Shown here in pieces: positions 1 through 64,000 of a DNA stretch of 64,000 nucleotides. The translations under genes and the position numbers were made by a program. The notes beneath the pieces are model-generated. The model was given only the letters and a program-made list of their open reading frames with translations, was not told the DNA's origin and ran no database searches. The stretch comes from Candidatus Woesearchaeota archaeon (GTDB lineage: Archaea > Nanobdellota > Nanobdellia > Pacearchaeales > GW2011-AR1). Location: assembly GCA_964651965.1 (NCBI GenBank), contig CAZYZS010000006.1, positions 42 through 64,041 on the forward strand. Reading direction: 5' to 3'. The first letter of the stretch is position 1; every line of letters starts with the position of its first letter.

Positions 1-1832
1 GAGTCAACTGTTATTCCAACGTCTGCAGCTTTTAGTGCAGGAGCGTCATTAACTCCGTCACCCAAAAATCCTACAATGTGGCCCTGCTTGCTTAGAATTT
101 CAACTATTTTGTATTTTTGTTCTGGTGTTATCCTGGCAAAAATATTGCTCTTTCTTATTATACTGCTTAGTTCTTTCTCATTCAATCCATTTAATTCTGA
201 GCCAAGTACAATTTTATTTTTTATTTTTATGCCCACCTGGTTGCATATCTGCTCAGTTACTAGTGAATTATCTCCAGTCAGTATCTTTATTTCAACTCCC
301 AATTTTTGGAAGTGTATAAGGGAATTCTCTGCATCTTTTTTCGGAGGGTCTAAGAAAATCAAGAAACCTAAGAAAACTAAGCTGTTTTCGTCTTTGGTCT
401 CGTACTCTTTTTTCTTTTTTATCTCTTTATATGCAATAGCTATTACGTTGTAACCTTCTCTGCTGAAATCTTCAAACTTTTTTATTAGCTCCTTTTTATA
501 ATGACCGATAGGAAGAATTTTTCCGCCTTTTTTTACCTTGTTGCATACTTCTAAAATAGACTCAGGTGCGCCCTTGGTGGCTAGGTAAAACTTGTTTCCT
601 TTTTTGTATACAATACTCATCCTTCTTCTTTCATGGTCAAATTCTATTTCTTCTATCCTTTCAAAATTTTTTATGCGAATGTTGTTCTTTTTGCAATACT
701 CTAATATTGCCACATCTGCTGCTTTTCCAGTAACGTCTTTGCCAGTAAGTGCAGTATTGCATATGATAGCATTTTCTATTATCTCTTCTTTTTTTGTTCC
801 TTGTATATCTAAGTAATCATATAAGGTTATTTTGTTCTCTGTCAAAGTTCCTGTCTTGTCTGTGCAGAGAACATCTATATTTCCTAAATCTTCTATCGAA
901 GCCAGTTTTTTCACTATTACCTTTTTTTTGGCCAGCTTTATTGCCCCTCTTGAAAGGGTTATTGTTATAATTATTGGCAAAAGCTCCGGAGTTATTCCTA
1001 CTGCAAGGGCTAGGGCAAATAGAAAAGAATCTACAACTCCTTTTCCAAGAACTGCATTGATAAAGAAAACACACAGAGTCAAAATAAGAATTATTTTAAT
1101 CAGGAAATCTCCGAATTTTTTTATGTTTTTCTGGAAATCTGTTGGTGGTTCTTTTGCACTCAGAACAGTGGCTGTTCTTCCAAATTCAGTTTCTGTTCCG
1201 ATTGCTATCACGATACCTTTTCCACACCCTCCTGCCACGCTTGTTCCCATAAAAACAAGGTTTGTTTTCTGGTTTATGGAGAGATTTTTCTCTTTAAGCT
1301 CCTTGAAGTTCTTGTAAACTAGATTAGACTCTCCTGTAAGAACAGATTCGTTCACATTTAGTTCTTGCGCTTCTAGAAGCCTTATGTCAGCAGGGACTAT
1401 GTCTCCGTTATTCAAAAATACAATATCCCCAACTACCAGCTCTTTTGTATTAATTTCTATTTCTTTACCATTTCTTAATACCTTCGCCTTGAATGTAATA
1501 TATCTTTTTAGTTTTAGCAATGCCTTTTCGCTTTTAAATTCCTGATAAAACCCCAGCAAAGAGTTAAGTAAGACTATTCCGAGAATTATAGAAGCATCTG
1601 TGATTTCTCCTAAGAATCCGGCTATTACAGCTGCTATAATCAGGATGAGTATAAGCGGGCTTTTGAACTGAGACAATAATATGGAAAACCCGCCTTTTTT
1701 GTCTTTGGCTACTATTTCATTTGGCCCTGCTTCTTCCAGCCTTTTTTCTGCTTCTTTCTTACTTAATCCTTTTTCAGAAGAGCTTAAAGCAGCCATCAAC
1801 TCTTTTTTATTTAATGCACAGTAATCTTGCAT
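1..1832 (-). CDS. P-type cation-transporting ATPase, MgtA-like (P3B-like); N-terminal ~610 aa, C-terminus lies beyond the left window edge
   Basis: Absent from the ORF track because it runs off the window. Hand translation of the minus strand from ATG (1832-1830) gives MQDYCALNKKELMAALSSSEKGLSKKEAEKRLEEAGPNEI... It contains LTGES, CTDKTGTLTEN (phospho-Asp site), GITPELLPIIITITLSRG (TM4 PExLP as in MgtA, not PEGLP) and FLGDGVNDAPALKAADVGITVD at bases ~1-70. The + strand ORFs listed at 76-1317 are antisense shadows. Confidence 0.85.
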   Translation of the reverse strand, partial: MQDYCALNKKELMAALSSSEKGLSKKEAEKRLEEAGPNEIVAKDKKGGFSILLSQFKSPLILILIIAAVIAGFLGEITDASIILGIVLLNSLLGFYQEFKSEKALLKLKRYITFKAKVLRNGKEIEINTKELVVGDIVFLNNGDIVPADIRLLEAQELNVNESVLTGESNLVYKNFKELKEKNLSINQKTNLVFMGTSVAGGCGKGIVIAIGTETEFGRTATVLSAKEPPTDFQKNIKKFGDFLIKIILILTLCVFFINAVLGKGVVDSFLFALALAVGITPELLPIIITITLSRGAIKLAKKKVIVKKLASIEDLGNIDVLCTDKTGTLTENKITLYDYLDIQGTKKEEIIENAIICNTALTGKDVTGKAADVAILEYCKKNNIRIKNFERIEEIEFDHERRRMSIVYKKGNKFYLATKGAPESILEVCNKVKKGGKILPIGHYKKELIKKFEDFSREGYNVIAIAYKEIKKKKEYETKDENSLVFLGFLIFLDPPKKDAENSLIHFQKLGVEIKILTGDNSLVTEQICNQVGIKIKNKIVLGSELNGLNEKELSSIIRKSNIFARITPEQKYKIVEILSKQGHIVGFLGDGVNDAPALKAADVGITVD

Positions 1833-2041
1833 AATAAAATATATATTTATAGGATTTAAATGTTATTGTCTATAAATAACTATGAGCCACATCAAAATTA
1901 AAGTTTATAATCGATACATTTAATCAGAATAAAACCAATTGAAAATATAAAATAATGAATATTCTTAATTTGGTTATAAAAGCATAGACTTTTAAGTTTG
2001 AATAATCTTAAACTCATAGGGGGCATAAACCGTATTTCACC

Positions 2042-4624
2042 ATGGTTTGGATAAAACGATTTTTTAGAAGAAAAGTAAAAGAAAAAAGTTATATTAATAA
2101 GAAACAAAAGCCCCGTATTTCTAAGAGGAAAATAAAAGCAGATATATTCAAAAGAGAGGCGTCTAAAACTCTTTTAAGAGACCCGAGTATAATGGAGGGG
2201 CTTGACGAGGGGCAAAAAAGAGCAGTTCTTTCTGATAATTCTCGTATATTAGTCCTTGCTGGAGCAGGAGCTGGCAAGACAAAAGTTCTTCTCTCAAGAA
2301 TCTTGCATCTTGTTAAAAACGAAGAAGTCCCATCGGGGAATATACTAGCCGTAACTTTCACTAAAGATGCAACGAATGAAATGAAAAATAGATTGATCGA
2401 ATATTTTGAACCCTCTTTCAATGAAATAGTAAAAGCAGGTTTAGGAAGAGCGGAAATGGATAAAATTCATAGAGAAGTAATGAAAAGACACCCGGAAATT
2501 CGCCATATTTTTATTAGTACAATTCATTCTCTTTGTTACTATATGCTTAAAACAGATGGGGCCAAGGTTTACAATACACATTTTAAGGTAATCAGAAGTG
2601 ATGAACAAAAAACTGAAAGCTATCAAGCGGATTATAGTCAAGACAGTTTAATAAAAAATTTAGTAAAAAAATTGATAAGTGAAGATTCTGAAATATTTGA
2701 AAAAGTTAGAGGGTATCTTCAAAAGTACATTGCTCAAGAACGAAAGAGTACTATAGAACTACTTAATCAAAAACCGATTAGAGAAGAACTGGGATATTGC
2801 ACCATGGACAAAAAGTATAGAGTGAGGTCAAAATCAGAACAGTTCATTGCAAACTTTCTTTATGATAGAGGTATAGTTTATGAATATGAGAAAGAAGCTA
2901 CTTGGATTGAAAAAGAAGACGAGAGTAAATCGTATCATCCGGATTTTTATTTGAGTGATTACGGAATTTACATCGAACATTGGCTTGTTGCTAGCAATAA
3001 AGAAAGATTACTTTACCCCCCTCAAGGATTCGATAAAGAACAGTATTTAAGAGAAAGAAATTGGAAAATTAATCAGTTCAAAAAGCACAATAATGTTTTA
3101 GTTGAAACTTTTGAAAAACAGATGCATGGAGACTTGAACGAATTTTACTCATATTTAGAATCTGAATTAATAAAAAAAACTCATGGAGTTATTAAATTCA
3201 AAGCTATTCAGAACCCTATTGACTTATTAGCACCACTAAATACTGAACTGGGCATACTTGCGACTAGTTTGACTAAAACAATCAATCTTGCAAAGTCAAA
3301 CAGAGTTTCTATTGATACAATTAAGGAGAATCTTGAAGATGAAAAGCATGATGAAATAATTGATTTTTTTGAGATTTTCTTCAAAGTTTTTTCTCAATAT
3401 GAAGAATTCTTAAAAAAGGAGAGTCTAATTGATTTCAATGATATGATTCATAAAGCCATTGACTTATTTAACTTAGATAAGCAAGTTTTGAAAAAATATC
3501 AAGAGCAATTTAAACATATATTAATCGATGAGTATCAAGATGTGTCTGCCGCTCAAGTTGAGCTTATTAAACTGCTTTTAACAAAAGACAATAATCTATT
3601 CGCAGTAGGCGATGACTGGCAAAGTATCTATGGGTTTAGAGGTTCAGAAGTGGAGTACATCTTAAATTTTAAAGAGGAATTCAAGGGTTCTGAGATTATC
3701 CCACTTCCATATAATTATCGTTCTGGAGAAAACATTGTTGGGGCTTCTAAAAAAGTAATTCTAAAGAATCCAAAGCAAATGAAGAAGAATATTTCCGCAA
3801 AAAACAGTTCTTTAACTGAAAAAATCTATCAATTTAATGCATTTAATGAAGTAGACGGCGCAAGATTTATTGTTGAAAAAATAAGAAAACTTCTCTCCGA
3901 AGGCATAAAATCTAATGAGATATTGATTCTTTATCGTAGAACGTCTCACATTAAGCAATATAAAGAATACTTTTCAAAATTCCCAGAAATTAGAGGAATC
4001 TCTCTAAAAACAATTCATGGTTCAAAAGGGTTAGAATCCAGGGTAGTATTTGTAATCGGATTATATAATGGACCTGGAGGATTTCCTTACGTCTGGGAGG
4101 ACGAAAGAATTATTCAGAAGATAAAGAGCACCCCTATAAGCAAGAAAGAGGAAGAAGAAAGGCGCCTGTTTTATGTTGCAATGACTCGTGCTAAGGAAAA
4201 ATTATATTTAATTTCTGAACTTGGCAACGTTTCAGAATATTGCAAAGATATTCCTAAAGAGTATAAAGATGTGCTTTGTTCAAAATCATTCCCTTTAGAG
4301 GATTTGTTTGAAGATTTTAAGAGAGTGCTTGCTCTGTTGCATGAAGGAAAAAGTATATCTGAGATAGCCAAAATAACGGAAACTGATGAAAAGACAGTCG
4401 AACAAAGAATTGCATGGTTAATATTAAAAGGAATTCTGCCTGTTTCGCATTTCGTTGATGATGATACTTATTTATTGATTGCAAGGAGAATAGGCAAAGA
4501 TGCTTCAAAGGTTAAATTGCTGACCCCGCTTAAAAGAGAGCTTCCTCAAAGCGTAGGATATGGGGAGATAAAGTATGTTATCGCAGATTTAAAGAGAAAA
4601 GAAGCTATTGAAGAGTCTCAATAA
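2042..4624 (+). CDS. SF1 UvrD/PcrA-like DNA helicase with inserted PD-(D/E)xK-like nuclease module and C-terminal HTH
   Basis: 860-aa ORF. Helicase motifs: Walker A LAGAGAGKTKVL, AVTFTKDA, STIHSLC, motif II LIDEYQDVS, motif III GDDWQSIYGFRGS, YNYRSG, TIHGSKGLE, FYVAMTRAKEKL. A ~300-aa insertion between TIHS and DEYQD carries SKSEQFIANFLYDRGIVYEYE...YHPDFYL...GIYIEHW. The C-terminus GKSISEIAKITETDEKTVEQRIAWLILKG looks like an HTH. Confidence 0.85.
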   Translation: MVWIKRFFRRKVKEKSYINKKQKPRISKRKIKADIFKREASKTLLRDPSIMEGLDEGQKRAVLSDNSRILVLAGAGAGKTKVLLSRILHLVKNEEVPSGNILAVTFTKDATNEMKNRLIEYFEPSFNEIVKAGLGRAEMDKIHREVMKRHPEIRHIFISTIHSLCYYMLKTDGAKVYNTHFKVIRSDEQKTESYQADYSQDSLIKNLVKKLISEDSEIFEKVRGYLQKYIAQERKSTIELLNQKPIREELGYCTMDKKYRVRSKSEQFIANFLYDRGIVYEYEKEATWIEKEDESKSYHPDFYLSDYGIYIEHWLVASNKERLLYPPQGFDKEQYLRERNWKINQFKKHNNVLVETFEKQMHGDLNEFYSYLESELIKKTHGVIKFKAIQNPIDLLAPLNTELGILATSLTKTINLAKSNRVSIDTIKENLEDEKHDEIIDFFEIFFKVFSQYEEFLKKESLIDFNDMIHKAIDLFNLDKQVLKKYQEQFKHILIDEYQDVSAAQVELIKLLLTKDNNLFAVGDDWQSIYGFRGSEVEYILNFKEEFKGSEIIPLPYNYRSGENIVGASKKVILKNPKQMKKNISAKNSSLTEKIYQFNAFNEVDGARFIVEKIRKLLSEGIKSNEILILYRRTSHIKQYKEYFSKFPEIRGISLKTIHGSKGLESRVVFVIGLYNGPGGFPYVWEDERIIQKIKSTPISKKEEEERRLFYVAMTRAKEKLYLISELGNVSEYCKDIPKEYKDVLCSKSFPLEDLFEDFKRVLALLHEGKSISEIAKITETDEKTVEQRIAWLILKGILPVSHFVDDDTYLLIARRIGKDASKVKLLTPLKRELPQSVGYGEIKYVIADLKRKEAIEESQ

Positions 4625-4690
4625 TCTGCTTTATGCAAACGCCCATACAAAGCCTTAGTTATCTGCATTACGCTTAGCTACATTTATTTT

Positions 4691-4900
4691 CTATAACTGG
4701 CTTATATAACCTTTTGATTCCTGCATGGGTTCTCTAGGTTTATCTTCAAGACGAACTAATTTTTTAATAGAAGAGAGGGGCACTATGACAATTTTCCCAC
4801 TATCTTTATATATGAATGTCTGGTTTTCGAAATCAATTTTCCCTTCGAATTCTCCTTCCATTTCTCTTTCCCCAACAAAGTAAACTTCATATTTTGTCAT
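4691..4900 (-). CDS. hypothetical small protein (69 aa)
   Basis: ORF only. A TATA-like GATATAAATAG lies ~20 nt upstream of its ATG on the minus strand (plus-strand ctatttatatc ~4921-4931). No recognisable motif. Confidence 0.4.
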   Translation of the reverse strand: MTKYEVYFVGEREMEGEFEGKIDFENQTFIYKDSGKIVIVPLSSIKKLVRLEDKPREPMQESKGYISQL

Positions 4901-5024
4901 AATTACATAAGTTAGAGTTACTATTTATATCTTTTGTAATAGAAAGCCATAGCTATCTTTCTTTTTCATTTTAACTCCTGTAAACCCCATACAAGAAGTG
5001 TTGTATTGTAATGCGAAAATCAAA

Positions 5025-5119
5025 CGCCCATGCCAGGAATCGAACCTGGAGGCCCTGACGGGCCGGCCTTTGTGGTTTTTTAGTTCCAGGGCCGTGGAGT
5101 ACCATTGTCCCACATGGGC
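5025..5119 (-). tRNA. tRNA-Ser (anticodon GGA) with a 14-nt intron in the anticodon loop; CCA not encoded
   Basis: Hand-folded from the reverse complement: acceptor GCCCATG/CATGGGC plus discriminator G; 3-bp D stem; anticodon stem CGGCC/GGCCG; loop CTGGAA-[intron]-A with anticodon GGA at 5087-5085. It has a long variable arm GCCC-GTCA-GGGC (class II tRNA, fits Ser) and T arm CCAGG-TTCGATT-CCTGG. ORF 4925-5113 is a shadow over this gene. Confidence 0.85.
5070..5083 (-). other. tRNA intron (CTAAAAAACCACAA) at the canonical 37/38 position
   Basis: There are 21 nt between the two halves of the anticodon stem instead of 7. Intron CCA can pair with anticodon-loop TGG, as expected for a bulge-helix-bulge-like splice substrate. 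Exact boundaries are +/-1 nt by eye. Confidence 0.7.
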
Positions 5120-5120
5120 A

Positions 5121-5807
5121 TTAATAAGTGATTTTACCTAACTTATCTCTTTTATCAGGATGATAGAAGTTTATAAGTTTTTTGTAAACATTTATGTTCT
5201 CTTTCCTTCTAACAAACAACATCCCATATGGGCTATGTTTTTTAATTCTCGGTTTATAAGGGCCATATAAACTGGAGTGAATTCCCAGAAGTTCTAAACT
5301 TTGCTTTATTGATTCTAACCCTAGATAATTGACTGATTTGACTTGTATATATTTATGGGATAAATTAACATAAGCTTCACAATCAAAAAAGCATTTTATC
5401 CATTCTATCAAATGTTTTTTAGGCAATTCTTTGGGAATTGCCCATTTATAATGTCCATACTTGCCAAACGAATAAAGATTTAGGCAGGCGGGCTTATTTT
5501 TTATTTGAACATTAAAGCATCCTCCATAATAGACTATCTTTGGAGAGATATTAAATTCTTTTTCAAACAGATTGACAACTCTTTTTGCAAGAGCTTCATT
5601 ATCCAAGAACACCCTAATTTCATAATGCATATCTTTATTTTTGTCTTCTCTTATAGCTATCCACCCATCTCCGCACAAATACGCATTTATTGCTACCTTT
5701 TCTTTAGAGATAACGTTATTTATTCTTACTTTAGAGTGCTCTTTTTTCCATCTGTTCTCTAATCCAATTTTACTTATCCTTTTGTAGAATTCTGCATCTA
5801 TTTTCAT
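5121..5807 (-). CDS. free-standing LAGLIDADG-type (double-motif) homing-endonuclease-like protein
   Basis: 228 aa. First motif INAYLCGDGWIAI (aa ~40-52) and second motif LIEWIKCFFDCEAYV (aa ~135-149) lie ~95 aa apart, the usual spacing of single-chain LAGLIDADG enzymes. The stop codon (5123-5121) ends 1 nt before tRNA position 1 (5119). Confidence 0.6.
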   Translation of the reverse strand: MKIDAEFYKRISKIGLENRWKKEHSKVRINNVISKEKVAINAYLCGDGWIAIREDKNKDMHYEIRVFLDNEALAKRVVNLFEKEFNISPKIVYYGGCFNVQIKNKPACLNLYSFGKYGHYKWAIPKELPKKHLIEWIKCFFDCEAYVNLSHKYIQVKSVNYLGLESIKQSLELLGIHSSLYGPYKPRIKKHSPYGMLFVRRKENINVYKKLINFYHPDKRDKLGKITY

Positions 5808-5858
5808 AAAAGATTTAACAGACAGAAGTTTATAAGTTTTCCTATAATGCGCAGTACC

Positions 5859-6470
5859 TTAAATCAGTTTTTCAAATTCTTCTGTTATTTGCTTATGTAT
5901 TTCTTCCACTGATTTTGTGCCGTCTATTATAACTATTTTTTCATTTGGAAGATGTTTTAATGTTTCCATGTATTTTTGTCTCACTTTTTCTTGAAATTCT
6001 GTGCTTGCTTCTAGTCTGTGCTTGGTTCTGTTATCTTTATCCATTCTTTCTTGCCCGATTTTTGCAGGAACATCTACAATAAATGTTATGTCTGGAATTG
6101 GCAAGCCATTGTGCATCTCTATTAGCTTGCTTGGCTCTAGGCCTTGTGCAGATTGGTAAGCAATTGTTGATAATTTATACCTGTCAGAAATAACATAATG
6201 ACCTTTTTCTAAGTGAGGCAGAATAATTTCCTGGGTTTGTTCTTTCCTGTCGTTTACAAACAATTCTGCAAGTTTTTCTGATTGCGACTCAGGAGAATCG
6301 TTTGTTTTGAGAAGCTCTCTTATTTCTCTTGCTTTGTAAGGGTTTCGTGTTAAAAGAATATGGTTATATTTGCTTAGTTTAGAAAGATATTCGACAAATT
6401 TAAATATCTGTGTGGATTTTCCGCATCCATCGATTCCTTCAAAAACAATAAACTTTCCTCTTTTGTCCAT
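5859..6470 (-). CDS. tmk: thymidylate kinase
   Basis: KFIVFEGIDGCGKSTQ P-loop, VISDRY motif, ~200 aa length typical of dTMP kinase. Confidence 0.9.
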   Translation of the reverse strand: MDKRGKFIVFEGIDGCGKSTQIFKFVEYLSKLSKYNHILLTRNPYKAREIRELLKTNDSPESQSEKLAELFVNDRKEQTQEIILPHLEKGHYVISDRYKLSTIAYQSAQGLEPSKLIEMHNGLPIPDITFIVDVPAKIGQERMDKDNRTKHRLEASTEFQEKVRQKYMETLKHLPNEKIVIIDGTKSVEEIHKQITEEFEKLI

Positions 6471-6526
6471 GAAATAACTTTATTATTGGAATTTATAAAG
6501 ATATATATTTTTTAGAATATAAATAA

Positions 6527-6835
6527 TTAGTCTTTCATCTCTATCTTAATGTTAATAGAACGAGGTATTGAAAGACGCATAATTGAATGAAGAACTCGGT
6601 CATTAGTTGGCATATCTATAAGCCTTTTATGGATTCGCATCTCAAATCTGTCAAAAGAAGCTTTTCCATCCCCACACGGGCTTTTTCTTGTTGTAACTTT
6701 AAGCTTTCTTGTAGGTAATGGAATTGGGCCGGCTATGGCAATTCCCGCTTGCTTAGCTATATCATTTATTGTTTCACATACTCTATTAAGCTCATCAATA
6801 TCCGAGCTTTGCAGTTTTATTCTTACTTTTGCCAT
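6527..6835 (-). CDS. rps10: 30S ribosomal protein S10 (uS10)
   Basis: 102 aa: MAKVRIKLQSSD...GPIPLPTRKLKVTTRKSPCGDGKASFDRFEMRIHKRLIDM, the classic uS10 pattern. Confidence 0.9.
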   Translation of the reverse strand: MAKVRIKLQSSDIDELNRVCETINDIAKQAGIAIAGPIPLPTRKLKVTTRKSPCGDGKASFDRFEMRIHKRLIDMPTNDRVLHSIMRLSIPRSINIKIEMKD

Positions 6836-6922
6836 TTACCTTATTCAGAAATTCATTTATTAGTCGTTTCTGATGTTCTGATTAGAAAAGGGGCATTTAA
6901 AAAGCTATTGGTATCAATAAGG

Positions 6923-7714
6923 TTAGCCTAGAGTTGTTTCTACAATGCAGGGCAAGTGATCTGATACCTTAACTGAATCTGCAGAATAAAACCTCGTAAT
7001 ATTAAACTCTTTGCTTAAAAGGAGGAGGTCTGTGCTTATTTTGGGGTTCCAGGAAGGATAGGTTTTACAGTTACTTATTTTCTCCAATTTCGTCTTGCCT
7101 ATAATATTTAATTCAGACGCATCAAGGATATTAAAATCTCCTGTTAAGATTATAGAGCCTTGTGTGTTGTTTATTATTTCTGCAATATATTCTAACTGTT
7201 TTTCTCTACTTTTTTTACCAATACTCAGGTGAGTTACAAAAACGCTTACATTAGTACCATTAACATTTAAAACCGCTTCTCCTAAAAATCTTGGTTCTCC
7301 AAAACCTGGAAGCTCATAACTTTTTGTACTTAGAATAGGGAATTTCGTATTAATGGCGTTTCCTTGATTTAGAATCGAACCGATCTTATAAGTGGGAAAA
7401 AATATGCTCTCTTTAAGATTTGTTAAATTAGAAATTAGCTCTGCCTGATTTATATTTTTACTTCTAAAACAACTCCCATCAATTTCTGTAAATGCAATAA
7501 TGTCTACATCTTCAGAATTAATTAATTCTGATGTTTTGGCAATATTTTCTATAGAGTGAGGAAAAAAATATTTCCAGAAAGTAGTCGGGTATTGCCAATA
7601 GCCTTTGGTTGTCCCAACTCCTGATTGCATGTTAAGAGTTGCAATTTTGAGGGCAGATACAGAGCTAACCATAAGAAACAAAACAATTAAAGTTAATAAA
7701 ATTATTCTTTCCAT
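6923..7714 (-). CDS. secreted endonuclease/exonuclease/phosphatase (EEP) family protein
   Basis: N-terminal hydrophobic signal or anchor (MERIILLTLIVLFLMVSSVSA), IATLNMQSG, AFTEID, LTGDFN, SDHLP motifs of the EEP fold. Confidence 0.7.
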   Translation of the reverse strand: MERIILLTLIVLFLMVSSVSALKIATLNMQSGVGTTKGYWQYPTTFWKYFFPHSIENIAKTSELINSEDVDIIAFTEIDGSCFRSKNINQAELISNLTNLKESIFFPTYKIGSILNQGNAINTKFPILSTKSYELPGFGEPRFLGEAVLNVNGTNVSVFVTHLSIGKKSREKQLEYIAEIINNTQGSIILTGDFNILDASELNIIGKTKLEKISNCKTYPSWNPKISTDLLLLSKEFNITRFYSADSVKVSDHLPCIVETTLG

Positions 7715-7800
7715 GTCTTATCTTGTTAATTATTCTATTTATATTTATATCTCATCTTAAACATCCGAAACTTTATATAACATTAACATCTTATTAATCT

Positions 7801-8508
7801 ATGAAAATAAAGAGGATTTTAGCATTTATTGCGGTTGTAATAATTGTTATTAATCTTGCATACTTTTATCCAAGATTGACTGGAAAAGGAGCTTATGAAG
7901 CAGAAACAGTAAGCATGACAAGAGCGATTGACGGAGACACTTTTGAGACAGAAACTTCTGATGTGAGGTTGCTGTGCGTTAATACTCCTGAAAAAAACAA
8001 ACCTTTTTATAATGAAGCAAAGGTAAAGTTATCTGAATTTGAAGGAGAAGAAGTGCAGATTTTAAGAGATAAAGATGATGAGGATCAATATAATAGGAAA
8101 TTAAGATTTGTCTTTTATGGAAACAGGTTTATCAACAAAGAGATTCTTGAGGAAGGTCTGGCTACTTTGTATATGTGTGAAGGGCTTAGATACGAAGCAG
8201 ATATGAAAAAAGCAGAGCAGACTGCGGGAGAGAAGGGAAAAGGAATCTGGAAAAAATCTACAAGCAGGTGTGCCTATTGTCTTGAGCTTGTTAAATTAGA
8301 GCCTGTTTTGGAATATTTTATTTTAAAAAACAAATGTGATTTTAAGTGCGAGGCAGAGGCAAAAGATGAAGGCAATCATTTTTTTGATATTAGCATAGAG
8401 GGCGGCAAGGAAAAAGTTTTTAACAGCAATGGCAAAGTGTGGAACGATGATGGAGATAGATTATTTGTTAGGGATAATGATGGACTATTGGTTTATTATG
8501 AATACTAG
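7801..8508 (+). CDS. membrane-anchored staphylococcal-nuclease (SNase/thermonuclease)-like protein with C-terminal extra domain
   Basis: N-terminal TM. VTRAIDGDTFE...VRLLCVNTPE...DQYNRKLRFV matches SNase catalytic-core spacing (the usual DTPE reads NTPE). The C-terminal ~90 aa is Cys-containing and may be a lamin-tail-like domain (weak). Confidence 0.7.
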   Translation: MKIKRILAFIAVVIIVINLAYFYPRLTGKGAYEAETVSMTRAIDGDTFETETSDVRLLCVNTPEKNKPFYNEAKVKLSEFEGEEVQILRDKDDEDQYNRKLRFVFYGNRFINKEILEEGLATLYMCEGLRYEADMKKAEQTAGEKGKGIWKKSTSRCAYCLELVKLEPVLEYFILKNKCDFKCEAEAKDEGNHFFDISIEGGKEKVFNSNGKVWNDDGDRLFVRDNDGLLVYYEY

Positions 8509-8509
8509 A

Positions 8510-11080
8510 CTATTTTATCTTTACTTTAATTATTTCTAATAAAATGAATGCAGTTATGCACAATCCAATTATCTTTGCCCAGTCTATTAAACCTAAGAAA
8601 GTGAATTTAAAGAAGGTGTTTAATGGCGTGTAGAGAATTGCAAGATGAAGCAGCATGGATAGAGCTATTGCATAAAATACATATCTGTTTAATTTGAATT
8701 TGTAAAATGGCTTTTTTGTCCTGCAATTTAATACCAGAAACATCTGGAATAAGACAGAAGTTGTTACAGCCATTGTCCTTGCTTTATCTATGTTATCAAT
8801 GTAATAATAAAAAGCAATAAAGCATATTAAAAATGCAAGTATTCCGGCCGTTATTATAAACAACATTGAACCTTTTAAAATAGATTCTTTTGCAGGGGTT
8901 CTTTTCATTACATCTTCTTCTGCTTCTTCTCTTGAAAGTGCAACAGCGGGGAAACTGTCTGTAATTAGGTTAATCCAGAGAATCTGCAATGGAAGCATGG
9001 GCAGCAATTCAGGATTTCTGAAAGCGAACATTACAAATAAGATAAGCAGAATTTCGTTGGTATTTGCAGAGAGCATGTATTTGATGAATTTTTTTATGTT
9101 ATCATAAACTCTTCTTCCTTCTCTTACTGCCTTGACAATTGAGGCAAAATTATTGTCTAAAAGTATTATGTCAGAAGAGTCTTTTGCAACATCACTTCCC
9201 CTTCCTACTGCTATTCCAATATCTGCTTTTTTCAGCATAAGAGCATCATTAACCCCATCCCCTGTGACAGCTACTATTTCTCCATTTTTTTTCAGTATTT
9301 CAACAATCCTCAGTTTATCTTCTGGGCTGACCCTTGCAAAAATAAAGGTGGTTTTAAGAGCTTCGCTTAATTCTGAGTCTGACATTTTCCCTAGCTGAGA
9401 AGCTTCAATGACTTCTCCTCTTAATCCGATTTCCTCGCCAACTGCTTTTGCAGTTACTGCAGAGTCTCCTGTTATCATGACAATTTTTATTCCAGCTTCT
9501 TCACATTGCTGGACAGCCAGTTTTACTTCTGGGCGCGGAGGGTCAATCATTCCCTGGAGCCCTACAAATATAAGATTTCTTTCCGCATTCTCTTCATTTA
9601 TTTCTTTTGCTTGTTTAGTAAGTATTTTGTAGGAAAAAGCAAGAACTCTCATTCCTTCTGAGGCAAGTGTTTCATATTCAGCTATTAATTCTTCTTTTCT
9701 TTTTTCATTAATCTTTCTTATCTTTCCGTTATAAAATTCAGCTTCGCATCTTTTTATAATAACTTCTGGAGCTCCTTTTACATAACTGATATAATTTCCT
9801 TTGTTGAGCCTTATTATTGACATCATTTTTCTGTCTGAAGAAAATGGAAATTCTTTTACTCTGGGCTGTTTTTCTGTTTCCTGTTTTTTATCTAAGCCAT
9901 AGTTTTTGGCTGCAGAGAGCAGGGCTTTTTCAGTTGGGTCACCTATTAGATATTCTTCTCTATCTTTTTCTTCTACTCTAGCGTTATTGCATAAAATGCC
10001 CACTTTATACAAGAACTCTGCCTGATTTTCTTTCAGCTTGCTGCTTATTTTTCCGTTTACAAATATTTTTCTCACTTTCATTTTTTCTTCTGTAATTGTT
10101 CCTGTCTTGTCTGTGCAGATATAAGTTGCTCTTCCAAGAGTCTCTGCTGCAGGCAGCTTTCTTATAAGGCTTTTTACTTTTAGCATTCTTTGGGTTGCCA
10201 GAGCAAGAGAGATAGTTATCACAGCGGGCAGGCCTTCTGGAATTGCAGAAACTGCAAGACTTACTGAGGTCATGAACATTTCCAGGGCTTCAAATCCAAT
10301 AAGAATGCCAAGGAATGTTATGGCTACTATAAGAAAAATTGCAAGGAATCCAAGTATCTTTGCAAAGTGATTTATTTTTTCTTTTAAAGGATTTTCTTCT
10401 GGCTGGACTTTTTGCACCATTTCAGCTATTTTTCCAAACTCGGTTCTCATTCCAGTGGCTATGACGATTGCTTTTCCTTTTCCTTTTACTATTTGAGTTC
10501 CTTGATAGAGCAGATTTGTTCTGTCTGCTAGGTCTGTTCTTTCTTTTAATATGCCCGGCATTTTGTCTTCAGGTACGCTTTCTCCAGTAAGCGAGGCTTC
10601 ATTTACCTGCAGGCTTTCTGAAGAAATAATCCGGCAGTCAGCTGAAATGTTATCTCCTTCTTCAAGAATTAAAATATCTCCTGGAACAAGCCCTCTTGCA
10701 TCTATTTCTTCAACTTTTCCATTCCTTATTGCTTTTGCCTTTGGGACAAGCATCTCTTTAAGCTTTTCAATTGCTCTTTCTGCTTTGTATTCTTGATTAA
10801 ATCCAAGGAAACTGTTTATTACTATAACTACTAAGATGACAATAGCATCTGTTGCTTCCCCTGCAATTGCCGAGATAATTGCAGCTATAATGAGTATTAT
10901 AATAAGAAAAGAGGTAAACTGACTAAGTAAAATTTTGAAGGCATTTAATCTCCTTATTTTTTTGAGCTCATTATAACCATAAAGCCCAAGCCTTTTTTCT
11001 GCTTCTCCGCTTGTCAGCCCATTTTTATCGGTTTTTAGCTGCTTAAATAGCTCTTCCTCTTTTATTGCATGGAAATCCAT
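8510..11080 (-). CDS. P-type cation ATPase, type IIA-like (Ca2+/cation)
   Basis: 856 aa: SLTGESVPE, ICTDKTGTITEE, AIPEGLPAVITISLA, MITGDSAVTA, VTGDGVNDALMLKKADIGIAVG; 8-10 TM segments. Confidence 0.9.
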   Translation of the reverse strand: MDFHAIKEEELFKQLKTDKNGLTSGEAEKRLGLYGYNELKKIRRLNAFKILLSQFTSFLIIILIIAAIISAIAGEATDAIVILVVIVINSFLGFNQEYKAERAIEKLKEMLVPKAKAIRNGKVEEIDARGLVPGDILILEEGDNISADCRIISSESLQVNEASLTGESVPEDKMPGILKERTDLADRTNLLYQGTQIVKGKGKAIVIATGMRTEFGKIAEMVQKVQPEENPLKEKINHFAKILGFLAIFLIVAITFLGILIGFEALEMFMTSVSLAVSAIPEGLPAVITISLALATQRMLKVKSLIRKLPAAETLGRATYICTDKTGTITEEKMKVRKIFVNGKISSKLKENQAEFLYKVGILCNNARVEEKDREEYLIGDPTEKALLSAAKNYGLDKKQETEKQPRVKEFPFSSDRKMMSIIRLNKGNYISYVKGAPEVIIKRCEAEFYNGKIRKINEKRKEELIAEYETLASEGMRVLAFSYKILTKQAKEINEENAERNLIFVGLQGMIDPPRPEVKLAVQQCEEAGIKIVMITGDSAVTAKAVGEEIGLRGEVIEASQLGKMSDSELSEALKTTFIFARVSPEDKLRIVEILKKNGEIVAVTGDGVNDALMLKKADIGIAVGRGSDVAKDSSDIILLDNNFASIVKAVREGRRVYDNIKKFIKYMLSANTNEILLILFVMFAFRNPELLPMLPLQILWINLITDSFPAVALSREEAEEDVMKRTPAKESILKGSMLFIITAGILAFLICFIAFYYYIDNIDKARTMAVTTSVLFQMFLVLNCRTKKPFYKFKLNRYVFYAIALSMLLHLAILYTPLNTFFKFTFLGLIDWAKIIGLCITAFILLEIIKVKIK

Positions 11081-11114
11081 TATACAAATAAGAATTAGGG
11101 GTATAAAAAAGTTA

Positions 11115-11543
11115 TTAGATTGTTTGTTTGAACAAATCTAAACATTGATCTCTTAAAAATTCTTTTTTGATGCTGATTTTATTTCCGCTCTTTTCATTTA
11201 ACTCATCTATTTCAATATCTATCTCTTCTGAACCAAAGGCAATAGAATCTTTTAATGTTGCCCCATAAACAATTTCAGGAACATGAGTTATCCATGCCAT
11301 GTAAAAGCACATAGGACAAGGCTCGCATGTGGAGTATAAAGTGCATCCTTCTAAATATTTGCTGTTCAGCTTTTTAGTTGCTTTCAAAATTGCCTTGGTT
11401 TCTGCATGAAATCTTGCATCTCCGGGCGGGCTCTTTCCAGCTTTAGCTATTATTTTGCTGTCTTTTACAACAACTGCCCCATAATGCAAGCCATACTTTT
11501 TAGCATCTTTTATTGCTTCAAGCATAAATTTCTCTTCTTCCAT
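11115..11543 (-). CDS. CMP/dCMP-type zinc deaminase (TadA/guanine-deaminase-like)
   Basis: 142 aa with HAETKAI and CEPCPMC zinc-binding motifs. Confidence 0.8.
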   Translation of the reverse strand: MEEEKFMLEAIKDAKKYGLHYGAVVVKDSKIIAKAGKSPPGDARFHAETKAILKATKKLNSKYLEGCTLYSTCEPCPMCFYMAWITHVPEIVYGATLKDSIAFGSEEIDIEIDELNEKSGNKISIKKEFLRDQCLDLFKQTI

Positions 11544-11598
11544 GTAAAATACAAGAAAAATAGGTTTAAGAATTTTGGGTTTCGCAATTCTCCATAAT

Positions 11599-11606
11599 TT
11601 TATAAA
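11599..11606 (+). promoter_or_regulatory. TATA box TTTATAAA, 22 nt upstream of ATG 11629 (leaderless spacing)
   Basis: Read directly. The same 21-22 nt TATA-to-ATG gap recurs at 15540, 22547, 39221 and 63005. Confidence 0.4.
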
Positions 11607-11628
11607 CTCTATATTCTTTTTCTTATTA

Positions 11629-12429
11629 ATGGTTAAAAAAAAGAAGCAATCACTTGCATGGAGAGCATTTAAACTTCCTTTTATTGGAATTGGAAAGCTG
11701 GCAGCATATACTTATAGGAAGAGCAGGGAGGGAATGAAAAATGCAAAGGAACAAAGAAAGCTTGATAAGTCAGAAGTCTATCGTACAGAGCCTGTTTTTG
11801 AGGAATTTAAAATTATTAAAGAAATAATAGGAGATTATTCTTATACTGAAAAAAGGCTTTTTGAAGATTCTTTAATTGTCTTGATTTTTGGCAAAAGAGG
11901 AAGCGGCAAGAGTGCATTGGGATTTAAATTACTGGAAAATATTCACAGCAGAACAGGAAGGAAATGCTATGCTCTTGATATCCAGCAGGAAAAAATGCCT
12001 GCTTGGATTAAAAGCATAGATGATATCGAAAAAGTGCCTAACGGGGGAGTTATCTTGATTGATGAGGGGGCTATTTCTTTTGGCTCTAGAGACTCTATGT
12101 CATCGAAGAATAAAGAATTAAGCAAGCTGCTTGCTATAGCTAGGCATAAAAATCTTACCTTAATATTTGTAACACAAAATACAGGGCTCATTGATAAAAA
12201 TGTTCTTGCGCTTACTGATACGCTTCTGATAAAAGAAGGAAGCTTGCTTCAGATGGAAATGGAGAGAAAAGAGGTAAGGAAGTTTTATGACAAAGCAAAT
12301 GATTTCCTTAAATTTGTTAAAGGAGACAAAAGAAAATACCTTTACCTTATTGATTCGGATTTTGAAGGCGTTTTAACACATTCTCTTCCAAGCTTTTGGA
12401 CAACTGGGCTGTCTAAGAATCAGGGATAA
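11629..12429 (+). CDS. small P-loop NTPase (Zot / FtsK-HerA-like fold suspected)
   Basis: Track ORF starts at a TTG (11575). I prefer ATG 11629 (MVKKKKQS...) because of the TATA box upstream. Walker A LIFGKRGSGKSALG, Walker B GGVILIDEGA, then AIARHKNLTLIFVTQN (RH...TQ as in small phage/virus assembly ATPases). Confidence 0.6.
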   Translation: MVKKKKQSLAWRAFKLPFIGIGKLAAYTYRKSREGMKNAKEQRKLDKSEVYRTEPVFEEFKIIKEIIGDYSYTEKRLFEDSLIVLIFGKRGSGKSALGFKLLENIHSRTGRKCYALDIQQEKMPAWIKSIDDIEKVPNGGVILIDEGAISFGSRDSMSSKNKELSKLLAIARHKNLTLIFVTQNTGLIDKNVLALTDTLLIKEGSLLQMEMERKEVRKFYDKANDFLKFVKGDKRKYLYLIDSDFEGVLTHSLPSFWTTGLSKNQG

Positions 12430-13848
12430 CTAGTTATTAGATTCCTCTAAATATTTTTCTTTCCAGATTGGCTTTGTTTTTTCTTCTAATTCTTTATCAA
12501 ATTCGTCTAGTGTCTTCTCGTAATCTTTTGATTTCAAAGCTTCTGCTGCAGGGGCATCTTCTGGTTTAGCGTCTTTTGTTAAAATATTATCCTTGAAATT
12601 CTTATAGTGGTCTCTTATTGAACAAGGCATTAGCCAGTTATCAGGGCTATGTATGTGGGATAAGCCATAATCTTCCTGCCATTTTCTCCCGTTTTTGAAG
12701 AATTCTGAATTAAGAGCGTCTGCAAGTTTTTTGCCTTGCTTGTGCAGTTCTAAGATATTGTCAACATAATAGGGAACAAAAACGCATGGCATTATGTTAC
12801 CATTCCAGTCTACATATAAGTAGCCTCCACTTCTTCCATAAGCAATGCATCCATCAGATAAAACTCCGGAATTCCAGAAATCTGCAAGTGCATAGCCTTT
12901 TTCTAACATCTTCTCCCATATTTTATAAAGTTCTACTCGCTGTTCAGGAGTTATCATTAATTCTTTCATGTCTTTTGCCTTTCCTATTGGCATTAGCTGG
13001 AACTCCCACATATAAGAAGCGCCCTGTTCCTCGAATAAAAACTTGTAGAAATTTTCATCTAAAAGCGTATTTATATTTTTGCTTGTTGCAGTTATAGAAA
13101 CGCCAAATGACACGCCTGCTTCTCTTAGGTTTTGGAAGGCTTCAAGAATTTTTTTGTAGATACCTTTTCCTCTTCTTTCATCTGTTTCTTTTTCCCCGCC
13201 TTCTATTGAAATTGCAGGAGTTACATTTCCAAGTTCAGCAAACTTTTTTGCAATTTCTTTTGTTATCAATGTGCTATTAGTGTAAAAAAGGAAAAACATT
13301 TCAGGATATTTTCTCCAGATATCGAATAGAGTTTTGTCTCCATCTTTATATAATAAAGGCTCTCCGCCTGAAATCGTCATAAAACGATTCCCCCATTCGT
13401 TATATACCTCCTCGCAAATCTTATCTACTGTTTCAAAAGGAAGGGTTGGGCAATTTTCATGGGAGGAAGCATAACATCCTTCGCACTTTAAATTGCATTT
13501 TTGCGTAGGAGAAAGAACAATAAAACTAGGAGGGAGTATACCGTACTTTTCTTTGAATTTATCCTTTTTTTCTTTATTTAGGTCTTGGTCTGTAAAACCA
13601 TACTTCACTAAAGTATCCATCACCCTATCAATGAAGTGGTTAGAAACATAACCCTTGTCTAGATTCCTTTTAGTAGATTCTAACAAAGCGACTAAGAAAT
13701 GATATTTTTTTAGCTGAACCGCTTTTGGGGACGTGGTGTTATCTTCTACCACTGCTTTATATATTTTCTTCTTGTAATTTTCTAGCAGGGCATCCCTTCC
13801 TACTTTTGTATGTAACACCTGTTTTAATATAGTTAAATATATTGACAT
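12430..13848 (-). CDS. radical SAM enzyme with C-terminal SPASM/twitch-like Cys-rich domain
   Basis: 472 aa: PTQKCNLKCEGCY (CxxxCxxC), ISGGEPL; C-terminal CIAYGRSGGYLYVDWNGNIMPCVFVP and LMPCSIRDH; ~110-aa helical N-terminal extension. Confidence 0.8.
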   Translation of the reverse strand: MSIYLTILKQVLHTKVGRDALLENYKKKIYKAVVEDNTTSPKAVQLKKYHFLVALLESTKRNLDKGYVSNHFIDRVMDTLVKYGFTDQDLNKEKKDKFKEKYGILPPSFIVLSPTQKCNLKCEGCYASSHENCPTLPFETVDKICEEVYNEWGNRFMTISGGEPLLYKDGDKTLFDIWRKYPEMFFLFYTNSTLITKEIAKKFAELGNVTPAISIEGGEKETDERRGKGIYKKILEAFQNLREAGVSFGVSITATSKNINTLLDENFYKFLFEEQGASYMWEFQLMPIGKAKDMKELMITPEQRVELYKIWEKMLEKGYALADFWNSGVLSDGCIAYGRSGGYLYVDWNGNIMPCVFVPYYVDNILELHKQGKKLADALNSEFFKNGRKWQEDYGLSHIHSPDNWLMPCSIRDHYKNFKDNILTKDAKPEDAPAAEALKSKDYEKTLDEFDKELEEKTKPIWKEKYLEESNN

Positions 13849-14011
13849 ACCTAAAAAGTAAATTATATAGAGTATAAAAATCTTGCTATTTTTGACTGGT
13901 AGAATTTATGTATAATCTGTCTATAATCTATGGATTAAGAAGTTAGGGTGGAGAATAGGGAAAACTTTATAAATTAATGTATATTTTAAGTTATATATAA
14001 AAGAGGAAAAA

Positions 14012-14272
14012 ATGAACTTAAAACCTACTTTGTGGAAAACTATACTGCCTATTGTTATCGGGTTGGTGGTTTTTATTTATTTAGCTGAAAGCTTGGGTTG
14101 TGACGGGAAGTGTTCTTACGGTACAGAGTTTAATATAGGGCTCCTTTTGGCAATAGCCATTTATCTTGTAATCAGCCTCTTCCAGAAAAAGAGGGAGAGG
14201 GGCCTGCCGAAAGAAAATAAAAAAGCAAACAGACCTAAAAGAAGGAAGAAGGCTAAAAAGAGGAAGAGATAA
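14012..14272 (+). CDS. small two-TM hairpin membrane protein with CxxxC loop and Lys/Arg tail (86 aa)
   Basis: AAAGAGG Shine-Dalgarno 6 nt upstream. TM1, loop SLGCDGKCSYG, TM2, tail KKANRPKRRKKAKKRKR. Long ORFs are unlikely by chance in AT-rich DNA. Confidence 0.55.
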   Translation: MNLKPTLWKTILPIVIGLVVFIYLAESLGCDGKCSYGTEFNIGLLLAIAIYLVISLFQKKRERGLPKENKKANRPKRRKKAKKRKR

Positions 14273-14275
14273 ACC

Positions 14276-14530
14276 ATGAACTTTAGACTTACAAAGAAGA
14301 AAACAATAGTATGTATACTATTCTTTATAGTGTCTACATTCTTAATCGATTGGATCATTGTAGCCGGGATGTTATGTGATTGTCCTTTTTCACAATTTTT
14401 GTTTCAGAGCACAATAGCCGGATTAGTATTAACAATCGTATTATTTATACTTTGGAGTTTGGCACAGGAAAATAAGAAAATAAAAAAACAACTTCCAATT
14501 AAATCCAAATCCAAAAAGAGGAAGAAATAA
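14276..14530 (+). CDS. small two-TM hairpin membrane protein with CxC loop and Lys tail (84 aa)
   Basis: Starts 3 nt after the previous stop and ends 2 nt before the gap ATG. Loop MLCDCPF; tail KSKSKKRKK, whose codons AAGAGGAAG form the SD of gap. Confidence 0.55.
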   Translation: MNFRLTKKKTIVCILFFIVSTFLIDWIIVAGMLCDCPFSQFLFQSTIAGLVLTIVLFILWSLAQENKKIKKQLPIKSKSKKRKK

Positions 14531-14532
14531 AC

Positions 14533-15522
14533 ATGAGAGTAGCAATTAACGGTTTGGGAAGGATAGGAAGACCTGTATTGAAATTATGCCTGCAGAACCG
14601 AATTAAGGTGGTGGCAGTTAATGATTTAACAAGCCCGGAGGTTCTTGCTTATTTGTTAAAGTACGATTCTATTTATGGAAGATATAATGAAAAAGTAACT
14701 TATGGAGAGAACTACATTAAAATTGGCAAGAGAAAGATAAGAGTTTATTCTGAAACTGACCCTGAGAAACTTCCGTGGGAGAGACTAAGAGTTGATGCAG
14801 TTGTCGAATCCACTGGAAAGTTTAAGATGAGAGAAGAAGCTTATAAACATATTTTGGCAGGTGCTAAGAAAGTTGTTATTTCTGCGCCTTCTCCAAATCC
14901 GGATGTCACAATTGTTCCCGGAGTTAACGATAAAGATTATAACAACGTGTATGAAATTTTTTCACTTGGTTCATGCACTACTAATTGTTTAGCGCCTGTT
15001 GCAAAGGTGTTGGATGACGAGTTTGGCATAACAAAAGGTTTTATGACAACAGCGCATGCTTATACTAATGACCAGAATATTTTGGATTTGCCGCATAAAA
15101 AACTCAGGAGGACAAGGGCGGCAGCGATTAACATAGTTCCAACAACGAGCGGGGCTACAGAATCGGTTGTTGCAGTTTTGCCTCAGTTAAAAGGAAGATT
15201 AGACGGCTTAGCTCTAAGAGTGCCTGTTGCATGCGGGAGCATAGTAGATTTTGTTTGCCAACTTCAAAATCCTGCCACTATCAAAAGAATAAACAATGCC
15301 TTTGAACGCGTTTCTAGGAAAGAGATGAAAGGAATTCTTCAATATAACGAAGACGAAATAGTTAGTTCAGATATTATAGGAAATCCCCATTCTTCTATTT
15401 TTGATTCGACATTAACACAAGTAATTGGAAAAGAGGGGCATTTAATCAAAGTACTTTCTTGGTATGACAACGAGTTCGGATATAGCAACAGAATGGTTGA
15501 TTTCTTGAAAAAACTTAGGTAA
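14533..15522 (+). CDS. gap: glyceraldehyde-3-phosphate dehydrogenase, type I (bacterial/eukaryotic class)
   Basis: MRVAINGLGRIGR, active site SLGSCTTNCLAP, WYDNEFGYSNR C-terminus. Confidence 0.9.
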   Translation: MRVAINGLGRIGRPVLKLCLQNRIKVVAVNDLTSPEVLAYLLKYDSIYGRYNEKVTYGENYIKIGKRKIRVYSETDPEKLPWERLRVDAVVESTGKFKMREEAYKHILAGAKKVVISAPSPNPDVTIVPGVNDKDYNNVYEIFSLGSCTTNCLAPVAKVLDDEFGITKGFMTTAHAYTNDQNILDLPHKKLRRTRAAAINIVPTTSGATESVVAVLPQLKGRLDGLALRVPVACGSIVDFVCQLQNPATIKRINNAFERVSRKEMKGILQYNEDEIVSSDIIGNPHSSIFDSTLTQVIGKEGHLIKVLSWYDNEFGYSNRMVDFLKKLR

Positions 15523-15535
15523 AAAAACAATAAGG
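15522..15535 (+). repeat. 14-nt intergenic motif AAAAAACAATAAGG, copy 1
   Basis: Identical 14-mer at 15991-16004. Both copies sit just after a stop codon and just upstream of a TATA box. Confidence 0.6.
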
Positions 15536-15539
15536 AACA

Positions 15540-15547
15540 TTTATATA
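15540..15547 (+). promoter_or_regulatory. TATA box TTTATATA, 21 nt upstream of ATG 15569
   Basis: Read directly; leaderless spacing. Confidence 0.4.
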
Positions 15548-15568
15548 ATTTATAGGAACCATATTCTT

Positions 15569-15988
15569 ATGGATACTTTTGAAAGAAAGTACGGGATTAA
15601 GGAAGATGAAAAAACCAAAAGGTTTCATGAAAGCAGGAGAATGTTTTGTATTTATCAAGGCAAATTAGTTATTGCAGAGCCTAACTTACCTTATTCACAT
15701 GCTGTTTGGTTTCAAAAGAATGGGTGGATGTCTGAGCAGGAGGATAACCTTATGAACGAGATTGTTAGGGGATGTATAGACAAGGAAGGAAACGTTTATT
15801 TTTATGCGGGATATGACTTCCAAATAAATAATCAGATTGAACTTATTCTTTTCAGTCACTTGAGCGAATTAGTTGAAATACTTAAATTAAGGCCAGATGC
15901 CAAAATATTTGGAGGTTCGATAAACCAAAAAGCAGGTGCAAAATGGCTTCCTAGAAAAGAGTACGGGAAGATTAAAGATAATTTATGA
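15569..15988 (+). CDS. hypothetical protein (139 aa)
   Basis: ORF plus promoter spacing; no motif I recognise. Confidence 0.5.
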   Translation: MDTFERKYGIKEDEKTKRFHESRRMFCIYQGKLVIAEPNLPYSHAVWFQKNGWMSEQEDNLMNEIVRGCIDKEGNVYFYAGYDFQINNQIELILFSHLSELVEILKLRPDAKIFGGSINQKAGAKWLPRKEYGKIKDNL

Positions 15989-15990
15989 AT

Positions 15991-16004
15991 AAAAAACAAT
16001 AAGG
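15991..16004 (+). repeat. 14-nt intergenic motif AAAAAACAATAAGG, copy 2
   Basis: Directly abuts TTTATAAT (16005-16012) upstream of trxB. Confidence 0.6.
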
Positions 16005-16054
16005 TTTATAATATATCTTTTATTCCTTATTTTATAAAAAGGTGAAGATAAAAA

Positions 16055-16972
16055 ATGCTATATGATTTAATAATTATTGGTGGCGGTCCTGCAGGCATGA
16101 CTGCTGCAATTTATGCGGCAAGGCAGAAAATAAAGTTCATGATTATAAGCATGGATGTTGGCGGGCAGATGGGCTGGAGTTCTAAAGTTGAAAATTATCC
16201 AGGAGTTCCTGATAAAAGCGGGATTGCGCTCGTTGAGAGATTCCAGAAGCATATGCAGGATTATAAAATAAAAATAAAACAGGAAGAAATCTTAAAATTA
16301 GAGAAGAATAAAAATATATGCGTTGTAAGGACAAAGAAAAATTTTTATGAGAGCAAAGCTGTGATAATTGCTGCTGGGAAAAAGCCTAGAAAATTAAATG
16401 TGCCAGGAGAAGATAAATTTACAGGGTTGGGAGTTAATTACTGTGCTGTATGCGATGCTCCGCTTTTTAAGGATAAAATCTGTGCGGTAGTTGGAGGAGG
16501 AAATTCAGGAATGGACGCTGCTTTGTTCCTTTCAAAATATGCAAAAAAGGTTTATATTTTGGAATATTTGCCCAAGTTAGGTGGAGATAACTTTCTAAGA
16601 GAAAAAGTCCTTAATGAGAAAAAGATAACAGTAATTACAGGAGCTAAGATGAAGGAGATTATTGGAAATAAAATTGTTGAAAAAATAAAATATGAGAAAG
16701 AGGGAAACGAAAATGAATTGCCTATCGATGGAGTTTTTGTTGAAATAGGGCTTATAAGCCAGTATGATTTTACAGATGTCCAGAAAAACAAGTGGGGGGA
16801 GATAATGATATTTAGAAGCACTATAAGCCATGAGGAGAATATGACTGACATACCTGGAATTTTTGCAGCAGGCGACTGTACGGACATCCCTTCTAAACAA
16901 ATAATCGTAGCAGCAGGCGAAGGTGCGAAAGCAGCTCTCGCTTCTTTTAACTATATTAACAGGTGGAAATAA
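16055..16972 (+). CDS. trxB: thioredoxin-disulfide reductase (low-Mr NTR type)
   Basis: YDLIIIGGGPAGMTAAIYAAR (FAD), redox CAVC in NYCAVCDAPLF, VVGGGNSGMD (NADPH), AAGDC. Confidence 0.9.
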   Translation: MLYDLIIIGGGPAGMTAAIYAARQKIKFMIISMDVGGQMGWSSKVENYPGVPDKSGIALVERFQKHMQDYKIKIKQEEILKLEKNKNICVVRTKKNFYESKAVIIAAGKKPRKLNVPGEDKFTGLGVNYCAVCDAPLFKDKICAVVGGGNSGMDAALFLSKYAKKVYILEYLPKLGGDNFLREKVLNEKKITVITGAKMKEIIGNKIVEKIKYEKEGNENELPIDGVFVEIGLISQYDFTDVQKNKWGEIMIFRSTISHEENMTDIPGIFAAGDCTDIPSKQIIVAAGEGAKAALASFNYINRWK

Positions 16973-16981
16973 TTTGATAAG

Positions 16982-17632
16982 ATGGACTTGTCTATTTTCT
17001 CAAGTATAACAGAATATCTAAAGGTTTTAATAACCTTTAATCTGTATCTTGGAGCCTTTTTAGCGGCCATTATAGAGACTATTTTATTTTCGTTAGTTCC
17101 AGGCGAGGTTGTAATGCCTTTGGCAGGTTACTTGGCCTCTTTGAACAATTATGGATATCTGGGTTTGCTCGGTGTTACTTTGTGTGCTACATTAGGGGCT
17201 ACAATTGGAGCAGTGCTTATTTATTACATTTCCTTAAAGCTCGGCAGGCCGGTTATTTTAAAATACGGAAAATATTTTTTTATAACTGAAGAGAAGCTTT
17301 CTAGTGCAGAAAAATGGTTTGAGAAATATGGCACAAAGGCTGTTTTTTTCGGAAGAATGGCCCCTGCAATTAGAGAGTTGGTCTCCATACCTGCAGGCTT
17401 TTCAAAAATGGATCTTAAGAAATATATTTTCTACACTTTTCTCGGAACTTTTTTATGGACTCTTTTTTTAATTTCTCTTGGATTTTTTCTTGGAGCTTAT
17501 GTTGAAACATTAAACCTATCTGGGATATTTGAGAAAACTGGTGTTTTTATAATTCTGCTCATTGCAGTTTATATTATTTTTAAAATACTTAACAAGAAAT
17601 TTAAAAAGAAACAGCTAAGTGCCATCCAATAG
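16982..17632 (+). CDS. DedA/SNARE-associated family membrane protein
   Basis: 216 aa, multi-TM, FFGRMAPAIRELVSIPAG signature. Confidence 0.8.
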   Translation: MDLSIFSSITEYLKVLITFNLYLGAFLAAIIETILFSLVPGEVVMPLAGYLASLNNYGYLGLLGVTLCATLGATIGAVLIYYISLKLGRPVILKYGKYFFITEEKLSSAEKWFEKYGTKAVFFGRMAPAIRELVSIPAGFSKMDLKKYIFYTFLGTFLWTLFLISLGFFLGAYVETLNLSGIFEKTGVFIILLIAVYIIFKILNKKFKKKQLSAIQ

Positions 17633-17667
17633 GTTTAAAAGGCATTTTTTCTTAAATTGTAATAAAG

Positions 17668-17985
17668 ATGGTGAATAAAGAAACAAATAAGGTCTGGAAT
17701 TTTTTTAAGCCAAGCATATTGAAAGTAGTTATAACTGTAGTTATATTCTTATTTTTTGTGCCTTTTGTCAGTATAGACTCAGGAGTTAGATGTGTTACAG
17801 AGCCGTGTGAATCTGAATCTACTGTTTCTCTTCTTATATATATTATTTCGGTGTTTGAAGGAGAGGTGACTGTTTATGACTTTTTTTATACAAATATTTT
17901 ATTGGGGATTGTTGCTTCCTATGTTTCGTCCTGCATAGTTGTGGTTTTAGTTGCTTATTTGAAAAATAAAGCCAAAGATATTTAA
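17668..17985 (+). CDS. small two-TM membrane protein with CxxxxC loop (105 aa)
   Basis: TM1, loop GVRCVTEPCESES, TM2, tail KNKAKDI. The stop lies 1 nt before the pgk ATG. Confidence 0.5.
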   Translation: MVNKETNKVWNFFKPSILKVVITVVIFLFFVPFVSIDSGVRCVTEPCESESTVSLLIYIISVFEGEVTVYDFFYTNILLGIVASYVSSCIVVVLVAYLKNKAKDI

Positions 17986-17986
17986 T

Positions 17987-19126
17987 ATGAGAACTTTGTC
18001 TGATTTTGATTTCAGGGGAAAGATAGTTTTGCTAAGGGCAGATTTGAATTCTGATGTTGTTGGAGGGAAGGTTTTGATGAGTGAGAGAATAAAAGAGTCT
18101 GCTGTAACAATAAACGAGCTAAAACAGAAAAGAGCTAAAGTTGTTGTGATAGCACATCAGGGAAGAAAAGGAGATTCTGATTTCACTTCTTTAAAGCAAC
18201 ATTCTGCACTTTTGAATAAGTTTACAAAAATAAAATTTGTTGATGAGGTTAGTGGTGAAAAAGCAAGGAAGGCCATAAAAGGGATGAAAGAGGGAGAAGC
18301 CATCCTTTTAGAAAATATTAGAAATATAGACGATGAGCTTAAGCCCGAAAAAGGAGAAGAAAATGAAATAGTCAAATTCTTTGTCCCGCTTGTTAATGCC
18401 TATGTTAATGATTCTTTTTCTGTCTGTCATAGAGAGCAGGCTTCAATTACTCTGCTGCCAAAATACATCCCTTGTTTTGCAGGGAGGCTGCTTGAAAAAG
18501 AAGTCAATGCCTTGAAGAAAATAAAAATGAAAGAATGTTTGTACATATTAGGGGGGGCAAAGCCAGAAGACAACTTAAAATTGTTGCGTGGAAATAAGGT
18601 CTTAGCTTGCGGGCTGTTTGGGCAATTGTGCTTAATTGCGATGGGAAAAGGTTTAGGAGCCCAGAATAAATATCTCGAGGGGCAGATTAAAGATTTTGAT
18701 AGAGTGGTAGAGGAGCTAAAAGGAAAACTAAAAAATGTGCAAACTCCTATTGATTTTGCAGTTAAGAAAAATGGAAAAAGAGAGGAAATCTTACTGGAGA
18801 ATTTTCCTAGTGAATATGAAATTTTTGATATAGGCGAGAAAACCCAGAAAAAATACATTGAACAGATTAAAAAGGCAAAATCCATTTATATGAAAGGCCC
18901 TGCTGGATTTTGTGGAGAGGAGCCGTTTTCAAAGGGCACCATTGCCATTTTAAAGGCAGTTTCAGAGAGCAAGGGCTTTACATTGATAGGAGGAGGACAT
19001 CTTTCTGACGCAATTGAAATGTCTAAAATACCGAAGGAAGAGTTTGGGCATATAAGCCTTTCTGGAGGTGCATTATTAAGCTACGTCGCAGGGGAGAAAT
19101 TGCCAGGGTTAGAAGCATTGGGATGA
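17987..19126 (+). CDS. pgk: phosphoglycerate kinase (archaeal type)
   Basis: GKIVLLRADLNSDV, VVIAHQGRKG, GGAK, GGGHLS motifs; 379 aa. Confidence 0.85.
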   Translation: MRTLSDFDFRGKIVLLRADLNSDVVGGKVLMSERIKESAVTINELKQKRAKVVVIAHQGRKGDSDFTSLKQHSALLNKFTKIKFVDEVSGEKARKAIKGMKEGEAILLENIRNIDDELKPEKGEENEIVKFFVPLVNAYVNDSFSVCHREQASITLLPKYIPCFAGRLLEKEVNALKKIKMKECLYILGGAKPEDNLKLLRGNKVLACGLFGQLCLIAMGKGLGAQNKYLEGQIKDFDRVVEELKGKLKNVQTPIDFAVKKNGKREEILLENFPSEYEIFDIGEKTQKKYIEQIKKAKSIYMKGPAGFCGEEPFSKGTIAILKAVSESKGFTLIGGGHLSDAIEMSKIPKEEFGHISLSGGALLSYVAGEKLPGLEALG

Positions 19127-19183
19127 CTTAATGATAAACTTTAAAACCCCTTTTTTCTTTATATATAAACAAAAGAGGAGAAA

Positions 19184-19447
19184 ATGAGGAAGGTTAAAAC
19201 AGAAAAGATTAAGGTAAGTTTCTTTAGGCTTACTAAAGTAAAGCTTTTACTCATAATTGTCTTTTTCGCGCTGATTGTGTATCTAGCAGGGATTCCTGTG
19301 AGGATTGTTCCAGAAGTTACCCTTTCTATAAAAAGCCTGCCTTCAGTGATTATCCTTATTTTACTGGAGCTTATTATAAGCTATATAATAGCCTGCATTG
19401 TTGTTTTTTTATTTCATAAGCACTGGAGAAGACAAAGAAAAATTTAA
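19184..19447 (+). CDS. small two-TM hairpin membrane protein with basic tail (87 aa)
   Basis: AGAGGAG SD upstream; two hydrophobic helices; tail HKHWRRQRKI. The stop lies 6 nt before the next ATG. Confidence 0.5.
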   Translation: MRKVKTEKIKVSFFRLTKVKLLLIIVFFALIVYLAGIPVRIVPEVTLSIKSLPSVIILILLELIISYIIACIVVFLFHKHWRRQRKI

Positions 19448-19453
19448 GGTAAG

Positions 19454-20392
19454 ATGGAACTCTGCAATTGGATACTAGGATTTCCTGAAAGAATCAGGGA
19501 CTCGTACGATATAAGCGTATGTAAGTTGAAAAGGGTATTTGATAATATTGTCTTTATCGGCATGGGCGGAAGCTATATCGCTGGATTGACTTTTAAAAGC
19601 ATGTATCAGGAAGAAATGAAAATGCCTATTGAGGTAAGGCATTCTGTGAATTATACCAATAGCCATACTCTTTATGTTCTTGTGAGCTATTCTGGAAATG
19701 CAGCAGAAGTTCTGCAGGCACTTGAAAAACTGAAAAAAGTGCATAGCGATAATATTCTAGTTATAACTTCAGGAGGAAAACTCTTGAGAGAGGCAAGAAA
19801 AAGAAAAATAGGATGCATAAAGGTAAAGCCTGGGCTTCATCAAAGATTTACTTTTGCCGAGTTGTTTTTTCCTATTGTAAAAGTTTTTGAGAAAGCAGGC
19901 TACTTGGAGAGTAAGAGAAAGCAAGTTCATCAAATTGTAAAGACACTACAAGAAAGTGCAGATAGGTTGGACAAAAATGCCAGGCTTCTAGCTGGAAAAA
20001 TTAGGGAAGATACCCCTATTTTTTACGCATCTGAATATTTTTATCCTGTAGCATACAGGCTTCAGACCTCTATGGAAGAAGACGCAAAAATAATCTGTCA
20101 TGCTAACCAGATACCTGAGATGTTTCACAATGAACTGGAAGCTTTGCCTGCCAGTTATTTTATTCCTATACTGATTATTGATAGGAAAGAAACAAGAGAG
20201 TACAAAAGGAGGATAAAATTCTTCAAGAAGCATGCTAGGTTTTTTTATGAGCTTGGCGGAGAAAAGTACAGCAGAGAAGAAAGAATGTTCCTTTTGTTTT
20301 ATTTTGCTGATTTTTTAGGATATTATCTTGCAGAATTAAAAGACAGCGATTTTGGAGATACTCCGATATCCGATACAATTAAAAAATATTAA
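19454..20392 (+). CDS. SIS-domain bifunctional phosphoglucose/phosphomannose isomerase-like protein
   Basis: FIGMGGSYIAG and VLVSYSGNAAEVL SIS motifs; ~310 aa, as in crenarchaeal-type PGI/PMI. Confidence 0.7.
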   Translation: MELCNWILGFPERIRDSYDISVCKLKRVFDNIVFIGMGGSYIAGLTFKSMYQEEMKMPIEVRHSVNYTNSHTLYVLVSYSGNAAEVLQALEKLKKVHSDNILVITSGGKLLREARKRKIGCIKVKPGLHQRFTFAELFFPIVKVFEKAGYLESKRKQVHQIVKTLQESADRLDKNARLLAGKIREDTPIFYASEYFYPVAYRLQTSMEEDAKIICHANQIPEMFHNELEALPASYFIPILIIDRKETREYKRRIKFFKKHARFFYELGGEKYSREERMFLLFYFADFLGYYLAELKDSDFGDTPISDTIKKY

Positions 20393-20471
20393 ATTTCTTT
20401 TATAGTAACCTATATAAATCTTGATTTTCTTATAATAATTAAAGCTTTAAAGAGAGAAAAAAAGGTGAAAG

Positions 20472-21605
20472 ATGGCTGAAGAAAAAATAGAAGAAATACA
20501 TAACTTGACCGATAAAGCCTACGAAAGAGCAGTGGAAGTTATAAATCAGTGCTCTAGTGAATATGGACTTTTTGCTTCTGGAGGCAAAAAAGGATATAAA
20601 GGAGTTTGGAGCAGAGATAGTTTTATAACTTTTCTTGGGGCAAGCCTTGTAAAAGATAGGGATTTCAAGAAGACTTTCAAGAAAAGCCTGGAAATTCTTG
20701 GAGACTATCAAAGTAAAAAAGGACAGATACCTAATGCTGTTTTAAATTTTGACAGAAAAACTCCGCAAGTTGACTATTTGTCAATTGATTCCAGCTTGTG
20801 GTTTATAATCGGACATTATATCTATAAAAAAAGATACAAAGATGAGGCGGTGTTCCATAAATACAAGGAGCATATAGATAATGCATTAACTTGGCTTTCT
20901 TATCAGGATATTAGCGAGGATATAATGCTGGACCAGTTGCCTACTACGGACTGGCAGGATGCATTTCCGCAAAGATACGGGCAGACAATAAATACCCAGG
21001 CTCTTTATTATTATGTTTTAAAGCTAGTCGGAAAGAAAGAACTTGCAAAAAAACTGAAGTTTAATGTTAACCGGAAAAAAGGGCTTAGATTATGGAACGG
21101 AGAACATTACTGGGCTTACAGATGGAAAAATCATAATAAATACAAGGAAATAGGAGATTGGTTTGACTCGCTTGGCAATCTACTGGCAATTGTTTTCGGG
21201 CTTGCTTCTAAGGGCATGTCGGAAAAAATACTCGCTTATATAAAAAGCCAGAGGATAGACTATCCTTTCCCAGTTAAGTCAATACATCCTGTTATCACAA
21301 AAAGAAGCGAGTACTGGGAAGACTATTATATGGATTGCGAGGCTGGAAAGCCCCATCATTATTTAAACGGGGGAATTTGGCCGTATATTGGAGGGTTTTA
21401 TGTTCTGGCTTTAATTAAGATGAAGAAATTTGAGGAAGCTAAAGAGCAGCTGGATAAACTTGCAGAGTCTAACTTAAGGGGGAATACTTTTCCAGAATGG
21501 ATTGACCCTATTAGATGGAAAACTCATGGAAGATTCCAGGCATGGAGTGCAGGGCTTTATATCTTAGCCCATCAGTCACTGAAAGCAAAAAAAGTGCTAA
21601 TATAA
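20472..21605 (+). CDS. (alpha/alpha)6-barrel glycoside hydrolase-like protein (GDE_C / GH100-like)
   Basis: GYKGVWSRDSFITFLGA, TTDWQDAFP, GGIWPYIGGFY; the family assignment is approximate. Confidence 0.55.
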   Translation: MAEEKIEEIHNLTDKAYERAVEVINQCSSEYGLFASGGKKGYKGVWSRDSFITFLGASLVKDRDFKKTFKKSLEILGDYQSKKGQIPNAVLNFDRKTPQVDYLSIDSSLWFIIGHYIYKKRYKDEAVFHKYKEHIDNALTWLSYQDISEDIMLDQLPTTDWQDAFPQRYGQTINTQALYYYVLKLVGKKELAKKLKFNVNRKKGLRLWNGEHYWAYRWKNHNKYKEIGDWFDSLGNLLAIVFGLASKGMSEKILAYIKSQRIDYPFPVKSIHPVITKRSEYWEDYYMDCEAGKPHHYLNGGIWPYIGGFYVLALIKMKKFEEAKEQLDKLAESNLRGNTFPEWIDPIRWKTHGRFQAWSAGLYILAHQSLKAKKVLI

Positions 21606-21633
21606 GGAAGAATTATTATTTATAATATTTCTG

Positions 21634-22455
21634 CTAATGTCCCCTTCCACCAATAGTCTCTGAAATAAATTTAGTTCGAGCTTCCATTTCATACGCCAAA
21701 TTTCTAAATGGATTTCTGGTGTATTCCAGTAGAGGAACTTTCCCCCCTAATTTAGTTCCAAATTTCTTTCCCAGTTTATTAGCATAATACCCTACATAAC
21801 CCCCAGCAATACAACCAATACCCAAAGAAGAGGCGGCGGTTAAACCAGGGGGTAATCTGGCGAAACATCCAAGTAAAAGGCCTCCTACTACAGTTGTTAA
21901 ACCTGCTCCCACCCCCAATGGAAAACCTAGTATTAATCCCCATTTCTCTTTTAATTCTTCTTCCCTTTTAGCAGACTCGATAAGATATACATCTTTTCCT
22001 TTAAATCTTAAATGTCCAGAATTTAGTATTGGTGTGTTTTCTAAGCCTAGATTTGTTAAATGATATTTTAATCGAGTTGTGTCATCTGCGCTAAAAAACT
22101 TATTTGGGTCATATGTGGTTGTTTTGTCTCTTCTAACTTCTTCATCAATAGAAATTAATCTAGACGCATAAACCTTGGTGTTTGAACTAATTAAAGGAAG
22201 TTCCTCTCTTGCATTATTTAATGCGGCATCCATAGATTCAACTCCTGCTTCTAATCCTCTAATATTTTCTCTTGCATCATTTGTATCTTCAGGAAGAGCA
22301 CACGTAAGATTATTTTTACCTTCTCTGCATTCTTGCTTAAAGCACGCAAGAGCATAAGCGCTCATTTCAGCAAAGTCTATTTCTTCTGAATAGTAGCATC
22401 CTGAAGGACACCCAGTCCTTCTCATAACTTTTACTTTTTGTGTTTCGTTTGTCAT
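21634..22455 (-). CDS. hypothetical protein with C-terminal glycine-zipper membrane segments
   Basis: 273 aa. N-terminal Cys-containing soluble part, then GFPLGVGAGLTTVVGGLLLG and SLGIGCIAGGYVGYY glycine-zipper-like helices. Confidence 0.5.
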   Translation of the reverse strand: MTNETQKVKVMRRTGCPSGCYYSEEIDFAEMSAYALACFKQECREGKNNLTCALPEDTNDARENIRGLEAGVESMDAALNNAREELPLISSNTKVYASRLISIDEEVRRDKTTTYDPNKFFSADDTTRLKYHLTNLGLENTPILNSGHLRFKGKDVYLIESAKREEELKEKWGLILGFPLGVGAGLTTVVGGLLLGCFARLPPGLTAASSLGIGCIAGGYVGYYANKLGKKFGTKLGGKVPLLEYTRNPFRNLAYEMEARTKFISETIGGRGH

Positions 22456-22527
22456 TTTATTGTTTTATTTTGTTTATTTATTTACTTTATAGTAGTATCT
22501 AATTTAGGGCATATTTATATTTTATTC

Positions 22528-22542
22528 ACTCCCTTAGGGAGT
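22528..22542. promoter_or_regulatory. perfect 7-1-7 palindrome ACTCCCT-T-AGGGAGT; candidate operator
   Basis: Read directly. It lies 4 nt upstream of TATA box 22547-22554 in the divergent intergenic region next to the TrmB-family gene. Confidence 0.4.
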
Positions 22543-22546
22543 TAAG

Positions 22547-22554
22547 TTTAAATA
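22547..22554 (+). promoter_or_regulatory. TATA box TTTAAATA, 21 nt upstream of ATG 22576
   Basis: Read directly. Confidence 0.4.
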
Positions 22555-22575
22555 GATGTTAAAGCATTAAATGTT

Positions 22576-23331
22576 ATGAATATATCATTACTCGAAGAGA
22601 TAGGGCTTACAAAAACAGAGATTAAGCTTTACCTAGCCTTGCTCAAACTGGGAGAAAGCTCAACAACTGCAATCATGCAGGAATCTCAGGTTCCAGCTTC
22701 AAAAGTGTATGAATTCTTAGACAAATTGATAAAAAAAGGGCTTGTCAGCTATATAATAAAGAACAATAAAAAATATTTCAGGGCTGAAAACCCAGAAAAC
22801 CTCAAAAATTATTTAGAAGGAAAAAAGGATAAGGTAGACAAACAAATATTACAGGTGAACTCTTTGATTCCAGAGCTTAATTCAATTAGATCTGCTAAAG
22901 AAGAGGAGATTGAAGCATCAGTATATGAAGGTTTAGATGGATTAAAAGCTCTTTATGAAAAAAATTTTAAAGTATTAGAAAAAGGGGATACTCATTATAT
23001 TATTGGTGCACCAAGGATAGGCAATGAAAAGCTTGAAGGCTATTTATTAGATTGGCATAAAAGGAGAATAAAAAAAGGAGTAAAATGCAAATACATTTAT
23101 GATTCTGATGCTAAAGAATACGGGAAAGTAAGAGAAAAAATGCCTTTAACAGAAGTAAAATATCTATCAAAAAATATTGTTTCTCCTGTTTGGATAGAAA
23201 TATTTGGAAATTATGTTGTTACAGGCCATATTACAGAAAAAGGGGCAGTTGCTTTCTTGATAAAAGATAAAGAAATAGCAAAGAAATATCTGCATTATTT
23301 TGAGGTTATCTGGAAAAATGCTAAATCCTAA
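22576..23331 (+). CDS. TrmB-family sugar-responsive transcriptional regulator
   Basis: N-terminal wHTH LLEEIGLTKTEIKLYLALLKLGESSTTAIMQESQVPASKVYEFLDKLIKKGLVSY, plus a C-terminal effector-like domain. Confidence 0.8.
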   Translation: MNISLLEEIGLTKTEIKLYLALLKLGESSTTAIMQESQVPASKVYEFLDKLIKKGLVSYIIKNNKKYFRAENPENLKNYLEGKKDKVDKQILQVNSLIPELNSIRSAKEEEIEASVYEGLDGLKALYEKNFKVLEKGDTHYIIGAPRIGNEKLEGYLLDWHKRRIKKGVKCKYIYDSDAKEYGKVREKMPLTEVKYLSKNIVSPVWIEIFGNYVVTGHITEKGAVAFLIKDKEIAKKYLHYFEVIWKNAKS

Positions 23332-23409
23332 CTACCTTTAATAACAAGAAAACATTTAATAATCCACAATCCAGTTACGTACTATTCATTAATAAAAAAG
23401 AGGTATAAA

Positions 23410-24540
23410 ATGTTAAATGATATAAAAGACAAAATTTTATTGAAGCCAGAAGATTTTAAGCCTTCTTCAGATAAGTTCGAGGTTCTTGGAGTTCTAAATC
23501 CGGGAGCCGGCTGCTTGAAAAATGGAAACATTGTTTTATATGTAAGAATTATAGAACAGCTGATTAAAAATCGGGATTCAGAATATTTTTATTCTCCAAG
23601 ATTTGTGGGAGAAGAGAGGTTCAGCATAAAAATTGACAAATTTAAGAAAGAGCTAGTTACAAGTTGTACTAATATCGATTTTTGTTTTGAGGATGGAACT
23701 AGAAGACTTACTTATATCTCTCATTTAAGAAGAGTTATTTTGGATAAAGATGGAATTAAAATTTTGAAGATTGAGCAAAAGCCAAGCTTTTATGGGCTTT
23801 CTTGGGATGCTGAGCTGGGAGTCGAAGACCCGAGAATAACTAAAATAGGCGATGTGTATTCTATGACTTATGTGGCATTATCAAGAAAAGAAAATATTTC
23901 AACTAGCTTGGCATTATCTAACGATGGTATCAACTGGTATAGAAGAGGAATTATCTTTGAGGAACAGAATAAAGATGTTGTCTTGTTCCCCAATAAGATA
24001 AATGGCAGGTTTGTAGCATTTGGAAGGCCTGAGGGGAGTTTTATATTTACTACCCCTCATATATGGGTAGCTTATTCTAAAGACTTAGAATATTGGGGGA
24101 AGCCTAAAGCGCTCTCTTTTTTAGAAAAAGAGGTTGCTTTTGCTAGGAGTGGAGCCGGCCCTCCACCTATAAAGACTAAAGATGGATGGCTGCTGATTTT
24201 TCATGCAGTTACAGAAAAATATAAGAGAGGTTTTATTACGTCTTTTAAGAAAATTTTTGGATTCAAAAATAAGCCTTATTGTTCCTACAGCGTCTGGGCT
24301 GCTTTATTTGATTTAAAAAATCCCGAAAAGCTGATTGCTTTATCTTCAGGTCCGATTATTTCTCCTAAAGGAAGAAAGGCAAAGTCTTTTGAAGATAAAC
24401 TAGTTATCTTTCCTACCGGACTTATTGAATGCGCAGATAATCAGGAAATTTTGTTGTACTCTGGGATTGGAGATAGGTTTATAGGAGTTAACAGGCTGAA
24501 AATAGACGAGATTATAAAATCGCTGGAAAAAGTGAGATAA
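23410..24540 (+). CDS. GH130-family glycosidase / mannoside phosphorylase-like
   Basis: GVLNPGA, GVEDPRITKIGDVYSMTYVA, GAGPPPIKT, beta-propeller-type repeats. Confidence 0.75.
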   Translation: MLNDIKDKILLKPEDFKPSSDKFEVLGVLNPGAGCLKNGNIVLYVRIIEQLIKNRDSEYFYSPRFVGEERFSIKIDKFKKELVTSCTNIDFCFEDGTRRLTYISHLRRVILDKDGIKILKIEQKPSFYGLSWDAELGVEDPRITKIGDVYSMTYVALSRKENISTSLALSNDGINWYRRGIIFEEQNKDVVLFPNKINGRFVAFGRPEGSFIFTTPHIWVAYSKDLEYWGKPKALSFLEKEVAFARSGAGPPPIKTKDGWLLIFHAVTEKYKRGFITSFKKIFGFKNKPYCSYSVWAALFDLKNPEKLIALSSGPIISPKGRKAKSFEDKLVIFPTGLIECADNQEILLYSGIGDRFIGVNRLKIDEIIKSLEKVR

Positions 24541-24552
24541 AAAAGAAAACAA

Positions 24553-25698
24553 ATGAAAGAAGGAAATCTTAAAGGGCGCGTGATGCTTTATGTTAATCAG
24601 GTACTTAGAACAGCCGGCTTCTCTTTTATTTCTTTATTTATACCTATTTATCTTTTGACTCTTGGATACAGTTTGAATTTCATATTTTTATATACCCTAT
24701 TTTATTATATTTTTGTCTTTGTTTTTTCTATAGTTGCAGTTTATATGGGGAATAAAATTGGATATAGAAGGTTATTCATACTAAATATCTTCGTAGTTAT
24801 TTTTTGGATGTTTTATCTTTCTGTTTTAAAAGATTTTCCGTTATCTATTTATCCCATTTTTTTTATGGGTTTATTGGGGGGGATTGAAGGCGCATTTTTT
24901 TGGACGCCTTTTAATATTCTCTTTGCAAAGTTTGGGAATGAGGGGAGAAGGGGAAGCCAGGTAGGCTTCTTAAGCATCTTTAATCAGCTTAGTTCAATAA
25001 TTGGTCCGGTTATAGGAGCATATCTTGCAGTTACAAGCGGGTTTAGCGAACTAATCTACTTTGCAACTTTTTTCTTTTTCTTATCCCTGCTCCCATTATT
25101 TTTCCTTGAGAATATTAAGCTGAAAACAACAGTTTCTTTAACAGGTCTGAAGAAATTCTACACTTTTCATAAGAGCTTTGCTTATGGTAATGTCTTTCAA
25201 AATATATTCGGGGAGGTACAGGGCATCATCTGGCCGATTTTTATATACCTGATGTTTAATAACAACCTCCTACATGTCGGCTATATTGGAAGTATTATAG
25301 CTGTTGGAACAATCGTCTTCACAGCAATCGTGGGAAAACTCAGCGATAGAATAGATAAACACATTTTGATAAAAATTGGGGGTTTAGCTTTTGCTCTGCT
25401 TTGGGTATTGGTTCTATTTTTTCAGCAGCCGATTTATTTGTACATAATCAGCGCCCTTTTTGGATTTGCAAGCCTCATGATCGCTCTGCCGTTTTCAACT
25501 ATAACTTATAGCAAGGCAGCAAAAGAAGAGGATATAGGGGAGTTTATTGTTTGGACCGAGGCTGCTTCGTTAGTTGGAAGACTGATTTTTATTGCTATAA
25601 TTCTGATTGCCCCTAACAAATTTTCTGCTAGCTTTATAATAGCTTCGTTATCTTGCTTGTACTTTGCAATAGCCAGATTTGAGAAGAAAACTAAGTGA
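24553..25698 (+). CDS. MFS transporter
   Basis: ~10-12 TM; MFS motif-A-like GNKIGYRRLF and GKLSDRIDKH in the two halves. Confidence 0.7.
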   Translation: MKEGNLKGRVMLYVNQVLRTAGFSFISLFIPIYLLTLGYSLNFIFLYTLFYYIFVFVFSIVAVYMGNKIGYRRLFILNIFVVIFWMFYLSVLKDFPLSIYPIFFMGLLGGIEGAFFWTPFNILFAKFGNEGRRGSQVGFLSIFNQLSSIIGPVIGAYLAVTSGFSELIYFATFFFFLSLLPLFFLENIKLKTTVSLTGLKKFYTFHKSFAYGNVFQNIFGEVQGIIWPIFIYLMFNNNLLHVGYIGSIIAVGTIVFTAIVGKLSDRIDKHILIKIGGLAFALLWVLVLFFQQPIYLYIISALFGFASLMIALPFSTITYSKAAKEEDIGEFIVWTEAASLVGRLIFIAIILIAPNKFSASFIIASLSCLYFAIARFEKKTK

Positions 25699-26740
25699 AA
25701 TTAGTTTCTATATATTTCTTTAGTTCTTTCATATTTATTTTATATGCTCTTACAAAAGAATCATCAACATGGCAGTATAAAATGCCCTCATCTTTGGATG
25801 TTTGCACAAATTCGCTTGCAAAAGTTATGCTTTTTGCATCAGGGTCTTCAAATAAAGGCTCTTTTGCTATCCAGGGGATTTCCCCTGTTTTAGTATTGAA
25901 AAGAATTAGACCAGGTTTATAATCTCCACGAACTTCTTTGTTATCCATTTTCTTCTTTGGTTCTCTTCCATTGACAATTACTACTAGGCAATCTCCAAAG
26001 TCTACCATCTCTTTTGGAATGAATCTGCAAGGGGATAATTCTTCTTTGCACCAGTGATAACCTTTTTCTTTTAGGTCAAAAAACGATTTAAGATTCCATG
26101 GCTTTCCCATGTCTTCTGCTTCAACAACTGCAATTGTTTGAAGACTATGCCCGTCTTCCTTTAACTTCCAGGACTCTGTTAAGTTCAGCCTTTTTCCTTT
26201 AGTGGCTATTGGAGAGATTGCCGCTTCTTTAAACCCTCTTATCTTTTGGGATGTCGGACCGAGGATTGGAGGAGTTGCTTTTAGGGTTTCAAGGGTTTTT
26301 CCCTGTGCGTGGCCTAAGTAGATATCAAGCCCGTGCTCGTTTTTATATTTTAAGGCAATTGTAAAATAAATATGTTTTATCTCCTTTTCGTCTGTCCAGA
26401 TATCTGGGTCTTCTAATCCCATTAAAACCTTATCTTTGCCTGCAAGCTTGCTGATTATTTTGTCTATTCCTTTAATTTTCAAATCTGCTACTTTTTTCCA
26501 TTGTAGGCCATTATCGCTTTCAACAATAATTAGCTTGCTTTCATCTGTATTCCCGTAGATTCTGGGATCGTTTTGATTACTCCTTAAGATTTCACGAGCC
26601 AGTCCTTTTACTGGATTATTTGAATTTTTGTCTATTGAAAGAGCCATAACCCTGTGTTCAGCGCTGACTGTTCCGAAAACCGGCTCTTCGTACATTGAAA
26701 CAGCAGAATTAATTTTTTTCCAGCCCATAATAAGATACAT
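25691..26740 (-). CDS. divergent GH130-like beta-propeller protein
   Basis: GLEDPDIW (compare GxEDPR of GH130), repeated beta-strand-rich segments. Weak call. Confidence 0.45.
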   Translation of the reverse strand: MYLIMGWKKINSAVSMYEEPVFGTVSAEHRVMALSIDKNSNNPVKGLAREILRSNQNDPRIYGNTDESKLIIVESDNGLQWKKVADLKIKGIDKIISKLAGKDKVLMGLEDPDIWTDEKEIKHIYFTIALKYKNEHGLDIYLGHAQGKTLETLKATPPILGPTSQKIRGFKEAAISPIATKGKRLNLTESWKLKEDGHSLQTIAVVEAEDMGKPWNLKSFFDLKEKGYHWCKEELSPCRFIPKEMVDFGDCLVVIVNGREPKKKMDNKEVRGDYKPGLILFNTKTGEIPWIAKEPLFEDPDAKSITFASEFVQTSKDEGILYCHVDDSFVRAYKINMKELKKYIETNFT

Positions 26741-26760
26741 TGAAAGAATTATATAAACTT

Positions 26761-27900
26761 TTACTTCAAGTCAAGCCTGTCTTTGGTGATATTAACTATC
26801 TGCTGAGCAATATGCCTGTAATCTAAGTTGTCTAGAACGTGTCTTCTTGCTTGCTTGCCTAGTTTTTCTCTTAGTTGGTCATCTGTTAACAGCTGAAGAG
26901 TGTATTTCCTTAAATCTTCTATATCTGCCCGGTAAGCTAGGGTTTTTGGAGTATCAAACTTTATTTTCTTTTTTTCTTTGAAGCCCATCCAAGGGTAAAT
27001 CCATTCGCTCTTTAGCTGTATCTCTTGAGCCACTTTAGCCAAGAAGCCTGTCTTTCCGTGAATTATAGTCTCTCCTGGCCCCATTTTGTCTATGGATACT
27101 ACCGGCTTTCCGCACGCCATTGCCTCTACTTGCACCATTCCGTAGCCCTCCAGCCTTGAAGGGGCTGCATAGACATCTGAAGCGTTTAACAAATCAGCCA
27201 TGAATTCAGGAGAAAATTCATCATCAATAAAAATTATTTTGTCTCCTATGCCCAGCTCGTCTGCAAGTTGTATTTCAGTGTCTCTCCAGCCATCTGCGCA
27301 CTCACTTGGCCAGGATTTGCAGACGTACTTCCAATCTTTGAACTCTTCATCTATCTGTGCCAATGCCCTAATCATTTCTTGAGCTCCTTTGGATGTGACA
27401 TCTCCACCAACTGTAAGTATCATCTTTTCCTTGTCTTTCACACCAATCATGTCTCTTACTGCCTTTCTTAATCTCTCATCTTTTTTTGGATAAAATTCAT
27501 CTGTGTCAACTCCGATGTGCATTGGGACAATCTTATCTACATCGATTCCATCTCTTTTGTAGACACTTTTCACCCAATCGCTGGTTGTGAACATAAGCTT
27601 AAGCTTGTTGAACTCTTTCTGGTAATTTGCGACCCATCCATCAGAATTAAACCATGGCACTGGAGTGACCCCATGTTTCATCGGCTCTATAACAATGTCT
27701 GGAACGTTTCCCCAGAATCCGATTCCATAAGAAACATCTGGCTTTATATGTTTGAGGTAGAATTCTTTCTGAATGCTCTCTTTAAAATGACAAGGCATCG
27801 CCTGTTCATTGGCATTCAATATCCCCTTGTAAAGCAAATGCCCCTGCAGACTTTGTCCGTCAGGTTCAGGGGGGTAAGCATAAAGCACTAAGCACTTCAT
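26761..27900 (-). CDS. GT4-family glycosyltransferase
   Basis: PSRLEGYGMVQVEAMACGKPVV (E-x7-E region), GT-B length. Confidence 0.85.
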   Translation of the reverse strand: MKCLVLYAYPPEPDGQSLQGHLLYKGILNANEQAMPCHFKESIQKEFYLKHIKPDVSYGIGFWGNVPDIVIEPMKHGVTPVPWFNSDGWVANYQKEFNKLKLMFTTSDWVKSVYKRDGIDVDKIVPMHIGVDTDEFYPKKDERLRKAVRDMIGVKDKEKMILTVGGDVTSKGAQEMIRALAQIDEEFKDWKYVCKSWPSECADGWRDTEIQLADELGIGDKIIFIDDEFSPEFMADLLNASDVYAAPSRLEGYGMVQVEAMACGKPVVSIDKMGPGETIIHGKTGFLAKVAQEIQLKSEWIYPWMGFKEKKKIKFDTPKTLAYRADIEDLRKYTLQLLTDDQLREKLGKQARRHVLDNLDYRHIAQQIVNITKDRLDLK

Positions 27901-28508
27901 ATTTTTTTATACTTTTTAAAAGCTTCTGTTCCTCTTGAACAGTTCACCTCAAAGCTTTTCCCGTCGAATCCGTAAAAACCTTTGATGAGCTCTTTTTTTC
28001 TTACTAAATGAACATCTCTTAAGTTTATAAACTTATCTGAAATTTTGTTTGCGCAGCAGAGCGCTCTCTTTTTTCTATAGTCAAAAAAAAGTAATTTTTC
28101 CGTCGACAATTCATTATTGCTCACCATTTCAACAACTGTGCGGTGGACTTCCTTGTGTCTTATGTGCCCATACTCCCCATTTTCTCCATGAGTGAAGACG
28201 CGGTTGTACTTCTTGTGCCTCACAATTTTTTTTACCCTTTTTTTAATATCCTCCGTCGAGACCTCTTTAAAATATCCATTTTCGCTGTCATCTAGATCCG
28301 AAATGAAGCAAGTTGCGTTGTAGAATTTGCAGACCTTTTTGAATTTTGGCATTCTATCTTTGTCATTTTTTCTGCAGAGGCTGATGATTGTAACATCCCA
28401 TTTGTCTTTGTTAGCAAGAAGCGTTCCGCCCATCCAAATAGTCTCATCATCGGGGTGCGCTACAATAACCAAAACTTTTTTCTTTTTTATGTTTTTCATA
28501 CTGAGCAA
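27897..28508 (-). CDS. PIG-L/LmbE-family N-acetylglucosaminyl deacetylase
   Basis: VLVIVAHPDDETIWMGG plus downstream His motif GHIRHKEVH. The stop overlaps the GT4 start by 4 nt. Confidence 0.85.
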   Translation of the reverse strand: MLSMKNIKKKKVLVIVAHPDDETIWMGGTLLANKDKWDVTIISLCRKNDKDRMPKFKKVCKFYNATCFISDLDDSENGYFKEVSTEDIKKRVKKIVRHKKYNRVFTHGENGEYGHIRHKEVHRTVVEMVSNNELSTEKLLFFDYRKKRALCCANKISDKFINLRDVHLVRKKELIKGFYGFDGKSFEVNCSRGTEAFKKYKKI

Positions 28509-28562
28509 AAGGTTTTTAACTAATTAAATCTTTCTTTATGCATCAAAAAAGAGGAATCAAAA

Positions 28563-28820
28563 ATGGGAAAGATAACTACAGGAGGAATTGTTACAACTTC
28601 TATAATCAGCGCGTTCACAATAGCTGCTGCTTTGATATGGAAAGATGTTATAGATGGCGTGATAAAACTTATTTTTCCTGCAGACCAGCTTCTACTCAAG
28701 TTTATTGCAGCTATCTTAGCTACCATTCTGGTTGTTGTATTCATCTATATTATACTAATGGCTGAATCTGAGACTAAAATTGTTTTGAGAAAATTTAAAT
28801 TGGGCAAGAGGAAAAAATGA
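28563..28820 (+). CDS. small two-TM membrane protein with basic tail (85 aa)
   Basis: AAGAGGA SD upstream; two helices; tail RKFKLGKRKK. ATGA overlap with the pfkB-family start; the tail codons AAGAGGAAA are the SD of the next gene. Confidence 0.5.
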   Translation: MGKITTGGIVTTSIISAFTIAAALIWKDVIDGVIKLIFPADQLLLKFIAAILATILVVVFIYIILMAESETKIVLRKFKLGKRKK

Positions 28821-29734
28821 AATTTGATGTTGTAACCTTTGGTTCTGCAGTTAAGGATGTTTTTGTAGTAACTGATTTAGCTGACAGGGGAAAGTTCATT
28901 GCTTATCCTATTGGAGCCAAGATTCTTATTAAAGAGCTAAGATATGACATCGGTGGAGGGGGAACAAACACCGCAGTTGCATTTTCTAGACTGGGGCTTA
29001 AGACCGGATTCATTGGTAAGGTTGGAAAGGACGGGACCGGGTATGAAATTTTAGATATGCTTAAGAGAGAAAATGTGAAATTCCTTGGCAAGATGGAGAA
29101 AAAAGGGCTTACTGGATTTTCTATTATCCTAGACAGCCAGGAGAACGATAGGACGATTTTAACTTATAAAGGCATTAATGATACAATTAGCATGAGAGAC
29201 ATAAAGTTAAGAAAATTAAAAACTAAATGGCTATATCTTTCTTCTTTGCTTGGGGAGAGTCTTGAAACTCAAATTACCCTTGCGAGAGCGTTAAAAAAAC
29301 GCGGCGTTAAAATAGTATTTAATCCGAGTTCTTATCTTACCGAGAGAAAAGAGTTAATAGAGCACTTATTGATGGTTTCTGATATACTCGTTCTGAATAA
29401 AGAAGAGTCGCAAATGCTTACAAGCAGAAGGGATCTGCTTAAGGGGCTGCATGACCTGACTGGCGGGATTGTTGTAATAACCGACAGGGATAAAAAAATT
29501 TCTGCATTTGATGGAGCAAGAAAATATTATTTAGCGCCTAATAAGATAAAAGTTAGAGAAAGGACGGGGGCTGGAGACGCTTTTGCTTCAGGTTTTGTTG
29601 CAGGGCAGATAGTTGGAATGAATATGGAGGAAAGTCTAAAACTGGGGTTAAGGGAGTCTGAATCAGTTATAAAATATTTTGGAGCTAAAAATAACCTTTT
29701 AAGGATAAACCTCCGTGAAGTTTGGAAGGGTTAA
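28817..29734 (+). CDS. PfkB/ribokinase-family sugar (phosphate) kinase
   Basis: GGGGTNTA, C-terminal TGAGDAFASGF. Position just upstream of fba suggests a phosphofructokinase-like role (inference). Confidence 0.85.
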   Translation: MKFDVVTFGSAVKDVFVVTDLADRGKFIAYPIGAKILIKELRYDIGGGGTNTAVAFSRLGLKTGFIGKVGKDGTGYEILDMLKRENVKFLGKMEKKGLTGFSIILDSQENDRTILTYKGINDTISMRDIKLRKLKTKWLYLSSLLGESLETQITLARALKKRGVKIVFNPSSYLTERKELIEHLLMVSDILVLNKEESQMLTSRRDLLKGLHDLTGGIVVITDRDKKISAFDGARKYYLAPNKIKVRERTGAGDAFASGFVAGQIVGMNMEESLKLGLRESESVIKYFGAKNNLLRINLREVWKG

Positions 29735-29782
29735 ATTTATAAAAGGCGTTTTGCTTGATAGTTCATAAAAGAGGAAAAAAGA

Positions 29783-30538
29783 ATGAAGCGAGTCAATTTA
29801 AAAGATATAACGCGCCAAGGCAAAGCAATTTTCTTGGCTTATGACCAGGGCTTAGAGCACGGTCCGAGCGATTTTAACGATAGAAATGTTGATCCTCTGT
29901 ATATAATTGACTTGGCTAAAAGAGGGGGATTTACTTCTCTTGTTCTTCAAAAAGGAATTGTTGAAAAGTATATAGAGGAGATAAGAAAATCCGGTGTGCC
30001 TTTGCTAATGAAGCTCAATGGCAAGACTGATTTGTTTAGGGGAGACCCTATTTCAAGCCAGATATGCACTGTCAAAGAGGCTATTGACTTTGGAGCAAAA
30101 GCAGTAGGGTTTACAATCTATATTGGCAGCCAGCATGAAGGGAAGATGATTGAGCAATTCGAAGCAATTGAAAGAGAGGCTCACGCTAAGGGCCTGCCGG
30201 TTATAGCCTGGATTTATGCAAGAGGTAGCTCAGTAAGAGTAAGGTCGAGCAGCGAACTTATGGCTTATGCCACTAGAACTGGTTTGGAGACTGGAGCAGA
30301 CATTGTCAAGATCAAGTACGATGGGGATGCAAAAGGGCTTAAATGGGCAATAAAATCTGCTGGCAGGACAAAAGTAGTAATCGCTGGTGGGATGAAAAAA
30401 GATGAAGGCCTATTCTTAACCCAAGTTAAAGAGATTATGGATGCAGGAGCAATTGGGCTTGCTGTTGGCAGAAATATATGGCAGCATAAAGATCCTATGT
30501 TGATTACAAGAAAGGTAAAGAAGATGTTATGGGGTTAG
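29783..30538 (+). CDS. fba: class I (archaeal DhnA/FbaB-type) fructose-bisphosphate aldolase
   Basis: 251 aa TIM barrel: FLAYDQGLEHGP, LMKLNGKT, ADIVKIKY (Schiff-base Lys region), VIAGG, AVGRNIWQ. Confidence 0.8.
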   Translation: MKRVNLKDITRQGKAIFLAYDQGLEHGPSDFNDRNVDPLYIIDLAKRGGFTSLVLQKGIVEKYIEEIRKSGVPLLMKLNGKTDLFRGDPISSQICTVKEAIDFGAKAVGFTIYIGSQHEGKMIEQFEAIEREAHAKGLPVIAWIYARGSSVRVRSSSELMAYATRTGLETGADIVKIKYDGDAKGLKWAIKSAGRTKVVIAGGMKKDEGLFLTQVKEIMDAGAIGLAVGRNIWQHKDPMLITRKVKKMLWG

Positions 30539-30539
30539 A

Positions 30540-30764
30540 ATGGAGAACCTCTTCTTGTTAAACTGGAAGAAATTTTTATTATTGGTTCTGTTTTTTATCA
30601 TAACCTCCTTGATATATATAGCTATGAGCTCTTTGAGGGATACAGAAGAATCTGGATTCTTATTATTTGCCTTGATACTTATTCCTGTGTATTTTGCAGT
30701 TGCTATATTCTACTCTTTAGTTTACATTATAATTAGGAAAAGAAAAGGAAAAGAGCCAGAATAG
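30540..30764 (+). CDS. small two-TM hairpin membrane protein with basic tail (74 aa)
   Basis: Starts 1 nt after the fba stop; two helices; tail RKRKGKEPE. Confidence 0.5.
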   Translation: MENLFLLNWKKFLLLVLFFIITSLIYIAMSSLRDTEESGFLLFALILIPVYFAVAIFYSLVYIIIRKRKGKEPE

Positions 30765-30767
30765 AAA

Positions 30768-31403
30768 ATGAACCGAAAATTTATTATGCTTGCCTCTATT
30801 TGCGGTATAATTGCCCCAATACTTTCTTTTGGATTGATAATCCTTTTTGGCTATCTTACTCCAGGTTACAATCCCATTTCAGACTTTATAAGCAGTATTT
30901 GGAGTGTTGGTAGCAGATTTCAATGGGCTTCATTGGCATTCCTTGTTTTGGCGGGAGCCTTATTCATGATTTTTTCCATAGGCCTTTATTTGGCAATTGA
31001 TGAGGATAAATTCTCTAACTACAATTTTATTTTGCTTACTGTATTTTCATTTAGCTTAATATTTTTAGGAATTTTTCCTTGTGAATCTACCTACTGCAAT
31101 GCACAGGGATTCACCCTTCACTTATTTTTCACTATGATCGCATGTGCATCCTTGGGCTTTTCCCCTCTTTTATTATTTTTTGTTACCTATAAAGATAAAA
31201 AATGGAAAAACTTTGAAAAAAATAATCTAGTATTCTTCTTCTCGTCTGTTTTTTTCCTGGCACTCTATGGTCTTTTTTACGATGAATATAAGGGATTTTT
31301 TCAAAGGGCCTATTTTTTTATTTGTTTTTTATGGGTTGAGAGAGTGAGCATAAAATTATTTAAACTATCTATGACTAGTAAAAACATAAAAAAGAGGAAA
31401 TAA
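30768..31403 (+). CDS. DUF998-like polytopic membrane protein
   Basis: 211 aa, ~6 TM, TPGYNPISDFIS motif. The tail KNIKKRK encodes the SD for tpiA. Confidence 0.55.
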   Translation: MNRKFIMLASICGIIAPILSFGLIILFGYLTPGYNPISDFISSIWSVGSRFQWASLAFLVLAGALFMIFSIGLYLAIDEDKFSNYNFILLTVFSFSLIFLGIFPCESTYCNAQGFTLHLFFTMIACASLGFSPLLLFFVTYKDKKWKNFEKNNLVFFFSSVFFLALYGLFYDEYKGFFQRAYFFICFLWVERVSIKLFKLSMTSKNIKKRK

Positions 31404-31408
31404 GGAAG

Positions 31409-32035
31409 ATGAGACCAATAGTTATTGTTAACTTTAAGACTTATCAGCAGGGAAAGGCCGCGGTTACCTTGGCTAAAAAGCTGCAGAAAGTTGATAAGAA
31501 CATTATAGTTGGAGTAGAGGCAACTGATGTTTATGAAATTGTGAAGAAAACGAAATTAAGGGTTTATGCGCAGCATGTAGATTATTTTGAGCCTGGAAGG
31601 TATACCGGATTTATTTTACCAGAAGCTGTCAAGGAAGATGGGGCAGAAGGTACTTTCTTAAATCATTCAGAACACAGATTAAAAAGAAGAGTTATAAGAA
31701 AGACAATAAAAAGATGCAGGCGAGTTGGATTGAAAACAGCTGTTTTTGCAGTTTCGCTTAGGGAAGCAAAGAAAATAAGGAGAATGAAACCAGATTATCT
31801 TATAATTGAGCCTCCTGAGCTTGTTGCAGGGGATATTTCTGTTTCAAAGGCAAAGCCAGAGCTTATTGAAACAATAGCAAGAAAATTAAAATATCCGTTC
31901 TTGGTAGGGGCGGGAATAAAAAACAAAAATGATGTTAAAATTGCAATGAAACTAGGAGCATCTGGAATTGCAGTAAGCTCTGCAATAACAACAGCAAAAA
32001 ATCCTGGAAAAAAATTAAGAGAGCTGATAAAATAG
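31409..32035 (+). CDS. tpiA: triosephosphate isomerase (short archaeal type)
   Basis: IVIVNFKTY, LNHSEHR, IIEPPELV, GAGI; 208 aa. Confidence 0.8.
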   Translation: MRPIVIVNFKTYQQGKAAVTLAKKLQKVDKNIIVGVEATDVYEIVKKTKLRVYAQHVDYFEPGRYTGFILPEAVKEDGAEGTFLNHSEHRLKRRVIRKTIKRCRRVGLKTAVFAVSLREAKKIRRMKPDYLIIEPPELVAGDISVSKAKPELIETIARKLKYPFLVGAGIKNKNDVKIAMKLGASGIAVSSAITTAKNPGKKLRELIK

Positions 32036-32037
32036 GC

Positions 32038-32583
32038 ATGAATAACAAAAAGAAAAAACAGAGATTAGTGGTACTTCAAAAAGAGAAATGCGAACAAAAA
32101 GAGGAGAAAGAGAGCGTAGAGGAATACTTCTTCAAGTATGCTTTCCCTTGTGCGCAAGTTAAAGTGAAGCTTGGGAGCTTGAAAAAAGAAGATTATGATA
32201 AGCTTAAAGAAACTTTTCTTGCTGGAGAGTGTCCGGACAAAGAAAATTTAGAGAAGGTTTTTCCTCCGGCTTTTAGACGACTGAACAAACTGGCAGAGAG
32301 AATGAAAAAAGAGGTTTGGGATTTAGAAGTATTAAGAGAGTATTGGGAGAAAAACCATAACGAAGTAATTAATGAGGGAGAGGGGATGTATGGAACAGCT
32401 TCTGAAGGATTTAAAGAGCTATGCAAGGTTCATGAAGCGGAAGTTGTAGAAAAACATAAAGATGCTTTAATTGTCAAATACTGTGGGAAAAAAAGAGCAG
32501 TTTCTAATTTTCTTGTTCCGGATGCAGAGGTTGGAGACAAAGTAAGAATTCATTTTGCTTATGCTGTTGAGAAAGTCAAATAA
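32038..32583 (+). CDS. protein with C-terminal HypC/HybG/HupF-like domain behind a ~125-aa N-terminal extension
   Basis: The C-terminal LCKVHEAEVVEKHKDALIVKYCGKKRAVSNFLVPDAEVGDKVRIHFAYAVEKV aligns by eye to HypC (MCIGVPGQI...A.V.vCGi.R.V...LV....vGqwVLVHvGFAm). The N-terminal part is unknown. Confidence 0.55.
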   Translation: MNNKKKKQRLVVLQKEKCEQKEEKESVEEYFFKYAFPCAQVKVKLGSLKKEDYDKLKETFLAGECPDKENLEKVFPPAFRRLNKLAERMKKEVWDLEVLREYWEKNHNEVINEGEGMYGTASEGFKELCKVHEAEVVEKHKDALIVKYCGKKRAVSNFLVPDAEVGDKVRIHFAYAVEKVK

Positions 32584-33492
32584 TTATCTTCTTCTTTCGC
32601 TTTTTGTTCTTGCCACAAAATAAGTGCCAATTAGAATCAGCATGCTGCCAACTAGTTGCAATGCAAAAACTTGTTCATTAAGCCAGACAGCCCCTAGGAC
32701 TAGGGAAATTACAGGAGCGAGTAAAAGAACTGTGGAAGCTTTTGATAAATTGATGTACTTTAATCCCCAGTAGAAAGTCAAGACATAAAAAAACAACAAT
32801 ACTCCTGAGACAATTATATATAGCCATTGCTCAGAGTTCAGAGAAAATAATAGAGAGGTTTTTCCTAGAAGAAAGATTATTGCGAATAGCAACAATGCTC
32901 CAAAAAACATTCTTGAGAATGTAACAACCCAGTTGCTCTCTTTTTCTAGCATTACTTTCTTTGAGATAGTAGTCTCAATTGCCCAGAGGACAGTAGCAGA
33001 TAAAATAAGCAAATCCCCTAATTGCATATCATTCGAGATGTTTGTTAGCTCTATTAAAACTAATCCCGCAAGCATAACTGCCAATGCGATTAGTTGTTTT
33101 CTGGTTATTTTTTCTTTGAGAAATATTATAGCTAGAAGGGTTGCATATATTGGAAGAGTTTTATGAATAAAAGCCGCTCTTCCTGAAGTTGTAAGCTTTA
33201 GTCCTGAAAAGAAAAGCCAGAAAGCAATTCCCCCGCCTATAATCCCTATCAAAATCAAATAGCTCCACGATACTTTTTTGAATTTCTTGGTTTTTCCTGA
33301 AAAATATAAAGAGATAAAAAAGAAAACTATTCCTATGACTAATGCCCTCGTGGCAGTAAGGACTAATGGATCAACTGCTGTAACAAAAAATTTGTTGATG
33401 ACAACTGAAACTCCCGAGATAATTGCAGTCAATAGGATTAATAGAGTGCCTCTTATTTCACCTAAATTCTCTTTTCTTGCCTCTTTTTTCAT
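32584..33492 (-). CDS. EamA/DMT-family transporter
   Basis: 302 aa, ~10 TM, duplicated EamA-like halves. Confidence 0.8.
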   Translation of the reverse strand: MKKEARKENLGEIRGTLLILLTAIISGVSVVINKFFVTAVDPLVLTATRALVIGIVFFFISLYFSGKTKKFKKVSWSYLILIGIIGGGIAFWLFFSGLKLTTSGRAAFIHKTLPIYATLLAIIFLKEKITRKQLIALAVMLAGLVLIELTNISNDMQLGDLLILSATVLWAIETTISKKVMLEKESNWVVTFSRMFFGALLLFAIIFLLGKTSLLFSLNSEQWLYIIVSGVLLFFYVLTFYWGLKYINLSKASTVLLLAPVISLVLGAVWLNEQVFALQLVGSMLILIGTYFVARTKSERRR

Positions 33493-33542
33493 TTAATTAA
33501 TAATAAAGGAATGTTTTTAAGGTTTTCCTGCTATCTAATTGT

Positions 33543-33923
33543 ATGAGAATTTTAGTTTTTGGCAATATCTTAGAAGAAAAAGATAATTTAGCCTTGAAGC
33601 TTCTTCCCAGATTAAGAAAAGAATTTCCAAAAACTGAATTCAAGGAGTTTGACCCAAATGAAAATCTTGAAGCAGAGGTTGAAAATGGAAAGCTCTTTAT
33701 CTTGGATGTTGTTGAAGGGATAGATAAAGTTGTAATAATCAAAGATATTGAACAGCTAAAAACAGATAAGATTTATTCTATGCATGATTTTGACTTGGGA
33801 TTTAATTTAAAACTTCTTAATAAGATTGGAAAATTAAAGGAAATTGAAATTATTGGACTTCCGCAGGAGATGAATGAAGAAGAGGCGATTTTAGAGATTA
33901 AGAAGATAATTAAGTTTTTATAA
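33543..33923 (+). CDS. [NiFe]-hydrogenase maturation endopeptidase (HycI/HybD-like)
   Basis: MRILVFGNILEEKDNLA (compare VGNxxxGDDGxG), FILDVVEG (metal-ligand Asp), YSMHDFDL (ligand His); 126 aa. Confidence 0.7.
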   Translation: MRILVFGNILEEKDNLALKLLPRLRKEFPKTEFKEFDPNENLEAEVENGKLFILDVVEGIDKVVIIKDIEQLKTDKIYSMHDFDLGFNLKLLNKIGKLKEIEIIGLPQEMNEEEAILEIKKIIKFL

Positions 33924-33943
33924 TCCTTTTATCTCTAACAGCC

Positions 33944-34702
33944 ATGAAAATAATCTCGTGGAATGTGGCCGGAATTAATGCTTGTATAAAAAAAGGTTTG
34001 ATGGGATTTATAAAAAAAGAAAATGCAGATATCTATTGTTTTCAGGAAGTTAAAGCATCGCAATTAAATTTTCCAAAAGAATTGGAAAATCTTGAGGGAT
34101 ATAATAGCTACCATACTTTTGCAGTTAAGAAAGGCTATAGCGGGGTTTCTATATTCTCAAAAATTAAACCCTTGAAAGTAATAAGCGGACTTGGAAAAGA
34201 AGAATTTGATAAAGAAGGGAGGGTTTTAGCATTAGAATTTGATAAGTTTTACTTGATTAATGTGTATTTTCCTCATTCACATAGAGAATTGATTAGGTTG
34301 GATTTCAAATTAAATTTCGATAAAGAATTTTTAGAATTCTGTAATGAGTTAGAAAAAAATAAACCATTAATAATAGCATCAGACTTCAATGTTGCTCATC
34401 AGGAAATCGATTTAAAAAATCCAAAACAAAATAAAAATAATGCTGGATTCACCCAGCAAGAAAGAGAGTGGTTTGATTCTTTTCTTAAACAAGGATTTAT
34501 CGATACGTTCAGAGAATTTGATAAAGAAGGAGGGAATTATACCTGGTGGGCTTATAGAAATAAGGCCAGAGAAAGGAATATTGGATGGAGAATTGATTAT
34601 TTTATAACAAGCAGAAAATTAAGAGACGATTTAATAAAAAGCGAGATATTAAAGGAAGTTCTTGGCTCTGATCATTGTCCAATTTGTCTAGAGATAAAAT
34701 AG
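33944..34702 (+). CDS. xth: exodeoxyribonuclease III (AP endonuclease)
   Basis: MKIISWNVAGINAC, CFQEVK, SDFNVAH, WWAYR, GSDHCPI. Confidence 0.9.
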   Translation: MKIISWNVAGINACIKKGLMGFIKKENADIYCFQEVKASQLNFPKELENLEGYNSYHTFAVKKGYSGVSIFSKIKPLKVISGLGKEEFDKEGRVLALEFDKFYLINVYFPHSHRELIRLDFKLNFDKEFLEFCNELEKNKPLIIASDFNVAHQEIDLKNPKQNKNNAGFTQQEREWFDSFLKQGFIDTFREFDKEGGNYTWWAYRNKARERNIGWRIDYFITSRKLRDDLIKSEILKEVLGSDHCPICLEIK

Positions 34703-34727
34703 TTAATGCCATTAGAAAAACCTTGAG

Positions 34728-34922
34728 CTATGAATCAAAAAACCTCTGTATAAAATTTTCCTTGCATGGTTCGCTAGGCTTTTGTGAGGATGGAAAGCCA
34801 TGTTTTGTCCATTTTCCATCTTGACAAATCCAAGAATCTTCTCCGGTGGCTAATCTTGCAACTGCGAGAGCTATAATAATTAAAATTGCGATAATTATGA
34901 TTATTTTCCATGCTTTTTTCAT
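34728..34922 (-). CDS. small N-terminally anchored secreted protein with 2 Cys (64 aa)
   Basis: MKKAWKIIIIIAILIIIALAVA anchor, then WICQDGKW...EPCKENF. Last gene on the hydrogenase strand. Confidence 0.45.
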   Translation of the reverse strand: MKKAWKIIIIIAILIIIALAVARLATGEDSWICQDGKWTKHGFPSSQKPSEPCKENFIQRFFDS

Positions 34923-34971
34923 AGAAATTTAACAAAAGGGCAGTTTAAGAAGATTGTGAAGGATAAATAGT

Positions 34972-36264
34972 TTACATCCAATTAATTTTTAAGAAATGCG
35001 TGGCGCAGGACATACATGGGTCATAGGCTCTTATCATTTTTTCTGCTTCGAATGCAATTTCATCTTTGCTTTTCCCTTCTCCTAATAGGAAAGTTACATA
35101 TTTTGCAAGGTCTTTTTGTAGGTGCATTATATTTTGTTGCGTTGGGATGCATAAATCAGCAAAATTAACAATACCTTGGTTGTCAAAAGCGAGATGATAA
35201 TATAAAGTGCCTCTTGGAGCTTCAACAACTCCGATTCCTACCGATTCTCTTGGCTTGACTTTTATGATTTTTTCTGGTTTTATTGTATCTTTAAGCTCAT
35301 TTAGAATAGAAAGAGAGTTGTCTACTTCATGAAGCATCTCAATTGCCTGTGCTGTATTATTGTTGAAAACACAGCTATTTGGAAAAATATCTAAGAACTT
35401 TCCCGCATCCTTCCTCGTTCTTTTGTTTAAATGATGGTGATTCAAGTTCATTCTTGCCAAAGCTCCTACCATGAAGTCCTCTGATTCCCAGGTGAAAGAG
35501 GCGGCAGTTGAGTATGGGAGAACAACTCTTTCTAAATGCAGCCCGTATTTTTCTTCGGGGATATTGGAGCCATAAGCGGTTCTTATAATCCCCTTAAGAT
35601 AGTTATAATCGTCGTTGCATAAGGCAACATAATTAGTTTTTCTTTTGAAAGTTGTCTTATCATCATAAAATACCTTTATTATTTTTAAGATTCTTTCTCT
35701 TGTATCTTCTAGCTTTTTTATTGCCTCTTCCAGTTCTTGCTTTTTTGGGAACTTTGTAAATCCGCCTATAGCCGCATTTGGGGGATGAATTGCCCTGCCT
35801 CCAATTATTGTTGATAAGAAATTGCCAGCATCTTTAATATGGAGAGCATCGTGAATCCACTCTTTTTCCTCTCCTGTAAAGTCAAGAGCAGAATCTTTTC
35901 CTAAAATATCTGGAAGACAGAAAAAATAGAGATGCATTGCATGGTCTCTTAAATGAGAGCTATAAGAGAGAAGATTTCTCAGCTTAAATGTTTGTTCAGT
36001 TACATTTAATCCAAAGGCTTTTTCTATTGCTTCTATTGAACATAAAACATGGGAAGAAGAGCAAGTTCCACAAATTCTCGACATTGTTGTAGGGACAGCC
36101 AGATAATTTTGCCCAAGGGCAGCTGTCCTAAAAAAACGTTTGTTTTCGCTTACTTTTAATTTGCATTTCTCGGCCTTATTGTTCCTTACAATAATATCCA
36201 AGTGAGTATGCCCTTCTATCTTGGAGATGTTTCTTATTGTTAGATCGAAGTCTTGTGAATGCAT
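34972..36264 (-). CDS. [NiFe]-hydrogenase large subunit (small cytoplasmic, group-3-like)
   Basis: 430 aa. N-terminal RICGTCSSSH (RxCGxCxxxH) and C-terminal DPCMSCATH (DPCxxCxxH) followed by the 7-aa tail FLKINWM. Confidence 0.9.
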   Translation of the reverse strand: MHSQDFDLTIRNISKIEGHTHLDIIVRNNKAEKCKLKVSENKRFFRTAALGQNYLAVPTTMSRICGTCSSSHVLCSIEAIEKAFGLNVTEQTFKLRNLLSYSSHLRDHAMHLYFFCLPDILGKDSALDFTGEEKEWIHDALHIKDAGNFLSTIIGGRAIHPPNAAIGGFTKFPKKQELEEAIKKLEDTRERILKIIKVFYDDKTTFKRKTNYVALCNDDYNYLKGIIRTAYGSNIPEEKYGLHLERVVLPYSTAASFTWESEDFMVGALARMNLNHHHLNKRTRKDAGKFLDIFPNSCVFNNNTAQAIEMLHEVDNSLSILNELKDTIKPEKIIKVKPRESVGIGVVEAPRGTLYYHLAFDNQGIVNFADLCIPTQQNIMHLQKDLAKYVTFLLGEGKSKDEIAFEAEKMIRAYDPCMSCATHFLKINWM

Positions 36265-36277
36265 GTTATTTTTTATT

Positions 36278-36541
36278 TCAAATATTCCTCCCGTATATAA
36301 ACCATCCTATGTCTACTAATAAAACGCCAATAACTCCAATAGTATTAGAGAGGATTAATGGAAAACTTTTTATTTCTATTCCATAAAGTACCCACATTAT
36401 TGCCCCAATTGTGAGGATAGAGCAAGTTATTATCGATATATCTTTGGCGGATTTCTTCTTGAAAATCTTATAGGCTTGCGGTAAATTAGCCAAGGCCATT
36501 AAAGTTCCGAATATTGTTGCTAGAGATGAGATAATTGTCAT
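36278..36541 (-). CDS. SemiSWEET / PQ-loop (MtN3) 3-TM transporter
   Basis: 87 aa, three TM, LANLPQAYKIFKKKSAKDISIITCSILTIGAIMWVLYGI matches the bacterial SemiSWEET pattern (PQ motif, basic loop, WxxYG). The start overlaps the small-subunit stop as ATGA. Confidence 0.8.
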   Translation of the reverse strand: MTIISSLATIFGTLMALANLPQAYKIFKKKSAKDISIITCSILTIGAIMWVLYGIEIKSFPLILSNTIGVIGVLLVDIGWFIYGRNI

Positions 36542-37029
36542 TTTAGATATTCCTCCATTTTTTTCATCATATCTTTTTCTTCTACAGGGCAGCCGTTTAT
36601 TTCGTCATCTACCTTTACATAAGTTTTTAATGGTTCTATTGTTGGCTTTTGCCTAAATCTAACTAGCAAGGGCTGGATGCTCCTCTTTTTTGCATCATCA
36701 AATTTATTTCTTTGATTGGATGGATAGCCATTTGCAGCTCCGCTGCCCAATGCCACAAGGAATTTTGCTTTTTGTCTTATTTCCTTTAATTTTTTTATCT
36801 CACTGTCTATCGAGATTGCGCCTTCTACAAATGCAATATCCATTCTGTGAATTTTATCCTCTTTTTTTAATGCCCTGAAATTAACTATTTTTATTTTGCT
36901 CATGTAATCTTCGAACTTAGTGTTTAATGTTTCAATGAAACTTATAGAACAGCCTTCACAGCAAGTAAATGAGAAAAATCCCACCCTTTTCTTCATCCCA
37001 AATAAATCTCTGAAAAAGCTCATTTTCAC
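36538..37029 (-). CDS. [NiFe]-hydrogenase small subunit (proximal-cluster-only, group-3-like)
   Basis: 163 aa: FTCCEGCSISF, VEGAIS, LVALGSGAANG, INGCPV. No Tat signal and no medial/distal cluster domain. Confidence 0.8.
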   Translation of the reverse strand: MKMSFFRDLFGMKKRVGFFSFTCCEGCSISFIETLNTKFEDYMSKIKIVNFRALKKEDKIHRMDIAFVEGAISIDSEIKKLKEIRQKAKFLVALGSGAANGYPSNQRNKFDDAKKRSIQPLLVRFRQKPTIEPLKTYVKVDDEINGCPVEEKDMMKKMEEYLK

Positions 37030-37035
37030 CTATTT

Positions 37036-38235
37036 TTATTTGATTCTCTTTAATTTAATATCTTGTTCTTTGAGTTTAAATATTATTGGGTTTATTATAA
37101 GAATTATTCCTAATACAATAAAAGCATAGCTCAAATTTTTATCTGCTAAAACTCCTATGATTGGCTGGATTATGATTACAATTAAGCTATAGAACATGGA
37201 AATGATTGAAAATACTGTTGCTCTACTGTAAGATTTAATATGCTGATTTTTATAATCTGTAAATAATGGATCTCTTACTTGAAGTAGAATGTTTGAAATA
37301 AACAAGCCAAGAATTGCTAAGTATAAATTAGTAAATAAGGCCATTAAAATAAAAAATATTCCGGGAAAGAAAGATGTAAAGAATGCTGTATTCTTGAATC
37401 CCAAATATTTTTCTATATGTGCTACATTTCTATACAAAAAGAAAAGAAGGATATTTGAGACGGCAAAAATCCATCCAAAAAATTCAATTGGAATACCTGA
37501 TTTCTGGAAATAAGGCTGCCATAGTAAAGAAAGAAAGATAAGAATGCCTGCAAAACTTAACCCCTGATTAAAAGATAATTTTAATAAAGATTTATTAAAC
37601 ATTAACTGATGAAAACTTTCTTTCAATAGACTAAATTTCTTGCCTTCTTTTTTTGATATGCCTGGCTCTTGAAGTGTAAATGCGATAATTAATGCAAGTA
37701 TGTACCCAATCAGATTAATTCCCAGTAAAATCATAAACTGATAATTTAACAGGTCTTTAGCAATGTAACTTGCTAAAGGGGGGATAAAAACAGCCCCGAT
37801 AACCCATGCAGATCTCAAATTTCCTAAATGTTTTTTTGCGGTCTCTTCTTTTTTAATAATTTTTAATGAGTCATAAACCATCGCAGTAATGCAACCTGAA
37901 AATAAAGCCATAGCTATCGCAAAAAACATTATTCCTACAACAAAAGTAAAAAAGTTATGTGCAAACAAATAAATCAGCCCATAAAGGATTAAAGAAAATA
38001 GGCCAAGAATAATTGTTTTTTTCCTTCCGATTATGTCAGAGAGCATTCCTGTTGGTATTTCAAGAAGGATAATCAACAGGGATACTATCGCCCCAAGAAA
38101 AGATATCTGAGCCAGATTCAATCCGCGATAGAAATAAAAGAGGGTTATTACAGCAGTTAAAGCAGATAGATTATATAGAACACTCATCCAAAAAAGTTTT
38201 TTAGGATTTTCCTCAAACTTCCTTAAATCTTTCAT
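37036..38235 (-). CDS. MFS transporter
   Basis: 399 aa, ~12 TM, GMLSDIIGRKKTI motif A. Ends 6 nt upstream of the hydrogenase small-subunit ATG. Confidence 0.7.
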   Translation of the reverse strand: MKDLRKFEENPKKLFWMSVLYNLSALTAVITLFYFYRGLNLAQISFLGAIVSLLIILLEIPTGMLSDIIGRKKTIILGLFSLILYGLIYLFAHNFFTFVVGIMFFAIAMALFSGCITAMVYDSLKIIKKEETAKKHLGNLRSAWVIGAVFIPPLASYIAKDLLNYQFMILLGINLIGYILALIIAFTLQEPGISKKEGKKFSLLKESFHQLMFNKSLLKLSFNQGLSFAGILIFLSLLWQPYFQKSGIPIEFFGWIFAVSNILLFFLYRNVAHIEKYLGFKNTAFFTSFFPGIFFILMALFTNLYLAILGLFISNILLQVRDPLFTDYKNQHIKSYSRATVFSIISMFYSLIVIIIQPIIGVLADKNLSYAFIVLGIILIINPIIFKLKEQDIKLKRIK

Positions 38236-38291
38236 CTTCCTCTTTTTTTATGAACTATTGTACAATTGTTAATTTAAATACCTTTTCAATC

Positions 38292-39149
38292 CTATTCAAT
38301 CTCAGAAATTATTGACTTATTTATCTGCTTTGCCATTAATATGTCTTTTATAACTGTTAGTTGAATATTTACTTTTTTATTGACAATATCAGAAAGCTCT
38401 GATAAATCTAATTCATCGATGCTTTTGTTCTTTTTGAAAAATTCATCAAGTTCCTTAACAAGCTCTTCTGGATATCTTGCCTGGATTACTATTTCTCCCA
38501 ATGTTGCTACATAGTAGCTTTTATCGAATGAAGAAGTAGATGGGCTAAAACCAACCTTTATGCCTGTTTTTGCATAGAATCTCCAGATATATTTGTCTAA
38601 AGGAGTTTTTCCTATACTTAAAGCGTATGATTTGATACCTTTATTTTTTAATCTTGTCATCATTATTCTTTCTTTATCTGCATACATCAATCCTTCCCAG
38701 CAGTGAGCTCCCTGAAAAGCGTTTATGTTTGGATCGCCTTTTTTGAGATTATCAAACCAATCATCGATTATGCTTTGCCAGAATTTCATCATCTCGCTTA
38801 AAGAATTAAATGTAAAAACAGAAATTTGCCCTTTTATCGAATCAAGATTCCTTGGCTTTGAAATTGGCTGTGTCAGGCTTAAATAGAGATTATCTAATTC
38901 TTTTTTTGATTCTATCACCCAATCTTTATTTATTAGGAATCTTTTATTTTCCTGCAGCAATACATTTTCTTTCTTAAGTTCAAGCACTGCTTTTCTTACA
39001 GCCTGAAATGTAACTGATTTTCCATATCGCTTCTTTATAAGGCTCATTAAATCGATTATCCTTAAGGGATATTCTGCCGAAAGTATTGTAAAAACTAAAT
39101 CTTTTACATTATCTTTATTTCCAAATGGAAGCGATATTCTAAGCGCCAT
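38292..39149 (-). CDS. putative winged-helix transcriptional regulator with C-terminal sensor-like domain
   Basis: N-terminal LVFTILSAEYPLRIIDLMSLIKKRYGKSVTFQAVRKAVLELKKENVLLQ resembles a wHTH. The remainder is unknown. Confidence 0.5.
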   Translation of the reverse strand: MALRISLPFGNKDNVKDLVFTILSAEYPLRIIDLMSLIKKRYGKSVTFQAVRKAVLELKKENVLLQENKRFLINKDWVIESKKELDNLYLSLTQPISKPRNLDSIKGQISVFTFNSLSEMMKFWQSIIDDWFDNLKKGDPNINAFQGAHCWEGLMYADKERIMMTRLKNKGIKSYALSIGKTPLDKYIWRFYAKTGIKVGFSPSTSSFDKSYYVATLGEIVIQARYPEELVKELDEFFKKNKSIDELDLSELSDIVNKKVNIQLTVIKDILMAKQINKSIISEIE

Positions 39150-39196
39150 TGTATATTGATTATACCCTTTAGTTTAACTATATTTTTAAACTTTTT

Positions 39197-39216
39197 GGTT
39201 CAATTTTTATTGAACC
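39197..39216. promoter_or_regulatory. 8-bp perfect inverted repeat GGTTCAAT-TTTT-ATTGAACC; candidate operator
   Basis: Read directly. It lies in the divergent intergenic region between the wHTH gene and the SDR-like gene, 4 nt upstream of the TATA at 39221. Confidence 0.4.
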
Positions 39217-39220
39217 TAAT

Positions 39221-39228
39221 AAATATAA
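39221..39228 (+). promoter_or_regulatory. TATA box AAATATAA, 22 nt upstream of ATG 39251
   Basis: Read directly. Confidence 0.35.
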
Positions 39229-39250
39229 GATAATATGTTGTTACTTAATC

Positions 39251-40066
39251 ATGACAAATAATATAACTAATGTGGCAAATAGAAAGGCGATTGTTATTGC
39301 CGGGATAACTGGAGATATAGGAAGTGAGTTCGCGAAAGTTTTGACAAGTCATGGAGAAGTGTATGGTCTATCAAGGCATCTTAATACTTCGGGTTTAGAA
39401 CACAAGCATATATCTGCAGATTTGCTTAAGAGAGAAGAAGTTGACTCTGCTTTTCAAAATGTCGGTCCTGCAGACGAATTAATTTATCTGCACCTAGTAG
39501 GAAAATTTAGGTTCGAAGATGCAAATCATCCAATTAGAGATGAGAACGAAGATGGAATTGATGACCTTATTTATGAGTCCAATGTTACCACCTTTAGGAA
39601 TGTTAAACCCTGCCTAGTAGACTATTTAAGAAGAAACCCCTCTGCAAGATTAAAAATTGTTGCTATAGGCTCAGCCAGTGATTTATATAATATCCCATAT
39701 TGGCAATCTTTTACACGTGCAAAATATGAACTAAGGGAAGAGTTTAGGGAGATGTATGGTGACTCAGAAACTTTCGGGAGAGTAAGTGCTTTATTCATCA
39801 ATGTAAGCACTGTAGCGGGTAAACAGCTCTCAGCTGAAAGGCCTTTTATCTCTAAAGAGTTTTGCTTATCTCCAAAAGAGGTTGTGGAACAGTCCCTTCC
39901 TTATGTTTTGGATGAAAAGCCCGGGTGCTTGGAAATTACTGTTATTAAGCCGAATCCCAATTTCTCAACAGACTGGAGAGTTTCTAATGAAAATATTCGT
40001 AGAAGATGGTATCAGGATATGTATGGACGTTCAGCAGAAGAAAAACTGAAAGGAGGTTTAGAATAA
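39251..40066 (+). CDS. NAD(P)-binding Rossmann (atypical SDR-like) protein
   Basis: KAIVIAGITGDIGSEFAKVL (TGxxxGxG). The expected YxxxK reads FTRAK, so it is atypical. Confidence 0.55.
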   Translation: MTNNITNVANRKAIVIAGITGDIGSEFAKVLTSHGEVYGLSRHLNTSGLEHKHISADLLKREEVDSAFQNVGPADELIYLHLVGKFRFEDANHPIRDENEDGIDDLIYESNVTTFRNVKPCLVDYLRRNPSARLKIVAIGSASDLYNIPYWQSFTRAKYELREEFREMYGDSETFGRVSALFINVSTVAGKQLSAERPFISKEFCLSPKEVVEQSLPYVLDEKPGCLEITVIKPNPNFSTDWRVSNENIRRRWYQDMYGRSAEEKLKGGLE

Positions 40067-40067
40067 A

Positions 40068-40361
40068 ATGAAAAGATCAAGATTAAGCAAAGAAGCAATA
40101 GTTTTTGGAGCTTCTGCTATAGCTTTTCAATTGGGATTGATAGGATATGCAGTAAATGATACTATTCAATTCGAAAGAGCAGATAGAACTGCAAGAGCCG
40201 CTGCAATGAGATTTTATGAGCCTGTTGAACATGGCGGAGTGCCAATGACTCCTCAAAGAGCAGAGATGTATAAGAAAATGCAAAAAGCATACGAAGGGGC
40301 AATGGGCAAAAACTATGATCTAGACAGAGATCCGTATATGCATCTTACAAGATACAGATAA
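40068..40361 (+). CDS. hypothetical small protein with one N-terminal hydrophobic helix (97 aa)
   Basis: Starts 1 nt after the previous stop. AIVFGASAIAFQLGLIGYAV helix; Ala/Arg-rich composition unlike neighbouring genes. Confidence 0.45.
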   Translation: MKRSRLSKEAIVFGASAIAFQLGLIGYAVNDTIQFERADRTARAAAMRFYEPVEHGGVPMTPQRAEMYKKMQKAYEGAMGKNYDLDRDPYMHLTRYR

Positions 40362-40395
40362 ATTCATTTAGTGTTTTCATTATAACAATGCTTTT

Positions 40396-40417
40396 ATAAC
40401 CTCCTTTCAGAGGTTAT
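40396..40417 (+). promoter_or_regulatory. hairpin ATAACCTC-CTTTCA-GAGGTTAT that sequesters the GAGGT Shine-Dalgarno of the next gene
   Basis: Perfect 8-bp stem read directly. The right arm contains GAGGT 6 nt upstream of ATG 40421 and is followed by TTT. Confidence 0.5.
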
Positions 40418-40420
40418 TTT

Positions 40421-42376
40421 ATGCTAGAGACCCTCGTTAACTTATTTGATGAGGCCGTGGCAAAGTACAGCAAAAGAGTCGCCGTTAAAAGTGAAATTAC
40501 TGGTGAAAGCTGGACATACGAACAAACAAGGGTAAATGCCTACAGAGTAAGCGGAAGCCTTCTTGAACACAAGATAGGAAAAGGGGATTATGTTTTTTTA
40601 ATTTCTGATAATACTCCTGATTTCGTATTTGCTAATTATGGAATATTATATACTGGCGCTACTGCTGTTCCTGTTGACGAGAAATTAAATCCAGAAGACC
40701 TTTACGGAAAATATTTTGAACATGTAAAACCAGCTGAAGGAAGAAAAAAGGTAATACTTGTAGATGAGAAGCATGCGGATAAAATAAGGCAATATGCAAA
40801 AGATGTGGGAATCATGGATGCTGAAATAATAATTTTAGAAGATGCTTTAGAAGGCACGCCAAATCGGCCGAAAGTGAAAATAAATGAAGATGATACTGCT
40901 GTTATGATGTATTCTTCAGGTACCACTTCTGATTCAGAAAGGTCATTTAAGTTACCTGAACTAACACAAAAGAATGTAGCATCAAATATTGTAGACACAA
41001 AAAGGCTTCCAAGATTGACTGAGGATGAGGATAAACAAGGACAGGGAGTTTATTTAGCAGGAATAGGAAAACAATGGCATTCTTTTGAATATATGATGTT
41101 ACAGGCACTTTTATATGGTGGTTGTATGTTACACTATACTAATCGAGCAACTTTTGAGAGAGTAATGAAGCCAAGGATGAAAGAAGTTGCAGCGAGGACA
41201 GCAAGAGAAAAAAGAACTGTATTAAAAATGGGTACAAGGAAAGAGGAAGAACCTAAGTTAGGCATAGAGCCGGATTATATGTTAATGATTCCATTAGTAG
41301 CAGATGGTTTAATGAATCAAATAAAAAGCAATGTAGCAAAACAGGCGCCAATAACCAGAAAAGATATGGAAAGAAAATATGCAAAATTGCCGTTTGTAAA
41401 ATGGGCAATGAATAAGTTTACTTTTGATTATTGTCTTAATAATTCAATGGAATACCATTATCAATGGACAAATAATGGAAGATTTGGCTTGAAAAGATTT
41501 TTAATCGATCAGATAGGAGAACGTTTGTATTATCAAAAAATAAGGGCAGGATTAAAAGCAAAACTTGGGAATGATAAACCTTATTTTATTGGAGGATCTG
41601 CTCCATTAGCTGTAGAAACAGGAAAATTCTTTGGGGCAATAAGGATGTTAATATACCAGGGATACGGGCAGACTGAAACAAGCCCGGTTATATGTGTTAA
41701 TCTCCCCGATGCTTATTGTTATGGCTCTTCTGGACCAGTTATAAAAAGAGATAAAGTACTAATTGTAGATGCAGAAGAACTAGAAAATGGGAGAATAAAA
41801 GAGGTTGAAAAAGGAAAAGAGGGGGTTATTTTAGTTAATGGCCCTAATGTTTTTAAGGGATATCATAATGATGAAAGAAAAACACAAGAAGTATTCATAA
41901 ATTATATGGGTGCTAGATGGCTTAATACAGGAGATATTGGATCAATTACTTCTCATAGATGGGCGAGACATTTATTTAAAAGAAGAGAGTACTTGAATGT
42001 TTTAGGAAGAATTGGAGACTTAATATGTTTAAAAACTGGCGAAAAAAAACTAGCTACCCCTATTGAAGCATATTATAAGGCAAAGAAGACGGATTGCATT
42101 ATGGTAGGCAATAATCAAGAAGAATTTGGTTTGCTTGTTATAGCTGAAGATAGTGTTATAGATGAAGTGCAGGAGGCCGATCTTATAAGGCAATATTGTG
42201 AAAGATTTGCAGATTCGTCAAAAAGATTTGGAGTCAAGTTTTCCAGCCGCAATGTTCGCTTTATTAGAAAAAGCGAATTTGATTCTCATCCAGAATTTGT
42301 GACTAATACAATGAAAAGGAGAAGAAGGATAATTGAAAAACACTACGATGCATTAATAAGAGAAGCCTGCAATTAA
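40421..42376 (+). CDS. AMP-forming acyl-CoA synthetase / acyl-AMP ligase (long-chain type, divergent P-loop)
   Basis: 651 aa: MMYSSGTTSDSERSFK (variant of SSGTTGxPKG), QGYGQTETS, NTGDIG, long insertion typical of long-chain ligases. Confidence 0.8.
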   Translation: MLETLVNLFDEAVAKYSKRVAVKSEITGESWTYEQTRVNAYRVSGSLLEHKIGKGDYVFLISDNTPDFVFANYGILYTGATAVPVDEKLNPEDLYGKYFEHVKPAEGRKKVILVDEKHADKIRQYAKDVGIMDAEIIILEDALEGTPNRPKVKINEDDTAVMMYSSGTTSDSERSFKLPELTQKNVASNIVDTKRLPRLTEDEDKQGQGVYLAGIGKQWHSFEYMMLQALLYGGCMLHYTNRATFERVMKPRMKEVAARTAREKRTVLKMGTRKEEEPKLGIEPDYMLMIPLVADGLMNQIKSNVAKQAPITRKDMERKYAKLPFVKWAMNKFTFDYCLNNSMEYHYQWTNNGRFGLKRFLIDQIGERLYYQKIRAGLKAKLGNDKPYFIGGSAPLAVETGKFFGAIRMLIYQGYGQTETSPVICVNLPDAYCYGSSGPVIKRDKVLIVDAEELENGRIKEVEKGKEGVILVNGPNVFKGYHNDERKTQEVFINYMGARWLNTGDIGSITSHRWARHLFKRREYLNVLGRIGDLICLKTGEKKLATPIEAYYKAKKTDCIMVGNNQEEFGLLVIAEDSVIDEVQEADLIRQYCERFADSSKRFGVKFSSRNVRFIRKSEFDSHPEFVTNTMKRRRRIIEKHYDALIREACN

Positions 42377-42453
42377 AAAATATTATAGTAAGATATTTAA
42401 ATGCTTGCTCATTTTTTATTTAAATTAAGTAATAAAAAGAGGTAAATAAAGAG

Positions 42454-42789
42454 ATGAAAATAGTTAAGAGGCCTTGGGGGCATTTTAATCAGTTTGTCAA
42501 GAATAAAAAATGCACTGTTAAGATACTTGAAATCCGGCCAAAACAAGAGTTGAGTCTGCAGTATCATCGAAAACGCAAAGAAATGTGGTATTTCTTGACA
42601 GATGGATATGTCCAAATAGGCTTGGAAAAAAAGAAAGTTAAAAAAGGAGAGCTAGTTGTTATTAAAAAAAGAAGGGCTCACAGAGTATTTTCTAAAGACA
42701 AGAAAATTGTTTGGCTGGAGATATCTGTTGGGAAGTTTAAAGAAGGAGATGAGGTAAGAATAGAGGATAAATACGGGAGGGCTGCATGA
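42454..42789 (+). CDS. cupin-type mannose-6-phosphate isomerase-like protein
   Basis: KRPWGHFNQF...VKILEIRPKQELSLQYHRKRKEMWYFL matches the type-II PMI cupin core. Confidence 0.7.
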   Translation: MKIVKRPWGHFNQFVKNKKCTVKILEIRPKQELSLQYHRKRKEMWYFLTDGYVQIGLEKKKVKKGELVVIKKRRAHRVFSKDKKIVWLEISVGKFKEGDEVRIEDKYGRAA

Positions 42790-43598
42790 AAGGAGACAAA
42801 ATAGCAATTGATTTAGGGGGAACTCATCTAAGAACAGCTTTAGTAAGAAATAATAAAGTTATAAAATACCTTAGGAAAGACACTCCCAAGGAAAAAAATT
42901 CCCTTGTACGAGAGATAGCTGAGTCTATATCCAAGTTAATGAACGAAGATATTATTGGGATAGGTGTCGCGAGCCCAGGCCCATTAAAAAATGGAGTTAT
43001 CTTAAATCCGCCTAATCTTCCTTTAAAATATTTTAATTTGAAAAGATTCTTGATAAAGAAGTTCAGCGTTCCTGTAGAAATAGAGAATGATGCTAAATGT
43101 GTGGCAATCGCAGAAGCTAAATTAGGATGCAGGAAAAAGCATTTTTTTATTTTAACTTTGGGAACAGGTATTGGAGGGGGGGTAATAATAAACAATGATT
43201 TATATCTTGGATCTGATTATGGGGCCGAGTTAGGAGGGATTGTTGTTGATAAAGGTAGAAGTCTAGAGGATTTGTGGAAAGACCATAGAAGACTGTCTGA
43301 AAAATATTTTGGAAAAGTCATACTAATGACTGACTTATTAAAAATGAAAGATCCAAGAGCTAAACAAATTGTGGCAGACACAACAATGTATCTTGGGCAA
43401 GGGATCGCAAGTTTAATTAATGTTTTTGACCCTGAAATTGTTATTTTATCTGGAGGCGTAAAGGAAAGTGGAAGGAGATTTCTTAAGATGGTTAAGAAGA
43501 ACGTATATCCTTATGTAATGTTGCCAAAAAAGACAAAGATAAAATGGACAAGACTCGACCACCCAGGAGTTTTAGGAGCGAGTTTGTTGATACAATAA
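42786..43598 (+). CDS. ROK-family sugar kinase (glucokinase-like)
   Basis: IAIDLGGTHLRTAL, ENDAKCVAIAE, LTLGTGIGGG. ATGA overlap with the cupin gene. Confidence 0.85.
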   Translation: MKGDKIAIDLGGTHLRTALVRNNKVIKYLRKDTPKEKNSLVREIAESISKLMNEDIIGIGVASPGPLKNGVILNPPNLPLKYFNLKRFLIKKFSVPVEIENDAKCVAIAEAKLGCRKKHFFILTLGTGIGGGVIINNDLYLGSDYGAELGGIVVDKGRSLEDLWKDHRRLSEKYFGKVILMTDLLKMKDPRAKQIVADTTMYLGQGIASLINVFDPEIVILSGGVKESGRRFLKMVKKNVYPYVMLPKKTKIKWTRLDHPGVLGASLLIQ

Positions 43599-43617
43599 AA
43601 AGAGGAAAAAATAGAAG

Positions 43618-44487
43618 ATGAAAAATCACGCTGAAATTAAAAGAGTAAGGGCGCCTGTAAGGATTGATTTTGGCGGAGGAACAACTGATATTTATCCGTT
43701 TACGCATCTTTATGGAGGGGCTGTTTTAAATGCGGCGATTGATAGGTATGTTGTTGGAAGGATAGTAAGGTCCGATAAGGAAGTTGGATTGCAGTATCAT
43801 GCTGCTATTCCTACATCTTCGGGACTAGGGACTTCGGGAGCAATGACTCTTGTATGGCTGGCTTTAATCTCCAAGCTGAAAGAATTTACAAGAGAAGATA
43901 AAATGAGGCTGGCAGAGCATGTTTATGTTCTTGAAAAGACTTTTGGAGGGTGTAATGGAAAACAAGACCAGTATGCCGCTGCAATGGGCGGAATAAACTT
44001 CATGGAATTTCACAACGATAGGGTAAAAGTTACTCCCATAAAACTGCCGCATAAAGTGGTTAGAAAGCTGGAAGACAACTTGGTTTTGGTTTATACAGGA
44101 AAACCGCATTTAGCGGGTAGCTCTAATAAACATGCTATTGATAATTTAGTTAAGGGGAAAAATAATGATAACCTTCTTAGGCTGAAACATATTGCAGAAA
44201 ATATGAAAGAGGCGCTTATTAAAAGAGATTTAGGGAAATTTGCAGAGCTTATGAATAAAGAAACAGAAGAAAGAAAACTTCTAAGCAAGGCAACTATCCC
44301 TGGAAAGATAAGAAGAATCATTAAATCAGGTATAGAGCATGGTGCAGTAGGGGCGAAGGTTTGCGGAAGTGGAGGGGGAGGAAGTATTTTGTTTTATGGA
44401 GATAAAGTAAGATTAAAAGAGAGGTTTGGAAGTAAAGTGATTAATTTTAAGTTTGATTTTGAAGGGTTAAAGGCTATTAAAGACTAA
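43618..44487 (+). CDS. GHMP-family sugar kinase
   Basis: RAPVRIDFGGGTTDI, AIPTSSGLGTSGA (GHMP motif II), KVCGSGGGGS (motif III). Confidence 0.75.
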   Translation: MKNHAEIKRVRAPVRIDFGGGTTDIYPFTHLYGGAVLNAAIDRYVVGRIVRSDKEVGLQYHAAIPTSSGLGTSGAMTLVWLALISKLKEFTREDKMRLAEHVYVLEKTFGGCNGKQDQYAAAMGGINFMEFHNDRVKVTPIKLPHKVVRKLEDNLVLVYTGKPHLAGSSNKHAIDNLVKGKNNDNLLRLKHIAENMKEALIKRDLGKFAELMNKETEERKLLSKATIPGKIRRIIKSGIEHGAVGAKVCGSGGGGSILFYGDKVRLKERFGSKVINFKFDFEGLKAIKD

Positions 44488-44562
44488 ACTGGTTAATTTA
44501 ATTTATCAAAATGTTTAAATATGCTATTTTGTTAATGTATCAATTAGAAAAGAGGGCTAATT

Positions 44563-47500
44563 ATGGCAAAAAAAAAGAGTAATAAAAACATAAAAGAGAA
44601 CATACCTTTTTTTACTAAACCCTTCAAGGAAAAAGGTAAGGGCAAGAAAAGTCTAAGGAAAAAAAGTTCCATCTTCAAGAAGATAGACCAAAAAGAAGAA
44701 GATATAATCGCCGGAGCTTTTAAGAACAAGCTTTCTAAGCCCAAGGCCAAGTCCAAACCAGAAAAAGAGAAAGTTATAGTTGCTCCTTCCAAGCCAAAGA
44801 GCAAGAATAAAAACCTCTATCTGATTATAATCCTAGTGGCTATATTGTTGCTAATTGTATTTTTCTTTCTAATCTACTTGCTTTATCCTTATTTAGAAAG
44901 ACCGAGAGATAGAAATCTTGAAGCAGGAGAGAATGTCGAGACTGCAGTTGTTAGAGCAGACTCTACTTTAGATGTACACCTCAAAGATTTTAATCCTGAT
45001 ACTCTTTTATCTGTGAAATTTATCCTTCTAGGAAATGCAGAATATTACTACGAAACTAGCGGTATAAAACAGGACTATACTTTCTATCCTTCTGACTTTG
45101 GAATAAACAATTTTGATTCGGTAGTTAAAGCAAGCGCGGTTTTCACCTATAAAACCGAGCCAGTTCCTCCTGGAGGCGGAACTACTCCTCCTACTCAAAC
45201 AAAACCTAACTGCACCGATGGAAAAAAGAATGGCGGTGAAACAGGGGTAGATTGCGGAGGGAGTTGCAAGGCATGTAGTCCTCCGGGTGGAGGTGGAGGA
45301 AGCCCAGGGGGTGGAAGCGAAACTCCTTGTACACCTAAAACCTGCGCAGATTATGCTGGAAAGTGCGGGAGTTTTTCTAATGGTTGTCCTGGAGGGACAT
45401 TAACCTGCACGTGCAGCGAGGGATTTTATTGTTATACAGGAGCAGGGGCTTCATCAAGTGTTTGTGTTAATAATTCTTTTAGCTGTGTTGATTCTGATGG
45501 AGGAAAAGATTACTATACCAAAGGAAATGTAACTGTCAATAATTCTAATACGATTATATCTAAAGAAGATACTTGTTTTGGCAGTTTAACTGAGTTTTTT
45601 TGCTATTATAATGGAAGTGTTTTTGAAGCAAGAAACGAGAGCTATAAATGCCCTTACAGATGTAAACTTACAGGAGGAGCATGCGAGAGACTTCTATGTG
45701 AGGCAGATGCCAACTGCACAACTTTAAACCTCCCTAAAATAGAATCATGTACTAATATTCCTGATAGCAATCCTTTTACCTGGGATTATAGGAATGAGTT
45801 CATTAGCACTTGTGTAAGCAAGGAATGTACCTATGGAGACGAAAGCGTAAGCAGCAAATGCATTAACACTAAATGTGGAGCAGAGTGCAACGATGGAGAT
45901 ACTCAAGAATCTGCAAATACCTATTGTTTAAACAACGATCTTTATAGATTTGTTTATGAGTGCAACAGCACATGCAGGCTTTCTAATTTAAGCACTGCAA
46001 ATGATATTCTTTCGGATAATTGTGTGAGAACCTGCAATCCAAGCGGATGCAACTTCACCACTAGAAAATATGTCACTTATAATGCGAGTTCTGATTTATG
46101 CCCAAACAACAGGTGCGTAGAGCCTGCTAACTGCACTACGCCTATTTCATCAGTTTGCGATAAAGATTGCGGAGCAGAGTGCGAAAATGATGATAACTGT
46201 ATAGGTGAAAAAGTGTGTGATAGCAACTGTAATTGTCAGGGATTTGAATGTACCAGCCATGTTAGCTGTGGAGCAGGCAAATACTGCGATTCATCTGGAG
46301 TATGCCAACCTAGATTAAACGAAGGAACAGACTGCGGAGGAGTGGAACATCCTGTCTGGCCAGGGCAGTCTACAGATTATGTTTGTTCTGGGCAATGCAA
46401 GGCAGACTATGATGGAGACGGAAAATACTGCGTAGCACTCGCTTCTTCTTGTACTCATAATGCAGTAACTTATCTTGATGGTTCACGCGCTCCTGATTGT
46501 CTTAGCTCAACTAACGAGAGAAAATGTATGATTGGGATATGGACATCTGGAACAACTTGCGAGGATGCTGACAAGTGCAATGGCATTTCGGAGTGTGAAG
46601 ATGGGGCATGCCAACCAGGCACCTCTCTTATTTGCAATGATAATAACGCATGTAATGGTCTAGAAACTTGCAGTCCTGCTTCTGGATGTGTTGATGGGAT
46701 CGCTCCTAATTGCAATGATTTGGTTGGTTGCACTGAAGATAGCTGCCACCCTCTTTCAGGATGCATGAATCTTCTTAACGATAGCAAATGTGAAGTCTGG
46801 GAGTCTTGCACTTCTCCTGGTGGATGTGTTCAAAGTTCATGTTCTGGTTGCACTGATTGCAATGTATGGAATAAAACTGCCGAACCTTGCGATTATAATA
46901 AATGTCATAATAAATGCAATAAAATAGGAAGCTGCTACTTCTCTGGGAATGTCCTTGGACCTTGCGTTTCTTTAACCACTGCATGCTCTTCGATAACTGC
47001 CTGCGCGGATTATTCACAGGCTGAATGCGAAAATGACCCCTGTGGGAAATCTGATACCGGTTGCATATGGGATGCAGATACTTGCATAGTAAAACCGGTA
47101 TGCGGAAATAATGTTCTAGAAAGAACAGAGGTTTGCGATAACTCCCAATTGGGTGGAAAAACATGTGGGAGTTTCTTTGATCATGCAAGTCCAATACCGG
47201 GCGCGGAAACATTAAGATGTTGCAGTTCTACGAGTCCTCCTAATTGCAGCAGTTTTGACTTTTCCTCCTGCAAAAATAAGACTTATACTTCTTGTAGTGA
47301 TAGCGATGGAGGACTAGATTACTATACTTACGGAAGACTGAGCAGTCTTCAATATACTTTTAATTATGGGGCCGATTGTAGTGGAGCCATAAGGTATGGT
47401 GGTGTAGGATCAGAGATTGGCGGCTATAATGATTATTGTGTTGGCGAAAATACTTTAAGAGAGTATTACTGTGACGCAGATAAATCGCCGCATTATGTGG

Positions 47501-47643
47501 ACTATTCTTGCGGTGCTGGGCACAATCTATGCAATAATAGGCGTGGAGTGTGTGTCGGTGGCTACCTGCCTTCATTGAGCATATGGGAAAGCATAAAGCA
47601 GTTTTTTAGCAACTTATTCCAAATGATCTTGGGTCTATTTTAA
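44563..47643 (+). CDS. giant cysteine-rich type-II-anchored surface protein (1026 aa)
   Basis: Lys-rich ~95-aa N-terminus, a single TM (LYLIIILVAILLLIVFFFLIYLLY), then a ~900-aa ectodomain with ~95 Cys by hand count, Gly/Pro linkers (PPGGGGGSPGGGSETP), the motif NCTDGKKNGGETGVDCGGSCKAC and a repeated C-x-DSDGG-x-DYYT-x-G...EYYC module. AAAGAGGG SD upstream. Confidence 0.85.
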   Translation: MAKKKSNKNIKENIPFFTKPFKEKGKGKKSLRKKSSIFKKIDQKEEDIIAGAFKNKLSKPKAKSKPEKEKVIVAPSKPKSKNKNLYLIIILVAILLLIVFFFLIYLLYPYLERPRDRNLEAGENVETAVVRADSTLDVHLKDFNPDTLLSVKFILLGNAEYYYETSGIKQDYTFYPSDFGINNFDSVVKASAVFTYKTEPVPPGGGTTPPTQTKPNCTDGKKNGGETGVDCGGSCKACSPPGGGGGSPGGGSETPCTPKTCADYAGKCGSFSNGCPGGTLTCTCSEGFYCYTGAGASSSVCVNNSFSCVDSDGGKDYYTKGNVTVNNSNTIISKEDTCFGSLTEFFCYYNGSVFEARNESYKCPYRCKLTGGACERLLCEADANCTTLNLPKIESCTNIPDSNPFTWDYRNEFISTCVSKECTYGDESVSSKCINTKCGAECNDGDTQESANTYCLNNDLYRFVYECNSTCRLSNLSTANDILSDNCVRTCNPSGCNFTTRKYVTYNASSDLCPNNRCVEPANCTTPISSVCDKDCGAECENDDNCIGEKVCDSNCNCQGFECTSHVSCGAGKYCDSSGVCQPRLNEGTDCGGVEHPVWPGQSTDYVCSGQCKADYDGDGKYCVALASSCTHNAVTYLDGSRAPDCLSSTNERKCMIGIWTSGTTCEDADKCNGISECEDGACQPGTSLICNDNNACNGLETCSPASGCVDGIAPNCNDLVGCTEDSCHPLSGCMNLLNDSKCEVWESCTSPGGCVQSSCSGCTDCNVWNKTAEPCDYNKCHNKCNKIGSCYFSGNVLGPCVSLTTACSSITACADYSQAECENDPCGKSDTGCIWDADTCIVKPVCGNNVLERTEVCDNSQLGGKTCGSFFDHASPIPGAETLRCCSSTSPPNCSSFDFSSCKNKTYTSCSDSDGGLDYYTYGRLSSLQYTFNYGADCSGAIRYGGVGSEIGGYNDYCVGENTLREYYCDADKSPHYVDYSCGAGHNLCNNRRGVCVGGYLPSLSIWESIKQFFSNLFQMILGLF

Positions 47644-47676
47644 ATTAAAGAACTCTACAAATAGGTTTATTGGATT

Positions 47677-48474
47677 ATGGCTCACTATTTAAGAAATCTA
47701 AAGCAAGTAAGTAAAGTAGATTGTTCTTGTGGTTGGAGTAGGAGGCCATTTGCTGACCATCCGGCGTATGCTATCGCAAGCTTACATGGAACTATTTTCA
47801 CAGCTGAAAAAGAGGCATTTCCCCATTTTCATGTTCCAGTAGGCGATAGGAGGGCTACACACGAAACTTATCTAGTAACTTCTGAAAATACAAGAAGGGG
47901 CGCTCTAATTTATCTGGGAAAGATGGCAGTCGAAGCAAAACCCGGAATTGTTGTTTATGTTCATCCAAACACAGTTCACGGGGGTATCGGCAATTTTACA
48001 GCTTTAATCTTGGGTTCTCCTGGTTTTTCGAAAGAGGGTAATGTCGAAATTGATGACACTGAAAGCAAAGATACAATCATACTTAGGAGTAAGGGAAATA
48101 TAATTACACCCTCAGAGTACAAAGAGGGACTTGTTTTGCTAACTGCTAAGAAACCTACATTATCCTTTTCACATTTTTATGGTAAAGAAGGAATAGCTTT
48201 ATTATTAACCCAAACAGTTGAGAATAGACTATATTGCGCAGCAGTTCCGTATGATAGATTAGATTGGGACGCTTTTCAAAGAGCAAATGGTCCTACCTAT
48301 GTAACTGTGCTTGGTGGAGAAGGAAGTATTCATATCGAAGGTGGAGAGACAGCAGTTAGAGAACTAGATACTTTATTATTAGAGCAAGGAACAAGCTTCT
48401 CGTTAGAGGGGGGCTTGTCAACGGCTATTATGGTCTTACATCCACAAAACGTAGAAAAATTGATAAGACATTAG
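47677..48474 (+). CDS. hypothetical cupin-like protein
   Basis: FPHFHVPVGDRRATHETYLV...VVYVHPNTVHG resembles a cupin metal motif. The C-terminal half may be a second beta-barrel. Ala/Gly/Arg-richer composition than neighbouring genes. Confidence 0.45.
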   Translation: MAHYLRNLKQVSKVDCSCGWSRRPFADHPAYAIASLHGTIFTAEKEAFPHFHVPVGDRRATHETYLVTSENTRRGALIYLGKMAVEAKPGIVVYVHPNTVHGGIGNFTALILGSPGFSKEGNVEIDDTESKDTIILRSKGNIITPSEYKEGLVLLTAKKPTLSFSHFYGKEGIALLLTQTVENRLYCAAVPYDRLDWDAFQRANGPTYVTVLGGEGSIHIEGGETAVRELDTLLLEQGTSFSLEGGLSTAIMVLHPQNVEKLIRH

Positions 48475-48480
48475 ATAAGT

Positions 48481-49614
48481 TTACCAGTATTTTTCATAGA
48501 TATTAAAGGTTTTTTTGGCTATTATGTTCCAGCCAGAAACATTTTTCACATATGCTAGGGCATTTCTGCTGTATTTTTCTCTTAGTTTTTTGTCTGCTAA
48601 AAGCCTGTTTATTGCTCTCCAGAAATGCCTTCTGTTTTTTACTGCTATTCCTGCATGGCTGTTCCTTATCTCTGCCCCAAGCCCTTCAATATCAGTTACA
48701 ATTGAAGGAGCTCCAACTGAGAATCCGTGAGCTAAAACTCCTGACTGACTTTCACTTTTATAAGGAAGAATATGAATATCAAAACTTGCCAGCCTTCTAT
48801 AAAATTCTATTTCGCTATAATTCTTCACACTAAATTCAATGTTTTTCATTACAGGGGAGGCTAAGATAGCCTCTAGGACTTTATCAATATACAACCGAGT
48901 TTCAATTACAGATTCTGGCTTTAATTCAAGGGCCAAAATGGCATTTGGAAACCTTTTTACTACCCTTGGCCACTGCTTAATCAGTGTTCTGAATCCTTTT
49001 CTCTCGCTTGCCAATCCAGCTGTTCCTACTACCAAGTCTTTGTCTGTATAACCAAAAGCTTTTCTGACCTCTTCTTTGTTTATTTTGACATCTTCTCTTG
49101 AACCATGGGGGAGGATATACACATTTTTAGGCGCCCATCCTATATTCTTTTTCAAGTTGTCTTTTTGATATTGTTCATGTAGAATTCCTGCATCAAGTTT
49201 TTTCAGAGACTCGCTTACAAAGTAGGAAAAATCAGGATTAAGCTCTGCATAAACGCTATGATAAGTCATAACAACAGGAATGCCGAGTTCTTTAATCATT
49301 CCGATAAGTTCAAGTACTCTTTTATTTTTATCCTGCTCTGTTTCGTACAAGCCATATTCATGCTGTATATGTACTATCGAGGGTTTTTCTTTTTTAATAA
49401 CGGCAAGAACTTTATAATGCCATTCTTTATCATTTTTATTGTAGATAACTTGATAATCTGCCATCTCTGCATCGGTATGCGCAATTATCTTAAACTGTAT
49501 TTTCTTTCCTGTTTTTTTGGCATATTTTTTTATTGAAGAAATATAATTTTCTGAATAGAAAGCAATACCACACTGCCTAGGCAAGTAACTTGAAATCCAT
49601 ACCACTTTTTTCAT
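48481..49614 (-). CDS. GT4-family glycosyltransferase
   Basis: GT-B length; GTAGLASERKGF, ILPYKSESQSGVLAHGFSVGAPSIVTD. Confidence 0.75.
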   Translation of the reverse strand: MKKVVWISSYLPRQCGIAFYSENYISSIKKYAKKTGKKIQFKIIAHTDAEMADYQVIYNKNDKEWHYKVLAVIKKEKPSIVHIQHEYGLYETEQDKNKRVLELIGMIKELGIPVVMTYHSVYAELNPDFSYFVSESLKKLDAGILHEQYQKDNLKKNIGWAPKNVYILPHGSREDVKINKEEVRKAFGYTDKDLVVGTAGLASERKGFRTLIKQWPRVVKRFPNAILALELKPESVIETRLYIDKVLEAILASPVMKNIEFSVKNYSEIEFYRRLASFDIHILPYKSESQSGVLAHGFSVGAPSIVTDIEGLGAEIRNSHAGIAVKNRRHFWRAINRLLADKKLREKYSRNALAYVKNVSGWNIIAKKTFNIYEKYW

Positions 49615-49663
49615 GCATAAAAAAAGAAAGGCGGCTTTAAATAGGTTTTGATTTATTTGTTTT

Positions 49664-51913
49664 TTACTTCTTCTCTCTCTTCAATTCTTCCAAGAAAAGT
49701 CTTGCAGTAAGATAAGAGATAGTAGATTCTGCGCCCTGGTTTAGGTTTACAGTGTGCCTTCCTAGTCCATCATAACATCCACCCGTTGCCTCGTCGTACA
49801 TCATCTGCTTTAAATGATTTTTTCCTAAGAACCAGTTAAAAGCTAACACCGCCTTATCGTAGAAATCTTTTTCTTTGGTTATTTTGTAGGCTGTTAAGTA
49901 TGTTAAAACAAGTCCAGAAACATCTAAAGGTTGTTGGTCAAAGAAAGCCCGCTCTCCATGCCTATTATACCATCCATTTTGCCCAATTGGACAGAATTCT
50001 CCATCTATAAGAGTAAGATTTGTTAGAAAGTCAAGAGTTTTTCTTGCAACTTCTAAGTATTGCTTATCTCCAGTTAAGCTATGAGCGAAAAATAGAGATT
50101 CTGGAAGAGTGGAATTGGAGTAAGTTAAAATAGCCTCGAACCAGTGCCATTCCTTTGAAGACTCTCTTTTATAGAGGCTTGTTAAATCGTTTGCAAGCTT
50201 CCTTAATTTGGATAGGGTTTCTATGTTCCCTTGGCTTTGGTAATAATGGCCTAACCCAAGGATGCAAGAAGCTTTTGCCCTTGGGGATGTTATATTGTCG
50301 ATATGGCTAATAGACCTATCAAACAATAGCTTTGCCTTTTCTTTAATTTCAGGGTCATTGGAGTTATTTATGGCAAAGCCCAAAGCCCAGATTGCCCTTC
50401 CAAAGGAATCCTGGCTATGCGGATTAGTCAGCTCTTCTTCGTTGCCTAAATTGTTTTTGAAGTTTCCATCTTGCTCCTGGGCTTTTTCTAAAAATTGAAG
50501 GTAAGTTTTTGATAGTTTTGAGGAAAGGTCTGAAGAAGGGCTATCGTACATTTTAGAGTGCTGAACCGCAAAAATCAGCGCTCTAGCATTATCGTCTAAA
50601 GTATATCCAGAGCTTTTGTCAGGAGCAGAGTGCCTGCAGAATTGTATCATTCCCACTTCGTCAGTTAGATTCCTTAGATGGTTTAGCTTAATCTTAGGGA
50701 ACTTTTCAATAGTTTCTTCTCTAAGCTTTACTATTTCATTAAATATTCTAAGATACTGTATGGCTACGTTTCTCCAGGTCATTTGCCTTGAGAAAGCGTA
50801 AGCTAACCTCTCCATCTCTTTTTTCATTTCTGGATTGGAAAGTATTTTGTCAATGGCTCTTGCAAAAGCGTCTGGATTCTTGAACTCTGCTAGCATTCCT
50901 CTTCCGTCGGCTAGGAGCTCTTCTGCGCAAAAACTCGGGGTGGCGACAACTGCTCTTCCCCCATAACCAATAGCTTCTGCAATAGGCCCGCTGGACATCT
51001 GATTCCTCTCTAAATTTGTTCCGATATAGATATCTGCAGCAAGCATATATTGAATCCATTCTTCATCACTCACATACTTATTGTAGAACTTGACATGCTT
51101 GTCCACACCTAATTTTTTGGAGAGATTTATAAGCTCGTTTCTATAGCTTTCTCCTTCGTGCTTTCTTACAGCAGGATGAGTTTCTCCAACCACTAGATAA
51201 AGCAGCTCAGGATATTTCTTGACTAGTTTGGGCAGGGCCTGAATCATATATTCTATGCCTTTTCCTCTGCTAACAAGCCCGATGGTAAGCAGGACTGTCT
51301 TTCCACTTAAGCCGAGCTTCTTTTTGGCATTTTCAGTTCCTTGGAAAGGAACATTTTCAATTCCGTGATAGACAACGCGAATCTTTTCTCTCTCAATTCC
51401 GTAATCTTTGACAAGTATATCTGCAGCAGCATTTGCCAGGACAATAAGAGCTGAAGAGCGCTTGGCAATTGATTGAACTACTCTTTTCATTTGGTCGTCG
51501 GGGTCTGGAAGTACCGTATGAAAAGTAACCACGACTGGCTTTTGCAGGGCTTCTAGAAATGGAACAATATAACTCCCATACTCCCCTCCAAAAATTCCAA
51601 ATTCGTGCTGGACGCATATAATCTTTAGGTCCTCTGACTCGTTGATTCTTTTTGCTATTTCTATATAACTCTCTATATCATTTTTGGAGACTTGGTGAAT
51701 TACCCTGTTACTATAATCATAAAAGCTCTCTTCGTCATTTATTGCTATAACCTTAGACTTCACCTTAGGATTCCATTGCTTATCCATAGCAGATGACAGA
51801 TGCTTGCTAAAAGTGGCTATCCCGCATTCTTTAGGCGGAAAATTGCTAAAAAAACAAACTTTGGAATTTGGAAGACAATCAGAGAGGTCATCTTCCTCGT
51901 CTTTAATTTTCAT
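49664..51913 (-). CDS. GT4 glycosyltransferase fused to a C-terminal (alpha/alpha)-barrel-like domain
   Basis: 749 aa. The N-terminal ~390 aa is GT4 (LLTIGLVSRGKGI, GTNLERNQMSSGPIAEAIGYGGRAVV). The C-terminal ~350 aa is helical-repeat rich (DDNARALIF, GRAIWALGF, FDQQPLDVSG, GGCYDGLG). Confidence 0.7.
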   Translation of the reverse strand: MKIKDEEDDLSDCLPNSKVCFFSNFPPKECGIATFSKHLSSAMDKQWNPKVKSKVIAINDEESFYDYSNRVIHQVSKNDIESYIEIAKRINESEDLKIICVQHEFGIFGGEYGSYIVPFLEALQKPVVVTFHTVLPDPDDQMKRVVQSIAKRSSALIVLANAAADILVKDYGIEREKIRVVYHGIENVPFQGTENAKKKLGLSGKTVLLTIGLVSRGKGIEYMIQALPKLVKKYPELLYLVVGETHPAVRKHEGESYRNELINLSKKLGVDKHVKFYNKYVSDEEWIQYMLAADIYIGTNLERNQMSSGPIAEAIGYGGRAVVATPSFCAEELLADGRGMLAEFKNPDAFARAIDKILSNPEMKKEMERLAYAFSRQMTWRNVAIQYLRIFNEIVKLREETIEKFPKIKLNHLRNLTDEVGMIQFCRHSAPDKSSGYTLDDNARALIFAVQHSKMYDSPSSDLSSKLSKTYLQFLEKAQEQDGNFKNNLGNEEELTNPHSQDSFGRAIWALGFAINNSNDPEIKEKAKLLFDRSISHIDNITSPRAKASCILGLGHYYQSQGNIETLSKLRKLANDLTSLYKRESSKEWHWFEAILTYSNSTLPESLFFAHSLTGDKQYLEVARKTLDFLTNLTLIDGEFCPIGQNGWYNRHGERAFFDQQPLDVSGLVLTYLTAYKITKEKDFYDKAVLAFNWFLGKNHLKQMMYDEATGGCYDGLGRHTVNLNQGAESTISYLTARLFLEELKREKK

Positions 51914-52085
51914 TTTTCCCTTTTTATTATTTGGACTAACAGCTAGAAGTTTTTAAACTCTTCTATATTGCAGTTATAACTCTAAAGTGGGAAAAGTTTT
52001 TTGGGGCTTTTGTTAGTATCAATCTAAGGATAAATGTATTCTGAAAGATAATAATATTTTTAAAGGAAAATTGTATGAGTTATTT

Positions 52086-52496
52086 ATGGCAGAACACAAT
52101 TATAAACTTACAGGGTCTGGAAGGACTGTTAGAGAGGCAGATAGGTCATTGGGACAACAGAGAAGGGATTTGATGGCAAAGATGAAATCAAGAGGAGCCA
52201 ATCAAGAATTTAATGTGGCTTCTACTGAATATCATGCAGCCTATACCCTTAAACCTGGTAGAAAGGCAGGAGAGCATCCAAGCATGTTTAAGCAGGATAG
52301 TCCTGATGGATGGGCTGCTTTAAGAACTAATGCGGCAAAGGTTGTTCCTTTAGGGAATTACGGCGTAAGTTATGCAGTTGACCAGTTTTTAAACCTGACA
52401 GCTGAACAGATAGCTGCAACACAAGCAAAACAGTCTCCTGCAGGAAGACCTTACGAAAGACCTTCTGCTTTAGATAGACTAGAAGAAGTCAGGTAA
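52086..52496 (+). CDS. hypothetical soluble protein (136 aa from ATG 52086)
   Basis: Track ORF starts at TTG 52071; ATG 52086 (MAEHNYKL) is more likely. No TM and no motif recognised. Ala/Arg/Gln-rich. Confidence 0.5.
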   Translation: MAEHNYKLTGSGRTVREADRSLGQQRRDLMAKMKSRGANQEFNVASTEYHAAYTLKPGRKAGEHPSMFKQDSPDGWAALRTNAAKVVPLGNYGVSYAVDQFLNLTAEQIAATQAKQSPAGRPYERPSALDRLEEVR

Positions 52497-52543
52497 AATT
52501 TTTTGGCAGATAATTAATGTTCATTTAGTTAGAGGTTGATAGC

Positions 52544-52560
52544 CTCAGATGATTTCTGAG
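52544..52560 (+). terminator. hairpin CTCAGA-TGATT-TCTGAG followed by TTTTATT
   Basis: Read directly; sits between 52496 and 52571. Confidence 0.35.
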
Positions 52561-52570
52561 TTTTATTAAA

Positions 52571-54199
52571 ATGGAATTTCCTGAAGAATCTGTAAGACAA
52601 GCAAGATGGATAGTTGGAAAGTACAGGAAAAAAACTAGCTCAAAATATACCCTTGCGGCCATGATTTTTGACAAGAATTTTCTAGAGATAGATTATGGGT
52701 TTAGCGAAGCTATAAGAAAAGGGAATTGCGGTTTGTACCTTCATGAGATAGATGACAAATGTGACTGTTTTACACATTTGGGAGTTAATTATCTGGTCGC
52801 CAGAGAAGCTGGGCTTAATCCTAGAATATGGGATGGCAAAGGAATGAGGGATGTTCCTGAAGGGCTGAGTTTAGAAGATGTTGAAAGTTATGACCATGGT
52901 TTTGTCACAGTCGAGGTTGGAAAAGGTAAGACAATTATGATGGATACTCAAATGGGGCGGTGGGGATATGCAAAATTTGACGAAGAGAATCATGTTATAG
53001 AAATTTATAACAGGGGTGACAGGAAGATAATCTATCGCCACTATAACGCTTTATTCCAGCTTTCAGAAGAAGAATATCTAAAGAGACTAGAGAGCAATAG
53101 GAGCCCTGAAGGCGGAAGGAGAGTTCTTGAAACCACCCAGAGAATTGAGGGCGCTGGAAACAGACAGGTTTATCTTAGCTATTCTCCAGAAAGTAGCGAG
53201 CTAAAATCTTCTATTAGATGGCCTATGTGCTTATTAGGGCCTGAAAATTATTCGAAGGAGCTAGTAACAGACTTAGTTACACAAGTAGAGGAAGATGGAA
53301 GTTATAATTTTAATCACGGGGAATTAAGATTTTATAATGTTTCTAGATCTGGTTGGGCAGAACATGAGAATCCGCAGGTTCCTCTAATTATCCCTGTTGC
53401 AGATGCACGGCTAGTTTGGAGGGTTTTTGAGGAAACGGCTAAGGAGGCTGGAAGAAAATCTCCAGTGAATAGAATGAATTATTTTAATTTAGAGCAGCTC
53501 TTAAGGAGATGGGGCTTTTCTGATGACCTTACAGTAAAGCCAGACTCTCCTGCATCAAGGGTTATTGAAAGAGGTTTGGCAGGAGATTTAGAAAAGTTTA
53601 GAGAAGTTCAACAAAGGTTGATAGAGGACTATCTTGCCCGAGCAAAAAAACATACCATAACTTACAAGTCTCTTTTGCGTCATGCAGGTTATATTAAATT
53701 GTCTGATGCGGCAAAAAGCGAAGATAATCCTTATGGACTCATTTCTACAGAGAATGAGAGAGAAGAGATGGTCAGGCGATCTTTTGAAGGATATAAAAGT
53801 ATTTCTAGAGGAATATTTGAAACAAATCTTGAGTCAGCAAGAATTTCTGCAAGATTAAAGAAAGGGAGTGATTACGCATCAGATAGGCTTTGGCAAAGAA
53901 CGTTTCAAAGAGCCAGGAAAGATTCAGAATGTTTTGACAGCATCCGCGCACTTAGAAGAGCGCCTTATCCTTTTATTTTTCCAATAACTGCGGATTGGGA
54001 AATGTATAGAATGAGCCACAATATTGATAGACTATCAGTGGCGAAGTTAGAAGAAGGTTTGACTGAAGCGGATATAATAAGAGGAACACAACAAAGACTT
54101 TTTTCTAGACTTGTTTCTGCATTAACCTTGAGAGAAGCGCTTTTTCTGGCATCTTACAAGCCCGGATTAAAGAAGATATTAGATAGAAGAGGCGATTAG
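52571..54199 (+). CDS. transglutaminase-like cysteine-protease-fold protein with large unknown C-terminal region
   Basis: 542 aa. DKCDCFTHLGVNYLVAREAGLNPRIWDG ... YDHGFVTVEVG fits the transglutaminase-core pattern (Cys ... GIPAR-like ... H-x-W/F-x-E-V). Confidence 0.5.
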   Translation: MEFPEESVRQARWIVGKYRKKTSSKYTLAAMIFDKNFLEIDYGFSEAIRKGNCGLYLHEIDDKCDCFTHLGVNYLVAREAGLNPRIWDGKGMRDVPEGLSLEDVESYDHGFVTVEVGKGKTIMMDTQMGRWGYAKFDEENHVIEIYNRGDRKIIYRHYNALFQLSEEEYLKRLESNRSPEGGRRVLETTQRIEGAGNRQVYLSYSPESSELKSSIRWPMCLLGPENYSKELVTDLVTQVEEDGSYNFNHGELRFYNVSRSGWAEHENPQVPLIIPVADARLVWRVFEETAKEAGRKSPVNRMNYFNLEQLLRRWGFSDDLTVKPDSPASRVIERGLAGDLEKFREVQQRLIEDYLARAKKHTITYKSLLRHAGYIKLSDAAKSEDNPYGLISTENEREEMVRRSFEGYKSISRGIFETNLESARISARLKKGSDYASDRLWQRTFQRARKDSECFDSIRALRRAPYPFIFPITADWEMYRMSHNIDRLSVAKLEEGLTEADIIRGTQQRLFSRLVSALTLREALFLASYKPGLKKILDRRGD

Positions 54200-55359
54200 T
54201 AAGTAACTTCTACATTTATTCCAGCCATTGCTTCTTTTATCTCTTTTTTTGCCTCTTCTAAGCTTTCTTGAAGCTTTTTAAGCCTTTTTTCTTCTGTTGC
54301 CTTTTCTTCATTGAGGGACTCTATTTTTAAAAGCAACTCTTTTATCCCTTTTTCTATATCTTCAATGCCCGTTTCTTCGATTACTATACCTTGAATTTCC
54401 TTCTCTTTTTCTTCTATTTCCCGCATCTTATTTGTGATATCTGCGGTTTCAAGCTTGGCTTCTTTAAGTAGAACTATTAAATCTTGCCCTTTTGTTTTGC
54501 TAAAAGTGTTTCCGAAATTTTCTCTGTACTGTTTTATTAAAGTCATCTCTTTCTCAAAGATGTGATAGAAACCAGCCAGAGCCTTGAAGTCAACTATCGC
54601 CCGTAAATTAGATATTTCTTTTTCTAGCTCTTCTTTTTTGGCATTAAGATGCTCTCTTTTTTTATTTTCAGCTAGGAATTTTTCAGAGGCTTTAATTTTT
54701 TCAATCTCTTCTTCTTTTGTTTTAATCTGGCTTTTGAAATTGCTTATTTTTTCTTCTTGTTCCCCCATGTTTTTCTTAATTTCTAGCCCATTTTTCTCTA
54801 GTTCATAAAACCTTTTTATTTTTATTTCTGTTAAGGAGATTGCCTTTAATTTTTCAATTGTGCCTTTGTTTTCTTCTAAAATTCTTTTTAAACCCCTTAG
54901 GAAATTGTTTATGCTTTCTTTAACTTCGCCTAGCTCTTTGCCTATGAGGAAAGTTGCTTTCTCGAAGCTTAATCTTGATTTCCTCTCAAAATCAGAAAAA
55001 ATAGAGTTTATTTTTTCTACAAATTCCTTATCTGGCTCTTCTTCTCTCTTAGTTATTTCTTTTAGGTTTTCTGCTAATTTTTCCAGTTGATAAATATAAT
55101 TTTCTAAGTTCTCTTTAACCACCAGTTTTATTTTATCTTCGGCTTTCTTCCCTTCTACGTTTACTCTCTTAAGAACACTTATTTCTTTTTCTAGCTCTTC
55201 TGTAAGCTGCAGCAGCCTATCCCGGATTTCTTTTAGAAACAGCTGTTCTTGTTTTTTTGCCTCTTGTTTTTTTGCCTGAAGCCAGCCATCTAGTTTGGCA
55301 AAGCTTACGCTCTCTTTCTCTACTGGTTTGCTTTTTTTAAAAAAGTCCCAAAATCCCAT
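54196..55359 (-). CDS. Glu/Lys-rich coiled-coil protein (387 aa)
   Basis: Near-continuous heptad-like E/K/L/I repeats; no enzymatic motif. Confidence 0.6.
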   Translation of the reverse strand: MGFWDFFKKSKPVEKESVSFAKLDGWLQAKKQEAKKQEQLFLKEIRDRLLQLTEELEKEISVLKRVNVEGKKAEDKIKLVVKENLENYIYQLEKLAENLKEITKREEEPDKEFVEKINSIFSDFERKSRLSFEKATFLIGKELGEVKESINNFLRGLKRILEENKGTIEKLKAISLTEIKIKRFYELEKNGLEIKKNMGEQEEKISNFKSQIKTKEEEIEKIKASEKFLAENKKREHLNAKKEELEKEISNLRAIVDFKALAGFYHIFEKEMTLIKQYRENFGNTFSKTKGQDLIVLLKEAKLETADITNKMREIEEKEKEIQGIVIEETGIEDIEKGIKELLLKIESLNEEKATEEKRLKKLQESLEEAKKEIKEAMAGINVEVTY

Positions 55360-55407
55360 TACCTACACAATAAAAAGGTATTTAAATAAGCTTTTCTTTG
55401 CCTTACA

Positions 55408-55755
55408 ATGGAAAAAAAGATGGGTGGAATAGGCACAGTATCAATTGTTCTTATAGTGGTTGTTTTAGCCTTAATAGCAAGCAACATTTTCTTTTGGGTT
55501 TCTCTCGATAAAGCAAATAAGTCTATCACTCAATTAGCCAGTGTTTCTAAGATAGTTGAAGGAGAAGGGGCTAAAGAACTCAGGGTTTATTTTACAGAAG
55601 AGGAAAGAGAAGTAAAAGAATTTAATACCGATGAATTCTGCACTAAAATATGCAGCGATAGAAAATACGATGGTTATTCAACAGGAGAAGCTATTAATTT
55701 AGGTTCCTCTTACAAATACGAATGCAAGTGTTATATGATTGTTAGAGCAGCATAA
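55408..55755 (+). CDS. small N-terminally anchored secreted protein with 4 Cys (115 aa)
   Basis: TM IGTVSIVLIVVVLALIASNIFFWV, then ...EFCTKICSD...YECKCY. Confidence 0.45.
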   Translation: MEKKMGGIGTVSIVLIVVVLALIASNIFFWVSLDKANKSITQLASVSKIVEGEGAKELRVYFTEEEREVKEFNTDEFCTKICSDRKYDGYSTGEAINLGSSYKYECKCYMIVRAA

Positions 55756-55780
55756 ATCTTATCTTTTTATTTTTTGAGAA

Positions 55781-57220
55781 TCAATACCTTCTTGGGCCAT
55801 CGTATCTTTGATGGCGTCGGTTATCCCTTCTATTATCCCGCCTTCCGTAACCTCTACTTCTGTTATTTCCATATCTTCTCCCTCCGCCGTCTCCAGCATC
55901 TCTGCTATCTTCATGTCTTCTAGGACCATATCCCTGGCTTCTTTGACCATACCTGGAGCTTGTTCTTCCTCTGTTATCTCCGTAGCTGCTTCTTCCACCT
56001 CTAAACCCGCTTCTTCCCTCTCTAAATCCGCCCCCGCCGCTTCTAAATCCGCTGCGCCCCCCTCTAAAGTCTCTTCTTCCAGCAGAAGCCATTCTTATCA
56101 TTATTCTTGTGATAAAAGGTGTTTTTTCTTCAGCTATTTTTAATTCTTCTTCGCTATTTATTATATTGTTAAAGTTTTCATAATCGCGGCTTGCAAGAAG
56201 GTTTATTACTTTTCCTTCTTCGCCCGCTCTTGCAGTTCTGCCTATTCTATGGATATATTCTTTTGCAGTTGGAGGAAGGTCATAATTGTATATATGGCTC
56301 ACGCCTTTTATGTCCAACCCTCTTGCTGCAACGTCAGTTGCTACAAGAACATGCACTTTTTCTGAATGGAAAAGTTCCATTATACGGTTTCTTTTATCTT
56401 GAGAGTAACCTCCATGTATTGGAACTGCTTCTATTCCTGCTTGGTTAAGGTTGCTAGATATAAAATCTACGTTTCTTCTGGTGTTGCAGAAAATCATTAC
56501 GAGTTTTGCTTTTTCGTGCTGTAGAAGGTGGATTAATAGCGAGTATTTCATTCCATCCTGAACATCATAAAATACCTGATGCAGTTTCTTTGGGTCAACT
56601 TGCGGCTCTGCAGAAACTTCTACTGGATTTTTCATGTACCTTTGTGCCATTATTGCAATATCGCTAGATATTGTTGCGGAAAAAAGCATAGTCTGCCTGT
56701 TTTTATTGCAATGGTTAATTATCTTTTCAACATCATCTACAAACCCCATATCCAGCATCCTGTCTGCTTCGTCTAACACAAGGGTGTTTATTTTTGTAAG
56801 CTCAAAAGACCTCCTTGTTAGATGGTCTAGAATCCTTCCAGGCGTGCCTACGACGATATCCGCATACTCAAATCCCCTTATCTGATTTGTTATTGATACT
56901 CCTCCATAAACTGCTATTACGTGGAGATCTTTATACTTAGCGAAATCTAAGAGTTGGGTGGTTATCTGCTCTGCAAGCTCTCTTGTAGGAGTTAACACCA
57001 ATCCTTGGATTCCATGCCCCTTTTTTATATTATTTATTAAACCTGCTGCGAATGCTAGGGTCTTTCCTGAACCAGTTGAGGCTCCAGCTATAACATCGTG
57101 CCCTTTAAGAATTAAAGGTATTGATTTTTCCTGTATTTCTGAAGGAGTTTCAAAACCCCTGTCTTCAATTGATTTGAATAAAGGGTTTTCTTTCCCAAGT
57201 AAGTTTTCAAAGGTTTCCAT
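55781..57220 (-). CDS. DEAD-box ATP-dependent RNA helicase with ~100-aa RGG/RS-rich C-terminal tail
   Basis: Q-motif FETPSEIQ, AGASTGSGKT, PTRELA, VLDEADRMLDMGF, SAT, HGGYSQDKR, YIHRIGRTARAG. Tail RRDFRGGRSGFRSGGGGFREGRSGFRGGRS... Confidence 0.9.
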   Translation of the reverse strand: METFENLLGKENPLFKSIEDRGFETPSEIQEKSIPLILKGHDVIAGASTGSGKTLAFAAGLINNIKKGHGIQGLVLTPTRELAEQITTQLLDFAKYKDLHVIAVYGGVSITNQIRGFEYADIVVGTPGRILDHLTRRSFELTKINTLVLDEADRMLDMGFVDDVEKIINHCNKNRQTMLFSATISSDIAIMAQRYMKNPVEVSAEPQVDPKKLHQVFYDVQDGMKYSLLIHLLQHEKAKLVMIFCNTRRNVDFISSNLNQAGIEAVPIHGGYSQDKRNRIMELFHSEKVHVLVATDVAARGLDIKGVSHIYNYDLPPTAKEYIHRIGRTARAGEEGKVINLLASRDYENFNNIINSEEELKIAEEKTPFITRIMIRMASAGRRDFRGGRSGFRSGGGGFREGRSGFRGGRSSYGDNRGRTSSRYGQRSQGYGPRRHEDSRDAGDGGGRRYGNNRSRGYGRRDNRRDNRRHQRYDGPRRY

Positions 57221-57251
57221 ATCTAAAATACACCATATTTAAACAATAGAG

Positions 57252-57279
57252 TTAAGAAATAGCTTAAAGTATTTCTTAA
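57252..57279. promoter_or_regulatory. 10-bp perfect inverted repeat TTAAGAAATA-N8-TATTTCTTAA
   Basis: Read directly. It starts 32 nt upstream of the DEAD-box helicase ATG (57220, minus strand), in the divergent region shared with the DUF192 gene. Confidence 0.4.
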
Positions 57280-57366
57280 ACAGTTAAATAATTTAATATG
57301 CTGCTTATTTACTACCTATTGATTAAAAAAAACTGGGTTTATAAATGTATGCTCCTTTAGTTTTAG

Positions 57367-57825
57367 ATGAAAAAAAGAAAGACAATCATTATTTTAATGA
57401 GTATGTTAGTTATTATTCTAGCCTTATTTGTAGTAATAATTTCAAAAAATAGTGAGGATAAAAAAGAAAATATAGTTATAAAATTTCAAACTGCAGAAAT
57501 AAATGCAGAAGTTGCAGATACTCAAGAAAAAATAGAGAGGGGATTGATGCATAGGGAGAGTTTATGCGAAGATTGTGGCATGATTTTTGTATTTGATAAG
57601 GAAAAAGAAACTAATTTTTGGATGAAAAACACTTTGATTCCCTTAGATATAATTTTTTTGGATGAAAATAAAGAAATAGTGAATATTGCTGAAAATGCTG
57701 TGCCATGCAAAACAGAAGAATGTGCTTTGTATCCCTCGCAATTTCCTGTAAAATATGCTATAGAAGTAAATGCAGGCTTTGTTGATAAAAAGGGGATAAA
57801 ACTCGGGGAGAAAGCGGAGTTTTAA
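57367..57825 (+). CDS. DUF192-family protein with N-terminal anchor
   Basis: AEVADTQEKIERGLMHRE...GMIFVF...FWMKNTLIPLDIIFLD is the DUF192 signature. Confidence 0.75.
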   Translation: MKKRKTIIILMSMLVIILALFVVIISKNSEDKKENIVIKFQTAEINAEVADTQEKIERGLMHRESLCEDCGMIFVFDKEKETNFWMKNTLIPLDIIFLDENKEIVNIAENAVPCKTEECALYPSQFPVKYAIEVNAGFVDKKGIKLGEKAEF

Positions 57826-57869
57826 AACATTCTAATTAAATTTAAATAGTATTCTTTAGTTTTCTTATT

Positions 57870-58118
57870 ATGAACTTATTAAAAAAATGGTGGTTTTGGG
57901 CAATTTTAATAGTTGTTTTGATAGTCATTGTTGCTTTTATCTATCTGTACACTGATGGAAAAGATGGTGAAATTAACGAAGATAAATGCACTTCCCAAGG
58001 ATGCGAAAAATGCGGTAACAGCTGTATACCTTGGGAACTTGCAATTAGAGCCTCTTGTTTGGCTCCCGGTGAAGAATTCGAATGCGAATGTGTTGATGAA
58101 AGATGTGTAAAGAAATAA
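57870..58118 (+). CDS. small N-terminally anchored Cys-rich secreted protein (82 aa, 9 Cys)
   Basis: TM WWFWAILIVVLIVIVAFIYLY, then DKCTSQGCEKCGNSCIPW...SCLAPGEEFECECVDERC. Confidence 0.45.
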   Translation: MNLLKKWWFWAILIVVLIVIVAFIYLYTDGKDGEINEDKCTSQGCEKCGNSCIPWELAIRASCLAPGEEFECECVDERCVKK

Positions 58119-58123
58119 ACTGA

Positions 58124-58858
58124 TTAAAAGCGAACTTGTTTTGCCTGTTTCCAAATCTCAAAGAAATGCTGGCGCAGGATATTTGCAAAATGAGCATTTT
58201 CTACCCATAAAATAATAACTTTCTTTTCTGTAATTCTTAATTGAACATATTTTTTATCAAAAATACTGTATCCTGCTCCCTGAATAGGATAGTGTCTTAT
58301 TTTTACCCCTAATTTTGCAAATTTTTTGGCATAGGGCTTTGTTTCCTCGTTTATATCTCCAATAAAATAGAATTGGATCCCTCTTTTAATGCATTTTTTG
58401 ACCATTTTTAAATTTTCAGGTCTCGCCACCCAAATATCAATAAAACCTATTGATTCTTCTTTTATCTTTGGCAAGGTTTCAACTATTTTGTTTACCATAG
58501 AATCTACTCCTTCCATGACCCAAAAAGCCTGCTCGTACATCTGATTATTAGAGATACTCTTGAATAACTCTTCTACCTCTTTACTAACTTTATCCAGATT
58601 CTTTCTCTTTTCCTCTAATCGGTCTTTAAGAACCTGTTTTAAGTTAACTAAGCTATATTTTTTCGGTTTTTCTGGCAAAAGCTGAACTATGCCTCTTCTT
58701 TGAAAATCTTCAAGAATCTCGTATATTTTATTAACCGGGACCAAGGAGTCTTCTTTAATCTCTTTTGCCGTAGCTGATTTTAATTTAGACAAAGAAAATA
58801 AAATTTTTGACTCGTAGACATTAAATCCAAACTGCATTAAGGTTTCTATATTTTTCAT
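58124..58858 (-). CDS. TrmB-family transcriptional regulator
   Basis: Track ORF begins at 58930. I prefer ATG 58858 (MKNIETLMQFGFNVYESKILFSLSKLKSATAKEIKEDSLVPVNKIYEILEDFQRRGIV) because it matches the TrmB N-terminus and leaves a promoter region. Confidence 0.7.
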   Translation of the reverse strand: MKNIETLMQFGFNVYESKILFSLSKLKSATAKEIKEDSLVPVNKIYEILEDFQRRGIVQLLPEKPKKYSLVNLKQVLKDRLEEKRKNLDKVSKEVEELFKSISNNQMYEQAFWVMEGVDSMVNKIVETLPKIKEESIGFIDIWVARPENLKMVKKCIKRGIQFYFIGDINEETKPYAKKFAKLGVKIRHYPIQGAGYSIFDKKYVQLRITEKKVIILWVENAHFANILRQHFFEIWKQAKQVRF

Positions 58859-58937
58859 TTTTAGTACTGATAGCAGTCCTATATATTTAAATATTGTTAT
58901 TTTAATTTTATCATTAAATAGTAAATACATTTATAGC

Positions 58938-60002
58938 ATGAAAATGAAACCCCAATATAAACAACCTATTGCAGAAAGTAGAAGGATACCTTCCTTGAGG
59001 ATAGCTGTAACTGGCGATTGCAACCTTAGATGCAGTTACTGCCCTGTTAATGGCGATAATTACTTATTGCATGGAAGAAGACTCTTAGATGAAAAAGAGT
59101 TTTCTCATATCACTTTAATGGCAAATGAAACAGGGTTTAGACATTTCAGCATAACTGGAGGGGAGCCATTAACTGTTCCTGATACAACTTTTGCTGTAGC
59201 AGAAACAATATCAAAATTCCAAAACTTAGGGTATCTTAGATTAAATACAAATGGTTTAGCTGTAAAAGATTATGCAGACAGGATAAAGGATGCAGGATTT
59301 CACCTTATTAAGATAAGCATTGATAGTCTGAGAACAGGTAAATATCAATTGCCTGGGTCTAAAGGACCTGCTGTGGATTATGTTCCAAATGTTTTAGAAG
59401 GAATTGAAGCGCTGAAAAAAAGAAACATTCCTATTAGAATTAATATGGTTGTAGGTAAATATAATACTAATGAGATAGCTGAAATGATGGATTTTTGCAA
59501 AGTTAATGAGTTAGAACTAAAATTATTTGATATTACTTATTACAGAGATGCTTTAGCAAACGACCCTCGCTTTTGGAGAGATAATTATTTTTCATTGGTG
59601 CCTCTTTCCCAAAAGCTTCAAAGAGAATTTGGAGCTCCAAAAATAGTTTATTCTGTAGGGGGTTTTGGGAATCCAATGCAAGTATTTAAGCCAGACTCTT
59701 TATCTCCTATTAGATTAAGAATCAGTGAGAATTCTGCTATGTATGATGATAGATGCCCTTCATGTCCAGATTATCTATGCCAGGATGGTTTTTGCAACTT
59801 AACTCTGACTACTGAAGGAGATTTGAAAACATGCAGGCCAGAAGGCTTAGACTCTGATTTAAGTTTAGTGAATCCTCATGGAAAATTATTTCCTGACAAC
59901 ATAATTAAAGAAAAATTTGATAGAGCCATAGCTTTATTTCAAGAGGTTATAGAGAAACAAAGAGGGCTTGAAGAGATAACTGAAAGTTGGAAATCGCACT
60001 AA
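58938..60002 (+). CDS. radical SAM enzyme (MoaA/twitch-like) with C-terminal Cys cluster
   Basis: LRIAVTGDCNLRCSYCP, SITGGEPL, C-terminal CPSCPDYLCQDGFCNLTLTTEGDLKTC. Confidence 0.8.
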   Translation: MKMKPQYKQPIAESRRIPSLRIAVTGDCNLRCSYCPVNGDNYLLHGRRLLDEKEFSHITLMANETGFRHFSITGGEPLTVPDTTFAVAETISKFQNLGYLRLNTNGLAVKDYADRIKDAGFHLIKISIDSLRTGKYQLPGSKGPAVDYVPNVLEGIEALKKRNIPIRINMVVGKYNTNEIAEMMDFCKVNELELKLFDITYYRDALANDPRFWRDNYFSLVPLSQKLQREFGAPKIVYSVGGFGNPMQVFKPDSLSPIRLRISENSAMYDDRCPSCPDYLCQDGFCNLTLTTEGDLKTCRPEGLDSDLSLVNPHGKLFPDNIIKEKFDRAIALFQEVIEKQRGLEEITESWKSH

Positions 60003-60013
60003 AGAATATTTTT

Positions 60014-60307
60014 TTAGCCTTTTATAAATAAAGAGCACCAGCATTCCCCTTTTTCTCTCCAGGTTTTTTGGCTTTTAAAATTGCATGGGCAGACTAGCTT
60101 TTTATCAGCTTCCCTGTCTCCTAGAGTCATTCTGCATGGGCAGAATTTCAATCCTTTGTTTTTTTCGTTGGTTAAAACTCCCTGCGCAAGAAGTCTTACT
60201 GTTTCTTGATTGGGATTTAAATGGAATTTGTTGCCTTCTGGCTGCCTTGCTGTGAATTCTCTCCAGATTTTAATCTGGCTTTCTATTTCTTTTTCTCCTA
60301 TTTCCAT
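60014..60307 (-). CDS. ferredoxin:thioredoxin reductase catalytic-subunit-like protein (FTRc)
   Basis: FCPCRMTLG...LVCPCNF...ECWCSLF (CPC...CPC...CxC pattern of FTR beta). The track start is a GTG at 60325. ATG 60307 is preceded by GGAGGA 8 nt upstream, so I use that. Confidence 0.8.
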   Translation of the reverse strand: MEIGEKEIESQIKIWREFTARQPEGNKFHLNPNQETVRLLAQGVLTNEKNKGLKFCPCRMTLGDREADKKLVCPCNFKSQKTWREKGECWCSLFIKG

Positions 60308-60309
60308 TT

Positions 60310-60579
60310 TTATTCCTCCAGCCACTCTTTCAATTCCTCGTAGCTACATTCTCCACAGATTGCTTTTCTTTTTTCTTTGTCAACAAAAGCAGGAACTCCT
60401 AATCCATCTCCACAGGAAGGGGTTATTATATCTCTTAAACTTCTCATTTCTTTTGCATTATCTTCGTTATTCCAGACCTCTTTTTTTTCTATTTTGAATC
60501 CCTCTTTTATCAGCCTGTCTACTACGGGCATCATGTGATGGCAGTGAGGACAAGATGCTCCGTGAAACATAATTACCAT
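60310..60579 (-). CDS. small thioredoxin/glutaredoxin-fold protein (CPHC)
   Basis: 89 aa. MVIMFHGASCPHCHHMMPVV is an N-terminal CxxC in the thioredoxin-fold position. Confidence 0.75.
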   Translation of the reverse strand: MVIMFHGASCPHCHHMMPVVDRLIKEGFKIEKKEVWNNEDNAKEMRSLRDIITPSCGDGLGVPAFVDKEKRKAICGECSYEELKEWLEE

Positions 60580-60589
60580 ATTATCCTCA

Positions 60590-60847
60590 TCATTTTGTCA
60601 TCTCCAAAAATTCTTTTTTGTTTATTTCAACATAAGCTTCTTCTACAAAACAAGTGGGGCATATTTTAGGGGGAATTTCTCCTATATGCAAATCATTACA
60701 TACATTGCATCTCCATAATTTTTTATTCCCAAGATTTTCAAGAATTACACTAACCTCGCTATTTTCTATTTTTACTGGAGAGAAGCCTTCTTCTGCAAGA
60801 TTTCCAAAATGAATTTCTCCATTTTCTGATTTGAAAAATTGTTTCAT
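60590..60847 (-). CDS. rubredoxin-type zinc/iron-ribbon protein (85 aa)
   Basis: WRCNVCNDLHIGEIPPKICPTCFV is a CxxC...CxxC knuckle pair, as in rubredoxin or the rubrerythrin C-terminus. Confidence 0.6.
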   Translation of the reverse strand: MKQFFKSENGEIHFGNLAEEGFSPVKIENSEVSVILENLGNKKLWRCNVCNDLHIGEIPPKICPTCFVEEAYVEINKKEFLEMTK

Positions 60848-60854
60848 GAATAAC

Positions 60855-61712
60855 TTAAGACCTAAGTGTATTTAATTTTATGGATGATAGCTTTATTTTT
60901 CCTTCCTGCCAGTCCCTTAATATCTTCCTGGCAGTCCTATCAGTATCTACTATCCCTCCTTTTTTCAGATAGCTGAGCCTTTTCCCAAGTTCTTCAATTA
61001 GTATTTCAGAATCTCCCCCTGCCTGAATATCGTAGTAGGCTTCTAAAACTCCGGGATAGTCTCCTAATATCTTGTGCACAACCATTTCTGGCTCTTTGGT
61101 CTTGTCCCAGCTTTTTGCGCCAATTTCCGAATGCTTTATTAAATAAGCGGGGTTTTGTTTCAATCTTTCATTTATTGGAATAATGCCCGGAGTGTCAATT
61201 AGATAAATTCCTTCTGAGAGCTTTACTTTTTGTATCCCTCTTGTGAACCCTGCCTGCGAGGAGGTTTTTGCTGCGGATTTTCCTGAAAGCATATTGATTA
61301 TGGAGCTCTTGCCTGTGTTTGGATAGCCAACAATTCCCAAATTTACCGCTTCGTTGCATAGCCCTTCTGATTCTTTCCTGATAAACTCTTTTAGATTGCC
61401 TTTTCCCATCTGGTTTTTGCAGGAAAAAAAGACATAAGGCTTTAATTTGTGAAGCTCTACTTCTCTGGTTATGGTATCTATATCAGCCAGGTCTGCCTTG
61501 TTTAATATGAATATAAGCTTCTTTCCAAGCTGCCTTACTCTTTTTTCAATTCTTGGGTTTCTTGTTTGTTCGATAAACCGTGCATCCAAAACCTCAAGTA
61601 TTATATCTGCCCCGCAGATTAGCTTGTCTATTAGTTCAGGAATCCTATATCTGTGCATATTAGTATCATTTCTCTTGCTTTTCTTTTTTATTGAGAGTCC
61701 TTTTTCTACCAT
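60855..61712 (-). CDS. circularly permuted GTPase (YlqF/RbgA/YawG family, ribosome biogenesis)
   Basis: Motif order G4 then G1 then G3: ILNKADL, then GIVGYPNTGKSSIIN, then LIDTPGI. Confidence 0.8.
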   Translation of the reverse strand: MVEKGLSIKKKSKRNDTNMHRYRIPELIDKLICGADIILEVLDARFIEQTRNPRIEKRVRQLGKKLIFILNKADLADIDTITREVELHKLKPYVFFSCKNQMGKGNLKEFIRKESEGLCNEAVNLGIVGYPNTGKSSIINMLSGKSAAKTSSQAGFTRGIQKVKLSEGIYLIDTPGIIPINERLKQNPAYLIKHSEIGAKSWDKTKEPEMVVHKILGDYPGVLEAYYDIQAGGDSEILIEELGKRLSYLKKGGIVDTDRTARKILRDWQEGKIKLSSIKLNTLRS

Positions 61713-61783
61713 TCTATTCCTTGGGGACTACGGTTTATTAATTCTTGGGATAGATTTATAAATAATGTTTTATTAATTGTTTT

Positions 61784-62032
61784 ATGAAAAAAGACTATAA
61801 GATGTATGGGTTTGCAGCTGCTGCGATACTGTTCATTTTTGGGATTTATTTATTGGGACATGCTGGAGCTAATTTTCTCCAGTCAGATGAAACTCCAATC
61901 GAGGAGTCTGGAACATTATTATCGGTTCAAAGTACTGCAATGATTCAACTAATCTTCGGGATTGTTATTACAGTTGTTGGTATTTTGGTTTATTTAGTAT
62001 TTCTTAAAAAAAGATTTGAAGACGAAATTTAA
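61784..62032 (+). CDS. small two-TM hairpin membrane protein (82 aa)
   Basis: Two helices separated by QSDETPIEESG; tail KKRFEDEI. Confidence 0.45.
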   Translation: MKKDYKMYGFAAAAILFIFGIYLLGHAGANFLQSDETPIEESGTLLSVQSTAMIQLIFGIVITVVGILVYLVFLKKRFEDEI

Positions 62033-62055
62033 TTCTTGTAATTCTAGTTCTAAAC

Positions 62056-62817
62056 TTACCAAAATATGAATCTTAATATTAATATTATTCCTAAAATAAG
62101 ATTATAGATTCCAAACAAGTAAAATTTATCATGCCTGACAATTCTTACAAGCAACACGATAGTCAATAAGCTGGTAAGAAGAGTTATTGTAAAAGAAGTC
62201 AGCAGGACATAAAATGGCAGCGCCATATTTGATATTGCACTTGATTCCAATATTGCTGCTCCAAAAATAATGGGGATAGCCAGAATAAAAGAGAATTTGA
62301 TAGCTTCATCTTTTTTTAATCCTAAAATCAAGCCAGAACCTGTTGCCATGCCGCTTCTGGATATGCCTGGAAATATTGCAAGTACCTGCGAGAGGCCTAT
62401 AAAAAGTGAATCGGAAATTGAAAGCTTGGTTTTTCTTTCTTTTGCATATTTTGTAGAGTAAATAAAAACCCCGCAAACAACAAAGAATACGCCTATGAAA
62501 AACAAGTTGTTAAAAGTATCTTCCACGTATTTTTTAAGAAAGATGCCTGCAATTGCTATTGGAATTAATGAAAGAATCACTCTTGAGATATATTTCATGT
62601 CCTTGCTTGTAAAAAGCTTAATGATATCTTTCCAAAAATAAACTACCACGCTAAGTGCGCTTGCAAAATGAAGATAAACCACAAACCCCAAAAAGCCTTG
62701 CGGGTCTACATGAAGAATTTCCTTGAATATAGCTAAATGCCCTGAGCTGCTTATTGCAAACCATTCAGTTAATCCTTCGATAAAACTCAAGATTATTGCC
62801 TGTATAAACGTTACCAT
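62056..62817 (-). CDS. uppP: undecaprenyl/polyprenyl-diphosphatase
   Basis: EGLTEWFAISSSGHL, PGISRSGMATG; 8 TM. Confidence 0.9.
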   Translation of the reverse strand: MVTFIQAIILSFIEGLTEWFAISSSGHLAIFKEILHVDPQGFLGFVVYLHFASALSVVVYFWKDIIKLFTSKDMKYISRVILSLIPIAIAGIFLKKYVEDTFNNLFFIGVFFVVCGVFIYSTKYAKERKTKLSISDSLFIGLSQVLAIFPGISRSGMATGSGLILGLKKDEAIKFSFILAIPIIFGAAILESSAISNMALPFYVLLTSFTITLLTSLLTIVLLVRIVRHDKFYLFGIYNLILGIILILRFIFW

Positions 62818-63004
62818 TTTTTACGATAGATATAGAAAAAATTGGTTTAAAAAGTTTAATGTCTATTGAAAGAGAGTAACAAAAAGATTATAGCAAGATT
62901 TATGTGTAACTTATGGAAGAAATTTTGAGCCTCCTAGGGGCTATAGTGCAGAAGATTTGATGTGGGAAGCTCGTAATGCAGCCTAGATTTTAAAAAAAGA
63001 GAGA

Positions 63005-63012
63005 TTTATATA
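63005..63012 (+). promoter_or_regulatory. TATA box TTTATATA, 21 nt upstream of ATG 63034
   Basis: Read directly. The spacing matches the other leaderless starts. Confidence 0.35.
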
Positions 63013-63033
63013 CTACTTAATCCTGGTAAATAA

Positions 63034-63180
63034 ATGACTAAGGGCGAATTAGAACAACGACACTTGCAAAAAGGCTGTTATGGAACATCCGAATGGTCAG
63101 AAAATTCCGGCATTTGCAGAAGATGCAAGTGGAAGGAAGATTGCGGCAAAATTGAAAAGACTAGAGCTTCAAAAATGTAA
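63034..63180 (+). CDS. possible 48-aa four-Cys protein (not in ORF track)
   Basis: Hand translation: MTKGELEQRHLQKGCYGTSEWSENSGICRRCKWKEDCGKIEKTRASKM. Supported only by promoter spacing and Cys pattern. Confidence 0.35.
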   Translation: MTKGELEQRHLQKGCYGTSEWSENSGICRRCKWKEDCGKIEKTRASKM

Positions 63181-63204
63181 TTTAATGGATTCTATCAAGC
63201 TGCT

Positions 63205-63570
63205 TTATAAAGTTTTTTGAGAATCATTTAGAGAGTCATCTCTTTTTCTTGATTTTTCTCCCCTCTCTTTTTCTTTTTCCTGTCTAGATTCCTCTGATTT
63301 ATCTTCTTTTTTCTCCCAGCAGTCTTTACAGAAATAATTGCCCTTATCCATATACGAATCCCAAAATCTTATTTTCTTCCTACAACTACTGCAAGAGTTC
63401 ATTTTTTCTTTCACTTTTTCCATAACCGGGGTATTAAGCTGCTCCTGCCAGCAATCAAAATGAAAACAGATAAACTCCAGGATTTTGCCTTTCTTCTTTA
63501 TTATCATCATTACATAGGGGTCTTTTCCTTCTTCATTTATCGGCTTATCACATTTAAGGCATATTTTCAT
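63205..63570 (-). CDS. zinc-ribbon protein with acidic/basic low-complexity tail (121 aa)
   Basis: CLKCDKP...CFHFDCW and CSSCRKK...FCKDCW pairs; tail EDKSEESRQEKEKERGEKSRKRDD. Confidence 0.5.
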   Translation of the reverse strand: MKICLKCDKPINEEGKDPYVMMIIKKKGKILEFICFHFDCWQEQLNTPVMEKVKEKMNSCSSCRKKIRFWDSYMDKGNYFCKDCWEKKEDKSEESRQEKEKERGEKSRKRDDSLNDSQKTL

Positions 63571-63579
63571 TTTATTTAT

Positions 63580-63633
63580 AAGGCAACAGTAAGATTTAAA
63601 TCTTGCTTAAGGGCAATAGTTAAGTTTAAATCT
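63580..63633. repeat. two imperfect ~24-nt tandem repeats, each containing TTTAAAT
   Basis: AAGGCAACAGTAAGATTTAAATCT (63580-63603) and AAGGGCAATAGTTAAGTTTAAATCT (63609-63633). TATA-like cores lie at 63595-63601 and 63625-63631. Confidence 0.5.
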
Positions 63634-63664
63634 ACCGAATTAGTGATTAAACAGAGGAATAAAC

Positions 63665-63718
63665 ATGGGAAAACAAAGACGAAGAAGAGCGGGAAAAGGA
63701 TATAAGACTAAAAGATAA
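63665..63718 (+). CDS. possible 17-aa Arg/Lys-rich micro-ORF (MGKQRRRRAGKGYKTKR)
   Basis: Hand translation. AGAGGA lies 7 nt upstream of the ATG. Very speculative. Confidence 0.2.
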   Translation: MGKQRRRRAGKGYKTKR

Positions 63719-63754
63719 AATTTTATTTCTTTATTTTTTAATTTCAGAAGATTA

Positions 63755-64000
63755 TCAGTTTATCCTGTCCATTTCTTCTTTAACTCTTTCATATAAGCCT
63801 TGCATTTCTTCTTTTGTTCCTGGGAGTGTCAGTTTCTTCCAAGTAGAATCTAGCTTCTCTAAAAGCCATCTTTTTGTTTTACTTTCGTCCCTGCCATTTG
63901 TAGAGTAACATATTGAAAACTGATATACCCATCTTTCAAAAATGGCAATAGCGTCTGCATTTTGAATTACTTTTGACTCTAGTGATGTAGGCCTGCGCCC
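63755..64000 (-). CDS. C-terminal fragment of a protein, possibly HD-domain phosphohydrolase; N-terminus beyond the right edge
   Basis: Hand translation of the minus strand from 64000: GRRPTSLESKVIQNADAIAIFERWVYQFSICYSTNGRDESKTKRWLLEKLDSTWKKLTLPGTKEEMQGLYERVKEEMDRIN-stop. QNADAIA resembles the second Asp region of HD proteins (weak). Confidence 0.4.
   Translation of the reverse strand, partial: GRRPTSLESKVIQNADAIAIFERWVYQFSICYSTNGRDESKTKRWLLEKLDSTWKKLTLPGTKEEMQGLYERVKEEMDRIN

Follow-up and report, generated by a model that had tools for sequence, protein, structure and literature searches.

The locus described here lies in a 64,000-nt stretch of DNA from a Candidatus Woesearchaeota archaeon (hereafter, the window). 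A LAGLIDADG homing endonuclease gene on the minus strand (5121..5807; 228 aa) begins with an ATG codon and ends with a TAA stop codon at 5123-5121. A single base, T5120, separates this stop codon from G5119, which is nucleotide 1 of a tRNA-Ser(GGA) gene on the same strand (5025..5119; 5′ exon 5084-5119, intron 5070-5083, 3′ exon 5025-5069). The position of this junction had been read from the sequence in an initial annotation and was confirmed here. Upstream of the endonuclease gene is tmk, encoding thymidylate kinase (5859..6470, minus strand; Pfam Thymidylate_kin, E 1.5e-36), a host gene that lies outside the cassette proposed below and marks its left border. Between tmk and the endonuclease gene we located a TATA-like box, TTATAAA (5829..5835, minus strand; 21 nt before the endonuclease ATG), and a remnant of the 5′ half of a resident tRNA-Ser gene (5835..5858, minus strand), the latter by alignment with the scars of relatives. 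The TATA-like box is contained in the first copy of a 20-nt direct repeat (5821-5840). The second copy, AAAACTTATAAACTTCTATC (5162..5181, minus strand), is inside the 3′ end of the ORF, where it codes for KLINFY. An A-rich stretch upstream of the tRNA that had been noted in the initial annotation was also found; it reads GATAAAAGAGATAAG (5142..5156, minus strand), overlaps the PDKRDK codons and spans -37 to -23 from the tRNA +1.

The ORF lies outside any intron or intein, with no intein signal found at the ORF by Pfam and no Rfam match in the window to a group I intron or other structured RNA family around it. Inspection of ORFs and Pfam matches, including the neighborhoods of homologous loci, revealed no integrase or recombinase within or adjoining the unit, and an integrase-type element was rejected for this reason. 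Intergenic spacers are short in the host genome, which is small, AT-rich and contains 12 LAGLIDADG_3 matches. Two further LAGLIDADG ORFs run into tRNA-Gly(TCC) and tRNA-His(GTG), the former with a possible 5′-half scar just upstream.

Our analyses showed that the endonuclease gene is an intact, free-standing member of the LAGLIDADG family, as initially proposed. The ORF matches Pfam LAGLIDADG_3 with an E-value of 3.3e-10 (40.5 bits; cutoff 22.5) and contains two LAGLIDADG motifs, LCGDGWI (D47) and FFDCEAYV (E144), in a 228-aa monomer. Residues G46, D47 and G48 (GDG) and D142, C143 and E144 (DCE) are invariant among 26 homologs. An AlphaFold2 model of the protein (mean pLDDT 93.2, pTM 0.87) predicts an alpha-beta-beta-alpha-beta-beta-alpha pseudo-dimer, in each half of which helices and strands come in the expected order. 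The best Foldseek matches to this model were PI-PfuI (1dq3), the TliVMA intein endonuclease and I-DmoI (E 1e-9 to 1e-11), with TM-scores of 0.73 for PI-PfuI (by query) and 0.75-0.80 for I-DmoI (by target); WhiA and the bI3 maturase appeared lower in the list. A profile search of the PDB likewise recovered PI-PfuI (E 4e-13). NCBIfam holds no curated family for this endonuclease and gave only weak matches to intein-bearing IF-2 and V-ATPase models, and no relative that would point to viral carriers was found in IMG/VR. LAGLIDADG homing endonucleases make site-specific double-strand cuts at a long DNA site (about 18-22 bp) and leave 4-nt 3′ overhangs. Compared with its homolog at locus L003, the endonuclease has a dN/dS of 0.05-0.11 over dS > 1, similar to that of the neighboring tmk (0.06-0.09). 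These ratios indicate that the gene is not only intact but also under purifying selection, and a constraint equal to that of tmk over such a distance would exceed what is expected for a fixed, purely selfish gene.

The Rfam tRNA model, run in E-value mode, matched 5025..5119 on the minus strand (41.4 bits, E 1.9e-7), and ARAGORN with introns allowed (-i) drew a cloverleaf for a tRNA-Ser(GGA) whose anticodon loop is interrupted by a 14-nt intron. The two methods thus agree with the initial annotation on an intron-containing tRNA-Ser(GGA) with the endonuclease gene outside it. The intron is at or near the canonical 37/38 position and contains no ORF. The local fold comprises the anticodon stem, a 3-bp helix (UGG/CCA), a bulge of 4 nt on the 3′ side and a loop, an arrangement predicted to be a relaxed bulge-helix-loop (BHL) motif. 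The tRNA has a long variable arm and G as its discriminator base. No second GGA isoacceptor was found in the assembly, in which a Ser(CGA) on contig C2 is the one remaining tRNA-Ser match. Default ARAGORN missed the gene, as did Rfam in gathering mode when run on the whole window. Relaxed ARAGORN (-ps90) called a tRNA-Thr with a 660-nt intron (15793-16544), which we consider a false positive because it overlaps two protein genes and has no Rfam support. The same relaxed run also called a tRNA-Val and a tRNA-SeC.

Comparison with homologous loci revealed that the association of this endonuclease with tRNA-Ser(GGA) is a property of the family. In 29/29 distinct loci with a complete 3′ end, encoding homologs at 29-82% identity, a tRNA-Ser(GGA) gene lies directly 3′ of the endonuclease gene on the same strand. 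At one extreme the two genes overlap by 67 nt and at the other they are 122 nt apart, with a spacing of at most 3 nt in 11 loci; the outer neighbors of the pair vary. In none of the 29 loci is the ORF within a bulge-helix-bulge (BHB) intron; a complete tRNA, including its own 5′ half, follows it. The family is sporadic, being present in only 7 of the 301 species of the order, a count drawn from incomplete MAGs. Five related tRNA-Ser(GGA) loci have no endonuclease ORF upstream, and one copy (L045/G128) carries an in-frame TAA nonsense codon. tRNA-Ser loci with and without the ORF are therefore polymorphic for its presence, rather than uniformly occupied, and the refuting condition set in the initial annotation does not hold. 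tmk is found upstream of tRNA-Ser(GGA) in L003 and L010, both of which have the endonuclease; at L043 it is also upstream, with a different ORF in between and the endonuclease absent. The sporadic distribution, the loci lacking the ORF, the decayed copy and the insertion scars described below are all signs of mobility.

Upstream of the endonuclease gene, 17 loci gave a match at E<1 (12 of them at E<0.05) to the 5′ half of a tRNA, extending from nt 1 to the anticodon loop; each of 20 shuffled sets gave 0-1 matches. Nearly all of these scars begin at tRNA nt 1 and end at nt 28-40. Three loci also have a 3′ half after the intact tRNA: L059 (E 9e-8), L057 (E 1e-3) and L058 (E 0.08, truncated where the contig ends). 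The L059 halves are perfectly complementary in their acceptor stems (GCCCCAA / TTGGGGC) and anticodon stems (CGAGA / TCTCG), and both differ in sequence from the intact tRNA lying between them. Such paired halves around an intact tRNA indicate that a unit consisting of promoter, endonuclease and whole tRNA split a resident tRNA in its anticodon loop. At four loci (L059, L047, L054 and L044), the split resident and the working tRNA behind the ORF belong to different sequence types, and in these loci flanking donor sequence was probably co-converted with the endonuclease gene. The scar types (D-arm GGCACAATGG.., TCGCATAA..) match alleles that lack the ORF, and 11 of the cassette tRNAs carry GGGACAATGGTACTCC. 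The type of the tRNA 5′ half does not strictly follow the ORF tree (for example, L089, L063 and L054 have one tRNA type in common although their ORFs fall in distant clades). Conversion by some cassettes may therefore be limited to part of the tRNA; alternatively, the cassette copy may be overwritten by host tRNAs. In L004, AT and tRNA nt 1-24 are duplicated without a mismatch over 26 nt. At this locus and at L060 and L061, the scar is nearly identical to the 5′ part of the working tRNA, and a simple local duplication would fit as well as invasion. We observed that cassette tRNA genes and scars escape default tRNA finders, and that translated tRNA sequence is wrongly added to the N- or C-terminus of cassette ORFs in annotation.

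In the window's scar (5835-5858), GGTACTGCGC represents the D-loop/D-stem, ATTAT a decayed anticodon stem and AGGAAAAC what is left of the anticodon loop. By itself, the scar gives a weak match (nhmmer E 2.2, hmm 17-40). In alignment, it corresponds column for column to the clear 5′-half scars of L066, L069, L065, L060, L052, L061, L044, L004, L054 and L010. The first ~16 nt have been lost beneath the tmk stop codon (5859-5861), and no right-hand (3′-half) scar was found in the window at E<20. To judge from these traces, the left scar is partly overwritten by tmk and the right scar is gone. The copy itself is evidently old, being common to the L003 lineage at dS > 1.

In 12 loci, the GGAA(A/G) remnant of the scar is immediately followed by a TATA box whose position in the alignment is constant, and TTATAAA at 5829-5835 is likely the promoter of a leaderless endonuclease mRNA, which would start ~22 nt after the box. 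The two copies of the 20-nt direct repeat (5821-5840 and 5162-5181) are identical at 19/20 positions and 659 nt apart; L003 carries the same pair at the same spacing. The second copy supplies another TTATAAA 50 nt before the tRNA +1, and CTTATAA(A/G)C is conserved at the DNA level across the endonuclease family. For the tRNA itself, GATAAAAGAGATAAG (5142-5156) is a candidate promoter. Boxes of the CTTTTTAA type lie at -36 to -27 from the tRNA in loci that lack the endonuclease, and abutting family members have (G/A)ATAAAA(A/G) at the same distance as GATAAAAGAGATAAG. Overall, an A/T-rich box at -40 to -22 is over-represented (18/25 loci against a background of 37.5%, p = 5e-4), but the window's own box is only ATAAAA, below the 7-nt criterion of this enrichment test. 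The initial annotation placed the tRNA promoter inside the 3′ end of the ORF or, failing that, invoked co-transcription and RNase P. The enrichment lends weight to the first route within the family; because of the short box, co-transcription with release by RNase P is equally possible in the window. The tRNA could thus be expressed from the A/T-rich box in the last ORF codons, or by read-through and RNase P cleavage at G5119.

Based on these observations, we predict that the ORF encodes a free-standing LAGLIDADG homing endonuclease in a mobile cassette that cuts tRNA-Ser(GGA) genes and brings a replacement with it. We assign this reading a probability of roughly 0.75. The cassette would be a compact mobile unit of ~0.9 kb in which a TATA promoter precedes the endonuclease gene and a complete tRNA-Ser(GGA) follows it. 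Comparison among loci indicates that units of the family sit in the anticodon loop (about 37/38) of a resident tRNA-Ser(GGA), that what remains of the resident gene is an orphaned 5′ half on the upstream side, with an orphaned 3′ half on the downstream side wherever this can still be seen, and that the working tRNA is the copy abutting the endonuclease stop codon. The enzyme would cut cassette-free tRNA-Ser(GGA) genes in or near the anticodon arm, and repair would then copy the cassette from the carrier genome. Its target site is predicted, from the scar boundaries alone, to be in the anticodon loop. The carrier tRNA may escape cutting through a differing D-arm or anticodon stem, and in the window the 14-nt intron may interrupt the site. 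However, introns occur in 8/29 cassette-linked tRNAs versus 1/5 of those without a cassette, which is no clear enrichment, so that immunity through the intron is putative. An earlier suggestion that a mobile gene uses the tRNA flank as its homing site is thus borne out insofar as a mobile gene is tied to the tRNA. The site, however, appears to be the anticodon loop of the resident gene, and the abutting tRNA a replacement copy.

Alternative explanations for the arrangement were also considered. The initial annotation raised the possibility of a relic of an intron-borne endonuclease. Here, the ORF would once have resided in a BHB intron at 37/38 of tRNA-Ser(GGA), and a later duplication or recombination would have placed a new 5′ half after the ORF, so that the tRNA was relieved of a ~700-nt intron. 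Such a history would account for left scars that end in the anticodon loop, which is the canonical intron site, and for annotated ORFs in L047, L048, L050 and L051 that start at an ATG in the scar D-loop (MVLR...), like exon-fused intron ORFs. The nearest structural relatives of the protein also include the intron-encoded I-DmoI. It does not explain why a 3′ half follows the complete tRNA in L059, L057 and L058, from which it follows that the whole tRNA, and not a 5′ half alone, arrived with the ORF; scar and working tRNA, moreover, are often of different sequence types. With no intron-borne ORF in any of the 29 loci and no group I intron or other RNA family match in the window, an intron relic is unsupported as the present state and we consider it improbable, although the junction near 37/38 would permit a remote origin of this kind. 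Still harder to sustain is the notion of a chance neighborhood or annotation artefact, namely an ordinary LAGLIDADG gene beside a tRNA. A compact, AT-rich genome with short spacers and 12 LAGLIDADG_3 matches would make such neighbors more probable, but the linkage of one specific isoacceptor across 29/29 loci at 29-82% identity with changing neighbors, together with scars far above the shuffled controls, refutes this reading, and we regard its likelihood as negligible.

Domestication had also been suggested initially. On this reading, the gene would no longer move and would be retained for a host function, for example binding DNA or RNA in the expression or maturation of tRNA-Ser, together with which it would be expressed. 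The tight and conserved gene-tRNA junction agrees with this, as does a dN/dS level with that of a housekeeping gene, tmk, over dS > 1. The single insertion shared by the window and L003 points to long vertical inheritance, and WhiA and maturases, with WhiA and the bI3 maturase in the Foldseek list, are precedents for co-opted LAGLIDADG folds. Co-opted LAGLIDADG proteins, however, commonly lose their catalytic acids, and both are invariant here. Related tRNA-Ser(GGA) genes also work without the endonuclease, and the scars record repeated insertions in different genomic contexts. Because the distribution is patchy (7/301 species) and one copy carries a nonsense codon, domestication is unlikely despite the low dN/dS.

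Taken together, what appears to be recorded at this locus is the intron-free invasion of an essential tRNA gene by a DPANN endonuclease that travels with its own copy of tRNA-Ser(GGA). The accepted view is that homing endonucleases persist in essential genes because self-splicing introns or inteins hide them. In this cassette, harmlessness seems to be due not to splicing but to a carried working copy of the tRNA gene that the element destroys. We speculate that DPANN may hold a radiation of natural 'cleave-and-replace' drives in which each LAGLIDADG clade cuts one essential tRNA gene at 37/38 and brings a resistant replacement. Archaeal split tRNA genes and the placement of introns at 37/38 would then have one of their sources in the leftover orphan halves and in short introns selected because they protect. 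This wider proposal is tentative, and we think it somewhat more likely to be wrong than right.

No description of tRNA-linked free-standing LAGLIDADG genes in archaea was found in the searchable literature; the search did return work on LAGLIDADG genes in rRNA introns and in CPR rRNA insertions, as well as T4 SegB (for example PMC2988022 and PMC13096335). SegB is a free-standing GIY-YIG endonuclease encoded in a phage tRNA gene cluster. It reportedly cuts the tRNA gene of a SegB-less relative so that its own tRNA region is preferentially inherited, a process termed intronless homing. The resemblance lies in a free-standing endonuclease gene among tRNA genes that makes no use of an intron. In contrast, the cassette encodes a LAGLIDADG enzyme in a cellular archaeon rather than a GIY-YIG fold in a phage, and SegB is not known to be flanked by halves of a split resident tRNA or to form a one-gene/one-tRNA unit conserved across a phylum-level radiation. 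I-DmoI, PI-PfuI and TliVMA share the fold and the two-motif monomer with the window's endonuclease; as in I-DmoI, its acidic residues are D (motif 1) and E (motif 2). Their genes, however, are inside an rRNA intron or an intein and are rendered harmless through splicing, whereas the endonuclease described here has neither an intron nor an intein around its gene, appears to depend on a replacement copy of the tRNA and is only 14-21% identical to them.

Mobile endonuclease ORFs of fungal and algal mitochondria bring a duplicate part of the gene that they interrupt, so that function is kept without splicing and the displaced piece decays alongside. These duplicate the end of a protein gene in an organelle, whereas the archaeal cassette supplies a whole tRNA and splits the resident at the anticodon loop. 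Integrase-type elements likewise use a tRNA gene as a landing site and restore its function with an element-borne copy (att). They differ from the archaeal unit, which is ~0.9 kb with a single LAGLIDADG gene and no integrase, and which duplicates the tRNA 5′ half or the whole tRNA rather than the 3′ end. In synthetic 'cleave and rescue' drives, engineered in insects with Cas9, a nuclease that destroys the resident copy of an essential gene is coupled to a resistant copy that rescues its function. Drive by the cassette in populations is putative, but the logic of the proposed model would be the same. If the cut site is confirmed, the family would provide compact enzymes with tRNA-gene specificity, a testable mechanism for the clustering of breaks and introns at 37/38 and for the origin of split tRNA halves in archaea, and a natural counterpart of the engineered cleave-and-rescue drives.

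The initial annotation, which placed a free-standing LAGLIDADG ORF 1 nt before an intron-containing tRNA-Ser(GGA), proved right in all details (ORF, tRNA, spacer and the coordinates of an A-rich stretch). The ORF runs on the minus strand from an ATG at 5807 to a TAA at 5123-5121, encodes 228 aa and matches Pfam LAGLIDADG_3 at E 3.3e-10; it is single copy in its own MAG (1.42-Mb, 83%-complete). A single base, T5120, lies between the stop codon and the tRNA start, G5119. The tRNA (5025-5119, minus strand) scores 41.4 bits with the Rfam tRNA model, and ARAGORN with introns allowed gives a tRNA-Ser(GGA) cloverleaf whose variable arm is long and whose anticodon loop holds a 14-nt intron; it is undetected by default ARAGORN and by Rfam gathering-mode filters. 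Local folding of the anticodon arm and intron yields a relaxed bulge-helix-loop. The A-rich stretch, GATAAAAGAGATAAG, occupies 5142-5156 on the minus strand, at -37 to -23 relative to tRNA +1. Relaxed ARAGORN also called a tRNA-Thr with a 660-nt intron at window positions 15793-16544, which is likely a false positive (two protein-coding ORFs lie across it, and Rfam gives it no support), as well as a tRNA-Val with a 248-nt intron at 28373-28695 and a tRNA-SeC at 48465-48547.

Homologous loci (L numbers) were gathered from assemblies, GTDB genomes and JGI metagenomes, with Candidatus Woesearchaeota and Nanoarchaeota MAGs as the named relatives. tRNA-Ser(GGA) is the next same-strand feature in 29/29 distinct loci, a count limited to those with the ORF 3′ end and downstream DNA present. 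Flanking genes vary between loci (thymidylate kinase [tmk], HD, PS decarboxylase, DedA-like and others). Between stop codon and tRNA +1, the spacing varies from an overlap of 67 nt to a gap of 122 nt, with 11 loci at ≤3 nt; the ORF frame extends into the tRNA in L055, L006, L007 and L065. More remote paralogs (27-35% identity, ~300 aa) do not adjoin tRNA-Ser(GGA). The 122-nt spacer, that of L051, contains scrambled tRNA pieces, as if produced by repeated events. In L007/L008 (GCA_043799715.1, contig JAZDNM010000003.1) the linked tRNA-Ser(GGA) is 148 nt long (L007 4689-4836) and seems to have two or three introns, one directly after the D-arm; it is misread by ARAGORN as tRNA-Leu(GAG) and scores 34 bits with Rfam. 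The 37/38 introns of tRNA-Ser(GGA) in L035 (genome G032) and L065 are homologous, measure 101 and 111 nt and have a common 3′ end, ...TTGAT(G/T)AGCTAGCTAGCTG; only one of these two loci has the endonuclease gene beside it.

A repeat search found, at the gene start in L004, 'AT + tRNA nt 1-24' duplicated perfectly over 26 nt. Using a profile built from 21 spliced tRNA-Ser(GGA) sequences, we searched 390 nt around each ORF start and found 5′-half scars (orphan 5′ halves of a tRNA-Ser(GGA)) in 17 loci at E<1, of which 12 also pass E<0.05; 20 shuffled control sets gave 0-1 matches each at E<1 and zero at E<0.05. Nearly all matches run from tRNA position 1 to 28-40, and thus the scars end in the anticodon loop. 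When the start regions were aligned, a TATA box was found directly after the scar's GGAA(A/G) remnant, with the ATG 21-25 nt further on. Orphan tRNA 3′ halves lie downstream of the intact tRNA in three loci: L059 (tRNA positions 36-81, E 9e-8), L057 (E 1e-3) and L058 (E 0.08, truncated where the contig stops). The orphan halves of L059 pair perfectly, both along the acceptor stem (GCCCCAA / TTGGGGC) and along the anticodon stem (CGAGA / TCTCG), and the intact tRNA between them differs from both. Since the halves pair with each other and differ from the tRNA that they enclose, a unit comprising a promoter, the endonuclease gene and a complete tRNA (a cassette) was inserted into the anticodon loop of a tRNA-Ser(GGA) gene already resident there. 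The scar D-arm types, GGCACAATGG.. or TCGCATAA.., are those found in genomes without the endonuclease gene; GGGACAATGGTACTCC is present in eleven cassette tRNAs, the window's among them.

In the window, 5835-5858 (GGTACTGCGCATTATAGGAAAACT) lines up, column for column, with the stretch from D-loop to anticodon loop in the other scars, and TTATAAA at 5829-5835 aligns with the TATA boxes of other loci. The scar has lost its first ~16 nt to the tmk stop codon. Alone, this scar is not significant (E 2.2), and its weight comes from the family alignment; no 3′-half scar was found with the tRNA profile downstream of the intact tRNA. L003, which at 82% protein identity is the closest relative, has the identical scar truncation. 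A 20-nt direct repeat, AAAACTTATAAACTTCT(A/G)TC, occurs in the window at 5162-5181 and 5821-5840 (19/20 matching), one copy in the ORF promoter region and the other within the 3′ end of the ORF, where it codes for KLINFY; L003 has the pair too, at an equal 659-nt spacing. The inner copy may be a second promoter, the footprint of a recombination, or a coincidence with a conserved peptide. Between window and L003, dN/dS is 0.05-0.11 for the ORF at dS > 1 and 0.06-0.09 for tmk. As both have the scar and repeat in common at dS > 1, the insertion is old and vertically inherited here, with the gene still under selection. The window's 1-nt spacer looks like a deletion, because L003 has 59 extra nt (4688-4746) between stop codon and tRNA with TTAATG at both borders. 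This insert contains hairpins CAGAAATAT..ATATTTCTG and AAAATTCC..GGAATTTT plus a T6 run, and the L051 spacer has a similar hairpin, CAGAAATT-TGGAAAA-TTTCTG, with a GGA 'anticodon'; these hairpins may be decayed anticodon arms.

The encoded protein retains the acidic residues of two motifs (D47 in LCGDGWI and E144 in FFDCEAYV), and G46, D47, G48, D142, C143 and E144 are invariant across 26 homologs (31-82% identity). Its AlphaFold2 model has a mean pLDDT of 93.2, and Foldseek ranks the endonuclease domains of PI-PfuI and the TliVMA intein, together with I-DmoI, as its top matches; searching PDB sequences with a profile retrieved PI-PfuI at E 4e-13. An NCBIfam search found no curated model for the endonuclease. 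Called homologs in protein databases carry tRNA-derived extensions at their N-termini (P0003, P0005, P0011, P0016 and P0021) or C-termini (P0005, P0017, P0050, P0052 and P0053). Since examples such as MVLR.., PDGTMVL and ..RPDGTMAMRK are translated scar or working-tRNA sequence, the family's starts and ends are mis-set by gene callers.

The TATA box 21 nt ahead of the ATG suggests a leaderless endonuclease mRNA. A box of the CTTTTTAA type lies at -36 to -27 from tRNA +1 in ORF-less loci. An A/T run of at least 7 nt occurs at -40 to -22 in 18/25 cassette loci, compared with 37.5% of ORF windows (p = 5e-4, for loci that are not independent), and in several loci whose spacers measure 23-24 nt (L010, L044, L067 and L054) the A/T box coincides with the '...TTTATAA' that closes the ORF. 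At -40 to -22 the window offers no more than ATAAAA. Its tRNA would be made either via an internal promoter or by read-through, with RNase P then cutting directly behind the stop codon, and the evidence favors neither route over the other.

Full-length family members are present in only 7/301 sampled species of the order, and ~82 clusters (50% identity) among 1.84 billion representatives match the family profile at E<=1e-30. Five relatives have tRNA-Ser(GGA) without such an ORF upstream, and in one of them (L043) tmk is still nearby. L045 (genome G128) is a decayed copy, with an in-frame TAA within an otherwise alignable gene. No relative of the family was found in the viral contigs searched.

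The best reading is a free-standing homing endonuclease acting on tRNA-Ser(GGA) genes that lack the cassette: it would cut them and be copied in along with a resistant replacement tRNA. The data show the fold and catalytic residues, the tRNA linkage, a patchy distribution, a decayed copy and the split resident genes. We infer that the enzyme would cut such genes in the anticodon arm and that its gene would be copied in together with the replacement tRNA, whose immunity may come from sequence differences or from its intron. Several observations fit this reading poorly: tRNA type does not strictly follow the ORF tree, the scars in L004, L060 and L061 equal the 5′ part of the working tRNA, no intron enrichment was found among cassette tRNAs, and selection constrains the ORF as tightly as it would a housekeeping gene. 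Domestication of the LAGLIDADG protein is improbable, given a prevalence of 2% and the retention of the catalytic acids. An intron-borne endonuclease is the present state in 0/29 loci, and such an origin, possible as history, seems unlikely. A chance neighborhood of ORF and tRNA is excluded by the constant linkage and by scars above shuffled controls.

The same genome has 12 Pfam LAGLIDADG_3 matches, several in long intein-like frames. A further LAGLIDADG ORF (~280 aa) outside the window, on contig C2 at ~55263-56126 (L077), ends 11 nt inside tRNA-Gly(TCC), and a possible 33-nt 5′-half scar resembling tRNA-Gly nt 1-33 lies just before it, at the expected place. This layout is that of the Ser(GGA) cassette; the look-alike is marginal, scoring 24 versus a mean of 16 and a maximum of 27 for shuffles. 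In a third, on contig C28 at ~3150-4440 (L078, also outside the window), the frame passes through tRNA-His(GTG), and no scar was detected.

The literature searched describes LAGLIDADG genes in group I introns of archaeal rRNA and in insertions of CPR rRNA, and none that is tRNA-linked and free-standing. In fold, the closest known enzymes are I-DmoI and PI-PfuI. In logic, the closest systems are SegB of phage T4, with its intronless homing in a tRNA cluster, and mitochondrial endonuclease ORFs that supply a stand-in for part of the host gene.

What the first reader, a model, noticed from the sequence alone, without database searches (positions are those of the whole stretch)
14012..19456. Small two-TM hairpin proteins translationally coupled upstream of gap, pgk and pgi
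Each glycolytic gene in this block is immediately preceded by a 84-105-aa ORF of the same architecture: basic N-terminus, TM1, short loop, TM2, Lys/Arg tail. ORFs 14012-14272 and 14276-14530 end 2 nt before gap. ORF 17668-17985 ends 1 nt before pgk. ORF 19184-19447 ends 6 nt before the PGI/PMI gene. Three of the loops carry a Cys pair (CDGKC, CDC, CVTEPC). ORFs of this length are improbable by chance in DNA this AT-rich, and the leading ones have their own AAGAGG Shine-Dalgarno. I know of no described pairing of core glycolytic enzymes with dedicated tiny membrane proteins. They could tether enzymes to the membrane, act as regulatory upstream cistrons, or form an unrecognised family.
Basis: partly seen in the sequence, partly recalled or inferred. 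Interest (0 to 1): 0.68.

Follow-up and report, generated by a model that had tools for sequence, protein, structure and literature searches.

The report
New small archaeal hairpin-membrane-protein family
The four tiny genes in front of the sugar-breakdown genes are real and belong to one undescribed family of small two-helix membrane proteins of Pacearchaeota (DPANN archaea), but their position next to glycolytic genes holds only in a narrow group of relatives and is probably gene-order history, not a dedicated partnership.

Summary
ORFs 14012-14272, 14276-14530, 17668-17985 and 19184-19447 exist, each has two predicted transmembrane helices, and they end 1-6 nt before the next gene (gap, pgk, a SIS-type PGI). 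They are real genes: orthologues keep frame and length, and dN/dS is 0.09-0.28.

All four are paralogues of one family with no Pfam, NCBIfam, PHROG, PADLOC or PDB match. An exhaustive profile search finds 509 clusters, almost all 60-125 aa. Named members are Pacearchaeota.

The family has a conserved N-terminus (MNFKPTxWK), TM1, a variable and usually even-numbered-Cys loop, TM2 ending YIIWSLxQKK, and a basic tail. The topology is N-in/C-in with the loop outside; one member carries an fn3 domain in the loop.

The glycolysis link is clade-specific. Member-pgk and member-PGI-operon adjacency persist in close relatives. However, copy number before gap varies from 0 to 4, and one relative has the pgk-type gene away from pgk. 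Seven more distant members lie by rRNA, rpS10, NUDIX/HicAB, DisA, TctA, a cupin isomerase or other membrane genes. Ten related DPANN loci have gap, trxB or another gene abutting pgk with no member.

Verdict: an undescribed family, with dedicated pairing unsupported.

The parts
14012..14272 (+). Family member 1 (86 aa, 'gap-type A'): MNLKPTLWK, TM1, loop CDGKC, TM2 ...YLVISLFQKK, 30-aa Lys/Arg tail. First gene of the co-directional block.
   Evidence: ORF. Orthologues P0019/P0020 and L081 5546-5818 at 77% aa identity, dN/dS 0.15. Family HMM E 6.8e-21; leave-one-out E 5.8e-9.
14276..14530 (+). Family member 2 (84 aa, 'gap-type B'): MNFRLTKKK, TM1, loop CDC, TM2 ...LFILWSLAQENKK, basic tail. Ends 2 nt before gap.
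   Evidence: Orthologue P0018 at 81%; L083 4141-4407 at 46%. HMM E 3.3e-23; leave-one-out E 1.8e-8. AF2 hairpin H7-31/H38-71, pLDDT 71.
14533..15522 (+). gap: class-I (bacterial-type) glyceraldehyde-3-phosphate dehydrogenase.
   Evidence: Pfam Gp_dh_N 2.3e-34 and Gp_dh_C 2.1e-59. Best genome hits are mostly bacterial.
17668..17985 (+). Family member 3 (105 aa, 'pgk-type'): ...FFKPSILK, TM1 ...FVPFVSIDSGVRCVTEPCES loop, short helix, TM2 ...ASYVSSCIVV, KNKAKDI. Ends 1 nt before pgk.
   Evidence: Five homologues of 103-105 aa at 59-84% identity. dN/dS 0.09-0.18. Leave-one-out E 4.8e-4. AF2 pLDDT 67.
17987..19126 (+). pgk: phosphoglycerate kinase.
   Evidence: Pfam PGK 4.1e-88.
19184..19447 (+). 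Family member 4 (87 aa, 'pgi-type'): ...FFRLTKVK, TM1, Cys-free loop, TM2 ELIISYIIACIVVFLF, HKHWRRQRKI. Ends 6 nt before PGI and has its own AAGAGG.
   Evidence: Homologues P0028-P0030, P0021 and P0068. dN/dS 0.17-0.28. Leave-one-out E 1.5e-4. Shares the 8-mer ELIISYII with P0025.
19454..20392 (+). SIS-type phosphoglucose (PGI/PMI-like) isomerase, followed by the GDE_C/GH100-like hydrolase at 20472-21605.
   Evidence: Pfam bact-PGI_C 8.6e-25, SIS 4.6e-9, GDE_C 1.1e-12.
14001..14006 (+). AAGAGG Shine-Dalgarno-like motif ahead of 14012, within the 163-nt AT-rich divergent intergenic region 13849-14011.
   Evidence: Sequence.
14258..14263 (+). AAGAGG inside the Lys/Arg-tail codons of member 1, 12 nt before the start of member 2. 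The tail coding sequence doubles as an SD.
   Evidence: Junction listing. The same motif sits in the tails of L081 and L110 members.
14516..14521 (+). AAGAGG inside the tail codons of member 2, 11 nt before the gap start.
19173..19178 (+). AAGAGG ahead of 19184, preceded by TATATA.
15569..17632 (+). Non-glycolytic genes interleaved in the same co-directional block: 139-aa orphan (15569-15988), thioredoxin-reductase-like flavoprotein (16055-16972), VTT/DedA-type membrane protein (16982-17632).
   Evidence: Pfam. The same set is present in L081, L083 and L110.

Best explanation
The four ORFs are real protein-coding paralogues of one undescribed family of small membrane proteins found in Pacearchaeota/DPANN archaea. 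Each folds as a helical hairpin with both ends in the cytoplasm. The conserved parts are the extreme N-terminus (M-N-F-K-P-T-x-W-K) and the cytoplasmic end of TM2 (Y-I-I-W-S-L-x-Q-K-K, plus a polybasic tail). In a hairpin these two parts lie side by side at the inner face of the membrane. The loop faces outward, varies in length and sequence, and is usually stabilised by one or more disulfides. The genes multiply by local duplication of the ORF with its SD. They settle in the very tight gene junctions of a co-directional housekeeping and sugar operon, so they are co-transcribed and translationally coupled with whatever gene follows. In the gap-type copies the purine-rich tail codons themselves carry the AAGAGG SD of the next cistron. 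The neighbourhood with gap, pgk and PGI is therefore inherited gene order of one narrow clade, not an enzyme-specific partnership. The proteins' own job is most likely at the envelope: displaying a variable loop on the cell surface, or organising the membrane, in an episymbiotic archaeon. Shown here: gene reality, family membership, architecture and topology logic, family size, and variability of context. Inferred: surface or envelope function, disulfides, co-transcription, and the absence of an enzyme interaction.
For: Real genes: orthologues keep length and frame. dN/dS is 0.09-0.28, against 0.04-0.10 for the flanking enzymes.

One family: BLAST single linkage joins 14012, 14276 and 17668 with the L081-L083 paralogues. 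In leave-one-subfamily-out profiles the window's own four members are recovered at E 5.8e-9 to 4.8e-4 (Z=7759); across all left-out members the range is 2e-12 to 0.11, and P0029 is the one member above 0.011. The full profile gives no other hit below E 0.3 among 7,759 ORFs of 108 loci.

Family size: 509 clusters at E<=1e-3 among 1.84 billion representatives, nearly all full-length and 62-125 aa.

No known family: Pfam, NCBIfam, PHROGs, PADLOC, PDB sequence search and Foldseek all find nothing.

Topology: N-terminus K+R 2.7 versus D+E 0.3; C-terminus 4.7 versus 0.6; loop 1.6 versus 2.3. Of 111 Cys-containing loops, 100 have an even Cys count. P0120 has an fn3 domain inserted in the loop (PF00041, 8.8e-6). 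AF2 models are hairpins.

Conservation is concentrated at the two cytoplasmic ends.

Fluid context: copies before gap number 2 in the window, 4 in L081, 1 in L083 and L110, and 0 in L100. An ~80%-identical duplicate pair in L081 sits before gap and before trxB. The pgk-type gene is not next to pgk in L082/L083. More distant members lie by rRNA-like non-coding DNA, rpS10, NUDIX/HicAB, DisA/GTPase, TctA, a cupin isomerase and other membrane-protein genes. Ten DPANN loci have pgk abutting gap, trxB or another gene with no member.

Tight junctions are general in this block, for example fba->30540 at 1 nt and DUF5654->pfkB at -4 nt. The AAGAGG motif sits inside the tail codons.
Against: Within about 72 kb of this genome, all four members lie in the 5.4-kb gap-pgi block, and three directly precede EMP enzymes. 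The nominal probability is about 2e-3, but this is post hoc and the copies are not independent. The pgk-type member abuts pgk in the window, L081, L092 and L100/L101, down to 65% PGK identity. The pgi-type member heads the PGI/glycoside-hydrolase operon in the window, L081, L082 and L115, down to 66% PGI identity. One distant member (P0024) follows a cupin mannose-6-P-isomerase-like gene. Only about eight distant contexts could be read. There are no expression, localisation or interaction data, and the envelope function is inference only.
Confidence: 0.6

Rival explanations
1. Functional partnership: subfamily-specific hairpin proteins (pgk-type, pgi-type, gap-type) dock or regulate the enzyme encoded immediately downstream. 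They would recruit sugar catabolism to the membrane, for example near sugar uptake or the host-contact site, with 1:1 synthesis ensured by translational coupling.
For: Tight coupling at 1-6 nt. Member-pgk adjacency is kept in 4-5 genomes, and the pgi-type member heads the PGI operon in 4 lineages, while surrounding genes changed. All four members found in ~72 kb are in this block. The pgk-type protein is almost as conserved as PGK between the window and L100 (60% versus 65%). P0024 lies beside a cupin sugar isomerase.
Against: The conserved residues are membrane-embedded or juxtamembrane, and the cytoplasmic parts are only 9-20 residues plus a low-complexity basic tail. In L082/L083 the pgk-type gene is separated from pgk by two genes, one on the other strand. 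The pgk-type members P0059 and P0074 and the intermediate P0025 are nowhere near pgk. Copies before gap vary from 0 to 4, and a recent duplicate sits before trxB. Ten related loci run the same enzymes without any member. In L115 a glycoside hydrolase lies between the member and PGI.
Confidence: 0.15
2. Upstream-cistron device: the ORFs matter mainly as translated leaders that deliver ribosomes, and in the gap-type copies the SD sequence, to the downstream enzyme gene. The peptide itself would be secondary.
For: Stop-to-start distances range from -4 to +6 nt. There is no free-standing SD before gap, because AAGAGG lies inside the tail codons. There is no SD-like motif before pgk, which implies termination-reinitiation.
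Against: Purifying selection acts over the whole protein, and protein-level motifs are conserved across 509 clusters. Stand-alone members have no downstream co-directional gene. In relatives pgk is equally tightly coupled to trxB or gap, so no special leader is needed.
Confidence: 0.1
3. Holin-like or toxin-like small membrane proteins of a mobile or selfish element: two TM helices, N-in/C-in, a highly basic C-terminus, and an ability to multiply.
For: The architecture resembles class II holins (my own knowledge). Tandem multiplication and patchy distribution are seen.
Against: No consistent PHROG or PADLOC match: only four single-member hits at E 0.005-0.01. Two degenerate motif scans of IMG/VR contigs found nothing. 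There are no lysis, antitoxin or integrase neighbours. The genes are embedded in housekeeping operons under purifying selection.
Confidence: 0.04
4. Spurious ORFs in AT-rich intergenic DNA.
For: None beyond their small size. The collection's NCBI-derived source does not list 19184 or 30540.
Against: Chance expectation is about 0.07 per kb per strand. Frame and length are conserved, dN/dS is below 0.3, and the family profile is specific.
Confidence: 0.01

Closest known systems
Lineage-specific small hypothetical membrane-protein families of archaea (Meheust et al. 2022, PMC9258230)
   Same: Short, rich in TM helices, lacking Pfam or KEGG annotation, and confined to one archaeal lineage. That paper proposes such proteins are membrane-associated or extracellular and may take part in cell-cell or cell-environment interaction.
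   Different: That paper treats such families in bulk. This family, its motifs (MNFKPTxWK ... YIIWSLxQKK), its Cys-loop and its local clustering in a sugar operon were not found in the literature. Motif strings gave 0 papers.
DUF5654 (PF18898), represented in this window by 28563-28820 upstream of pfkB
   Same: A small (85 aa) archaeal membrane protein with a basic tail. It overlaps the start of a glycolytic-type kinase gene by 4 nt, and this is conserved in L082.
   Different: It is not homologous to the four ORFs: there is no Pfam hit for them and hhalign probability is 0.7%. It lacks the N-terminal motif and the Cys loop.
Class II holins (two TM helices, N-in/C-in, charged C-terminus)
   Same: Size, hairpin topology and a highly basic C-terminal tail (my own knowledge of holins; topology).
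   Different: No PHROG holin match, no phage or endolysin context, housekeeping operon position, and a conserved N-terminal motif not known from holins.
Bacterial small membrane proteins that modulate larger proteins (e.g. SgrT on PtsG, AcrZ, KdpF, MgrB)
   Same: Tiny membrane proteins, often encoded in the operon of the protein they act on (my own knowledge).
   Different: Those mostly have a single TM helix or none, are under 60 aa, and act on membrane proteins. Here the neighbours are soluble enzymes and the adjacency is not conserved beyond one clade.
FeoB-associated Cys-rich membrane protein (PF12669)
   Same: A small membrane protein with Cys residues. It was the best weak Pfam similarity for one member.
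   Different: Scores are far below the gathering cutoff: 10.2 bits versus 27 for 14012, and a best E of 0.0058 in 1 of 23 members.

Membership tests
Undescribed hairpin family defined here (profiles A3/A5) | N-terminal juxtamembrane motif [FL]-[KR]-x-[TS]-x-x-K directly before TM1, with the Lys invariant | tested here: met
   14012 LKPTLWK, 14276 FRLTKKK, 17668 FKPSILK, 19184 FRLTKVK. The Lys column is invariant in A3 (23 sequences) and A5 (109 sequences).
Undescribed hairpin family defined here (profiles A3/A5) | Two TM helices with N-in/C-in orientation and the loop outside | tested here: met
   Hydropathy and charge distribution. AF2 hairpins. An fn3 insertion in the loop of P0120. Even Cys counts in loops. 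There is no experimental topology.
Undescribed hairpin family defined here (profiles A3/A5) | Conserved aromatic/Ser motif at the cytoplasmic end of TM2 (Y-I-I-W-S-L-x-Q-K-K, or S-Y-x-x-S/A-C in the pgk/pgi types), followed by basic residues | tested here: met
   14012 IYLVISLFQKK; 14276 LFILWSLAQENKK (F in place of Y); 17668 ASYVSSCIVV...KNK; 19184 ISYIIACIVV...HKHWRRQRK.
Undescribed hairpin family defined here (profiles A3/A5) | Recovered by a profile built without its own subfamily, with a clean background | tested here: met
   Leave-one-out E values: 14012 5.8e-9, 14276 1.8e-8, 17668 4.8e-4, 19184 1.5e-4 (Z=7759). No unrelated ORF scores below 0.3. The pgk and pgi types are the weakest links.
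DUF5654 (PF18898) | Pfam score at or above the gathering cutoff (23.8 bits) | tested here: not met
   None of the four ORFs hits it. Only 28563-28820 does (36.3 bits).
FeoB_associated (PF12669) | Pfam score at or above 27 bits | tested here: not met
   10.2 bits for 14012. Best E 0.0058 in 1 of 23 members.
Class II holins | Match to a phage holin family, and a phage or lysis-gene context | tested here: not met
   No holin PHROG. No IMG/VR hits for the motifs. Neighbours are housekeeping genes.
Archaeosortase/PGF-CTERM-type sorting signals | C-terminal tripartite signal recognised by NCBIfam/TIGRFAM models on a secreted protein | tested here: not met
   No such NCBIfam hit in 23 members. The proteins consist only of the hairpin, and no PGF/PEP motif is seen by eye.
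   Adjacency is kept only within one clade. It is broken in L082/L083. It is absent from 10 related loci and from 7 more distant members.

The most novel reading that the evidence does not exclude
The pgk-type and pgi-type subfamilies, and perhaps the gap-type copies, are true membrane docking or regulatory subunits for the soluble sugar-catabolic enzymes encoded right behind them. This would give this Pacearchaeota clade a membrane-bound glycolytic assembly, for example at the site of sugar import from a host. The rest of the ~500-cluster family would do the same for other client proteins through the conserved cytoplasmic 'clasp'.
Probability: 0.08. Interest if true: 0.75.

Novelty: new member of a known kind. 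Interest (0 to 1): 0.36.

Why it matters
DPANN archaea carry many short, unannotated membrane proteins that are thought to underlie their symbiotic lifestyle. This work turns four anonymous ORFs into a defined family with about 500 sequence clusters, clear motifs, a topology model and a working profile. The family can now be annotated and tested. It also removes a tempting over-interpretation: the tight coupling to gap, pgk and PGI reflects compact operon architecture and local gene duplication in one clade, not a general glycolysis-membrane module. A side result shows how small genes can nest in tight junctions. Lys/Arg tails are encoded by AAG/AGG/AGA codons that also serve as the Shine-Dalgarno sequence of the next gene.

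Tried and rejected
- Pairwise BLAST among the window's small ORFs alone was inconclusive with composition correction. Homology became clear only after adding relatives.
- Pfam, NCBIfam, PHROGs and PADLOC scans of 23 members gave only scattered sub-threshold TM-type hits.
- The PDB profile search gave only rhodopsin-like noise at E>0.3.
- Foldseek of the AF2 hairpin against PDB gave one meaningless hit at E 8. The viral structure library was not searched.
- The search for related loci with the alignment on viral contigs failed because no conserved 7-10-column stretch exists. Two degenerate motif scans of IMG/VR gave 0 hits.
- GTDB genome scan with GAPDH: the enzyme is bacterial-type, so hits were mostly bacteria and only three DPANN loci were useful.
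- 28563, 30540 and 61784 were tested as remote members and rejected.
- The literature had no hit for the motif strings and nothing on small membrane proteins paired with glycolysis in Pacearchaeota.
- The sigma-70 promoter/terminator scan was not run, because it does not cover archaeal promoters.
- AF-multimer with the enzymes was not possible with the tools.

Full report
**1. Observation**

The four ORFs are present exactly as described: 14012-14272 (86 aa), 14276-14530 (84 aa), 17668-17985 (105 aa) and 19184-19447 (87 aa). All are on the + strand and start with ATG.
- Their stop codons lie 3, 2, 1 and 6 nt before the next start codon.
- The genes that follow the last three are a class-I GAPDH, PGK and a SIS/bact-PGI_C isomerase (Pfam).
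- Each small protein has a basic N-terminus, two hydrophobic helices, a short loop and a basic tail.
- The Cys pairs CDGKC, CDC and CVTEPC are there; 19184 has none.
- AAGAGG precedes 14012 and 19184.
- In shuffled sequence of this composition, ORFs of >=84 aa occur at about 0.07 per kb per strand, so four in about 1.1 kb of one strand is not chance.
- The window has 32-42% G+C and no tRNA or Rfam hit.

**2. The ORFs are real genes**

The exact proteins are singletons at 90% identity, but relatives exist.
- 17668 has five homologues of 103-105 aa at 59-84% identity. One is annotated from Candidatus Pacearchaeota archaeon RBG_13_36_9.
- 19184 has three homologues of 80 aa at 65-84% identity.
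- 14012 and 14276 have orthologues in the same genomes.
- Codon-level comparison with loci fetched through PGK gives dN/dS of 0.09-0.28 for the small ORFs and 0.04-0.10 for gap, pgk, trxB and pfkB, with dS near 1 or above.
- They are therefore under purifying selection, roughly two to four times more relaxed than the enzymes.

**3. One family**

BLAST single linkage with composition correction joins 14012, 14276 and 17668 with paralogues in L081-L083. Alignments A1-A3 show three shared features:
- an N-terminal [FL]-[KR]-x-[TS]-x-x-K motif;
- a conserved Tyr near the end of TM2;
- a basic tail.

P0025 bridges the subtypes: it begins with FKPT and carries ELIISYII, an 8-mer identical to 19184.

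A profile of A3 hits only family members among 7,759 ORFs from 108 loci, including three L081 paralogues that were not in the training set. The next best ORF scores E 0.31. When a profile is built without a subfamily, the window's own member of that subfamily is still recovered: 14012 at 5.8e-9, 14276 at 1.8e-8, 17668 at 4.8e-4 and 19184 at 1.5e-4. All left-out members score at E 0.011 or better except P0029 at 0.11.

28563 is DUF5654, and hhalign probabilities for 30540, 28563 and 61784 are below 6%.

**4. Size and status of the family**

The word-indexed search found only about 20 relatives. The exhaustive profile search of 1.84 billion representatives found 509 clusters at E<=1e-3, of which 15 are at <=1e-10. 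Almost all are full-length matches in proteins of 62-125 aa.
- Named members are 'Candidatus Pacearchaeota archaeon' or 'archaeon' hypothetical proteins.
- No member matches Pfam, NCBIfam, PHROGs or PADLOC above noise.
- The PDB sequence search and Foldseek find nothing.
- The motif strings occur in no searchable paper.
- The general phenomenon is described: lineage-specific archaeal hypothetical proteins are short and rich in TM helices (PMC9258230).

**5. Anatomy and topology**

In 109 type-1 members the information content peaks at two places:
- M1-N2-F3-K4-P5-T6-x-W8-K9-x-I11-x-S13;
- Y-I-I-W-S-L-I-Q-K-K at the end of TM2.

The loop is variable except for a C...C-P motif.

Across 134 two-TM members:

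| Region | Mean K+R | Mean D+E |
|---|---|---|
| N-terminus | 2.7 | 0.3 |
| Loop | 1.6 | 2.3 |
| C-terminus | 4.7 | 0.6 |

This charge pattern follows the positive-inside rule and points to an N-in/C-in topology.

Loop Cys counts across those members are 0 (23), 1 (7), 2 (71), 4 (12), 5 (4), 6 (14) and 8 (3). The even bias is what disulfide pairs outside the cell would produce. One member, P0120, carries an fn3 domain within the loop (PF00041, 26.3 bits), which again places the loop outside.

AF2 gives hairpins. For 14276 the helices are 7-31 and 38-71 (pLDDT 71). For 17668 they are 17-35, 55-64 and 71-104 (pLDDT 67).

A few proteins are tandem fusions of two or three units (P0046, P0061, P0167).

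The pgk-type subfamily has a conserved loop, FVPF..D.G[IV]RC[IV]..PC.S.

**6. Genomic context**

All loci below were scanned with the family profile.

*Close relatives*

| Locus | Relation to the window | What is there |
|---|---|---|
| L081 | PGK 86-87% identical | Four overlapping members before gap. A fifth before trxB is a recent duplicate of the fourth (~80% nt identity). The pgk-type member sits before pgk and the pgi-type member before PGI. |
| L082/L083 | PGK 83% | One member plus an unrelated 2-TM ORF before gap. The pgk-type gene is followed by a convergent gene and another gene before pgk. The pgi-type member sits before PGI. |
| L110 (RBG_13_36_9) | close relative | One member before gap. 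The pgk-type member is at the contig end. |
| L092 | partial PGK, 85% over residues 1-240 | pgk-type member 1 nt before pgk. |
| L100/L101 | PGK 65% | No member before gap. pgk-type member 1 nt before pgk. |
| L115 | PGI 66% | pgi-type member, then a glycoside hydrolase, then PGI, GDE_C and GH130. |

*Related DPANN loci without members.* In ten loci pgk abuts gap, trxB or another gene and no member is present. These are L084-L089, L091 and L093 (PGK 62-75% identical), plus L001 and L074.

*More distant members*

| Member | Neighbours |
|---|---|
| P0027 | A long stretch with only short spurious ORFs. I read this as rRNA-like from the ORF pattern only; no Rfam check was run on it. |
| P0025 | Convergent with rpS10. 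|
| P0024 | Between a cupin mannose-6-P-isomerase-like gene and a truncated gene. |
| P0026 | Paired with a second member around a DUF4190-like membrane protein. |
| P0059 | Stand-alone, beside NUDIX and HicAB genes. |
| P0074 | After a DisA-like gene, convergent with a GTPase. |
| P0033 | Beside TctA. |

*Within this genome.* In about 72 kb (the window plus L111), the only four members are those in the gap-PGI block. The nominal probability of that clustering is about 2e-3. This figure is post hoc, and tandem duplicates are not independent events.

**7. Coupling**

Tight junctions are the rule in this block and its relatives: fba->30540 at 1 nt, DUF5654->pfkB at -4 nt, and trxB or gap->pgk overlapping in relatives.

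In the gap-type members the last Lys/Arg codons (...AAG AGG AAG AGA TAA) contain AAGAGG 11-12 nt before the next ATG. The same motif stands before the free-standing starts of 14012, 19184, pfkB and tpi. The basic tail and the SD of the next cistron are therefore encoded by the same bases. No such motif precedes pgk, which is 1 nt from the stop codon, so termination-reinitiation is the likely mode there (inference).

**8. Interpretation**

- Shown: the genes are real; all four belong to one undescribed family; the hairpin architecture has conserved cytoplasmic ends and a variable outer loop; context is fluid.
- Inferred: the loops are surface-exposed and disulfide-bonded; the function is related to the envelope; the genes hitch-hike in a constitutively used operon; the link with glycolytic enzymes is historical.
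- The partnership hypothesis keeps some weight, about 0.15. The pgk-type and pgi-type adjacencies survive to about 65% enzyme identity, and all local copies sit in the sugar block.
- It fails the test of conservation across independent lineages, and it could not be tested physically.

**9. Verdict**

It is of moderate interest.

Noticed in passing
window 14245-14275 and 14505-14532; also L081 junctions 5520-5546, 5790-5815, 6125-6153, 6405-6434: The Lys/Arg tails of the gap-type small proteins are encoded by AAG/AGG/AGA codons that contain AAGAGG 7-12 nt before the next start codon. The same motif precedes free-standing starts. One stretch thus appears to serve as both protein tail and Shine-Dalgarno sequence.
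   Followed up: partly
window 28563-28820, 28817-29734: A DUF5654 membrane protein (85 aa) overlaps the start of a pfkB-family sugar kinase by 4 nt. The pair is conserved in L082 (11386-11658 / 11655-12572), but the DUF5654 gene is absent before pfkB in L086 and L087.
   Followed up: partly
window 29783-32035: Class-I (DeoC-type) aldolase, a 74-aa orphan 2-TM protein (30540-30764), a DUF998 5-TM protein (30768-31403) and TIM are packed 1-5 nt apart. The orphan after fba is conserved in L082, where the contig ends before the position of DUF998 and TIM. This is a second case of membrane genes interleaved with glycolytic genes, and it is unrelated to the family.
   Followed up: partly
L081 6153-6437 and 7764-8075: A recent duplicate pair of family members (~80% nt identity). 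One copy sits before gap and the other before trxB. Similarity runs from the SD/start codon through the coding sequence and fades in the Lys/Arg tail, before the stop codon.
   Followed up: yes
window 14533-15522: The GAPDH is of the bacterial class-I type. Its best genome hits (49-57% identity) are mostly bacteria, with only a few DPANN archaea among them.
   Followed up: no
window 11575-12429: A Zot/nSTAND3-like P-loop NTPase with a basic N-terminus is conserved just upstream of the gap block in L081, L083, L100 and L110. Its function is unknown.
   Followed up: no
window 34972-37029 (- strand): NiFe-hydrogenase large-subunit-like and Oxidored_q6 small-subunit-like genes have an 87-aa MtN3/PQ-loop (half-SWEET-like) membrane protein between them. 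Oxidored_q6 followed by MtN3/PQ-loop also recurs on the contig of family member P0024.
   Followed up: no
window 5121-5807 (- strand): A free-standing LAGLIDADG_3-domain ORF (228 aa) lies between a thymidylate-kinase-like gene and small ORFs, close to rpS10. It may be a homing-endonuclease remnant.
   Followed up: no
protein P0120: A family member with an fn3 domain inserted between TM1 and TM2. P0046, P0061 and P0167 are tandem fusions of two or three hairpin units.
   Followed up: partly
window 42454-43598: A cupin mannose-6-P-isomerase-like gene overlaps a ROK-family kinase by 4 nt. On P0024's contig a family member sits directly after the homologous cupin gene.
   Followed up: no

Follow-up and report, generated by a model that had tools for sequence, protein, structure and literature searches.

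Do the lysine- and arginine-rich tails of small membrane proteins encoded among glycolytic genes belong to the proteins themselves, or to the ribosome-binding site (RBS) of the gene that follows? The question is raised by a pfkB-fba-tpiA cluster within a window of 64,000 nt (the whole stretch of DNA analyzed here) from a MAG of a Pacearchaeota-like DPANN archaeon with 36% GC. The dual-use tails of this locus are real, yet they are an ordinary by-product of tight operon packing and require no new mechanism. The pfkB-fba-tpiA cluster is conserved, and three genuine membrane-protein genes (A, D and E) were picked up in the host's genus.

The cluster, on the + strand throughout, has the order A-pfkB-fba-D-E-tpiA-181-aa ORF, with junctions of -4 nt (A/pfkB), +1 nt (fba/D), +3 nt (D/E), +5 nt (E/tpiA) and +2 nt (tpiA/181-aa ORF); the coordinates and gaps given in an earlier, sequence-only reading of the window all agree with our ORF map, and the four Lys/Arg codon runs that it singled out, detailed below, are all in frame. 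Gene A (28563..28820) encodes a DUF5654 protein of 85 aa, a membrane hairpin of two helices whose basic tail, LRKFKLGKRKK, is cytoplasmic. It is preceded by a non-coding AAGAGGA Shine-Dalgarno (SD) sequence (28549..28555), which pairs with GAUCACCUCCU at -6.9 kcal/mol, has its GAGG 12 nt ahead of the ATG, and is also present in the nearest relative, G001. The 3' end of gene A reads AAG AGG AAA AAA TGA, where the TGA is shared with the pfkB ATG at 28817 (ATGA), and the dual-use run AAG AGG AAA (K-R-K; 28806..28814) provides the SD for pfkB, with GAGG (28808-28811, -9 relative to pfkB) 5 nt ahead of its ATG. The pfkB-family sugar kinase (28817..29734; PF00294, E=2.5e-36; orthologues in 7 relatives) is followed by a spacer (29736..29775) containing a TATA-like TTTATAAAA (29736-29744), a candidate internal promoter of fba, and the AAGAGGA SD of fba (29769-29775), both of which are kept in G001. 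The fba gene (29783..30538; PF01791, E=1.8e-41) encodes a Class I (DeoC/LacD-type) fructose-bisphosphate aldolase, and its 3' end harbors an SD-like GGGGU (30531-30535, at -9) for gene D (30540..30764), which encodes a lineage-restricted hairpin of 74 aa with two TM segments and RKRKGKEPE as its tail. Gene E (30768..31403), a DUF998 polytopic membrane protein (211 aa, ~5 TM segments, tail KNIKKRK), ends in a further dual-use AAG AGG AAA (K-R-K; 31392..31400), in which GAGG stands 11 nt before the ATG of tpiA (31409..32035; PF00121, E=1.6e-25; orthologues found), encoding an archaeal-type triosephosphate isomerase of 208 aa. This run is identical in G001, where the ORF downstream is a different one. 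PfkB, the DeoC-type aldolase and TIM all score far over their Pfam cut-offs, and their enzyme identities rest on these HMM matches.

The co-directional run ends with the 181-aa ORF (32038..32583), kept downstream of tpiA in G001 and G094. We describe its C-terminal stretch only as 'HypC-like', because the HupF/HypC (PF01455) score of 27.4 bits falls just under the cut-off of 28.5, and the match (residues 134-180 of 181) lies away from the N-terminus. Dual-use tails also occur in the first glycolytic block, in the 14-kb region: AAG AGG AAG AGA (KRKR; 14258..14269, +) at the end of an 86-aa ORF is the SD of an 84-aa ORF at 14276, which in turn ends in AAG AGG AAG (KRK; 14516..14524, +), the SD of gap at 14533 (GAGG at -15).

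Dual coding presupposes that the small ORFs are genes, as opposed to chance open frames in AT-rich spacers, in which case nothing would be dual-coding. The hexamer coding scores of D (1.6) and E (-10.7) fall under the threshold used here, and D is nearly without homologues (only 4 close ones among 5.8 billion proteins); low scores are expected for membrane proteins, however, because the model was trained on long, mostly soluble ORFs. Against G001, gene A retains 81% identity with dN/dS of 0.14, and gene D 84% identity with dN/dS of 0.12; gene E likewise has 0.12 (dS 0.6-1.5 for the small ORFs), compared with 0.14 for Fba and 0.055 for PfkB. Gene A exceeds the gathering threshold of DUF5654 (PF18898), a family of archaeal small membrane proteins of unknown function (36.3 bits vs. 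a cut-off of 23.8, model positions 10-64 of 71; 35.1 bits in six-frame translation), and has 68 homologues; in an alignment with 24 homologues, it matches over its full length, AF..A.A.IW.D and P39 being invariant. Gene E matches DUF998 (PF06197) with 63.2 bits (cut-off 30) over model positions 1-178 of 184, and is found between fba and tpiA in two metagenomic relatives as well. In genus g91, a distant homologue of D (BLASTP E=3e-12) likewise lies between Fba and TpiA. An AF2 model of A (25-sequence alignment, pLDDT 78.8) confidently forms a hairpin of two helices (H6-37/H43-84), which bears out the earlier '2-TM' label; for D, the label is borne out by two hydropathy segments. This conservation pattern indicates that the small ORFs are real genes, and the chance-frame explanation, to which we give almost no credence, is refuted by it. 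One source names a DUF5654 homologue as an MscL-like channel; a profile search of PDB sequences returned no MscL match, and hhalign of DUF5654 against MscL from locus L032 gave a probability of 0.7%.

At orthologous loci, the sequence-only reading had expected the small ORFs to be present and intact. This holds in the nearest relative, where they are kept under purifying selection, but not in the congener G002 or in several other genera: G002, G034 and G026 possess pfkB-fba-tpiA with no small ORF at the locus. The interleaving of small genes is thus lineage-specific.

Is the AAGAGGA motif an RBS? The MAG lacks a 16S gene, so the host's own anti-SD is inferred; the 16S 3' end of ten relatives is GAUCACCUCCU. 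Among k-mers collected de novo, the words most enriched ahead of tight starts are GGAGGT (17.7x), AGGAGG (14.1x) and GGAGG (11x), and GAGG/GGAG peak in position between -18 and -8 from starts, a broad window that includes the GAGG of tpiA (-15). In addition, A, fba and the 14012 ORF carry AAAGAGGAAA in leaders that are non-coding. These observations support the earlier claim that the motif is an RBS. Because the relatives' 16S ends and the host's enriched words leave a 4-bp GAGG core, AAGAGGA is to be regarded as a moderate SD: only GAGG (4 nt) pairs with the canonical anti-SD (-5.8 kcal/mol, ~23rd percentile of all starts), and this 4-bp match is not stronger than ~16% of internal control sites. 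Within the window, AAGAGGA is present at 32 sites (17.0 +/- 4.2 expected; none of 100 shuffles reaches 32), with 10 of these 32 sites situated within 20 nt ahead of an ORF start, 8 of them in the two glycolytic blocks.

Across the genome, an SD core (GAGG/GGAG at -20 to -5) precedes 36.6% of 407 tight starts (those no more than 15 nt behind an upstream gene), whereas the share is 8.3% for genes that are divergent or first, 10.5% where the start lies at 16-60 nt, and 10.3% for internal in-frame ATG controls; the gene calls, TM calls and start choices used in such genome-wide tests are simple heuristics that add noise with no obvious bias. For pfkB, tpiA, gap and D, the motif, which pairs with the CCUC(C) of the relatives' 16S, lies inside the upstream ORF, within ~20 nt of the next start. 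At the D-E junction no recognisable SD core was found, and this junction must therefore depend on closeness alone or on some unseen feature.

This arrangement resembles that of gene pairs that overlap or abut and carry an intragenic SD, for which termination-reinitiation has been described (Huber et al. 2019, Nat Commun 10:4006, PMC6728339; follow-up PMC10666635). As in that work, the pairs are co-directional, overlap by ATGA or are separated by no more than 5 nt, and carry the SD within the upstream coding end. The excess of SD cores at tight junctions over leading genes corresponds to the third pattern of PMC6728339, that of Haloarchaea and Crenarchaeota I; DPANN is not among the phylum names in the portions quoted from that paper. 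In contrast to PMC6728339, coupling is here predicted from sequence, and the SD is a short GAGG core in a strongly A-rich context. Given the spacing of -4 to +5 nt, the concentration of SD cores at tight junctions and the pattern of Huber et al., it is plausible that the downstream genes are translationally coupled through termination-reinitiation helped by the SD.

Tight packing leaves a mark on upstream tails throughout the genome, in accordance with the earlier proposal that tail composition follows the presence of a downstream coupled gene. The last 6 residues contain on average 1.64 K+R in 348 coupled genes and 1.23 in 1079 uncoupled genes (p=1.8e-8); genes with a follower at 16-40 nt display no such effect (1.31). 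The coupled/uncoupled ratio is highest for G (1.43x) and K (1.41x), followed by E (1.26x) and R (1.15x), and codon choice shifts as well: the AGG share of Arg codons is 0.40 in coupled and 0.23 in uncoupled tails, and the GAG share of Glu codons is 0.45 and 0.26, respectively. Counted over the last 8 codons, GAGG appears 98 times among the 348 coupled genes and 88 times among the 1079 uncoupled ones (p=2e-19). The effect has faded by codon -10, giving a footprint of ~9 codons. Since the last ~9 codons of tightly followed genes are rich in K, E, G, R and AGG/GAG, the RBS does leave an imprint on the tails.

This imprint could be taken to the extreme, such that the Lys/Arg tails have no protein-level role at all and are by-products of selection for the A-rich, GAGG-bearing RBS of the next gene. 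Such a reading can point to the K/E/G/R and AGG/GAG excess being restricted to genes whose follower lies within 15 nt, and to the DUF5654-pfkB junction, where the SD core is retained in five relatives despite changes in the residues that encode it (KR here, RR in G001, KE in L025 and KG in L030). The family alignment, however, shows basic tails in 25/25 aligned DUF5654 members, among them solitary or convergent ones (FGKNRR, FRRRRR, PKKKEPDKKSP) and coupled ones devoid of any SD core (KKARKK, KKKNNR). Likewise, the homologue of D in another genus has the tail ISRRKTKKSISLKKRKKRR and no GAGG, and an extra 95-aa ORF in G001 ends in EKRK, coded with CGT and with no SD. The basic tails of the 14012 and 14276 ORFs extend over 20-28 residues, far longer than the ~9-codon footprint, and uncoupled tails already contain K/R at 1.5x the proteome level. 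Finally, the same GAGG is read in different frames by the two classes of protein: 12/22 sites in coupled membrane proteins are in the Arg frame vs. 17/76 in soluble proteins (p=0.007), which favor the Glu frame. The family alignment largely refutes the RBS-only reading, and we hold it to be very improbable; the earlier warning that the RBS, and not the function of the protein, may shape the tails is not upheld as stated, as DUF5654 tails are basic with no coupled gene behind them and membrane proteins prefer the Arg frame. In these membrane proteins, basic tails are mainly a protein feature.

That a downstream RBS constrains codon and amino-acid use at gene ends was reportedly described for a bacterium, Escherichia coli, by Eyre-Walker in 1996, the same principle as here; a membrane-vs.-soluble frame preference is not known to have been reported there.

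We favor, with considerable confidence, an explanation in which the cluster contains acquired membrane genes and tail-embedded RBSs, the tails being basic as a protein trait and bearing an RBS imprint in addition. SD pairing is used mainly for genes that start directly behind another gene, and the downstream RBS consists of GAGG in an A-rich context (consensus AAAGAGGAAA). Given the packing of -4 to +5 nt and SD use at such starts, the RBS must fall within the codons that close the preceding gene. What makes the tails basic in the first place is their position at the cytoplasmic end of membrane hairpins, in keeping with the positive-inside rule and as a family-wide trait: A has 8 K/R and 2 E in the tail AESETKIVLRKFKLGKRKK, vs. 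3 K and 3 D in the loop, and D has a net charge of +3 in its tail and -2 in the loop SSLRDTEESG. As all of the Lys/Arg codons AAA, AAG, AGA and AGG consist of purines, such tails can host GAGG almost cost-free when the frame is xxG-AGG (Arg). The RBS adds its own measurable imprint, genome-wide, to the final ~9 codons of each gene that has a tight follower. The anatomy, motif statistics, tail statistics, conservation and purifying selection that this explanation joins together were observed directly.

A universal C-terminal enrichment of Lys/Arg, stronger in membrane proteins, and an NNA-UGA bias arising from overlapping start codons have been described (Weber et al. 2020, Mol Syst Biol 16:e9208, PMC7246954). 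The tails examined here agree with PMC7246954 in the K/R excess of uncoupled genes, in the AAA before TGA that yields an overlapping ATG, and in the basic tails of membrane proteins. PMC7246954, in which the term RBS is absent, did not separate the effect of a downstream SD; what is added here is a further excess of K/E/G/R and of AGG/GAG that depends on coupling and spans ~9 codons, measured in one genome. The RBS biases these codons while the protein sets the frame that carries it (Arg in membrane, Glu in soluble proteins), a division that could generalise across genomes. For annotation, the small ORFs of this locus deserve to be called, and the SD in the preceding gene fixes the starts of small ORFs, pfkB and tpiA. 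In compact genomes, a C-terminal Lys/Arg run should not be interpreted as a functional motif (for nucleic-acid binding, or a signal) before checking for a gene behind it, and conversely, a basic tail is not an RBS product by default. Both forces are separable in this one genome.

Should the hairpins precede glycolytic genes by design, bringing the ribosome and the polycistronic mRNA to the membrane or anchoring the enzyme, then that design would include tight coupling and an RBS embedded in the tail. A coupled small TM ORF stands directly upstream of 4/6 glycolytic genes in the window vs. 36/1654 genes genome-wide, close DUF5654 homologues overlap PfkB, PGK, TIM and adenylate kinase genes by 4 nt in different genomes, and a homologue of the pre-pgk ORF stands before tpiA in G031 (E=3e-7). 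However, such overlaps are confined to A's own subfamily (at least 50% identity), in contrast to the wider DUF5654, which is present in 79/121 genomes of the host's taxonomic family and is followed by a glycolytic gene at 0/30 family-wide loci; small TM ORFs account for 9% of the genes, the enolase of this genome lacks such a neighbor, and the congener and several other genera have the operon without one. In addition, the glycolytic genes lie within one ~20-kb neighborhood, and local shuffling can therefore pass a small gene between enzymes. We consider a functional partnership unlikely.

In 6/29 genera, a small TM gene directly precedes tpiA, with at least 5 unrelated families represented, compared with 1/30 for pgk and 1/29 for radA (6/29 vs. 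2/59, p=0.014, a post hoc comparison that is not tree-corrected). The recurring genes, which usually overlap by 4 nt, include D-like, DUF5654 and Cys-loop types, a K+-channel-like mini-protein and others, and are seen before tpiA and other glycolytic genes. It is conceivable, though we consider it quite improbable, that this recurrence is selected, with TM translation occurring first such that the glycolytic enzyme would be made, and perhaps retained, at the envelope of cells that are ultra-small and probably host-dependent; the RBS within the tail would then serve to keep both translations linked. Small membrane genes at the fba-tpiA junction of several Pacearchaeota genera hint, weakly, at the only part of this locus that might lead somewhere new. 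The excess of small TM genes before tpiA is not predicted by pure neutral insertion.

The second glycolytic block of the window, on its forward strand, interleaves membrane-protein genes with pfkB, fba and tpiA, and the ORF map proposed by the sequence-only reading proved exact on re-checking. Gene A (28563-28820, 85 amino acids) shares an ATGA overlap with pfkB (28817-29734, PfkB family in Pfam); fba (29783-30538), encoding a DeoC-type class I aldolase (Pfam), follows after a 48-nt spacer, and gene D (30540-30764, 74 amino acids, two hydrophobic segments), gene E (30768-31403, 211 amino acids), tpiA (31409-32035, TIM in Pfam) and a 181-amino-acid ORF (32038-32583) succeed one another after 1, 3, 5 and 2 nt, respectively. 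Gene A belongs to DUF5654 (Pfam, 36.3 bits against a cut-off of 23.8) and gene E to DUF998 (Pfam, 63.2 bits against 30). A is predicted to form a two-helix hairpin (pLDDT 78.8), and the charge distribution of both A and D satisfies the positive-inside rule. A relationship between DUF5654 and MscL was rejected, as was a single family uniting A, D and the four hairpins of block 1, the other glycolytic block (pairwise phmmer comparisons of single sequences, 7-14 bits, not significant). The terminal ORF, originally termed HypC-like, does resemble HupF/HypC (PF01455), but only across its C-terminal residues 134-180 and at 27.4 bits, below the cut-off of 28.5; it is retained downstream of tpiA in the nearest relative, G001, and, more weakly, in the relative G094. 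Rfam, tRNA and rRNA scans of the window returned no match. Directly behind the pfkB stop codon, at 29736-29744 and ∼40 nt upstream of the fba ATG, lies TTTATAAAA, also kept in G001, which looks like an archaeal TATA box; it would give fba a short leader bearing a Shine-Dalgarno (SD) sequence, so that block 2 may comprise two transcription units.

Basic codon runs at the ends of several genes had been proposed to serve simultaneously as ribosome-binding sites (RBS) of the next gene. These runs are in frame, encoding KRK at 28806-28814, 31392-31400 and 14516-14524, and KRKR at 14258-14269. The host genome (1.42 Mb, 63 contigs, 36% GC, 83% complete, the window being its contig 6) belongs among archaea of 0.4-1.6 Mb, with Candidatus Pacearchaeota archaeon RBG_13_36_9 as the nearest relative in public records. 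Because 16S rRNA (RF01959) was found neither in this assembly nor in its two congeners, the anti-SD was taken from ten relatives and from de novo k-mers. The 16S 3' end reads GGAU(C/U)ACCUCC(U/C) in all ten, three of which are of the same family. Independently of these, the words most enriched 3-20 nt upstream of starts lying ≤15 nt behind another gene (GGAGGT, 17.7-fold; AGGAGG, 14.1-fold; GGAGG, 11-fold) are the exact complement of ACCUCC(U). The anti-SD is thus canonical, and AAGAGGA pairs with it through GAGG only.

The resulting duplex (-5.8 kcal/mol) ranks at about the 23rd percentile among all starts, a duplex of -6 kcal/mol is attained by ∼16% of the ATGs in the internal control set, and one AAGAGGA copy alone would carry little weight as evidence. 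The window, however, contains 32 copies where 17 are expected, a number reached in none of 100 shuffles. Ten lie ≤20 nt upstream of ORF starts, eight of them within the two glycolytic blocks (14001, 14258, 14516, 19173, 28549, 28806, 29769 and 31392). Three of these copies sit in non-coding leaders, upstream of A, fba and the 14012 ORF, so the motif is a genuine RBS rather than a by-product of Lys/Arg coding. GAGG, GGAG and AGGA show a positional peak at -18 to -6. Genome-wide, AAGAGG precedes ∼4.5% of starts, as against its clustering in the glycolytic blocks, which may point to strongly expressed genes or to a common descent of the junctions.

For genome-wide statistics, 1654 genes were called by hexamer log-odds with greedy selection and gap filling, masking edge partials; these gene, start and transmembrane (TM) calls are home-made heuristics. 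An SD core (GAGG or GGAG at -20 to -5) precedes 36.6% of the 407 starts located ≤15 nt behind a co-directional gene, 10.5% of genes 16-60 nt behind their upstream neighbor, 8.3% of divergent or first genes, and 10.3% of in-frame internal ATGs, which served as a control. This usage matches the pattern of Haloarchaea and Crenarchaeota I, for which Huber et al. (2019, PMC6728339) describe little SD use in de novo initiation and ample use for reinitiation at overlapping or abutting gene pairs. Given that likeness, tight translational coupling in block 2 can reasonably be inferred.

Tail composition follows the presence of a coupled downstream gene throughout the genome. The last six residues contain on average 1.64 Lys plus Arg in the 348 genes followed at -12 to +15 nt, versus 1.23 in 1079 uncoupled genes (p=1.8e-8) and 0.82 expected from the proteome. 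With a gap of 16-40 nt to the next gene, which places the SD in the spacer, the effect is absent (1.31); this excludes operon membership as an explanation. The residues enriched in coupled tails are those with all-purine codons (Gly 1.43-fold, Lys 1.41-fold, Glu 1.26-fold, Arg 1.15-fold), and codon choice shifts as well, the AGG share of Arg codons rising from 0.23 to 0.40 and the GAG share of Glu codons from 0.26 to 0.45. Purine content of the last four codons is 0.70-0.75 versus 0.60, returning to baseline by about codon -10, and GAGG occurs within the last eight codons 98 times in the 348 coupled genes versus 88 times in the 1079 uncoupled ones (p=2e-19).

The check put forward with the sequence-only reading, whether tail composition tracks a coupled downstream gene, is thus positive, and the RBS imposes a measurable bias. 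The accompanying warning that the basic tails may be shaped by the RBS rather than by protein function is nevertheless not supported as it stands, since the tails of these proteins are more than a side product of the RBS. Among 25 aligned DUF5654 proteins, the stretch behind the second helix varies but is always basic, including in a solitary gene (PKKKEPDKKSP), in a convergent one (FGKNRR) and where the next gene lies 47 nt away (FRRRRR); two members with a 4-nt overlap onto a TIM or adenylate kinase gene end in KKARKK and KKKNNR and have no SD core. The D homologue of another genus has the C-terminus ISRRKTKKSISLKKRKKRR, which lacks GAGG, and an additional 95-amino-acid hairpin of G001 ends in EKRK with a CGT codon. 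In block 1, the 14012 and 14276 ORFs carry tails of 28 and 21 residues, far past the ∼9-codon RBS footprint. The DUF5654-pfkB junction retains the SD core in the relatives examined while the residues encoding it vary (KR, RR, KE, KG), indicating selection on the SD independent of charge. The reading frame of GAGG also differs by protein class: coupled soluble proteins favor GAG-G, which yields Glu (44 of 76 sites, with xxG-AGG, yielding Arg, at 17), whereas coupled membrane proteins use xxG-AGG at 12 of 22 sites (Fisher p=0.007). A C-terminal excess of Lys and Arg is general, and larger in membrane proteins (Weber et al. 2020, PMC7246954). Most probably, basic cytoplasmic tails serve as pre-adapted hosts of an A-rich GAGG site, with the RBS contributing a secondary bias on top.

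In E. coli, terminal codon and amino-acid use was reportedly found by Eyre-Walker in 1996 to be affected by the embedded SD of the next gene. Location of the SD for the next gene in the coding end of the preceding one, at overlapping or abutting pairs, is established (Huber et al. 2019, PMC6728339), as is the basic bias at C-termini (Weber et al. 2020, PMC7246954). This case contributes a clean DPANN example of such an SD, the separation by measurement of the two forces, RBS and protein, within one genome, and the preference for a GAGG frame according to protein class.

The small ORFs themselves are real genes. Comparison with G001 (∼85% protein identity), which retains the order A-pfkB-fba-D-E, gives dN/dS values of 0.14, 0.12 and 0.12 for A, D and E, alongside 0.055 for PfkB and 0.14 for Fba. 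A de novo origin of D from a T-rich spacer is disfavored by its dN/dS of 0.12 and by a homologue at the same position in another genus. In G001, a 36-amino-acid ORF and a 95-amino-acid two-TM ORF additionally lie between the DUF998 gene and tpiA (locus L011, 7357-7745, contig C45), and tpiA has no SD core. Conservation of the INTERLEAVING at orthologous loci is mixed: the small ORFs are kept in G001, but pfkB, fba and tpiA occur without any small ORF in G002 (of the same genus), G034 and G026. The DUF5654 gene of G002 overlaps pgk instead, and in other relatives the operon contains, at varying positions, small TM ORFs that are non-homologous. At locus L034 (3250-3548), a DUF5654 gene has the identical AAG AGG AAA AAA TGA/ATGA junction, with the called pfkB 287 nt further on; a small ORF there may have escaped calling, or a start may be wrong.

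Depending on the genome, the gene overlapped by a close DUF5654 homologue codes for PfkB, PGK, TIM or adenylate kinase; a family-wide link to glycolysis was rejected, a glycolytic gene being next in 0 of 30 family-wide loci. Coupled small TM ORFs directly upstream were scored in one genome per genus of the same taxonomic family. They precede tpiA in 6 of 29 genera, plus DUF998 in the host genome itself, against 1 of 29 for radA, the control, and 1 of 30 for pgk (p=0.014 for tpiA against the other two genes, post hoc, on small counts and uncorrected for shared ancestry); a general placement ahead of pgk was rejected. The ORFs before tpiA represent at least five unrelated families, among them a D homologue that also occupies the Fba-D-TpiA position (E=3e-12), a homologue of the window's pre-pgk ORF (E=3e-7), a DUF5654 member, a 98-amino-acid protein with a K+-channel signature and further, unassigned small TM ORFs. 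The 98-amino-acid, two-TM ORF (locus L140, G130:C2) lies between fba and tpiA, overlaps tpiA by 4 nt and carries the selectivity signature TLTTIGYGD, making it a candidate minimal K+-channel-like gene within a glycolytic operon.

Of six glycolytic genes in the host genome, four have a small TM neighbor of this kind, versus 36 of 1654 genes overall; the rule fails for enolase, which has none, and small membrane genes make up 9% of all genes. The interleaving is real, locally recurrent and lineage-specific, and appears to be mainly the tolerated insertion and shuffling of abundant small membrane genes in a compact, probably well-expressed neighborhood. That membrane-first translation is functional seems quite improbable. 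A literature search on DUF5654 and on small membrane proteins linked to glycolysis in Pacearchaeota yielded no relevant paper.

Several neighboring arrangements were also observed. In most genera of the family (L065-L094, 30 genera), gap or trxB is coupled directly to pgk, with spacings from -4 to +1 nt, and in the window (14533-19126) a 139-amino-acid ORF, trxB, a DedA-like membrane protein gene and a 105-amino-acid hairpin intervene between gap and pgk. A ∼330-amino-acid gene starting MKIAFFE or MKIVFFD, missing from block 2, adjoins tpiA in three relatives' loci (L013, 5126-6133; L015, 6389-7378; L022, 5276-6280) and, judged by eye, looks like a D-2-hydroxyacid dehydrogenase. Finally, the minus strand of contig C21 of the host genome carries two 66-amino-acid, one-TM ORFs (17896-18096 and 18856-19056), both with the C-terminus TVERNQENTG and each overlapping by 4 nt a gene for a 210-amino-acid membrane protein; the partners have 45 N-terminal residues in common (end segments compared), and the arrangement looks like a recent tandem duplication of a small TM gene together with its partner.
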